From the NCBI RefSeq assembly GCF_000015225.1, contig NC_008698.1:510001-542000 (forward strand): a stretch of DNA of 32,000 nucleotides, given 5' to 3'. The DNA is from Thermofilum pendens Hrk 5. Its GTDB lineage: Archaea > Thermoproteota > Thermoprotei > Thermofilales > Thermofilaceae. The notes below the pieces were generated by a model. It was not told the origin of the DNA. It worked only from the letters and a program-made list of their open reading frames with translations, and made no database searches. The translations under genes and the position numbers were made by a program. Numbering within the stretch: position 1 is the stretch's first letter; the number at the start of each line of letters is the position of its first letter. Below, one piece after another: positions 1 through 32,000 of this stretch.

Positions 1-513
1 GTGGTGCGTTTGGACGTTCTATGGGCGCCTTGGCGAATGGCCTACATCGAGTATGCGAAGATAGAGCGGGGAGAGGGGTGCTTCATATGCAAGGCTGTTG
101 AAAGCTCCGAACTCGAAGAGAACCTGGTGGTCTACAAGGGAGAGAAGATCATCGTGATGCTAAACCGCTACCCCTACAACACGGGGCACCTCTTAGTCGC
201 TCCTACGAGGCACGTAGCAGATTTCTCGCAGTTGTCGGACGAGGAACTGTTCTCGCTCGCGAAAGCGGTCTCCCTATCGCTGGAGCTTCTGAAGAAGGCT
301 CTCTCCCCCGATGGCTTCAACGTGGGAGTAAACCTCGGCCGGGTCGCGGGAGCAGGACTAGAGTCGCACCTACACGTTCACGTAGTCCCGAGGTGGAACG
401 GAGACACGAACTTTATGCCGGTAATTGCCGATGCGAAGGTCATACCGGAGGCTTTGAAGGACACGCGGCGAAAGTTGCTGAAGCACGTCGACGTCTTCGA
501 AGGCTTACGCTAG
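1..513 (+). CDS. HIT-family (histidine triad) nucleotide hydrolase/phosphorylase
   Basis: 170-aa ORF starting at the window edge. It has the histidine triad 'HLHVHVVPRW' and an N-terminal 'LWAPWRMAYI' typical of Ap4A-phosphorylase-like HIT proteins. The true 5' end may be at or just before position 1. Confidence 0.85.
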   Translation: MVRLDVLWAPWRMAYIEYAKIERGEGCFICKAVESSELEENLVVYKGEKIIVMLNRYPYNTGHLLVAPTRHVADFSQLSDEELFSLAKAVSLSLELLKKALSPDGFNVGVNLGRVAGAGLESHLHVHVVPRWNGDTNFMPVIADAKVIPEALKDTRRKLLKHVDVFEGLR

Positions 514-533
514 GTTGTGCAAACCGGCGCGCG

Positions 534-1805
534 CTACTTCACGAATCCGTAGCCTATGAGCCTCCACTTGCCGGCTAGTTGCCTCGAAATCGCTACGCGT
601 GTGCCAGTCTCTGCGACCACGGGGATTTTTAGCTTCATGTGTGCTACGTTGTCCCTGACGCTTGTAACTGCACCTATGGAGAGCGCTGTCCCCACGTTAA
701 CCATGAGTATCTCGCCGGCTCTCACGGGTTCTACTTTCATCGGCTTGTCTAGACCTACAACCCTTTCGAGAAGGTTTACTTCGATTTCAAGGTCGTAGAG
801 TGTCGGCGGAAGTGTGCCGGGATACCCTACCACGTTGCCTATCAGGTTGTCCGCCTTAGTTACGCTGGGGTCGAGAGTTGTACCGACGGCTACGAGTCCG
901 CCGGGGTATGCTTTCTCGAGCGGCTGGTCGCCTGTCTTAAGGGAGGTTATGGTCGTGTATACCGGTTCGTAGACTTCCTGTCCGTCCTTCTTGATTTTAA
1001 TGCCGGGTCTTATCTCGATCTCGTGCCCCACTTCAAACCTTCCCTGAACGATAGTTCCGCCCAGCACTCCTCCCACGAGGTCTTTTGCGTTAGTTCCAGG
1101 CTTGTTAACATCGAAGGATCGTATCACGAACATCCTAGGGGGTTTAGAGAAGTCTCTCCTAGGCGTCGGTATGTACTCTTCGATAGCCCACACGAGGGCG
1201 TCTATGTTCGCCTTGTGTAGCGCGGATACGGGGACTATAGGCGCGTTCTCCGCCCAGGTACCCGCTATGAACTTCTTTATCTCGTTGTAGCTTTCCAAGG
1301 CTCTCTCCTTGGACACAACGTCTACCTTGTTCTGCACTATGACCAAGTTTCTGACGCCTATGATCGAGAGGGCGGTGAAGTGTTCCCTCGTCTGGGGCTG
1401 GGGGCACTCCTTGGTGGCATCCACGACGAGCAACGCTCCATCCATCAGCGCCGCCCCAGCGAGCATTATGGACATCAACATCTCGTGTCCAGGGACGTCT
1501 ATGAAGGAGACTTTCCTCACGAATTCTAGCGGAGACCCGCAGTACTTGCATTTACCGTCTTTCGGCATGGTAGCGCTAGTGTAGTAGGCTTGCGGCGGCG
1601 GGCACTTGGGACACTTATAGATAGCTGTATCGGCGTAGCCGATCTTCAGCGTGATACCCCTCTTCAACTCCTCGGAGTGCCGCGACGCCCAAACCCCCGT
1701 TAAGGCTTCGATAAGCGTGGTCTTCCCGTGGTCCACGTGACCACTAGTACCTATGTTCACAAGGGGTTGCTTCTTGAGAGCTTCTTGGAACTCGTCCTCG
1801 CTCAT
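534..1805 (-). CDS. eif2g: translation initiation factor aIF2 gamma subunit
   Basis: GTPase G1 motif 'GHVDHGKTTL', a Cys cluster 'CPKCPPP...CKYCG', and EF-Tu-like domains II/III. I chose the ATG at 1805 because GAGGT lies 5 nt upstream. The ORF also opens at a GTG at 1838, which sits about 25 nt downstream of a CTTTTATC TATA-like box, so the start is ambiguous. Confidence 0.93.
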   Translation of the reverse strand: MSEDEFQEALKKQPLVNIGTSGHVDHGKTTLIEALTGVWASRHSEELKRGITLKIGYADTAIYKCPKCPPPQAYYTSATMPKDGKCKYCGSPLEFVRKVSFIDVPGHEMLMSIMLAGAALMDGALLVVDATKECPQPQTREHFTALSIIGVRNLVIVQNKVDVVSKERALESYNEIKKFIAGTWAENAPIVPVSALHKANIDALVWAIEEYIPTPRRDFSKPPRMFVIRSFDVNKPGTNAKDLVGGVLGGTIVQGRFEVGHEIEIRPGIKIKKDGQEVYEPVYTTITSLKTGDQPLEKAYPGGLVAVGTTLDPSVTKADNLIGNVVGYPGTLPPTLYDLEIEVNLLERVVGLDKPMKVEPVRAGEILMVNVGTALSIGAVTSVRDNVAHMKLKIPVVAETGTRVAISRQLAGKWRLIGYGFVK

Positions 1806-1970
1806 ATTACCTCGCGCGCGTTTTTCGTCTACGGACACGTGTACTCTATAAGTTGTGTCGATAAAAGCCTTTGCACCACGCGCGCGTCAAGTATCAGGAG
1901 GAGGTTCCTCAGCATTTTAGCGCGCGAGGAAATGCTTAAAGCGTGCTTAGAAGTCGATGCTTGGAGGTCG

Positions 1971-3887
1971 ATGAGTAGCTTGTACAATCCTCACGAGTTC
2001 CTAGTCGACAACGTGAAGAGACAGGTGGCAGAGTTTCTAGTATCCAAGGGTTTCGCCGTGGAGCCGGCGCAGGTAGAGGTGCGAAAAGCTCCGAAGACGT
2101 TTGGCGATCTCGCAGTTCCCCTTTTCACCATCTCTAAGGTGGTGAAGGGGCTGAGCGTAGAGGAGGTGTCCACGCTTTTCGGGGGCTTTAAACCATCGGG
2201 ACTCGTGAAGTCGTCGAAAGTGGAGAACAACTTTCTGAACCTCGTGGTCGACGAGAAAAGATACGCGGAGGTAGTCTATAGTAGTGTTGTTAGGCTCGGC
2301 GATAACTACGGGTTCGTGCCGGCCGAGACGAGAGAGAGGATCATAGTAGAACATGTAAGCGCAAACCCCATACACCCACTTCACGTAGGGCACCTGAGGA
2401 ACGGAGTTCTCGGAGACTCGCTGGTAAGGCTTTTGCGCGCCAGGGGTCACGAGGTGAAGGCTCACTTCTACGTAGACGACGTGGGGTTGCAGGTTGCATA
2501 TGCGGCTAAAGCCTTCAGCATAGTGGGTGGGGAGGGTCAAGGGAAGAAGGATCACTTCGTCGGAACGCTCTACACAGCGATCAACCTCTTAATAGAGGTC
2601 AAGAAGCTAAGGGAGAAAGCTAAGAGTGCTAGCGGCGACGAGCTCGCCGAGATAAACAGCAAGGTCTCCGAGTATCTGTGGCGTCTTGGAGAGCTCTCCG
2701 AGAAGTTTCCAGGGTTGATCGAGAAGCTGTTAGAGTGGGTCGAGAAAACTGAGGACCCCGAAGCCGAGCTACGCAGGTTGAACAGGATGTACGAAGAGGG
2801 TGACCCGTCGACCGTAAAGCTTACGAGGCGCGTGCTCGATTACTGCCTTGAAGGTATAAGGGAAACCCTTGATAGGCTCGGCATATCGTTCGATAGCTGG
2901 GACTGGGAGAGCGAGCTGACCGTGTGGAGCGGCGCGACAAGCGACGTTATAGACAAGCTTAGGGGGCTCGGGCTGGTGGAGAGAAGGGACGGCGCCCTGG
3001 TGTTCAGAGCTGACCTGCTAGCGGAGTCCGAGGATGTCCGCCGCGCGGCGGGCATTCCCCCCGGGTTCACCGTTACGCCTATGACCCTTGTGAGGTCGGA
3101 CGGTACGACTCTCTACACGACTAGGGATATTGCGTACTCGATTTGGAAGCTTTCGAGAGCCGACCGCGTAATCAACGTGATCGCCGTTCAGCAGACGCTG
3201 GCCCAGGCCCAGTTGAGGCTAGCATTGTACGCGCTCGGCTACAGGGACGTGGGCAGGAGGCTTATCCACTACTCGTACGAGATGGTGAACCTGCCCGGGA
3301 CCAGGATGTCCAGCAGAAGGGGTGTCTACGTCTCTGCGGACGAGGTAATAGAGGAGGCTGTCGCCAGGGCAAAGGAGGAGATAGCAAAGAGGGGGGTAGG
3401 CGACGTAGGCGACGCGGAAAAGGTAGGTATAGGCGCACTAAAGTTCTTCTTCCTCTCACAGACTCCGGGCAAGGTGCTGACCTTCGACTGGAAACGCGTA
3501 CTGGACTTCGAGCAAAACAGCGGGCCATTCGTGCAGTACTCCTACGTGAGGGCTCTGGGGATACTCAGAAAGGCCTCGGAGGAACATATACGCCCCGACG
3601 AGCTGAACGTAGGCGACGTAGGAGAAGAGGAGCACCCATTGATACTTCTAGTTGGAGAGTTTCCCAACGTGGTGAAAGAGGCAGCCGACAACCTGAGACC
3701 AGACCTCCTAGCCTCTTACCTCAACACCCTGGCTACGGAGTTCAACCGCTACTACGACAGCTACCCCGTGCTCAGGGCGCCCACCACCTCCAAGAAGTAC
3801 TCGAGGCTTGCCGTCGTGAAAATGGTGGAGCAAACACTGAAAAACGGCATGAAACTCCTGGGAATAGAGGCGCCACAGAGGATGTGA
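1971..3887 (+). CDS. argS: arginyl-tRNA synthetase
   Basis: Class I aaRS motif 'NPIHPLHVGHLRN' and an ArgRS-type C-terminal anticodon-binding region ('FVQYSYVRA', C-terminus '...APQRM'). The start is set to the ATG at 1971, preceded by GGAGGTCG. The track ORF runs further upstream (from 1728), but that extension is antisense to the aIF2-gamma 5' end. Confidence 0.94.
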   Translation: MSSLYNPHEFLVDNVKRQVAEFLVSKGFAVEPAQVEVRKAPKTFGDLAVPLFTISKVVKGLSVEEVSTLFGGFKPSGLVKSSKVENNFLNLVVDEKRYAEVVYSSVVRLGDNYGFVPAETRERIIVEHVSANPIHPLHVGHLRNGVLGDSLVRLLRARGHEVKAHFYVDDVGLQVAYAAKAFSIVGGEGQGKKDHFVGTLYTAINLLIEVKKLREKAKSASGDELAEINSKVSEYLWRLGELSEKFPGLIEKLLEWVEKTEDPEAELRRLNRMYEEGDPSTVKLTRRVLDYCLEGIRETLDRLGISFDSWDWESELTVWSGATSDVIDKLRGLGLVERRDGALVFRADLLAESEDVRRAAGIPPGFTVTPMTLVRSDGTTLYTTRDIAYSIWKLSRADRVINVIAVQQTLAQAQLRLALYALGYRDVGRRLIHYSYEMVNLPGTRMSSRRGVYVSADEVIEEAVARAKEEIAKRGVGDVGDAEKVGIGALKFFFLSQTPGKVLTFDWKRVLDFEQNSGPFVQYSYVRALGILRKASEEHIRPDELNVGDVGEEEHPLILLVGEFPNVVKEAADNLRPDLLASYLNTLATEFNRYYDSYPVLRAPTTSKKYSRLAVVKMVEQTLKNGMKLLGIEAPQRM

Positions 3888-3991
3888 GTAGCCGGACTCT
3901 CGTGTCAGTGTGCTGAGTAAAGAGGCCGTGCGCAAAACCGTTACGCGCATAGTGGAGGAGGGGGCCGGGCGCCTTTCCCTGGTGGTTTACC

Positions 3992-5407
3992 CTATTCCTG
4001 CCTTGCCCCCAGCTTTTTAAGCGCTCTTTCTCGCGCCTTCCTTAGGCGTTCCAAGAGGCGCTCCACGCTTGGCCTTGCCGGGTGGTCAAGAGGCATTGCT
4101 TCAAGCTCTTCTTGGACAAACGCGATCAAGGTGTCGTAGACGCGCGGGTATCGGTCAGCATACTTCATTAGCGATTTTTCGCCAGCACGGTAACCCCAAT
4201 ACCTCTTACTCACCTTCACCCTTCTGACTTCTAGACCCTCGCGCCTCGCCCTCTCGGGGAAATCGCGAAGCATCTCCTCGTTATTGCGCGTGATGTATAC
4301 TTGGGCCATAAGGTAGCGGCGGTTCTTAGGGCCTGCGAGCCGCAGGTTCATTTTAACACCGCACACCTCCAGGTAGCGAGGCGCGTAGTGTCGCGGCTTC
4401 ACGGATGCCAGGCTCGCTAAGAATTCTGCCTTCTGGCAACCAGACGCAGCCATGTATTCCAGTAGTTGCGGCACTTTCTCGTAGAGAAGCCTCGCAACCC
4501 TCACCGCACCTTCGGTTCTAACTTGGCGAGATCTTTGACCGACTGCAAATTGTAACAGATGTTTACCCGTGTTGCTTGACCCTGGGTACTCACCATCTGT
4601 AACGTAGAGCAGTGCGAGCTTTAGCGCCCTGACGATGTCGACTTTTCCTTCGTTCGCCGCCTCGATCTCCGCCAAGATAATACCCTGCTTCTCCTCCTTC
4701 CTCAAAGCCCACTCCCTAGGCGCGTCGCGGACGCCGTGTACATAGATAAACCACACCATGCTGACGCGAGTCTCGTTGATTACTATGCTTCTAACGTAGA
4801 CAGTCACCTCCTTCCCCGGCCAGAAACCGGGGAAGGAGGCAACCTGCCAGCTCTGCGCCGTAGCCATATCGACTCTTCCGTGGTCTGCGATGTACGACGC
4901 ATCACCAAGGATCCAACCCGTTTGAGCTGCCACCAGCAATTCAGGCGAAAGCTCCAGGACGTCGGGAAGTCTTAGTCTAGCGATCTTAAGGAGAAGGACG
5001 ACCTCGACACTCCAGTACCCGTTAGGCTTCCTAGACACGTAGATCCGCCATTTCTCTCCTGGAAGCTTAGCCTTCCACCGTGTCTTCCCCGTTCTCTTGA
5101 TCTTGAGTTCGTCTACACGCTTCAGGGCTTCCCTCATCGCTTTCTCCGCCTCTCTGAACGCCTTCTCCTCGCCTTCCCCGAGCCTGCCAACGTATTCAAC
5201 GTAGGCCTCGCCGTATTGCGCATAGTTGCCCCTTATCTCCGCTAGCTCCTGTGCGACCTCTTCATGGGTAGCTTTGAGCCCCCTGTAGCCGCTGGGCGGA
5301 AACAGCGCCCTCCTGAGAAGCTCCTCGATCTTCCTGCGAATAAACCACTCGTCGAACTCTTCAAACCCCTCCCCCGCTCCATTTCCCCTCATGTACCTTT
5401 CAACCAT
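3992..5407 (-). CDS. hypothetical protein (471 aa), orphan-like; charged helical ends flank a core with two LAGLIDADG-like motifs
   Basis: Long uninterrupted ORF with a strong SD (GGAGGGGTGA) 3 nt before the ATG. No family motif is recognised with confidence. 'GWILGDASY' (aa ~165-172) and 'LLYVTDGEY' (aa ~266-274) lie about 100 aa apart and resemble degenerate LAGLIDADG helices. Confidence 0.7.
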   Translation of the reverse strand: MVERYMRGNGAGEGFEEFDEWFIRRKIEELLRRALFPPSGYRGLKATHEEVAQELAEIRGNYAQYGEAYVEYVGRLGEGEEKAFREAEKAMREALKRVDELKIKRTGKTRWKAKLPGEKWRIYVSRKPNGYWSVEVVLLLKIARLRLPDVLELSPELLVAAQTGWILGDASYIADHGRVDMATAQSWQVASFPGFWPGKEVTVYVRSIVINETRVSMVWFIYVHGVRDAPREWALRKEEKQGIILAEIEAANEGKVDIVRALKLALLYVTDGEYPGSSNTGKHLLQFAVGQRSRQVRTEGAVRVARLLYEKVPQLLEYMAASGCQKAEFLASLASVKPRHYAPRYLEVCGVKMNLRLAGPKNRRYLMAQVYITRNNEEMLRDFPERARREGLEVRRVKVSKRYWGYRAGEKSLMKYADRYPRVYDTLIAFVQEELEAMPLDHPARPSVERLLERLRKARERALKKLGARQE

Positions 5408-5413
5408 ATTTCA

Positions 5414-5436
5414 CCCCTCCTTAAATGGTGGAGGGG
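5414..5436 (-). promoter_or_regulatory. hairpin pairing the SD of the 471-aa gene with an upstream anti-SD
   Basis: The mRNA sense reads CCCCUCC-ACCAUUUAA-GGAGGGG-UGAAAU-AUG, a 7-bp G/C-rich stem that includes the GGAGG Shine-Dalgarno. A second perfect hairpin, GCGCCCU-GCG-AGGGCGC, sits immediately upstream at 5437-5453. Confidence 0.45.
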
Positions 5437-5934
5437 GCGCCCTGCGAGGGCGCGGCATCAGGGGTCAGCGTGGCGGGAGGGGCCGGGAAAAGAGGAGGGC
5501 GGCAAAAAAGATACTTTTTAGACTGGGTGGGGGTTTAGGGCTTTACGAATAGCTCTTTTCGCGCGCAAGTGTTGACAGGGTATGAGCGACCCAAGGGTTA
5601 TCGTGCGGAGTATCGGCGCCCTCTCGCGGCTACTGGCTAGCACTCTTAGGCGCGCGCCTCTACGAGGCGCGCCTAGTAGAGGCGTTGGACGCAATCGAAG
5701 AGTTTCTAGCCTCCGTGGGGAGCGCGACCCCGCGCATCGAGGAAGACGAAAAACTGGCGAGAGAGCTAGAGGAGGACGTCGAGGAGCTCAGGGGGCTAGG
5801 GCTAGCGTAAAAACCCTTTCTTCCTTTTTTCCTTTTTCCCTGGTTTGTAAACACGCGATACCGCGCGCGCCACAGAGGATGTAGCTCGACGCGCGCTGTA
5901 AAAAATATTTAAGCGTGCGCAAAAGCCGGTACGT

Positions 5935-6189
5935 GTGTCCAAGAAACCCTATCCTCACAACGACGATATAGTTGAAGCCATACTCGAAGTACTAGGCAAG
6001 GACTTCACTGTCTCCCCGGAAGAGTTCCCCTCGCGCGTTAAGGAGAAGCTCGAGGAGAAAGGCTTCTACGCGGGGCTTGTCTCCGAGAAGCGCGTGTGGT
6101 CTTTGTACGAGAAGCTGGTGAAGTCCGGCCGGATGCCGGACTACCTCGGGGTAGTCCCTGCCGGCGAAGAACGCTCCGGTAATGAGTAG
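5935..6189 (+). CDS. small hypothetical protein (84 aa)
   Basis: GTG-initiated ORF located 22-35 nt downstream of an A/T box (AAAAAATATTTAAG, 5900-5913), consistent with a leaderless mRNA. The composition is protein-like and no family is recognised. Confidence 0.5.
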   Translation: MSKKPYPHNDDIVEAILEVLGKDFTVSPEEFPSRVKEKLEEKGFYAGLVSEKRVWSLYEKLVKSGRMPDYLGVVPAGEERSGNE

Positions 6190-6397
6190 CACGCTCCGCG
6201 AACAAAACTTGCATGCGGCAGTCTTTTCTCTCGCGACGCGCGCGGGCTCGTAAGGCTCCTAGGCACGGCACGAATAAAAGTAGACCACCGGGGAGGCGGC
6301 GCCCGGCCCTTTTTAAGCAGTTGGAAAATGAGTAAAGCTTATTTTTTGATAGTATACAGGATTGCCGGTGTCTGTCATTGCTAGCAATAATCAAAGG

Positions 6398-9301
6398 ATG
6401 AAGTTCCCGGAAGTGAATGCTGAGAGAAGGGATTTTCTACGCAAAGTGGAAGAGAAGTGGCAGCGCAGGTGGGAAGAGAGCGGTTTATTCGAAGCGGATC
6501 CAGACCCCTCGCGCCCCAAGTTCTTCGTTACCTTTCCTTACCCCTACATAAACTCCTTCCCACACCTCGGCACAGCGTATACCGTTCTCCGCGTCGATAT
6601 ACTCGCCAGGTTTAAGAGGATGCAGGGCTTCAACGTCCTCTTCCCGCAAGGGTGGCACGCGACGGGAGGGCCCATAGTAGCCGCCGCGCTAAGAGTCAGG
6701 GAGGGCGACGAGAAGCAGATACGCATATTGAAGTCTATCGGAATCCCCGACTCGGAAATCCCGAAGTTCAGGGACCCTGAGTACTGGGTCGAGTTCTTCA
6801 GAAAGGGTTTCAAACAGGACTTTTCGAGGTACGGGCTCTCGATAGACTGGAGGAGGGAGTTTTTCACCACGTACCTAAATCCCCCCTACAGCAAGTTCAT
6901 ACAGTGGCAGTACACAGTCCTGAGAGAGAAGGGTCTGATAACCAGAGGGTCTCACCCGGTTGTGTGGTGCCCGAAAGAGCATAAAGTGGTCGGAGACCAC
7001 GATAGGCCGGACGAGTACGCTGGCATAGGACCGGAAAGAGTCGTGATTATAAAGTTTAAGGGAGAGGACGGCCTCGTCTACCCCTGTCTCACCTATAGAC
7101 CCGAGACGGTTTACGGGGCTGTAAACATCTGGGTGAACCCGGAGTCCAAGTACCTGGTAGCAGAGGTGGACGGTGAGAAATGGGTTATAGGGGAGTACGG
7201 CGCCAGGGAGCTCGCCGACCAGGATCACTCCGTGAAGATAGTGGGAGAGGTAAAGGGCTCCGAGCTCGTGGGTAGGTTTGCGAGGAACCCCGTTACCGGC
7301 TGGAGGATCCCAGTTCTGCCCGCGTACTTCGTCCAGGCGGACGCAGGTACAGGTATAGTGATGTCGGTCCCAGCGCATGCCCCCTACGACTTCGCGGGCC
7401 TGGAGGACCTAAAGAAGGATCCCTACCTCCTAGAGAAGTTTGGCCTGGACCCCGCTATCTTAGACGCTGTTAGACCAGTAAAGCTGATAGACGTCGAGGA
7501 ATACGGCGGGCTACCCGCGGAGGAGGTGGTTAGACGCCTTGGCGTGACGTCGCAGTTTGACCGTGAAAAGCTCGAGGAGGCGACGAAGGAGGTTTACTCG
7601 AAGGAATTTTACAAGGGAGTCCTAAAGCCCGAGGTATTCGGGGAGCGCTGGGGCGGCAGGAAAGTCTTCGAGGTAAAGGAGGACGTCGTGGAGAACCTTG
7701 TGAGCAGAGGCATCGCGCTGAGACACTACACTCTGCCGAGCCCCGTGTACTGCCGTTGCGGGGCTAGGACGCACGTAAAGCTGGTCAAAGACCAGTGGTT
7801 CCTCAGGTACAGCGACCCGGAGTGGAAGAGGAGGGCCCACGAGTGTATTGACAGGATGAGGTTCGTGCCGGAGGAAGTTAGGCAGGAGTTCCACAGGCTC
7901 GTTGACTGGTACGAGGACTGGGCCTGCACGCATGAAAGAGAGCTCGGGACACCGCTCCCGTGGGACGAGAGGTGGGTCCTGGAGTCACTCAGCGATTCGA
8001 CCATATACATGGCCTACTACACGCTGGCGAAGTACTTACAGCACCCGGAGAAGTACGGCATAGACTGGTCCAAGCTGAACAACGAGTTCTTCGACTACGT
8101 CCTCCTGGGAAAGGGGGATCCCGGTAGCGTCGCCGAGAGGACGGGGATTCCCAAGGAGTTGCTCGAAGAGATGAGGAAGGAGTTCCTCTACTGGTACCCT
8201 GTCGATATGAGGGTTTCCGGGAAGGACCTGATCGGGAACCACCTCGTATTCTTCATAATGCACCACGTGGCGATATTCCCGGAAGAACACTGGCCGAGAG
8301 GTATAGGCGTCAACGGCTGGGTCCTGGTTGCCGGGAAGAAGATGTCCAAGTCCGCCGGGAACTTCATACTTCTACGCGAGGCCCTGGAGTACTGGGGCGC
8401 GGATGCTACGCGTTTCGCCGAGGCCTACGCGGGTAACTCGGGGCTCGACGACGGAAACTTTGAGCCCGAGGTTGCGAGTAAGGCTGTAGACCTGCTGTAC
8501 GAGTGGTACGAATTCGCAGTGAACAATTACGGCAAGGGAGATGAAAACAGAAGATTCGTGGACGACTGGTTTGAAAGCGTTCTCTACAGAACCCTGGAAA
8601 AGGTGACTAAAGAGTACGAAGAGCTTAACACGAAAAACGTGCTCGTAGAGGGCTTCTTCAATCTCCAGAACGCGTATAGGTGGTACGTAAAGAGGCGGGG
8701 CGGCACAGCGAATAAAGAGGTGCTTAAGAAGTTCGTAGAGATACAAACCCTCATCCTTGCCCCCATAACACCCCACATAGCCGAGGAGATATGGGAGGCA
8801 ACAGGGCACAAAGAATTCATATCAAGGACGAGCTGGCCCGCAGTCGATAAGAGCAAGATCAAGGACGAGGTGGAAAAAGCCGAGTCCATAGTCGTCAAGC
8901 TATACGAGGATATTCAGGAGGTCCTGAAACTGAAGAAGAGCGGCGTAGAAAGGATAACAATAGTCGCGCCGTCCAAGTGGAAGTACGGCTTCCTCGAAGG
9001 AGTCAAGCGGAGATACTCGACCTACGGGAAGCTTTCTCAGGCTATAAGCGAGACAATAAAGGAAGTCGAGCCCAGCCTTAAACCCGCCGCTGGACAGCTA
9101 GCATCGCTTATCCAGAAGAACCCAGAGGTCCTAGACCTTCTAGTAAGCCCCGAAGCGGAGCAGAAAGCACTCTCCGACGCGCTCGAATTCCTTAAAGACT
9201 CTCTAGGAGTCCCCGTAGAACTTGTAGCGGAGGAAGAGCTAAGGGAAAACCCGAGAGCCAGAACAACCCTCCCAGGTAGACCCTCGATCATTCTTTCGTA
9301 G
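6398..9301 (+). CDS. leuS: leucyl-tRNA synthetase
   Basis: Class I motifs 'FPHLGTAYT' (HIGH-like) and 'KMSKS', plus a CP1 editing-domain-sized insertion. Length is typical of archaeal LeuRS. The start is set to the ATG at 6398 ('MKFPEVNAERRDF...'); the track ORF begins 12 codons earlier at a TTG. Confidence 0.95.
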   Translation: MKFPEVNAERRDFLRKVEEKWQRRWEESGLFEADPDPSRPKFFVTFPYPYINSFPHLGTAYTVLRVDILARFKRMQGFNVLFPQGWHATGGPIVAAALRVREGDEKQIRILKSIGIPDSEIPKFRDPEYWVEFFRKGFKQDFSRYGLSIDWRREFFTTYLNPPYSKFIQWQYTVLREKGLITRGSHPVVWCPKEHKVVGDHDRPDEYAGIGPERVVIIKFKGEDGLVYPCLTYRPETVYGAVNIWVNPESKYLVAEVDGEKWVIGEYGARELADQDHSVKIVGEVKGSELVGRFARNPVTGWRIPVLPAYFVQADAGTGIVMSVPAHAPYDFAGLEDLKKDPYLLEKFGLDPAILDAVRPVKLIDVEEYGGLPAEEVVRRLGVTSQFDREKLEEATKEVYSKEFYKGVLKPEVFGERWGGRKVFEVKEDVVENLVSRGIALRHYTLPSPVYCRCGARTHVKLVKDQWFLRYSDPEWKRRAHECIDRMRFVPEEVRQEFHRLVDWYEDWACTHERELGTPLPWDERWVLESLSDSTIYMAYYTLAKYLQHPEKYGIDWSKLNNEFFDYVLLGKGDPGSVAERTGIPKELLEEMRKEFLYWYPVDMRVSGKDLIGNHLVFFIMHHVAIFPEEHWPRGIGVNGWVLVAGKKMSKSAGNFILLREALEYWGADATRFAEAYAGNSGLDDGNFEPEVASKAVDLLYEWYEFAVNNYGKGDENRRFVDDWFESVLYRTLEKVTKEYEELNTKNVLVEGFFNLQNAYRWYVKRRGGTANKEVLKKFVEIQTLILAPITPHIAEEIWEATGHKEFISRTSWPAVDKSKIKDEVEKAESIVVKLYEDIQEVLKLKKSGVERITIVAPSKWKYGFLEGVKRRYSTYGKLSQAISETIKEVEPSLKPAAGQLASLIQKNPEVLDLLVSPEAEQKALSDALEFLKDSLGVPVELVAEEELRENPRARTTLPGRPSIILS

Positions 9302-9541
9302 TTCGGCGTGCGGTAAACCTTAATTCTTGGCAATTTGAAGAATAAATGGCGGATGAGTGAAGCGTTGACTGCTGACGCGGTGACGAGAAGGAGGTGAACA
9401 CGACGCCCTGATCTTCTACGCGCTGGGAAACATGGGGCTAAGCACGTTTCCTGGAAGGTTACGCAGCGCGCTTGTTGCGCGCGAGAGCATGCACCCGATA
9501 AGTTTTTAGGCTGATCGTTTGGGTTTCGCTTTTGAGGCGGT

Positions 9542-9787
9542 GTGATCAACAAGAACGACGTAGAGAAGAAGGCCAGGAGCCTTTTCAGGGACGCTCAGAT
9601 CGAGGTGAAAATGGAGGGTAAGGGTATCAAGCTCGCAATCGAAGGTATAGGAGAGGACGTGGGAGAGCTCTTTACAAAGATAGGCGACCTTGTCTCCGGC
9701 ATCGCGAAGGCTTCGGGAGCCAAGGACACCGACGTCATAGTCAGCATTCAGGGCTCCGCTTACGGGATAGAAATCGAGATATACTAG
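9542..9787 (+). CDS. small hypothetical protein (81 aa)
   Basis: GTG-initiated ORF about 35-45 nt downstream of ATAAGTTTTTAGG. The composition is Gly/Ile/Glu-rich and no family is recognised. Confidence 0.4.
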   Translation: MINKNDVEKKARSLFRDAQIEVKMEGKGIKLAIEGIGEDVGELFTKIGDLVSGIAKASGAKDTDVIVSIQGSAYGIEIEIY

Positions 9788-9791
9788 CTAA

Positions 9792-10874
9792 CTAGCGTTT
9801 CTTTACCTCGCACTCTTTCAGACTTCTCAGTAGGTAGTCAATTCGAGAAGATACAATCTCAACTGTTTTTCTGTCGGAAGACGTCTTTTCGTCGAGCGGG
9901 CCGAGCTCTTCTAGGCAACGTCCAGCCACGCATGAAAGTATGAATGCCCAGGTCCTCGCCGTAACCTCGGGCTGGTACCCTCCCCCGCCCGTCAGGAGTA
10001 CTGGTACCCCTCTCGCTGCAATCCCGGATAAAAACTCTGCGAACACCTTGTAGGAGTTATCGGTTAGCCTAAGCCCTACGAGGGGGTCGCCCCTGTAAGC
10101 ATCCACCCCCGACTGGACAATCACGAAGTCCGGAGAGTAGCTGGAAATCAGCGGAGCCAAGAGTTCTCGGACCACGAGCTCGAAAACATCGTCAGCACTT
10201 GTAAGAGGTATAGGAACGTTGATGTTCATGCAGAGTCCATCCCCTTCTCCAAGCTCGTCGATCCAGCCTGTCCCCGGGTAGAATCCGTAACCATAGCCGT
10301 GCACGCTAACCTTCAGCAAGGGATCCCTGTACAGTATCTCCTGCGTCCCGTCTCCGTGGTGTGCATCCACATCGATTATCGCTACCCTCTCGTAACCCCT
10401 CTCCCTGACGTACCTCGCTGCAACTGCCACATCGTTGAAAACGCAGAAACCTCCTGCTGACCTACGCCTAGCGTGGTGAAAACCACCCTGAGGGTTAAAC
10501 GCGACGCCCCTCCCGGCCTTCACCAGGATATCCGCCAGGGTAAGCGTACCCGATACCGCCAGCAGCGCCTTCTCGAACACACCAGGATAAGCGGGCGTAT
10601 CGCCGTAGTCAAGCAACCCTGCCCCCAACTCGGACATTCTCTTCACGTAATCCACGTATTCCTTATCGTGGGCTAGCAACAGCACGCTCTCCGGGTAACG
10701 CTTCACCTCGTGCACTTCTACCTTGAATGTTCTCCTAAGAAAGCCCAGATACTTCTCGTAGAACAGCCTGCGCGCCAGAGTCCACTCGTCTCTTAGAGAG
10801 AAAGGTGTAAACGATATTTCGTCGTAACCCTCGCCCCATACGACGTGAAGCTGAGCATAGTCCTCGCGCTTCAT
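9792..10874 (-). CDS. histone deacetylase-family amidohydrolase (AcuC / acetylpolyamine deacetylase-like)
   Basis: HDAC catalytic signatures 'GGFHHARRRSAGGFCVFND' and 'DVDAHHGDGTQE', with a downstream 'GGGY'-type motif 'LTGGGGYQP'. Confidence 0.9.
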   Translation of the reverse strand: MKREDYAQLHVVWGEGYDEISFTPFSLRDEWTLARRLFYEKYLGFLRRTFKVEVHEVKRYPESVLLLAHDKEYVDYVKRMSELGAGLLDYGDTPAYPGVFEKALLAVSGTLTLADILVKAGRGVAFNPQGGFHHARRRSAGGFCVFNDVAVAARYVRERGYERVAIIDVDAHHGDGTQEILYRDPLLKVSVHGYGYGFYPGTGWIDELGEGDGLCMNINVPIPLTSADDVFELVVRELLAPLISSYSPDFVIVQSGVDAYRGDPLVGLRLTDNSYKVFAEFLSGIAARGVPVLLTGGGGYQPEVTARTWAFILSCVAGRCLEELGPLDEKTSSDRKTVEIVSSRIDYLLRSLKECEVKKR

Positions 10875-10936
10875 GCTAAATCACTATTGATAAAGAACGT
10901 TTAAATAACTGTGCGTAACCACAGACCCGAAAGAAG

Positions 10937-11512
10937 ATGAGCTCTGAGGAATTCTATGAAGTGAGATGGCATGGGCGTGGAGGCCAAGGCGTGGTTACCA
11001 GCAGCGAGCTTCTCGCCCTGGCTGCTCTAAGGGAGGGGAAGTTCGTGTATCATGCTCCGGAGTTCGGTCCGGAGAGGCGGGGCGCACCCGTGAAGGCTTA
11101 CACGCGTATATCGCGTGAACCGATAGAGCTGCACTCGGGTATCTATGAGCCCAGCGCTGTGGTGGTTATAGATCCTTCTCTGCAGAACGACCCCTCCATC
11201 GCTTCGGGGCTTAGGAAGGGAGGGCTTATCGTTGTGAACGCGAAGAGCCCCGGGGACGTGTTGCTCCGGAGTGCCCAGGAGAAGGGTGCTGAGGTGTGGT
11301 ACGTGGACGCGTATAGCATTGCCATGGAGGTCTTTGGGAGACCCTTCTACAACACTCCGATGCTCGGAGCGTTTGTTAGGGCGAGCAACGTGGTGAGCCT
11401 TGAGTCTGTGGTTTCGGTTGCAATGGAGCGTTTTTCGAAGGACAGCAAGCTCGCCCAACTAAACGTGCTCGCGATTAGGCGGGCGTATGATGAGGTGAAG
11501 AAGTATGAGTGA
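10937..11512 (+). CDS. porG: pyruvate/2-oxoacid:ferredoxin oxidoreductase, gamma subunit
   Basis: 'GRGGQGVVT' gamma-subunit motif. It is the first gene of a gamma-delta-alpha-beta operon, and its stop overlaps the delta start. Confidence 0.88.
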   Translation: MSSEEFYEVRWHGRGGQGVVTSSELLALAALREGKFVYHAPEFGPERRGAPVKAYTRISREPIELHSGIYEPSAVVVIDPSLQNDPSIASGLRKGGLIVVNAKSPGDVLLRSAQEKGAEVWYVDAYSIAMEVFGRPFYNTPMLGAFVRASNVVSLESVVSVAMERFSKDSKLAQLNVLAIRRAYDEVKKYE

Positions 11513-11801
11513 AGCGTCGAGTTTTGTTTTGAAAAGCTGGAGGGAGATGCCTCCCGGCGGCATCATACCAGTGCCCAAGACAAGTCTTCTCAATAAGACT
11601 GGTACGTGGCGCGCCCTAAAACCCGTTATAAACCAGGCTAAGTGTATAAGGTGTTTAATGTGCTGGGTTCACTGTCCAGAGCCGGCGATACTTAGGGGCG
11701 AGGATGACTCCGTGGCCGTGGACTACGACTACTGTAAGGGTTGCGGTATCTGCGCTAATGTTTGTCCCGTACATGCGATAGAAATGGTTCCAGAGGGATG
11801 A
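11505..11801 (+). CDS. porD: pyruvate/2-oxoacid:ferredoxin oxidoreductase, delta subunit (2x[4Fe-4S])
   Basis: Two ferredoxin-type Cys motifs, 'CIRCLMCWVHCP' and 'CKGCGICANVCP'. It overlaps the gamma-subunit gene by 8 nt. Confidence 0.88.
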   Translation: MSEASSFVLKSWREMPPGGIIPVPKTSLLNKTGTWRALKPVINQAKCIRCLMCWVHCPEPAILRGEDDSVAVDYDYCKGCGICANVCPVHAIEMVPEG

Positions 11802-11804
11802 GTT

Positions 11805-12989
11805 ATGAAGGGTAAACTCGTCGGGATGAATGGCGACAGGGCGGTGGCATACGCCGCCAAGCAGGCTAAGGTCGACGTGATCTCAGCGTACCCCATCACT
11901 CCTCAGACGATCATCGTTGAAACGCTTGCCGAGTATGTTAACAACGGCGAACTGGACGCCGCGTTCATACCGGTTGAGAGCGAGCACACGGCGCTGTCCG
12001 CGGCTGTTGGAGCGTCGCTCGCGGGGGCAAGGGTCTTCACAGCTACATCTAGCCAGGGCCTCGCCCTTATGTACGAGATTCTCTGGATAGCGGCGGGGCT
12101 ACGTGCACCCATAGTAATGGCTATAGGTAACAGGGCTCTCTCGCCGAACATCAACATACACTGTAGCCATGACGACGCCTACGCCGCCAGGGATACCGGC
12201 TGGCTCCAGTTCTTCGCGGAGAACGTCCAGGAGGCGTACGACTTGACTCTGATGGCGTTCAGAGTAGCGGAGGACGAGAGGGTGTTGCTTCCAACTATAG
12301 TCAACCTGGACGGCTTCATCCTCACGCACGCGCTCGAAGGGCTCTACGTGCTAGAGGACGCGGAGGTTGACGCTTTCCTGCCGAAGAGGAAGCCCATTAA
12401 CCCGATAGACCCGAAGAACCCGAAAACTTACGGTCCACTGGACTTTACGGACTGGTACATGGAGCACAAGAGGTTACAGTTCGAGGTCTACCAGAAGGTC
12501 GGCGGTGTGGTCAGGGAAGTCTTCGATGAATACGAGAAGCTCACGGGGAGGCATTACCAGCCTGTGAAAACGTTCAACGTGGAGGGTGCGGACAAGGCAA
12601 TAGTCATCCTGGGGTCCTCGGCGGGAACGGCGAGGTTCGCCGCCAGAAAGCTTGCCGAGAAGGGCATGAAGCTCGGCGTGGTGAGCCTTACCCAGTATAG
12701 ACCCTTCCCGGTGGCCGAGCTTAGAAAGGTCCTGGAAAGCTTCGACGTCGTCGCGGTACTGGACAGGAGTGTGAGCTTTGGGAGTCCGGGGAACCAGCTC
12801 TTCATGGACGTCTCGACCGCCCTTTACAGCTCGAAGAAGAGGCCTATCTTGGTCAACGTCGTCTACGGGCTAGGCGGCAGGGACTTCACTCCTCTCCACG
12901 TGGAGAGGATATACGCCGCCCTAGAGGAGGTGCAGAGAAAGGGTGAAGCACCGGAGGAGAGTTTATGGGTTGGCTTGAGGGAGGGGTGA
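11805..12989 (+). CDS. porA: pyruvate/2-oxoacid:ferredoxin oxidoreductase, alpha subunit
   Basis: 394 aa with an N-terminus 'GNxAVAYAAKQAKVDVISAYPITPQT' typical of POR/VOR alpha subunits. Operon context supports the call. Confidence 0.9.
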   Translation: MKGKLVGMNGDRAVAYAAKQAKVDVISAYPITPQTIIVETLAEYVNNGELDAAFIPVESEHTALSAAVGASLAGARVFTATSSQGLALMYEILWIAAGLRAPIVMAIGNRALSPNINIHCSHDDAYAARDTGWLQFFAENVQEAYDLTLMAFRVAEDERVLLPTIVNLDGFILTHALEGLYVLEDAEVDAFLPKRKPINPIDPKNPKTYGPLDFTDWYMEHKRLQFEVYQKVGGVVREVFDEYEKLTGRHYQPVKTFNVEGADKAIVILGSSAGTARFAARKLAEKGMKLGVVSLTQYRPFPVAELRKVLESFDVVAVLDRSVSFGSPGNQLFMDVSTALYSSKKRPILVNVVYGLGGRDFTPLHVERIYAALEEVQRKGEAPEESLWVGLREG

Positions 12990-12994
12990 GTTGA

Positions 12995-13930
12995 ATGGAG
13001 CTGAAAACGATTAAGACGTTGAAGGAGATACCGCGCGAGGAGCAGTTCGCGCCTGGGCACAGGCTGTGCGCAGGGTGCGGCATACCTCAGGTTGTCAGGC
13101 TGGCGTTGAAAGCCGTACCTGACCCAAAAGTCGTGGTGAATGCGACTGGGTGCCTGGAAGTTGCTACAACGATCTTTCCCTACACCAGCTGGGGTGTACC
13201 GTGGGTTCACATCGCATTTGAGAACGCGGCGGCCGTCGCCAGCGGGATCGAGGCGGCGTTCAAGATTCTCTCGAAAAAGTACGGCGTGGAGAAGCCGAAG
13301 ATAATAGTCTTCGGAGGAGATGGAGGCACTTTCGATATAGGCTTCCAGGCTCTCAGCGGGGCACTCGAGAGGGGGCATGACATGATATACATTTGCTACG
13401 ACAACGAGGCATACATGAACACCGGGATACAGAGGAGCGGCGCCACGCCTAAAGGGGCTTCTACGACGACGAGCCCTGCTGGAAAGGTTGTTCCCGGAAA
13501 GCTTGAAAGGAAGAAGAACCTCATAGAGATAGCTATTGCCCACGGGATAAGGTATGCCGCCACGATGAACCCGGCATTCCCGGTGGACATGTACAACAAG
13601 ATAGTGAAGGCGGCGAACACACCGGGGCCCACAGTGTTGCACTACTTTACTCCTTGCCCCACCGGCTGGTACTTCGATCCTTCAAGGAGCATCGAGGTCG
13701 CCAGGCTTGCTGTACAGACACGTATTTGGCCTCTCTACGAGTACGACAACGGGAAGATACGCATAACTGTGCCGGTGAAGGAGCCTAGACCGGTTGAGGA
13801 CTACTTTAAGCTTCAGGGGAGGTTCCGGCACCTGCTGGAACCTGAGAACAAGTGGCTCCTCGAGGAGATAAAGAGGGACATCGAGGAGAACTGGCAGAAA
13901 CTGATGAGGATGGCCGAGCAATCAAAGTGA
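12995..13930 (+). CDS. porB: pyruvate/2-oxoacid:ferredoxin oxidoreductase, beta subunit (TPP-binding)
   Basis: 'CAGCG' cluster-binding motif near the N-terminus and the TPP motif 'GGDGGTFDIGFQAL...YDNEAYMNTG'. Confidence 0.9.
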   Translation: MELKTIKTLKEIPREEQFAPGHRLCAGCGIPQVVRLALKAVPDPKVVVNATGCLEVATTIFPYTSWGVPWVHIAFENAAAVASGIEAAFKILSKKYGVEKPKIIVFGGDGGTFDIGFQALSGALERGHDMIYICYDNEAYMNTGIQRSGATPKGASTTTSPAGKVVPGKLERKKNLIEIAIAHGIRYAATMNPAFPVDMYNKIVKAANTPGPTVLHYFTPCPTGWYFDPSRSIEVARLAVQTRIWPLYEYDNGKIRITVPVKEPRPVEDYFKLQGRFRHLLEPENKWLLEEIKRDIEENWQKLMRMAEQSK

Positions 13931-14074
13931 GTAGAGGTCTCGCCGAGAAGGGGCAGCATTATTAAAGAATTTTTCTAAAGCTTAAAACGAAGCAAGCCTT
14001 TCCTTCGTCGGAGGTAGTTTTTTAGCCTACCGTTTTCTGAGATGCTTTTGGGTGTCTAGTTGGTCAGGGAGGAG

Positions 14075-17000
14075 ATGAAAGCCCTCTATAAGTCTCTGTG
14101 TCCTAATTGCCACGGAGATATAAGTGACTTTAGGTTGGAGAAAAGGCTTCCATGCAGGCAATGTCTTCCCGAAAAGGATGCGGAGCTCTTCCTGTCCAGC
14201 GAGACGAGTAGAGCCCCCGACCCATTTTTCGAGCATTTGGAGCGGCTCGTAAAGGTTCTAGGCAAGTCTGGCAAGCTTCTTCACTTGGAAGAACTGTACT
14301 CTGTGGAAAGGGATCTCGCCGATTTCCAGGCGTTCTTTCGTAAAGCTGTGGGGAGCCGTCCCTGGAGTGCTCAGAAGACGTGGGCTAGGAGGGTTTTAAG
14401 GAACACTAGCTTCGTTATACTAGCGCCTACGGGTGTCGGGAAGACCGTCTTCGGGATTGTAATGGCGTTATTCCTGGCTTCTAGGGGTAAAAAGTCCTAC
14501 ATTGTTCTACCCACGACTACGCTCGCGCAACAGGTCTTCGAAAAGGCTACTCTATTCGCGAGAAAGGTCGCAGTAAACGAGGGAGGCATAGTGGTCTACC
14601 ACGGAGGTCTACCCCAGTCCAAGAAGGAGGAGGTTCTCTCAAGGGTGTCGGGCGGGGACTTTTCCGTGCTTATAACTACTTCCCAGTTTCTTTCGAGAAA
14701 CTTCGACAAGCTCGAGAGAGTAAGATTCGACTTCGTGTTCGTCGACGACGTCGACAGCATAATAAAATCGTCTAAAAACATAGATAGGATCCTCCGGCTT
14801 CTAGGATTCACCCAAGACGAGATAAGCGTTGCTCTGGAGATAATAAGGGAGCGCGTAAGGCTGGCTCGTAGGCTCAGGAACGGTGCCTCGACGTCGGACG
14901 TTTACGAAAGGCTGGAGGAGCTCAGGCGTAAGCTAGCCGAGTACACCGGCAAGGGCGGTCCTCGTGGCGTACTTGTAGTGTCCACGGCTACCGGTAGACC
15001 CCGCGGTCTAAGGATAAGGCTGTTCCGAGAGCTTTTAGGCTTCGAGATTGGAAGCCGGGGGGAACTCTTTAGGAACGTCGTCGACACCTATGTTGTCGTT
15101 GACCGCGACGAGGAAGTTGTAAGGCAAGTAGCTACGTTGGCGTCGAGGCTCGGGAGGGGCGGGCTTGTATTCGCCCCGGCAGGCACGGGGGAGGAGTTTC
15201 TGGAAAGCCTTGCTGAAGCCTTGGAGAAAAGCGGGTTGAGGGTGGGAAGGTTCTACGGTAATCACAACAAGAGAAAGCTTCTCGAGGAGTTTTCAGGCGG
15301 TAACCTGGACGTACTGGTTGGGGTCGCGAGCTACTACGGTACTCTCGTGAGGGGGCTCGACCTGCCTCACGTCGTGAGGTACGCTATATTCGCCGGCATC
15401 CCCCACTTCAAGTTCTCGATAAAGTTGGAGGACGTGCCACCCTTAAGGTTGTTGCAGATAGCTTCAAACGTCAGGGTGGTGGCAAGCAGGGATGACCAGG
15501 CCGTTATAGACAGGCTGGTAGCCTACGTGCGAAACTGGCTACAGAACATGGAGCCTGGAGAGTACATGGCCCTGACCCAGTGCTTATCGGAGGGTTCTTG
15601 TCACGAGAAGTACAGCAGGCTCGTTGAAAGCATCAACCACCTCCGATCGATAGTAGAGAAGTACCTTTCCTCCAAGGAGTACCTGGAGAGGTTGTCGAAG
15701 GAGACCTCGCTTACCGTTGTAAGCGAGGATGGACAGCTTAAGCTATTGCTCCCGGACGTGTTAACGTACATCCAGGCGTCGGGCCGAACGTCGCGTCTTT
15801 ACGCGAGGGGTGTCTCGAAGGGTCTCTCGATAGTCGTTACTGGGAACGGTCTCCTCTTCGAGAAGTTCGCCAAGTTTTCTAGGCTCTACTCCTCCGATAT
15901 CGAATGGAAGCCTCTAAGCGAGGTAGACCTCGACTTACTGGTGAGGGAGATAGACGAGGAAAGGGAAATCATAAGGAGGATACTCTCTGGCGAGGTAAGC
16001 GCCGAGCTAGCTGGAGACCTCGTGAAGTCCGTGCTCGTCGTAGTTGAGTCGCCGACTAAGGCTCGCACGATAGCATCCTTCTTCGGTAAGCCCAGCAGAC
16101 GGCGCGTAGGCCCCCTCGTAGCCTACGATATCGCTTTCTCCGGGTACATACTGACGATAGTGGCTACCCAGGGGCATATCTTCGACCTGACGACAAACGC
16201 TTACAGCTACAACTCCTCAAAGGATCTGTACGGAGTGTTGGTGCTCGACGCGTACGGCGCTAGCAAACACTACCGATTCGTGCCAGTGTTTAACACGATT
16301 AAGCGCTGTATGAATTGCGGGGCCCAGTTCACGGAGTATGCGGTAGAGGATGTGCCTCGGCAGCATGTTCAAAAAGTAGAGGTTGAGAAGAGGTGCCCGA
16401 GATGTGGTAGCACTAACGTGTTCGACAAGGCAGAGATCGTAGAAGCGCTTAGGAAGCTAGCCAGCGAGGTCGAAGAAGTTTTCGTGGCTACGGATCCGGA
16501 CACAGAAGGAGAGAAAATAGCCTGGGACGTTTACCTCTCCCTCGCCCCCTACGTCCGAGTAATAAAGCGTGTAGAGTTCCACGAGGTTACGAGGAGGGCG
16601 TTCGAAGAAGCCCTCAGAAACCCGAGGAGCATAAACGACAGGATGGTCGAAGCGCAGCTCGTAAGGAGGATAGAGGATAGGTGGTTGGGCTTCTCTCTAA
16701 GCCAGAAGCTACAGGAATGCAGGGGGCATAAGTGGCTGTCGGCGGGGAGAGTCCAAACGCCTGTACTGGGTTGGATTGTAGAGAACTCCGAGAAGGCTCG
16801 ACGAAAGAAGGTCGTCTTTATACTCGAGCTCTCTAGGCGCGGCGCGGAGGGGGAGAAGCTGAGGGTGATCGTGGACAACGCTAGGCTCGACGGTCAAAGC
16901 CCAGCGGCTGTTAGCAATAAGATAAAAGAGGAAGGTGTAACCGTGAGCATAGTCTCCCGTGAGGAGAAAACGCTCCCTCCGCCTCCACCCTTCACAACGG

Positions 17001-17926
17001 ACACTTTGCTCAGGGAAGCTAACCAGGTTTTAGGGTTAGACGTTGACAGGACTATGAGGATCGCGCAGGATCTTTTCGAGAGTGGTTTAATCACGTACCA
17101 CAGGACGGATAGTACGAGGGTGTCCGACCTCGGAATAAGCGTGGCGAGAACGTACATCACGGAGAGGTTCTCTGAAGAGTACTTTGCGCCTAGAAGGTGG
17201 GGGGAAGGCGGAGCCCACGAGTGTATACGCCCCACGCGCCCACTTGATGTGGATTCGTTGATGCAGATGATAAGACAGGGTATACTGCAAGTGCAGGTGA
17301 ACTTTACCAGGGACCATATACGCCTCTACGACTTGATATTCAGGCGCTTCATTGCCAGCCAAATGCCGCCGGCAAAAGTTGTCGAGGCAAAGGCTGTGGT
17401 GAAGGGTCCCTATTTCGAGAAAGAAATTACGTTTATAGAAAGTATAATCGAGAAGGCTGAAGGCTTCACGAAGATTCTTCCTCTAAGGACGCGCCAGATA
17501 CCCGAAGGGAAGTACGACGTTTTGCTCTCGACGTACAAGCGCGTCTCAGAGGTTCCGCTGTATACCCAGGCGGATGTCATTAGGCTGATGAAGGAGAGAA
17601 ACATAGGCCGGCCTTCCACTTACTCGAAGATCGTGAGGACGCTGTTGGATAGGAACTACGTGGTCGAGGTGAAGGGCGGTAGGCTTGTGTCCACGAGGCT
17701 CGGGAAAAAGGTCTATGAGTTTCTCAGCGTGAATTTTGGGGATGTGGTCTCGGAGAACAAAACAGCGGATGTTCTCCGCAGGATGGACGAAATAGAGGAA
17801 GGGCGAGCCGACTACCTTGATGTTCTCGCAGAGTTCTACGAAGAGGTTCAAAGTAAGGTTATCGAGAAAAATGCCGACTGTGACATTCTAACGGCTCCGA
17901 ACGGTAAACACCTAGAAGACAGGTAG
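14075..17926 (+). CDS. rgy: reverse gyrase
   Basis: N-terminal Zn finger 'CPNCHG...CRQC', helicase Walker A 'APTGVGKT' and a 'VDDVD' box. The C-terminal half is a type IA topoisomerase with Toprim 'ATDPDTEGEKIA', a second Zn ribbon 'CMNCG...CPRCG' and active site 'ITYHRTDSTRVS'. The ATG at 14075 is preceded by GGGAGGAG. Confidence 0.97.
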   Translation: MKALYKSLCPNCHGDISDFRLEKRLPCRQCLPEKDAELFLSSETSRAPDPFFEHLERLVKVLGKSGKLLHLEELYSVERDLADFQAFFRKAVGSRPWSAQKTWARRVLRNTSFVILAPTGVGKTVFGIVMALFLASRGKKSYIVLPTTTLAQQVFEKATLFARKVAVNEGGIVVYHGGLPQSKKEEVLSRVSGGDFSVLITTSQFLSRNFDKLERVRFDFVFVDDVDSIIKSSKNIDRILRLLGFTQDEISVALEIIRERVRLARRLRNGASTSDVYERLEELRRKLAEYTGKGGPRGVLVVSTATGRPRGLRIRLFRELLGFEIGSRGELFRNVVDTYVVVDRDEEVVRQVATLASRLGRGGLVFAPAGTGEEFLESLAEALEKSGLRVGRFYGNHNKRKLLEEFSGGNLDVLVGVASYYGTLVRGLDLPHVVRYAIFAGIPHFKFSIKLEDVPPLRLLQIASNVRVVASRDDQAVIDRLVAYVRNWLQNMEPGEYMALTQCLSEGSCHEKYSRLVESINHLRSIVEKYLSSKEYLERLSKETSLTVVSEDGQLKLLLPDVLTYIQASGRTSRLYARGVSKGLSIVVTGNGLLFEKFAKFSRLYSSDIEWKPLSEVDLDLLVREIDEEREIIRRILSGEVSAELAGDLVKSVLVVVESPTKARTIASFFGKPSRRRVGPLVAYDIAFSGYILTIVATQGHIFDLTTNAYSYNSSKDLYGVLVLDAYGASKHYRFVPVFNTIKRCMNCGAQFTEYAVEDVPRQHVQKVEVEKRCPRCGSTNVFDKAEIVEALRKLASEVEEVFVATDPDTEGEKIAWDVYLSLAPYVRVIKRVEFHEVTRRAFEEALRNPRSINDRMVEAQLVRRIEDRWLGFSLSQKLQECRGHKWLSAGRVQTPVLGWIVENSEKARRKKVVFILELSRRGAEGEKLRVIVDNARLDGQSPAAVSNKIKEEGVTVSIVSREEKTLPPPPPFTTDTLLREANQVLGLDVDRTMRIAQDLFESGLITYHRTDSTRVSDLGISVARTYITERFSEEYFAPRRWGEGGAHECIRPTRPLDVDSLMQMIRQGILQVQVNFTRDHIRLYDLIFRRFIASQMPPAKVVEAKAVVKGPYFEKEITFIESIIEKAEGFTKILPLRTRQIPEGKYDVLLSTYKRVSEVPLYTQADVIRLMKERNIGRPSTYSKIVRTLLDRNYVVEVKGGRLVSTRLGKKVYEFLSVNFGDVVSENKTADVLRRMDEIEEGRADYLDVLAEFYEEVQSKVIEKNADCDILTAPNGKHLEDR

Positions 17927-17964
17927 CTTGCCGCCCGGCGCGCTGGGGCGCCGAGAAAAGGTTC

Positions 17965-18513
17965 TCAGTTCTTCCCGCCAGCCTCCAAGTAGAAGAGAGA
18001 GCGCACGCGCTGCTCTCCGTGAATCCTCCTAATCACCTCTGCTACTGCTGGTGGAACGTACTGAGCCCAGTCCCCGCCCTCCGCCATTAGCCGCCTGATG
18101 CGGGTGCCCTCGTACTTCTCCCTCTCGTAGAAAGGTATGCTCTCAACCTTGAAGCCCTCCTCTTCGAACAGCATGCGCGATAAGGGGTCGTTTGTATACA
18201 CCACGTCGAAACAAGGGGAAAAGCTCACTACGAGCTTAACCCAAAGCGAGTGTTGACCATCGGTATCCGGCACCACCGTTACGAGAACCCTGTCGAGTAA
18301 CCCCTCCTCGCGTAGAACGGCATACACCATTTCAAGCCTCTCTCCAACGGTGAAAGGATTCCTAAGGCTGTGGGAGTACTGGGCACTACCAATAGCTAAA
18401 ACTACCTCGCTCTCTCTTTCAACTATCCACTTCAACGCATTGTAATGCCCTAGGTGAAAAGGCTGGAAACGCCCCATGAAAAGCGCTCTTCTACACCGCC
18501 AGGCCATCGACAT
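17965..18513 (-). CDS. nadM: nicotinamide-nucleotide adenylyltransferase (archaeal NMNAT)
   Basis: 'GRFQPFHLGH' nucleotidyltransferase (H/T)xGH motif. The ~180-aa size is typical of archaeal NMNAT. An alternative ATG lies at 18507. Confidence 0.88.
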   Translation of the reverse strand: MSMAWRCRRALFMGRFQPFHLGHYNALKWIVERESEVVLAIGSAQYSHSLRNPFTVGERLEMVYAVLREEGLLDRVLVTVVPDTDGQHSLWVKLVVSFSPCFDVVYTNDPLSRMLFEEEGFKVESIPFYEREKYEGTRIRRLMAEGGDWAQYVPPAVAEVIRRIHGEQRVRSLFYLEAGGKN

Positions 18514-18565
18514 CCACCCTTACGCGGAGACAAAAAGCGACGCATTAATTCTTTACGCGGAAAAG

Positions 18566-18662
18566 TGGTGCGGCCGCCGGGATTTGAACCCGGGTTCTCC
18601 GCGCCTACACAGGGCTCTGCGGCGTGGAAGGCCGCCATCCTACCAGACTAGACTACGGCCGC
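18566..18662 (-). tRNA. tRNA-Gly(UCC), 97 nt, with a ~20-nt intron in the variable loop (about 45/46) and encoded CCA
   Basis: Hand-folded cloverleaf with acceptor GCGGCCG/CGGCCGC-A-CCA, D-arm GUCU-AGUCUGGUA-GGAU and anticodon arm GCGGC-CUUCCAC-GCCGC. Twenty-five nt lie where 5 are expected before the T-arm CCGGG-UUCAAAU-CCCGG. A TATA-like box, TTTAAAA, sits ~30-36 nt upstream (18692-18698). Confidence 0.9.
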
Positions 18663-19091
18663 CGGAGCCAGAAAACTCAGTACGATCTTCCTTTTAAACT
18701 TATTCTTCTCTTATGCTTGATCGCGCACCCGCAAGCAACCAACCCGAGTGCTCAAAGCTGCAGCGCCCCCTCCTCCCTTCCACGCCTCGTCATCGTCGTC
18801 CCGCGGAGACACAATTAACGGTCACCGGGCAGCGCGCGAGGAAACAAGCCAGCGGGAAAAAAAATGCTTAGCGGTACCTTTACTGAGAGCCTTCAACGTG
18901 GAAAAACGGGGACGCGCGGTGGCCAGGGTGCACGCGCGTGATGAAGAAAAAGGGTTCAGACGCGCGTTTTCAGCCCCAACCCCTAGCCTCCTCGCGTGAT
19001 TGCGCGCTCTAAACCAGGGACTCGCGCGCGAGCTATCTTTCACTATGTGTAAGATTTTTATTTGGAAAACTACCTACATGATCTTGTGAGC

Positions 19092-19337
19092 ATGCACGAA
19101 CAATCTCAAAACATCGCCTATGTACTCATAAACTGCGAGATCGGGAAAGAGAAAGACGTGCTGGAACAGATAAGGAATATTCCAGGAGTTATCGAGGCAC
19201 ACTTGCTCTACGGAGTTTACGATATAATAGTCAAGGTGACTGGAAAAGACAACGTGGAAATCAGGGAAATGATACTGACGAAAATAAGGCGGATACCAGG
19301 AGTAAAGCGCACACTTACGATGCCCGTAGTCGAATAA
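19092..19337 (+). CDS. stand-alone RAM-domain protein (Lrp/AsnC ligand-binding domain only)
   Basis: About 81 aa with the beta-alpha-beta-beta-alpha-beta pattern 'AYVLINCE...VLEQIRNIPGVIEAHLLYGVYDIIVKV...IRRIPGVKRT'. The ATG at 19092 lies ~28-40 nt downstream of AAGATTTTTATTTGG. The track ORF starts 10 codons earlier at a TTG. Confidence 0.75.
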   Translation: MHEQSQNIAYVLINCEIGKEKDVLEQIRNIPGVIEAHLLYGVYDIIVKVTGKDNVEIREMILTKIRRIPGVKRTLTMPVVE

Positions 19338-19496
19338 ACACCTAAGTTACCGGGGGAGTACTAGGGGAAAATTACTTAAAAGTTACATGTTCCCAGTACT
19401 GCGCGGGTAAACATATAAACGATAACTATTTATACCAGCGACCCCCAGCGCTGCGCGTCTCTAACACCCTTAAAGCCTCCCAGCACGGTTTATCAC

Positions 19497-20348
19497 ATGC
19501 TCAAATGTCCAAACTGTAACTCTACGGTAGTGCTCGACGGGCGAACATACGAATACGTGTGTCCCAGCTGTGGTCTTGTAATTGGGTATAAACATGAACA
19601 TTCCGTACAGAAGGAAAGTTTACAAAGTAAATCTAGTAACAAAAAGGTGTTATATTCTGTGGAAGATTCCCGCGCGCTCTACGCGAGAAAAATGCTCGCA
19701 AAGCTTGGCCTCAACACATTAGCAGATGATGTTGTCAAAGAGTACCTATATGCATCACGTAAAGTCGGAGGTGGGGTTGCAGTCTTCGCCGTCGTCCTTT
19801 ACTATACGTTAAGGCGTAACAATCCGAGTGTAACACTTCGGCAAGTAGTAGAAATGATTCGGGAATCGGGATCTAGGCTTACGGTGTCACGAGCCTTGAA
19901 GATGATGCATCTTCTACACGCGCGCGGCGCGCTGTGCGTTGATGACTGGAAAACGCTCGTAGAAGAGATTTCGTTCCGCCTTGGAAATTACTACAACCTA
20001 AGCCCCCTCAAACTCCGAATGTTACTTGAGGAGTATCTGTCAAGGGTGCGTCCGCACGTGGGGGGCAGGAGTAGAAGGAACATCACTGCTGCTCTCGCTT
20101 TTATCATACTGAGAAGCCTTGGTTTTAACGTGAGATATGATGTTGTTGCGGACTTGTGTAGAGTCCCGGAAAGTAGCTTGAGGAAAAACGTGGACCTGCT
20201 CGAGCTAATCCTTCTCGAAGTGTTTGACGAGAAGGTTTTCTGCTACACTTCGGAAAAAGCTCGTACAGGGGATGACCTCGAGGTAGCCTCTAAAGTTCCC
20301 GTAGATAACCCACGAGTCGTTGAGGGGGCAGTACAGCAGGGCAACTAG
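19497..20348 (+). CDS. divergent TFB/TFIIB-like protein (Zn ribbon plus two degenerate cyclin-like repeats)
   Basis: N-terminal C4 ribbon 'CPNC-x14-CPSCGLVI'. Two repeat-like helical blocks are present ('AVFAVVLYYTLRRNNPSVTLRQVVEMI' and 'RNITAALAFIILRSLGFNVRYDVVADLCRVPESSLRKN'). The canonical B-reader/linker sequence is not recognisable. The 5' part is A/T-rich, and the last 144 nt overlap the convergent DUF359 gene. Confidence 0.6.
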   Translation: MLKCPNCNSTVVLDGRTYEYVCPSCGLVIGYKHEHSVQKESLQSKSSNKKVLYSVEDSRALYARKMLAKLGLNTLADDVVKEYLYASRKVGGGVAVFAVVLYYTLRRNNPSVTLRQVVEMIRESGSRLTVSRALKMMHLLHARGALCVDDWKTLVEEISFRLGNYYNLSPLKLRMLLEEYLSRVRPHVGGRSRRNITAALAFIILRSLGFNVRYDVVADLCRVPESSLRKNVDLLELILLEVFDEKVFCYTSEKARTGDDLEVASKVPVDNPRVVEGAVQQGN

Positions 20349-20750
20349 TGACAGCAGGTCCTCCTCTCCCTCGACGTAAACCACGATTTTTTTACCTCTG
20401 CCAATAGCGCTAGTCAACAGGTTTCTCAGGAGCTCGTAGCACTCCCTGGAGATTTCTCCCGGCCTGTTCTTGCAGGTGAACGCCTCGGCCTTCCCGGGGA
20501 GGTCCTCGACTTTCAGGTTTCTCCTCGTGTGCCCGTCCACGATGAAGAAGTCTCCCAACCCCCTTTCGCGGAACGACTTGGACACGACGTCCCCGACTAG
20601 TATCAGCGTTTTCCCGAACCTCGATGACTGCACGAGTCTCCAAGCCTTTTCCACCGAGAGTGGAGGCTCGTCGAAGAAGAGGTAGCCCCACGAGTATGAA
20701 AGCTCGCGCCTAGCGGCGGGGCTACTCGACATGCGAAGCCGGCTCCACAT
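20205..20750 (-). CDS. DUF359 / GTP-dependent dephospho-CoA kinase-like protein
   Basis: Family-like blocks 'ILVGDVVS', 'IVDGHTRR', 'NRPGEIS', 'VEGEEDLL' and 'VIYGNFRGYLEV'. The track ORF extends upstream across a tRNA gene, which is spurious. The start is taken as the ATG at 20750, with an alternative at 20732. Confidence 0.8.
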   Translation of the reverse strand: MWSRLRMSSSPAARRELSYSWGYLFFDEPPLSVEKAWRLVQSSRFGKTLILVGDVVSKSFRERGLGDFFIVDGHTRRNLKVEDLPGKAEAFTCKNRPGEISRECYELLRNLLTSAIGRGKKIVVYVEGEEDLLSLVALLYCPLNDSWVIYGNFRGYLEVIPCTSFFRSVAENLLVKHFEKD

Positions 20751-20805
20751 ACACCGTTCCCCAGCGCTGGTTGAGCATTTATCTTCCACGTGAAGCGTGA
20801 GCAAG

Positions 20806-20904
20806 TGGCGGGCCCGCCGGGATTTGAACCCGGGGCTTCCGCTACGCCCGCACGGGCTCTGCGGCTCCGGAGGCCGCCACGCTTCCTGGCTACGCCACGG
20901 GCCC
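20806..20904 (-). tRNA. tRNA-Arg(CCG), 99 nt, with a ~22-nt variable-loop intron and encoded CCA
   Basis: Acceptor GGGCCCG/CGGGCCC-G-CCA and anticodon arm GCGGC-CUCCGGA-GCCGC. Twenty-seven nt lie between the anticodon stem and the T-stem. A TATA-like box, ATTTATATTT, sits ~33-42 nt upstream (20937-20946). Confidence 0.9.
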
Positions 20905-21020
20905 CATGACGGAGTTACTGTCCAGTAAATATAAATCCTGCGTGCGCTTATCTGCGACCGCGTGCGAATGATAAAAAATTTTTTAAATGAGTACATGCAG
21001 TAATAACTTGGTGGTTCAGG

Positions 21021-21491
21021 ATGTCGGAACGTGCAAGTGAAATCAAGTTAGACCACATAGATAAGAAGATACTGGAAATATTACAGGATAACGCGAAGAC
21101 TCCGTATGCTCAGATAGCGAGCCAGCTGGGTATATCGGAGGCGACAGTGCACCTCAGGATAAAGAAGCTGGTATCCATGGGCGTTATAAAGAGGTTCCAG
21201 GCGATAATAGACCCGGAGAAGGTTGGGCGAAAGGTTACCGCCATAATAGGGGTGATCACCGTACCCCAGAAGTACTCCCAAGTGCTTAAGGAGCTCGAAA
21301 AAATGCCGGAAATAGTAGAGATATACGATGTCGCAGGCGAGTATTCGACCATCCTCAAGGTTAGAGTGAAAAACAAGGAAGACCTCGCCTCCCTACTTGA
21401 CGAGATAGGAAAAATAGACGGCGTCGAGAGCACAAAGACCATGTACGTGCTGAGAGTAATAAAGGAAGATACGAGAATCAAGGTCGACTAG
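21021..21491 (+). CDS. Lrp/AsnC-family transcriptional regulator (HTH + RAM domain)
   Basis: 'LDHIDKKILEILQDNAKTPYAQIASQLGISEATVHLRIKKL' is an HTH_AsnC-type motif, followed by a C-terminal RAM domain. Length is 156 aa. Confidence 0.9.
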   Translation: MSERASEIKLDHIDKKILEILQDNAKTPYAQIASQLGISEATVHLRIKKLVSMGVIKRFQAIIDPEKVGRKVTAIIGVITVPQKYSQVLKELEKMPEIVEIYDVAGEYSTILKVRVKNKEDLASLLDEIGKIDGVESTKTMYVLRVIKEDTRIKVD

Positions 21492-21502
21492 CCCCCGGAA
21501 AG

Positions 21503-21645
21503 TGGTGGGGCCGCCGGGATTTGAACCCGGGATTCGGCGCCCGGGGGTTTATCCCGGGCTCCACCTGGGCTCTTGTCTTCGAGATCCCGAATCCTGCGAG
21601 TTTTTGCCTCGTGCCAGGCATCCTACCAGGCTGGACTACGGCCCC
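21503..21645 (-). tRNA. tRNA, probably Pro(CGG), 143 nt, with three predicted introns (about 22 + 16 + 28 nt) and encoded CCA
   Basis: Acceptor GGGGCCG/CGGCCCC-A-CCA, D-arm GUCC-AGCCUGGUA-GGAU and T-arm CCGGG-UUCAAAU-CCCGG. The anticodon stem CCUGG...CCAGG encloses 45 nt. A BHB-like fold (CCUG:CAGG helix, bulges GC|A and AU|U) removes 22 nt after C32 and gives the loop C-UCGGGA. A further ~16 nt lie before CCAGG, and a 28-nt insert sits in the variable loop. Total length is 77 + 66 = 143 nt. The isotype call is tentative. Confidence 0.8.
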
Positions 21646-22054
21646 AAAGCAAGCACAAATAAGCCACGGGGATTTAAAAACTTTCGTATATCGTGCGCGT
21701 TTGGAGGTGTACGCATGTTGTGGTGGAGAAGAAAAAAGGAAGGTTTTAGACGTATGTTTTGAGCTCCAACTCTGCTCTCATCTTCTTCAAAGCACTTTCA
21801 CCCATTTCATCGCCGCTCTCTTCGCCTCCCCCTCGGCGTTGCTTTTTGCATGCGCCGCGCTCAGCGCGAAGAGCAATCTCCTCGGCACCTGGGGGCGTCG
21901 CGCGCCGCTACTGCATCGCCGAGAACATCAACCCTCATCCATACCACTGTTCCTCCTCACCTCGGTCTCAACGTACTCCTCGCCTACGTACATCGCCGAG
22001 GTGCCCGGCCTCCTCTTTACGTGCACCAAAAAGGGCTTGCAAAGGACTGTGCTG

Positions 22055-22873
22055 TTATTGTTTTTGCTCCACTGCTTTCTTTATAGCCTCGAAGAGGGTT
22101 GACGAAGCCTTTAACGCCATGTCTCGAGCTCGGAGAACCTCGTCTGGCCTGAAGGATCCCTCTCCGCTTTTCTGTATTGCGCAGATCTCGCCTCTCTCCG
22201 TGATGCCGAAGGTTATCTTTGCGTCGGCTGTGAGTTCCTCTTCGAGAGTTGGGTCTACTACTAGGTACTCGCCTATCTTGGCAACGGTTACATAGACGAC
22301 CAGCGTGTTGATGGGTAGGGGGTCTTTCTCGTCGAGAACAGCGATCTTATTTTCCTGGACGGAGGTTCGGGGGAGCTTTGTGTCTAGTAGGGCGAGTAGC
22401 GCTGCAAGTCCTGCTGCATCTACAAGGTTTCCATCGTGGTCGAGGGGGTATATGTCTATGTAGAGAGTCCAGCACTTCGCGGAGGGTATTATGGAGAGCT
22501 TTGCCAAGTCTACGACTTTCGCACTCCTAAACCCTCTGTCCACGACTCTCGCCAGTTCAATGTCCTCCTCTCCGGGGGGTCCCGGTTCGAAAAACGGGGA
22601 AGCCACGGGAGACAGCTCGGCGTTGACTATTTGTACTCCCTCGTTCGGTGCGTCGGGAAACGGGGTCCCTATAGCCAGCTTAACTCCGGCAATCACCTGG
22701 GTTGAGCCGAGGAATACTCTTGCCGAGCCGTCAGCTTTGCCTATAATACCCTTCTCGAGCCTTATCTCCCTGTACTGGTCCGCTTTCCTACCGTCGAGCC
22801 TTTCGCCCTTAGCAAGGGAGGCCAGTATAACCTCCTTTTTCACGGAAGGAACGAATGTTCGAGCCTCAGCCAC
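22055..22873 (-). CDS. rrp42: exosome complex subunit Rrp42 (RNase PH-like, non-catalytic)
   Basis: RNase PH-fold protein of 272 aa directly downstream of rrp41. Its GTG start overlaps the rrp41 stop by 1 nt. Confidence 0.9.
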   Translation of the reverse strand: MAEARTFVPSVKKEVILASLAKGERLDGRKADQYREIRLEKGIIGKADGSARVFLGSTQVIAGVKLAIGTPFPDAPNEGVQIVNAELSPVASPFFEPGPPGEEDIELARVVDRGFRSAKVVDLAKLSIIPSAKCWTLYIDIYPLDHDGNLVDAAGLAALLALLDTKLPRTSVQENKIAVLDEKDPLPINTLVVYVTVAKIGEYLVVDPTLEEELTADAKITFGITERGEICAIQKSGEGSFRPDEVLRARDMALKASSTLFEAIKKAVEQKQ

Positions 22874-23610
22874 TATTCCTCCACCTCTTTCACAGACTCG
22901 TACTTGGTCTTAAGCGCGCGCACCTGTTCAGCATAAATCTTTTGGAAGGCTTTCTGCGCCAGCCTCAACGCTTCCTCGATCTCTTGCGGGGTGAACACTC
23001 CGTCCGCCTGCAGGAGCGTTATTTCCCCGCGCTGAGGCATCATAGCTATCGGCATATCTCCATCTCCGTACTGGTCTTCAATACCGTTGATGTCGAGGAC
23101 GAGGACGTTTCCTATTTTTCCAACTGCTATTGCCGCTACGAGGTCCCGCATTGCTATACCGGCGTCAGCGAGAGCCACAGATCCCGCTATTATACTCGCA
23201 GTCCTTGTTCCACCGTCTGCCTCGAGTATGTGGATGTAGACCTCGATGGATGTTCTCGGGTATTCGTTGAGGAAGACTGCCGGAGCAAGAGCCTCCCTAA
23301 TTACTTTCGATAGCTCTATCTCCCTCCTCGAAGGCTGAGGACTTTTCCTTTCGGCCACGGAGAACGGGAGCATGCTGTACCTGCACTTAAGTATCGCTCT
23401 GTCAGGAAGGGCTTCGTGCCTGGGCATAGGCTCCCTGGGTCCATACACCGCGGCTAGGACCTTGTTATTCCCCAGCTCCACGTAAGCGGATCCATCGGCG
23501 TTCTTTAGCACGCCTGCCTCTACGCGCAAGGGTCGCATTTCATCAGGTAGGCGTCCATCTACTCGTCTACCGTTTTCGTCTATAAGCCGTTCCGGTGCTC
23601 CTCGCTTCAT
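22873..23610 (-). CDS. rrp41: exosome complex exonuclease Rrp41 (RNase PH)
   Basis: 'DGRxxDExRP' N-terminus, with 'GTRTASI' and 'DGxxT' RNase PH blocks. The ATG overlaps the rrp4 stop (ATGA). Confidence 0.94.
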
Positions 23611-24320
23611 GATCTCAACCTCTCTTCTATAAACTGCTTTATCCTATCGGTTAAACCTGTTGTATGCGCCTCCGCCTCTATCTTCCTAACAGCGAGAACG
23701 GCTATTTCGACCCTCTGGGGATCGTCGCCCACAACGACTATCCTTCCGTTCTGTCCCACTATCAGCTTCACGCCGAGGAGGTCTTCGATCATGGAGACCA
23801 TGGAGCCCCTCCTACCTATAACCCTGGGTACTTTTTGAGGCGGAATTTCTACGAGAGTTCCCCGGGGTATTTTCCCGAGCCTTGACTCTTTAATCGTGAG
23901 AACAGGGTCTTTGCTGAGATCGAAGGACACTATCTTCGCCAGTATCAGGTCGCCCACGTCGAGTATCCTGGAAAGCTCGTTTCTCGAGATGGTGACTGGT
24001 CTGCTGGTAACCTCCGAGACTGGTAGGACAGCCACATACGGAGAGTTTATGTCGACCTCCCAGCTAGTGAACCCTATATCGACAACTTTCCCCACGACGA
24101 TGTGTCCCTCTACCGGGAAGTATTTCCCCTTAAGGGGAATGACCTTAACGACACGGTTCTCCTCGTCCACCGTAACTACTCCCAGCACCTTCGAGTAGTA
24201 CTTCCTGCCCACCCTGAAGACTTGCCCCTCTACCCTAAACCTGCCCTGTTCGCCGACAAATTCTCCTGGCGCAACAATCTGCCTATCCTTAACGTGTATG
24301 GTCACAGCACCACCTCTCAA
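23607..24320 (-). CDS. rrp4: exosome RNA-binding subunit Rrp4 (S1 + KH domains)
   Basis: An S1-like block '[20 protein letters not shown]' is followed by a KH motif '[14 protein letters not shown]'. The TTG start overlaps the SBDS stop (TTGA). Confidence 0.9.
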
Positions 24321-25024
24321 ACGGGCTCCATACGTATGAGCTTCACGTCCCCCGAACCTTTAGTCAGAGACGCTACTTTCTCAACTATGCTGGACTGTAG
24401 CCCTGCTGGGACTTCTATCTCCAAGTCCAGCGAACCGTCGCTTCTGTAGTTTTCCCTTAGGACCTTCCCCATCTTGCTCACAGCATGGTAAGCTTTACCC
24501 ACGTAGGCGGCCGGTATGTAGACAGCCATTATAGCCTTCATTATCTTCATTGGGAGGGTCATTCTAAGCGCTTTAATCACGTCAGGTACCTGTAACTCTG
24601 CCGGCTTGAAGGGGTCGATGCTCACCCTTGCTTCTTCGAGGGCTAGCTCGATACGCTTAGCCGGGATGGGGGCGTTTGTCCGCGGGTCTACAGCGTTCCT
24701 GGAGATAAGCTCTATTATTTGTCTCTTCTTCTGCTCTATGAGCTCTCTTCTCTGCTCCGTTGTGAGAAGCAACTCTCCTTGCTTGAGAATTATCTCTGCA
24801 ACAGAGTAAATGTTGTCGGTGCCGAACACTTTCTTCAGCTCCGACTCGGAGGCCTTTAACCCCCTATTAGCGTCGTAGTAAATGAATTCTCCCTCCATTA
24901 TTTCCCTCACGTTCAGTTTCTCTCCGTTCTTGTAGAGCCAAGCCTTTTCAACGTCCACTATTATCTCGTACCTCTTGCCGCCCCGCTCTAGCCTAGCTAT
25001 GCTTAGCCTCCTCTTACCCGACAT
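24317..25024 (-). CDS. sdo1: SBDS/Sdo1-family ribosome maturation protein
   Basis: 235 aa with N-terminus '[15 protein letters not shown]' and '[22 protein letters not shown]' typical of SBDS. It occupies the conserved position between psmA and rrp4. Confidence 0.9.
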
Positions 25025-25093
25025 GATGCCTCACAAACATAGAACTAACCTAACTTATTTAAAAACAAATGTTTCGCGCGCGCTACGTCACGT

Positions 25094-25810
25094 TCAACGT
25101 AGTTTCTCGAAAAGTTTCGCCAGCTCCTCGGTAGAGAAGATTTTGAACTCCTTCGTGTAGACATCGATCCGGGCAAGCTCGATGTTTTCCGGTGTGAAGC
25201 CGTCTTCCATTGCCTCCTTAAGCCCTCTCAAGGCTAGTAGCGTAGCTTCTTCGATTTTTATGTCGTCGTGGTACTCCTTCACAAACAAGTCTAGGGCTTT
25301 CTGGGCACCCGCACCTATCGCGCGGGCCTTGCACCTCAGGTATGTACCGCCGGGATCCGTTTGGATGAGGTGGGGTCCCTTTCGGTCAACGCCTGCGAAA
25401 AGGAAAGCTACCCCGAAGGGGCGCACACCGCCGTGCTGCGTGTACACCTGTTTTATGTCGCATATCCTTTTCACAAGCAACTCTATCGGTATCGGCTCAC
25501 CGTACACAAGCCTGTGGGACTGCGCGTATATCCTCGCCTGGTCTATCAAGACCCGGGCATCACCGAAGAGCCCGGCAAACGCGACGCCGACATGGCTATC
25601 TATCTTCTTTATCTTCTCGGTGCCCTCTACTAGAGGCGAAGCGCTCCTCTTTTCAACAGCCAGCACAACGCCGTCAACAGCCTTAACGCCGAGCGCGGTC
25701 ATACCGCGCTTTACAGCCTCAAAGGCGTACTCAACCTGGTACAGCCTGCCCTCAGGACTGAATATCGTGATGGCTCTATCGTAACCAGCCATAGGAGCAG
25801 CCGGAAACAT
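25094..25810 (-). CDS. psmA: proteasome alpha subunit
   Basis: 'YDRAITIFSPEGRLYQVEYA' is the alpha-subunit N-terminal signature. Length is 238 aa. The TATA box TTTTATAA (25842-25849) sits ~31 nt upstream of the ATG. Confidence 0.95.
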   Translation of the reverse strand: MFPAAPMAGYDRAITIFSPEGRLYQVEYAFEAVKRGMTALGVKAVDGVVLAVEKRSASPLVEGTEKIKKIDSHVGVAFAGLFGDARVLIDQARIYAQSHRLVYGEPIPIELLVKRICDIKQVYTQHGGVRPFGVAFLFAGVDRKGPHLIQTDPGGTYLRCKARAIGAGAQKALDLFVKEYHDDIKIEEATLLALRGLKEAMEDGFTPENIELARIDVYTKEFKIFSTEELAKLFEKLR

Positions 25811-25841
25811 ACTGCACCCCCGAAGTTGGAATCTTGGGCAG

Positions 25842-25849
25842 TTATAAAA
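25842..25849 (-). promoter_or_regulatory. TATA box of psmA
   Basis: The minus-strand sense reads GCGCGCG-AAGC-TTTTATAA, with the ATG 31 nt downstream, as expected for a leaderless transcript. Confidence 0.6.
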
Positions 25850-26192
25850 GCTTCGCGCGCAACGGCGATACTCCTGGTCTTTGCATAGTTCGGGCTTTTC
25901 GTAGCAAAGCTCCGGGTGGCACTCCCCGGGGTTTCTAGCGCAGTACTCGTCTCAGTAGACCTCCTCCCCTCCCTCCTTGGCTTCCTTCAGGTCGAAGTCG
26001 GGCTTCATTACCAAGTTGTCCCAGTCGTAGTAGTTCTATGTACTCGACCTCGTACAGCGCGCGTCGAGAAACTGGGGGTCAGGGCGTTAAAAGTAGGAAA
26101 CCACCGGGAAGGGTGTCTAGCTTTCTCCTTCCTTTTGCATGCTTGAGCCCAGTCGAAAAGTTTAAGAGAACAGAAGTAGTAGAGGTAGAGGA

Positions 26193-26296
26193 GGCCTCGG
26201 TGGTGTAGCCTGGGAACACGTCGGCCTGTGGAGCCGAAGAGGCGCCGTGAGCGGCGCGCGCGGAAACCCCGGGTTCAAATCCCGGCCGAGGCCCCA
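26193..26296 (+). tRNA. tRNA-His(GUG), 104 nt, with encoded G-1, a ~26-nt variable-loop intron and encoded CCA
   Basis: G-1 pairs with C73 (G-GCCUCGG...CCGAGGC-C-CCA). The anticodon arm is UCGGC-CUGUGGA-GCCGA. Thirty-one nt lie between the anticodon stem and the T-stem. A TATA-like box, AAAGTTTAAG, sits ~30 nt upstream. Confidence 0.9.
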
Positions 26297-26446
26297 AATC
26301 CTTGTTGTCTTCTCTCCTAAGATTTTACAGGGGTTGCACTGGAAGCCAGTCTCCGTTCTCTTTCGCGCACCAGTCAAGCGCGGCACGGGCGCCAGTAAGC
26401 TCGCGTAAAGTAAAGAATAAAAGTGGAGTAGACGTTATCTTTTTAG

Positions 26447-26563
26447 GCCGGGGTGGCCGAGCGGACCAAGGCGGTGGACACTTGGAGCCACACTCGAGAT
26501 CTGTCCGCGAGGCATCCACTGCCCGTTAAGGGTGCCCGGGTTCGAATCCCGGCCCCGGCGCCA
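26447..26563 (+). tRNA. tRNA-Ser(CGA), 117 nt, with two predicted anticodon-loop introns (14 nt near 32/33, 15 nt at 37/38) and encoded CCA
   Basis: Class II body nearly identical to the tRNA-Ser at 28958 in acceptor, D-arm, long variable arm and T-arm. The stem GUGGA/UCCAC encloses 36 nt. After removing ACUUGGAGCCACAC, a canonical BHB forms (CUCG:CGAG helix, bulges AG|A and GC|A), giving the loop CUCGAGA. Confidence 0.85.
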
Positions 26564-26622
26564 TTCTCTGCCTTCAAGTGTTTCGTGAAAAGGTCTTAAA
26601 ACCCCGAGTATCTATTGTGTGC

Positions 26623-27390
26623 GTGGTCAGGAAGAGCATCATCGTAATGCTAGGCCCGGCTGGCTCCGGGAAGACTTCTCTCGTAGCGTCGCTAGGTAAG
26701 TGGATAGAGAAGAAGCAACTAGTACCCGTGCTGTACGTGAACCTGGATCCCGGAGCCCCCTACACGCCATACGCCGCGGAGGTAAACATCCGGGAATACG
26801 TTAAGGTTGAAGACGTGATGGCTAGGGAGAAGCTGGGGCCGAACGGGGCGTTAATAAGGAGTATTGAGCTCGCCAGAGAGTACCTGCCGGAAATCGTGGA
26901 ACGGATAGGTAGATCTCCCAAGCCTTACGTCCTCGTCGATACGCCGGGGCAGATGGAGCTCTTTCTTTTCAGAGACCTGGGTGTAGAATTCGTAGAGGCT
27001 ATGCGGAGAGTGGGCTACATTATAGGTGTACTCATCTTTGACCACCTTCTCGCCGCGCGCCCCCAGGACGTGGTCTCATTGAGGCTGTTGGCGACAATCG
27101 TTCAGCTCAGGCTGGGAGTCGACGTGATACCGGTGATCAACAAGAGCGACGTGTCCTCCGAGACCAGGGAAAGGCTTAGCCGGGCACTGTCGGACTCTTC
27201 CTCTCTCCTGGAGGAGCTAAAGTCGGAGAGAGGACTGCTCGGGGAGATGTCCGAGAAAGTGGTTGGCGTGCTGGACGAGTACAGGTTCGCGACAAGGGTG
27301 CCTCTTGTCAGTGCGTTAACGTGGGAAGGGCTTGAAGAGCTCTACGACATGCTCCACGAGATCTTCTGCGCGTGCGGAGACCTAACGTAG
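26623..27390 (+). CDS. GPN-loop GTPase
   Basis: P-loop 'GPAGSGKTS', 'NLDPGA', the GPN motif 'LGPNGAL' and 'DTPGQMELF'. The start is set to the GTG at 26623, ~25-30 nt downstream of TCTTAAAAC. The track ORF start at 26578 lies only 15 nt after the tRNA-Ser. Confidence 0.85.
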   Translation: MVRKSIIVMLGPAGSGKTSLVASLGKWIEKKQLVPVLYVNLDPGAPYTPYAAEVNIREYVKVEDVMAREKLGPNGALIRSIELAREYLPEIVERIGRSPKPYVLVDTPGQMELFLFRDLGVEFVEAMRRVGYIIGVLIFDHLLAARPQDVVSLRLLATIVQLRLGVDVIPVINKSDVSSETRERLSRALSDSSSLLEELKSERGLLGEMSEKVVGVLDEYRFATRVPLVSALTWEGLEELYDMLHEIFCACGDLT

Positions 27391-27402
27391 GGCTTCGCGC
27401 CG

Positions 27403-28593
27403 CTACCCGCCTATAACCGCGCTTATCACGATATCAGAGAGCAAGCCTTCCTCGACGTTCTTTAGGGGCACTCCGAGAGCCACAACTTTCGTCCTACCGT
27501 ACCTGCCGAGGCTTATAACCCTGGCATTTATTATGCCAGCCATGTCGAGCTCATTGAGTATGTCCGTTATCCTCCTGCTGGTAACGGGCTCTATGCCCAC
27601 CTTCGTCACGAGCTCCTTGTACTTGTCGTAGATAAGCCCCGTGGTTATAGTCTTCGCGCCCCCCTCCTTCGTTAAAAGGTAGATAGACGCGAGAACAAGC
27701 TTGACGTGGAGGGGCATAGTCTTTATGACGTCCACGGTGAGGTTCTTTTCTATTTCGTTCCTAGCCTTGTCCACGTGGGCCTCTGTGACCTCGGAGGCGC
27801 GCTCGCGCTCCGCTATGTCCGCAGCCTTCAAAAGAATGTCGAGGGCCAGCCTGCAGTCACCGTTCTGCCTCGCGGCTATCGCCGCAACCTTCTTTATCAC
27901 GGCGTCGCTGACTACGCCCTCGTGGAAAGCCTCCTTAGCCCTCCTGCGGAGGATGTCTTCCAGCTGTATCGCGTTGTAAGGCGGGAACACCAGTTCCTCC
28001 TCCCCTAGGCTACTCTTCACCCTAGCATCGAGGAACTCCGTGAACTTCAAATCGTTCGTTATCCCAATGACGCTGACCCTCGTGTTCGTCAACTGCTCGT
28101 TTACGCGGGTAAGGTAGTATAGGACGTCGTCGCCGTTCCTCTTCACGAGGTTATCCACCTCGTCCAACACTACTATCAGTATCCTGTGCTTCCTGTCGAG
28201 AGCCTGAGTTATTCTCTTCATAACTTCTCCGAGCGCGAGCCCCGTGAAGGGTATCTTCACGCCCAAGAACTTGCCGAGCTCTGCGAGCACCCTGTAGCTA
28301 GTGTTGTTTTGCCGGCAATTTATGTAGACGTACTCTATGCGCCCTCCTCCCTTCTCGGCAAGCCTCCTTAAGACGTACTTCGTAACGGCAGTCTTACCGG
28401 TACCCGTTAACCCGTAGATAAACACGTTGGACGGCCTGCTACCACTCAAAGCGGGAGCCAGCGTTAAGGCAAGGCGCTTTATCTGCTCGTCTCTGTGCGG
28501 GAGATCCTCAGGGACATAGTCGGGTAAAAGCTTCTCTCGGGCTTTATAGATCCTTGAGCCAAGGTACTGGTCAAATATCTCCTCTAGCGACAT
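27403..28593 (-). CDS. cdc6: Orc1/Cdc6 replication initiator
   Basis: 'LPHRDEQIKRL', Walker A 'GLTGTGKTAV', Walker B 'VVLDEVD' and a C-terminal winged-helix region. The start is set to the ATG at 28593 ('MSLEEIFDQYL'). Confidence 0.95.
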   Translation of the reverse strand: MSLEEIFDQYLGSRIYKAREKLLPDYVPEDLPHRDEQIKRLALTLAPALSGSRPSNVFIYGLTGTGKTAVTKYVLRRLAEKGGGRIEYVYINCRQNNTSYRVLAELGKFLGVKIPFTGLALGEVMKRITQALDRKHRILIVVLDEVDNLVKRNGDDVLYYLTRVNEQLTNTRVSVIGITNDLKFTEFLDARVKSSLGEEELVFPPYNAIQLEDILRRRAKEAFHEGVVSDAVIKKVAAIAARQNGDCRLALDILLKAADIAERERASEVTEAHVDKARNEIEKNLTVDVIKTMPLHVKLVLASIYLLTKEGGAKTITTGLIYDKYKELVTKVGIEPVTSRRITDILNELDMAGIINARVISLGRYGRTKVVALGVPLKNVEEGLLSDIVISAVIGG

Positions 28594-28744
28594 GCAGCAT
28601 CCATAGGATCCAGTAGAAGTAGAGGTTACATTAAGCAATACTTTAGAAGAGACTAAAACCCGAACGTGCTACCACAGTCTTACAGATGTACAAAGCACAC
28701 GTAGAATCATACCAACTGCTAGCCGCCACGCAGAGAACAGGGGA

Positions 28745-28865
28745 TGGTGCCCCGGCCGGGATTTGAACCCGGGATATCCGCGCCCGCCGTCGCACGGGCT
28801 CCTCGGCTCGAAAGGCCGATATCCTCTCAACCCCCTGCAGGTTGACCGGGCTAGACGACCGGGGC
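28745..28865 (-). tRNA. tRNA-Glu(UUC), 121 nt, with two predicted introns (~19 nt in the D-loop, ~25 nt in the variable loop) and encoded CCA
   Basis: Acceptor GCCCCGG/CCGGGGC-A-CCA. The D-stem GUCU/GGAU encloses 28 nt, including the hairpin CAACC-UGCAGGGG-GGUUG. The anticodon arm is UCGGC-CUUUCGA-GCCGA. Thirty nt lie before the T-stem. Total length is 77 + 44 = 121 nt. Confidence 0.85.
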
Positions 28866-28957
28866 TACGCACCTAAAACGTCGAAGAACCAGTTATATGT
28901 TTTTCTCTTAGCACGCGAAATTTTAATATCAAGGGGTTTGTTATAGTCTAACGCGCG

Positions 28958-29045
28958 GCCGGGGTGGCCGAGCGGACCAAGGCGATGGCCTGGAGAGCCA
29001 TTACCCGTTAAGGGTGCCCGGGTTCGAATCCCGGCCCCGGCGCCA
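28958..29045 (+). tRNA. tRNA-Ser(GGA), 88 nt, intron-less, with encoded CCA
   Basis: Acceptor GCCGGGG/CCCCGGC-G-CCA, anticodon arm AUGGC-CUGGAGA-GCCAU, long variable arm UACCCGUUAAGGGUG and T-arm CCGGG-UUCGAAU-CCCGG. The TATA-like box TTTTAATATC sits at 28921-28930. Confidence 0.93.
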
Positions 29046-29165
29046 TTCTCCGATCACACTTGACGCAGATACAACTAGAAGTTGTTTTACGTTGAAAACG
29101 CCTTATTCTTGTGTGGAGGCCGCATCATCAACTTAGATGCTTCGTCTAAAAGATCATGGAAACTA

Positions 29166-29297
29166 GAGGCGCGCCCCCCTTTGAACCACCGTCCTCGGGG
29201 TTTCTCCCGCGAACGTTATGAGCCCCGCGGGATACCTGGCTTCCCCACCCCGCTTGTCCTCTGGTAGCGGGGGGTGGACTTTCCGGGGGCGCGCCTC
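29166..29297 (-). ncRNA. GCGC-rich, 132-nt structured RNA; candidate ultra-minimal RNase P-like RNA
   Basis: A perfect 13-bp terminal helix (GAGGCGCGCCCCC / GGGGGCGCGCCUC) encloses two G/C hairpins. GGAAAGUCC follows the 5' helix strand directly. CCACC pairs with GGUGG just before the 3' helix strand. The TATA box TTCATATA lies at -29..-22 with an A-rich tract upstream, and T-runs follow the helix. The flanks are A/T-rich. Confidence 0.6.
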
Positions 29298-29318
29298 ACG
29301 TGAATATTTCTGCCTCTC

Positions 29319-29326
29319 TATATGAA
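29319..29326 (-). promoter_or_regulatory. TATA box (plus upstream A-rich BRE-like tract) for the 132-nt RNA
   Basis: The minus-strand sense reads CGAAAAA-TTCATATA-(21 nt)-GAGGCGCG. The TATA box is centred about -26 relative to the first nucleotide of the terminal helix. Confidence 0.6.
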
Positions 29327-29358
29327 TTTTTCGCACGCATAAGTTCTTATTGGAAAAA

Positions 29359-29398
29359 TTATCCAGAAAGCAGGGAAATTTATCTAACCTCTGGATAA
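29359..29398. repeat. perfect 9-bp inverted repeat, TTATCCAGA-(22 nt)-TCTGGATAA
   Basis: Read directly from the sequence. It lies 30-70 nt downstream of the trpS stop and 60-100 nt upstream of the ncRNA start. Confidence 0.8.
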
Positions 29399-29427
29399 CT
29401 TTCACGATATTTTCGCTGTTACTCCCG

Positions 29428-30588
29428 CTATGGTCTGTATTCCCAGTTCCACATTTCCTGGGCCAGCTTTCCATCGTAGAGGTAGAGGTGCATCTTTTTC
29501 TCAGCGTCTTTCACGCGCGCTCTGTGGCGCTCAAGGAAGGAATTAATACGCTCTACAAGCTCCGCTTTACATTCTCCGCAGAGAAGTTTACCGGTCCTGC
29601 AGGCATGGTATCTTTCCAAGAGCTTCTTGTCGTCATCCTCGAATAGGACAGAGTACCAGTGAAACACCGTACACACTTCGGGGACGCCTCCAAGCCTCCT
29701 CTGCTCCTCCACTGTTGCTCTTCCACCAGTGTACGCGTTAATTATTTTTCGCTTCACAGTTTCAGGAGGGTCGCTGAGCAGTATGGCGGTATCTGGTTCT
29801 GAGGCAGACATTTTCGTCTCAGGACCTTTAAGACCCCAGACAAGCTTTGAAAGAACCTCGGCAGCCTTGTACCTGTTTAGCCTGGGCGCTATATCTCTTT
29901 GAAGTCTGAAGTAGGGATCCTGGTCGATCCCGCAGGGGATTAGAGGTCTCTTTTTTTCGAAGAAGGTAGGTACTATTTGAAGCGCGGGGTAGAATATTAG
30001 TCCTATTGTACTCTCGTTGTCGAAGCCGAAGACGGCTCGCGCTGTTGAGAAGTTTATGTGCCGAGCTACGAGGACTGCGGGTTTGTAGAGTTTTGATATG
30101 TACTCGGTATCTCTGAATATGAATGTTTTATTCTCGTCGAAGCCGAGAGCAATTATGTTTAGGATGTCTTGCACCGCGTATTTTTCGATTTCTTCGAGGG
30201 TTTCGACTTTCTTTGCGAGGAACTTTTCCTCGTCGGGTATTTGTATGTAGACGTTTGCCCCGAATTTCTCTTGGAACCATCTAGTGGCTATGAAGGGTAC
30301 TATGTGGGCGATGTGCATAGGGGAGTTGCTGGGCGCTCTACCCGTGTAGAGGAAAAACCCTCTCCCCTCTTCGTAGTCGTTGAGCACGAGGTTTAGGTCT
30401 CTGTGCGCGAAGAAGAAGTTTCTCCTGAGTAGAGGGTGAAGTCCGCCGGCAATCCTCTCTATTCTGCTTAGAAGTTCTTCTCCAAGCTTTTCTACGCCGA
30501 ATTCCTGGATCAACTTGTCGTAGTCTATCTTGCCTTTTGCCTCCCAAGGTGTGACGCTGAAATCTCCTTCTCTAAAGCCTTCGCTCAT
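29428..30588 (-). CDS. trpS: tryptophanyl-tRNA synthetase (archaeal/eukaryotic type)
   Basis: 'VTPWEAKGKIDYDKLIQEFG' is a TrpRS-type N-terminus. HIGH-like 'MHIAHIVPF' and KMSKS-like 'KMSASEP' motifs are present. The TATA-like box CATTTTAC sits 24-31 nt upstream of the ATG. Confidence 0.92.
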   Translation of the reverse strand: MSEGFREGDFSVTPWEAKGKIDYDKLIQEFGVEKLGEELLSRIERIAGGLHPLLRRNFFFAHRDLNLVLNDYEEGRGFFLYTGRAPSNSPMHIAHIVPFIATRWFQEKFGANVYIQIPDEEKFLAKKVETLEEIEKYAVQDILNIIALGFDENKTFIFRDTEYISKLYKPAVLVARHINFSTARAVFGFDNESTIGLIFYPALQIVPTFFEKKRPLIPCGIDQDPYFRLQRDIAPRLNRYKAAEVLSKLVWGLKGPETKMSASEPDTAILLSDPPETVKRKIINAYTGGRATVEEQRRLGGVPEVCTVFHWYSVLFEDDDKKLLERYHACRTGKLLCGECKAELVERINSFLERHRARVKDAEKKMHLYLYDGKLAQEMWNWEYRP

Positions 30589-30844
30589 ACCCCTTAATGA
30601 TCTTTTCAGGGGTAAAATGCTTGTCGCAACGTCCCCCTGCGCCCCCTCTTCTTCTCCCCTTTCGGGGATTGCTCAGTCATCGGGGACGCGAAAATCTCCT
30701 GGATTTTCGGGGATAAAAAATCTAGCGTCCACCCGGAGCTCCTCACGCATATCTCAACACATTGCTGCAGTTTTCTCATTGGAGATGCTTGGTGCACGTC
30801 GGTGTACGCGTATACGACGTAATTAATAGGGCTATTTCAGAAAC

Positions 30845-30856
30845 CTTTTTTAATTG
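30845..30856 (+). promoter_or_regulatory. TATA-like box of ppsA
   Basis: CTTTTTTAATTG is centred ~33 nt upstream of the ATG at 30884. Confidence 0.5.
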
Positions 30857-30883
30857 CGCAAGCTTCTTCCACACGACACGGGT

Positions 30884-32000
30884 ATGAGTGATAAAAGCAC
30901 TAAGATAGTTTTGTGGTTCGAGGAGCTGAGAAAGGAGGACGTGCCGATAGTGGGAGGAAAGAACGCGAACCTGGGAGAGATGCTCAATGCGGGCATACCG
31001 GTTCCTCCTGGCTTCGCCGTTACCGCATATGCCTATAAGAGGTTCATAGAGGAGACGGGTATACGGGATAAGATCTACGAGATAATAAGGACTAGGGTTG
31101 GCAAGGGAGCGGCGAAACCGGAGGACTACATGGAGGCTAGCAAGGAGATTCGCGCCTTGATCGAAAGTGTACCGATGCCGAAGGATATAGAGGAGGAGAT
31201 CCGCAGAGCGTACAGGGAGCTGTGTAGGAGGGTCGGCAAAAAAGAGGAGTTTGTTGCGGTGAGGAGTAGCGCTACCGCTGAGGACCTTCCGGACGCCAGC
31301 TTTGCGGGCCAGCAGGAGACTTACCTCAACGTGAAAGGCGAGGACGAGGTGATAGAGAAGGTTAGGAAGTGCTGGTCCAGCCTCTTCACGCCGAGGGCTA
31401 TATTCTACAGGGAGAGCAAGGGCTTTGCCCATGAGAAGGTGCTTATAAGCGTAGCTGTGCAGAAGATGGTTAACTCCCGCACGGCAGGTGTAATGTTTAC
31501 TTTGCACCCGGTCACGGGCGATAGGGATAAAATCGTCATAGAGGGACACTGGGGGCTCGGGGAAGCCGTTGTCAGCGGCAAGGTTACGCCGGATGAGTGG
31601 ATAGTCGACAAGAAGACCATGAAGATAATTGCCAGGAATATTGTGGAGAAGCGTGTAGAGCTTGTAAGAGACCCCGTCACCGGGCGCACCGTTGAGCGCG
31701 AGATAGAGCCGGAGAGGAGGAACGCGCCATCCCTAACGGACGAGGAGGTTTTAAGGCTTGCAGAGCTCGCCGTGAAGATCGAGAACCACTACGGAAGGCC
31801 GATGGACATTGAATGGGCCGTCGATAGGGACCTTAAGTTCCCAGAAAGCGTGTTCATAGTTCAGGCACGTCCCGAGACTGTGTGGAGCAGGAAGGAGGCG
31901 CAGCCAACCGGGGAGTCTGTAAAGAGCGTTGCGGAGGCTAAGGCTGTGCTTAAAGGTCTCCCGGCTAGCCCCGGCGTGGCTTACGGAAAGGCGAAGATTT
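30884..32000 (+). CDS. ppsA: phosphoenolpyruvate synthase (pyruvate, water dikinase), 5' partial; runs off the window
   Basis: This ORF is not in the ORF track because no stop codon falls inside the window. My translation gives 'MSDKSTKIVLWFEELRKEDVPIVGGKNANLGEMLNAGIPVPPGFAVTAYAY...VRSSATAEDLPDASFAGQQETYLNV...EGHWGLGEAVVSG...DIEWAVD...IVQARPETVWS...GLPASPGVAYGKAKI', which is the typical PpsA ATP-grasp N-domain. The 257-aa minus-strand ORF at 30776-31549 is its antisense shadow. Confidence 0.93.
   Translation, partial: MSDKSTKIVLWFEELRKEDVPIVGGKNANLGEMLNAGIPVPPGFAVTAYAYKRFIEETGIRDKIYEIIRTRVGKGAAKPEDYMEASKEIRALIESVPMPKDIEEEIRRAYRELCRRVGKKEEFVAVRSSATAEDLPDASFAGQQETYLNVKGEDEVIEKVRKCWSSLFTPRAIFYRESKGFAHEKVLISVAVQKMVNSRTAGVMFTLHPVTGDRDKIVIEGHWGLGEAVVSGKVTPDEWIVDKKTMKIIARNIVEKRVELVRDPVTGRTVEREIEPERRNAPSLTDEEVLRLAELAVKIENHYGRPMDIEWAVDRDLKFPESVFIVQARPETVWSRKEAQPTGESVKSVAEAKAVLKGLPASPGVAYGKAKI

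Follow-up and report, generated by a model that had tools for sequence, protein, structure and literature searches.

Why do five tRNA genes of different identity carry a long insert where a 5-nt variable loop is expected? The window, meaning the whole 32,000-nt stretch of DNA analysed here, contains seven tRNA genes within positions 18566-29045, as located by a T-arm scan. In five of them the anticodon stem is separated from the T stem by 25 (Gly), 27 (Arg), 30 (Glu), 31 (His) or 33 nt (Pro), where 5 are expected; these re-measured distances bear out the initial annotation, which had reported 25-33 nt in place of the variable loop in all five. Taken as a whole, the data are very probably best explained by archaeal introns of the bulge-helix-bulge (BHB) type, removed from the variable loop by the splicing endonuclease and belonging to one related family. 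The five genes are:

18566..18662, minus strand: tRNA-Gly(UCC) gene, CCA encoded (ARAGORN; Rfam tRNA model, 60.4 bits; spliced form a 77-nt cloverleaf)
20806..20904, minus strand: tRNA-Arg(CCG) gene, CCA encoded (ARAGORN; Rfam tRNA model; in-silico spliced form)
21503..21645, minus strand: tRNA-Pro(CGG) gene with three introns, CCA encoded (hand parse; spliced form a 77-nt tRNA-Pro)
26194..26296, plus strand: tRNA-His(GUG) gene, CCA encoded (Rfam, 53.5 bits; spliced form)
28745..28865, minus strand: tRNA-Glu(UUC) gene with D-loop and variable-loop introns, CCA encoded (hand parse; spliced form a 79-nt tRNA-Glu)

ARAGORN and the Rfam tRNA model both found the Gly, Arg, His and Ser(GGA) tRNAs, and the Rfam model placed 22-27 extra nt between positions 45 and 46 of Gly, Arg and His. 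ARAGORN had been put forward beforehand as a check on the five genes; it called Gly, Arg and His but, like the Rfam model, missed the 143-nt Pro gene and the 121-nt Glu gene, because both contain further introns. These two were parsed by hand, and in-silico splicing confirmed the parse. The tRNA-Pro(CGG) gene gave only a sub-threshold tmRNA match. With 20-28 nt removed in silico, all five genes yield ARAGORN-clean, intronless cloverleafs that are 77-79 nt long and carry their expected anticodons. The proposed introns are:

18597..18616, minus strand: Gly intron, AGCCCUGUGUAGGCGCGGAG, 20 nt, at 45/46 (4 of 4 central pairs, abutting inner helix, intronless orthologue)
20837..20858, minus strand: Arg intron, AGCCCGUGCGGGCGUAGCGGAA, 22 nt, at 45/46 (4 of 4 central pairs, hairpin behind an internal loop)
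21533..21560, minus strand: Pro intron, AGCCCGGGAUAAACCCCCGGGCGCCGAA, 28 nt, modelled at 46/47 (relaxed BHB, family alignment, orthologues; junction ambiguous by 1-2 nt)
26240..26265, plus strand: His intron, AGGCGCCGUGAGCGGCGCGCGCGGAA, 26 nt, at 45/46 (3 of 4 central pairs, irregular inner hairpin)
28776..28800, minus strand: Glu intron, AGCCCGUGCGACGGCGGGCGCGGAU, 25 nt, at 45/46 (3 of 4 central pairs, 6-bp inner helix, orthologues)

The initial annotation had assigned all five inserts to the same site. This is correct for Gly, Arg, Glu and His, which are interrupted at 45/46, but the best model for Pro, and the most likely one, puts the junction at 46/47 (UGG/A...GAA/UC, slashes marking splice sites); the one-nucleotide offset arises because the host tRNA has an extra G. 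The family alignment, the relaxed BHB pairing and an intronless orthologue all point to 46/47, and the Pro orthologue in another Thermofilum genome (L091) has intron ends identical to this model. The loop of the intronless orthologue in L067 is UGGAC, and the 46/47 model predicts UGGUC. A competing strict BHB (GGUG:CGCC), which is conserved in L091, would leave a 7-nt loop. The junction proposed earlier, UG/G...GA/A, has only one of four central pairs, and better models exist.

How could such introns be presented to the splicing machinery? In a strict BHB, a 4-bp helix lies between two 3-nt bulges, one on each strand, which hold the splice sites; the relaxed form (hBH or HBh') consists of one bulge-helix half and a flanking helix. 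As criterion we used the geometry of canonical introns (PMC4090602), which correctly retrieves both the Pro 32/33 intron and the canonical one of Ser(CGA). In the precursors, the last six intron nucleotides would provide a 4-nt strand, which reads GCCG in Pro and GCGG in the others, and after it two nucleotides of a bulge. The strand would pair with positions 40-43 (41-44 in Pro), part of the anticodon stem's 3' strand, to form the 4-bp central helix, H. Positions 44 and 45 together with the first intron nucleotide would then form a 3-nt bulge holding the 5' splice site, the final two intron nucleotides and position 46 would form the bulge holding the 3' splice site, and the G+C-rich inner hairpin of the intron would stack onto the central helix. 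Having no outer helix, the motif would be of the relaxed HBh' form, and it could assemble only with the anticodon stem opened, the intron strand mimicking positions 27-30. The crenarchaeal (alpha-beta)2 splicing endonuclease would cleave both bulges, and the RtcB ligase would join the exons. Such processing is predicted here to leave a 5-nt variable loop.

All five introns adopt the relaxed HBh' form in our models and none the strict hBHBh' form; an outer helix was looked for in all five models and found in none. Read in the register yielding a 5-nt loop, H has three or four of its four pairs in every intron. Gly is the sole intron with all four central pairs (CCGC:GCGG) and an abutting inner helix (GCC:GGC, h' of 3), its bulges being AG/A and AG/A. 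The fold described for Gly as a textbook BHB is therefore present, but it lacks an outer helix and competes with the anticodon stem, so that it is better classed as relaxed HBh'. Beyond Gly the textbook description does not hold. The Arg intron also forms CCGC:GCGG with 4 of 4 pairs, followed by a 3x3 internal loop (AGA and GUA) before a GCCC:GGGC hairpin; an internal loop stands where a one-sided bulge is expected. In Glu and His, H is CCGA:GCGG with 3 of 4 pairs, and the A.G mismatch adjoins the bulge; Glu has bulges GG/A and AU/A and a 6-bp inner helix, and the inner GCGCCG:CGGCGC hairpin of His is offset by unpaired nucleotides. The Pro intron forms a relaxed BHB with AGGU:GCCG (3 of 4 pairs), bulges GG/A and AA/U, and a 7-bp inner helix.

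Folding energies and shuffles are consistent with these models. Local minimum-energy folds contain the H helix and inner hairpin in Arg, Glu and His, and in Gly this fold is within 0.8 kcal of the minimum. The energy gap between BHB conformer and cloverleaf is within 2-3.5 kcal/mol. For any single gene, shuffling such G+C-rich inserts yields three or four central pairs in 10-50% of cases, but no more than 0.15% of shuffle sets reach the observed number of H pairs in all five genes at once in the register leaving 5 nt. In a set of 19 introns located at 45/46 or 46/47, the sequence of the inner helix varies while its pairing is almost always kept; of two orthologous Pro introns, for example, one has GCCCGGG:CCCGGGC and the other GGGCGCGU:ACGCGCCC.

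Intronless orthologues in related Thermofilaceae have loops that match the predicted mature loops, exactly for Gly and Glu and in four of five nucleotides for Arg. The predicted Gly loop, AGAAC, is identical to that of the intronless Gly(CCC) of L067, and the Glu loop, GGAUC, to those of L088 and L090, both without the variable-loop intron; for Arg, AGGCC is predicted and AGGUC is found in the orthologues of L067, L069 and L070, which are intronless or interrupted elsewhere. The window is syntenic over ~8 kb with Infirmifilum sp. KC_020, the syntenic proteins sharing 44-93% amino-acid identity, TFB apart (29%), and the nearest protein homologues carry the names Thermofilum or Infirmifilum. The heat-loving, Thermofilum-like host can be counted among the Thermoproteales in their broad sense; its family, Thermofilaceae, used to be classed there and today forms part of the order Thermofilales.

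Presence or absence of the intron differs between orthologous tRNAs of related species for all five hosts. Three other Thermofilaceae genomes also have the Gly intron; orthologues of it occur in L012, L009, L028, L057 and L065, and Gly(CCC) of L067 is without one. The Glu intron is present with the same ends in L091 and absent in L088, L090, L044 and L004; the Pro intron is present in L091 and absent in L067. The Arg variable-loop intron is absent from L067, L069 and L070, the three other genomes examined, and the Arg(CCG) orthologues beside the Lrp gene show four intron layouts across four genomes. The His intron is absent from the one orthologue examined, the syntenic Infirmifilum tRNA-His (L012). 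Among the relatives examined, Arg- and His-type introns have so far been seen in the window only.

These patterns suggest a single sequence family, AGCC...GGCGCGGA, whose oldest visible member would be the variable-loop intron of tRNA-Gly. Copies may have come and gone in various tRNAs of various Thermofilaceae lineages, through a transposition process or through gene conversion between tRNA genes with common flanking exon sequence. The distribution could instead reflect vertical inheritance from an intron-rich Thermofilaceae ancestor, with precise differential losses and gene conversion between resident introns and no transposition. A Gly intron common to the window, Infirmifilum KC_020 and an ERZ metagenome lineage speaks for such a history; Gly and Asp introns that are 100% identical within the ERZ lineage suggest homogenisation, and the occurrence of Glu and Pro introns in L091, but not in L067, L088 and L090, requires loss or repeated gain. 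However, Arg(CCG) in the three other genomes has introns elsewhere and none in the variable loop, the syntenic His orthologue has none either, and the ancestor would need introns at very many positions. Inheritance with loss alone is weakened by these observations, and we consider it rather unlikely. The initial annotation had linked the inserts to the intron transposition published for Thermoproteales: the phenomenon is the same, but gain is unequally supported among the five, the Gly, Glu and Pro introns being common to relatives.

To test the resemblance of the inserts, we compared the intron bodies, from which the first nucleotide and the last six, being host-dictated, had been removed. 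The mutual similarity of the bodies exceeds that of both mononucleotide shuffles (sum-of-pairs z=5.8, 0/5000) and hairpin-preserving shuffles (z=4.6, 0/5000); the earlier observation that the inserts resemble each other thus stands at the level of the set of five window introns. Single pairs are weakly significant, and His against Gly, Arg or Pro is not significant; by pairwise body similarity, His is the weakest family member and Pro is also weak. Neighbours among the Gly, Arg, Glu and His introns have pairwise identities of 0.73-0.81, compared with 0.62 for Gly-His and 0.54-0.64 for Pro. The first 10 consecutive nucleotides of the Arg and Glu introns are identical. Paralogues inside the window (Glu-Arg 19/25, Glu-His 21/26) resemble each other at least as closely as do orthologues of the window and L091 (Glu 19/30, Pro 19/28).

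Five independent inserts might have become alike through their near-identical flanks (CCGN-RG ... CCGGGUUCAAAUCCCGG), the need for GCGG and a two-nucleotide bulge, and a heat-stable G+C hairpin. The best-conserved part, GCGGA(N), is indeed host-dictated and recurs in unrelated tRNA-Lys introns (Acidilobaceae, Ignicoccus, others), His and Pro have no significant similarity to most other members, and any two G+C-rich 20-30-mers are already 50-65% identical globally. Yet the excess over hairpin-preserving shuffles persists with the host-dictated ends removed, and the start AGCC(C) is found in four of the five window introns and in all Gly, Asp and Gln members of two other genomes, whereas Lys introns at the same site begin GUCCC, AGACGG or AGGCGG. 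Together with the 10-nt run common to Arg and Glu, these findings make convergence improbable. A further argument for descent over co-evolution, that GCGG is kept even where position 43 is A, proved weak. The Glu orthologue of L091 has an intron with the same A43.G mismatch, which is therefore a tolerated, long-lived state and no sign of recent arrival, and the Pro strand GCCG fits a differing host strand, AGGU, and so does co-vary with its host. Most introns of relatives at 45/46 were found with patterns requiring GCGGA and are therefore uninformative on co-variation of this strand.

It is hardly credible that the inserts remain unspliced as long variable arms of class-II-like tRNAs: the inner hairpins are similar in size to variable arms, and Kjems et al., as cited in PMC3978253, speculated that long variable arms came from such introns, but close orthologues function without the insert and with an identical 5-nt loop, the constraints on the insert ends are those of BHB strands and bulges, unlike a variable arm, and the passages of PMC4810241 and PMC3978253 on the homologous T. 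pendens tRNA-Gly element call it an intron.

Related, spliced variable-loop introns have precedents. An 18-nt variable-loop intron of T. pendens tRNA-Gly(CCC) was reported by Kjems, Leffers, Olesen and Garrett (1989, J Biol Chem 264:17834; cited in PMC4810241 and PMC3978253). Compared by that description, it comes from the same archaeal family as the window, with Gly identity and variable-loop location in common and a size of 18 versus 20 nt; it resides in Gly(CCC), whereas the window copy is in the UCC isoacceptor and the intron family extends to four further tRNAs. An 18-nt version, AGCCCUGUAGGCGCGGAG, in Gly(CCC) and Gly(GCC) of a metagenomic Thermofilaceae differs from the window Gly intron solely by a 2-nt indel. 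Position 45/46 is a listed non-canonical intron site, and similar introns in different tRNAs have been described (PMC4090602; PMC4033280). In the summaries given by PMC4033280, PMC4090602 and PMC4390854, the translocatable intron groups that are known from Thermoproteales (Fujishima et al., 2010, Mol Biol Evol 27:2233; Sugahara et al., 2008) comprise similar introns at the same non-canonical position of tRNAs of different identity, with at most three introns per gene and rapid turnover between related species; relative to those summaries, the window introns, whose similarity is significant at set level and uneven between pairs, show no difference in kind.

Crenarchaeal tRNA-Lys introns at 45/46 share the site, a CCGU:GCGG helix, the ...GCGGAA/G 3' end and the HBh' layout. 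We saw them in Acidilobaceae, Ignicoccus pacificus, Infirmifilum lucidum and Thermofilum MAGs, and PMC4810241 notes two tRNA-Lys with an intron in the variable arm. They differ in having Lys hosts only and unrelated bodies (GUCCC...GGGA, AGGCGG...); the site therefore constrains the intron ends, not the body. Canonical 37/38 introns, of which Ser(CGA) and Pro provide examples in the window, follow the same logic, exon strand and intron 3' end forming a 4-bp helix with 3-nt bulges on both sides (PMC4090602). There, however, positions 32-35 in the anticodon loop provide the exon strand, and the outer helix is the anticodon stem. In the five variable-loop introns the anticodon stem itself supplies the exon strand, and motif and cloverleaf are therefore mutually exclusive, without an outer helix.

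The five-intron family is thus of an already known kind, a peculiarity of the Thermofilum/Thermoproteales group documented from 1989 to 2010. The window offers a clean local case of non-canonical 45/46 introns, multi-intron genes and related introns in different tRNAs; beyond this confirmation its significance is small, and the overall picture is unchanged. The small additions, namely the four Arg layouts, the hairpin co-variation and the paralogue similarity at least equal to that of orthologues, could guide the choice of genome pairs for studies of intron gain and loss. A long shot is that the AGCC...GGCGCGGA intron is still mobile in a Thermofilum-like lineage, the old Gly element having copied itself recently into Arg and His and earlier into Glu and Pro, at targets of the type CCGN-RG / NNC-CCGGG, via reverse splicing at a BHB-competent site or T-arm-guided short-tract gene conversion. 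If so, close Thermofilaceae genomes differing in single insertions would be a natural system for archaeal tRNA intron movement.

Five of the seven tRNA genes in the window, those for Gly, Arg, Pro, His and Glu, carry related introns in the variable loop. The feature is real and was mostly well described in the initial annotation, whose interpretation is broadly right. A T-arm scan placed all seven genes within 18566-29045, each with a gene-encoded 3' CCA:

18566-18662, minus strand, tRNA-Gly(UCC), found by ARAGORN and the Rfam tRNA model
20806-20904, minus strand, tRNA-Arg(CCG), found by ARAGORN and the Rfam tRNA model
21503-21645, minus strand, tRNA-Pro(CGG), read by hand
26194-26296, plus strand, tRNA-His(GUG), found by the Rfam tRNA model
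26447-26563, plus strand, tRNA-Ser(CGA), read by hand
28745-28865, minus strand, tRNA-Glu(UUC), read by hand
28958-29045, plus strand, tRNA-Ser(GGA), found by ARAGORN

ARAGORN called only Gly, Arg and Ser(GGA). The Rfam tRNA model picked up His in addition and aligned 22-27 unmatched nt between positions 45 and 46 of Gly, Arg and His, while tRNA-Pro(CGG) was missed by both programs and gave only a sub-threshold tmRNA match. The genes neighboring the inserts are housekeeping genes, and no mobile-element genes were found among the genes of the window. Pfam identifies eIF2-gamma, ArgRS, a LeuRS-like class I synthetase, pyruvate:ferredoxin oxidoreductase and DUF359; contig Pfam tables and named homologues add proteasome alpha, SBDS, three exosome subunits, an Lrp-family regulator, a GPN-type GTPase, Cdc6 and TrpRS. 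Three further genes, from their translations read by eye, we take to encode reverse gyrase, NMN adenylyltransferase and TFB. Two long ORFs that run across tRNA-Arg (20205-20996, minus strand) and tRNA-Pro (21521-22295, plus strand) are artefacts of ORF listing; the true minus-strand gene is that of the DUF359 protein (Pfam), whose start is probably near 20720.

The T stem is separated from the anticodon stem by 25 nt in Gly, 27 in Arg, 30 in Glu, 31 in His and 33 in Pro, exactly the 25-33 nt originally noted. Predicted splicing of the variable loop removes 20, 22, 25, 26 and 28 nt, respectively. With the additional introns in Pro and Glu also taken out, ARAGORN reads all five in-silico spliced sequences as cloverleaf tRNAs without introns, 77-79 nt long and with the expected anticodons.

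We searched for splice sites using the bulge-helix-bulge (BHB) geometry of canonical introns, in which an exon strand pairs over 4 bp with the intron's 3' end and a 3-nt bulge containing a splice site lies on either side of this helix (PMC4090602). This geometry recovered two positive controls, the canonical tRNA-Ser(CGA) intron (CUCG:CGAG) and the strict motif of the Pro 32/33 intron. An unrestricted whole-gene scan is too noisy on its own, as G+C-rich tRNAs yield many spurious matches, and the search was narrowed to junction pairs that leave 4-5 nt in the variable loop.

Predicted splice motifs of the five variable-loop introns (central helix, pairs formed, bulges with carets at the predicted cuts, inner helix, position).
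Gly: CCGC:GCGG, 4/4; bulges AG^A and AG^A; inner GCC:GGC; 45/46
Arg: CCGC:GCGG, 4/4; 3x3 internal loop (AGA/GUA); inner GCCC:GGGC; 45/46
Glu: CCGA:GCGG, 3/4 (A43.G); bulges GG^A and AU^A; inner 6 bp; 45/46
His: CCGA:GCGG, 3/4; bulges AG^A and AA^A; inner 6 bp, offset; 45/46
Pro: AGGU:GCCG, 3/4; bulges GG^A and AA^U; inner 7 bp; 46/47

None of the five inserts has an outer helix, and we therefore assign all of them to the relaxed HBh' type, a type described among non-canonical crenarchaeal introns that are substrates of the (alpha-beta)2 endonuclease (PMC4090602). On the exon side, the central helix uses the 3' strand of the anticodon stem; thus, the splice motif and the cloverleaf are mutually exclusive. 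In constrained folds the two conformers differ by no more than 2-3.5 kcal/mol. In local folds of Arg, Glu and His, the central helix plus hairpin has the lowest energy, and in Gly it lies at most 0.8 kcal from the minimum. Three or four central pairs are not rare in any one gene (10-50% of insert shuffles); the pairing observed in the five genes jointly occurs in 0.15% of shuffle sets, and the four central plus at least three inner pairs of Gly in 0.24% of shuffles. Junction repeats resembling target-site duplications are not general among the five inserts, AG^A ... AG^A being confined to Gly.

To compare the intron bodies, we trimmed each intron by one nucleotide at its start and six at its end, since the host strand and the bulges fix these. 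The five bodies resemble one another more closely than do mononucleotide shuffles (z = 5.8) or hairpin-preserving shuffles (z = 4.6, 0/5000). Four of the five begin with AGCCC. Arg and Glu have their first ten nucleotides in common, His is similar mainly to Glu, and in Pro the likeness is limited to the AGCCCG start and the GGGCGC end.

Related loci (L-numbers, from related genomes and metagenomes) were collected by pattern scans of a genome collection and of metagenomes, and further loci from contigs with homologues of two window proteins. In L012, from Infirmifilum sp. KC_020, the gene order of the window is kept from reverse gyrase to the proteasome subunit, with 44-93% identity between syntenic proteins except for TFB (29%), which assigns the window to Thermofilaceae. 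The 3' CCA is absent from those Gly, His and Asp genes that we examined in Infirmifilum KC_020 (L009, L012, L026, L028) and encoded in the Thermofilum-like MAGs L067, L091, L021 and L044; the window tRNAs agree with a report that at least some T. pendens tRNA genes encode CCA (PMC3218864).

Introns of the AGCC...GGCGCGGA type occur in all three Gly isoacceptors, Asp and Gln of Infirmifilum KC_020, and in Gly(GCC), Gly(CCC) and Asp(GUC) of a metagenomic Thermofilaceae lineage (ERZ, contigs of ERZ1669248/9; L056, L057, L065). The three ERZ introns are 100% identical 18-mers, suggesting that the intron was recently copied, or spread by gene conversion, from one tRNA gene to another. In contrast, tRNA-Lys of Acidilobaceae, Ignicoccus pacificus, Infirmifilum lucidum and Thermofilum MAGs has 45/46 introns that share the ...GCGGAA^G end and the architecture and have unrelated bodies. 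Another Thermofilaceae MAG has an intron type of its own (AGACGGCC...), common to its Gly and Lys. Thus, the site dictates the 3' end of the intron, and the body identifies a family at the level of the lineage. Across 19 such introns the inner helix varies in sequence and almost always keeps its pairing, as covariation should in a structural part of the splice motif. The family pattern matched only coding sequence and ordinary intronless tRNAs in viral contigs, giving no sign of a viral carrier.

Orthologous tRNAs provide a check on the junctions. The mature loop predicted for Gly, AGAAC, is that of the intronless Gly(CCC) in L067, and that for Glu, GGAUC, recurs in L088 and L090; for Arg(CCG), the predicted AGGCC compares with AGGUC in L067, L069 and L070. 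The loop predicted for His is AGACC. The Pro orthologue in L067, whose T stem has CGGGG where that of the window has CCGGG, carries the loop UGGAC, to be compared with UGGUC for a junction at 46/47, UGAUC for the 45/46 junction initially proposed and UGGAAUC for a strict BHB. The proposed 45/46 junction forms only one of four central pairs and is rejected as the best model. A strict BHB (GGUG:CGCC, bulges GA^G and GA^A) is 1.5 kcal less stable and ranks second because it would leave a 7-nt variable loop. The family alignment, the relaxed motif and the orthologue comparison favor 46/47; the junction nevertheless remains ambiguous. The relaxed AGGU:GCCG and strict GGUG:CGCC registers are 1-2 nt apart (21533-21562, minus strand), and the L091 orthologue of the intron (about 8530-8570, plus strand) retains both despite an entirely different inner hairpin sequence. 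The tRNA-Pro gene contains three introns:

21591-21612, minus strand, intron at 32/33, with a strict hBHBh' motif
21570-21585, minus strand, intron at 37/38
21533-21560, minus strand, variable-loop intron

The first two are conserved in L067, L068 and L091.

Introns occur at other places as well. The class II tRNA-Ser(CGA) has introns at 26480-26493 and 26499-26513 (plus strand), a non-canonical one at 32/33 (GUGG:CCAC helix) and a canonical one at 37/38; L091 also has an intron at 32/33, and Infirmifilum lucidum has the canonical intron only. According to a review, class II tRNAs are not known to contain translocatable introns (PMC4390854). A 17-nt intron lies in the D-loop of tRNA-Glu at about position 20/21 (28826-28842, minus strand; CGGU:GUUG helix). 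The tRNA-Glu of five relatives (L044, L004, L088, L090, L091) has an intron at the corresponding place, so that the D-loop intron appears old and stable, unlike the variable-loop intron of the gene. In Infirmifilum tRNA-Met and tRNA-Ile and in ERZ-lineage tRNA-Ile, 37-41 nt separate the T stem from the anticodon stem:

L028, 4456-4588, plus strand, long variable region
L026, 595-719, minus strand, long variable region
L056, about 4700-4830, minus strand, long variable region

These stretches contain no clear 45/46 BHB and may be introns at neighboring positions (43/44 or 44/45) or nested arrangements; our comparisons leave out the long variable regions of Infirmifilum Met/Ile and metagenomic tRNAs.

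The distribution of the variable-loop introns among relatives is patchy.

Presence of the variable-loop intron by tRNA.
Gly: present in the window, Infirmifilum KC_020 and the ERZ lineage; absent from Gly(CCC) of L067
Glu: present in the window and L091; absent from L088, L090, L044 and L004
Pro: present in the window and L091; absent from L067
Arg: present in the window; absent from L067, L069 and L070
His: present in the window; absent from syntenic L012

The orthologous tRNA-Arg(CCG) beside the Lrp gene is laid out differently in each of four Thermofilaceae genomes: the window has just the variable-loop intron, L067 a single intron of canonical type, L069 none and L070 two anticodon-arm introns, the last three genes lying at about 9690-9790 on the minus strand. 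The initial annotation had read the retention of GCGG opposite A43 as evidence of common descent. This argument is weak: the orthologous Glu intron of L091 has the same mismatch, which is thus simply tolerated, and the Pro intron strand, GCCG, matches its own host strand.

The five introns are a known kind of feature, found in the group in which it was first described. An 18-nt variable-loop intron in T. pendens tRNA-Gly(CCC) dates from 1989 (Kjems et al., as cited in PMC4810241 and PMC3978253), 45/46 is one of the known non-canonical sites (PMC4090602), and genes carrying up to three introns are reported, as are introns that resemble each other across different tRNAs in seven Thermoproteales species (Sugahara 2008 and Fujishima 2010, as reviewed in PMC4033280, PMC4090602 and PMC4390854). 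Intron loss with homogenisation may be an alternative to the copying of introns between tRNAs. Paralogous introns of the window are at least as alike as orthologous introns of the window and L091, a pattern of sequence similarity that fits the published rapid turnover of introns and their copying between tRNAs.
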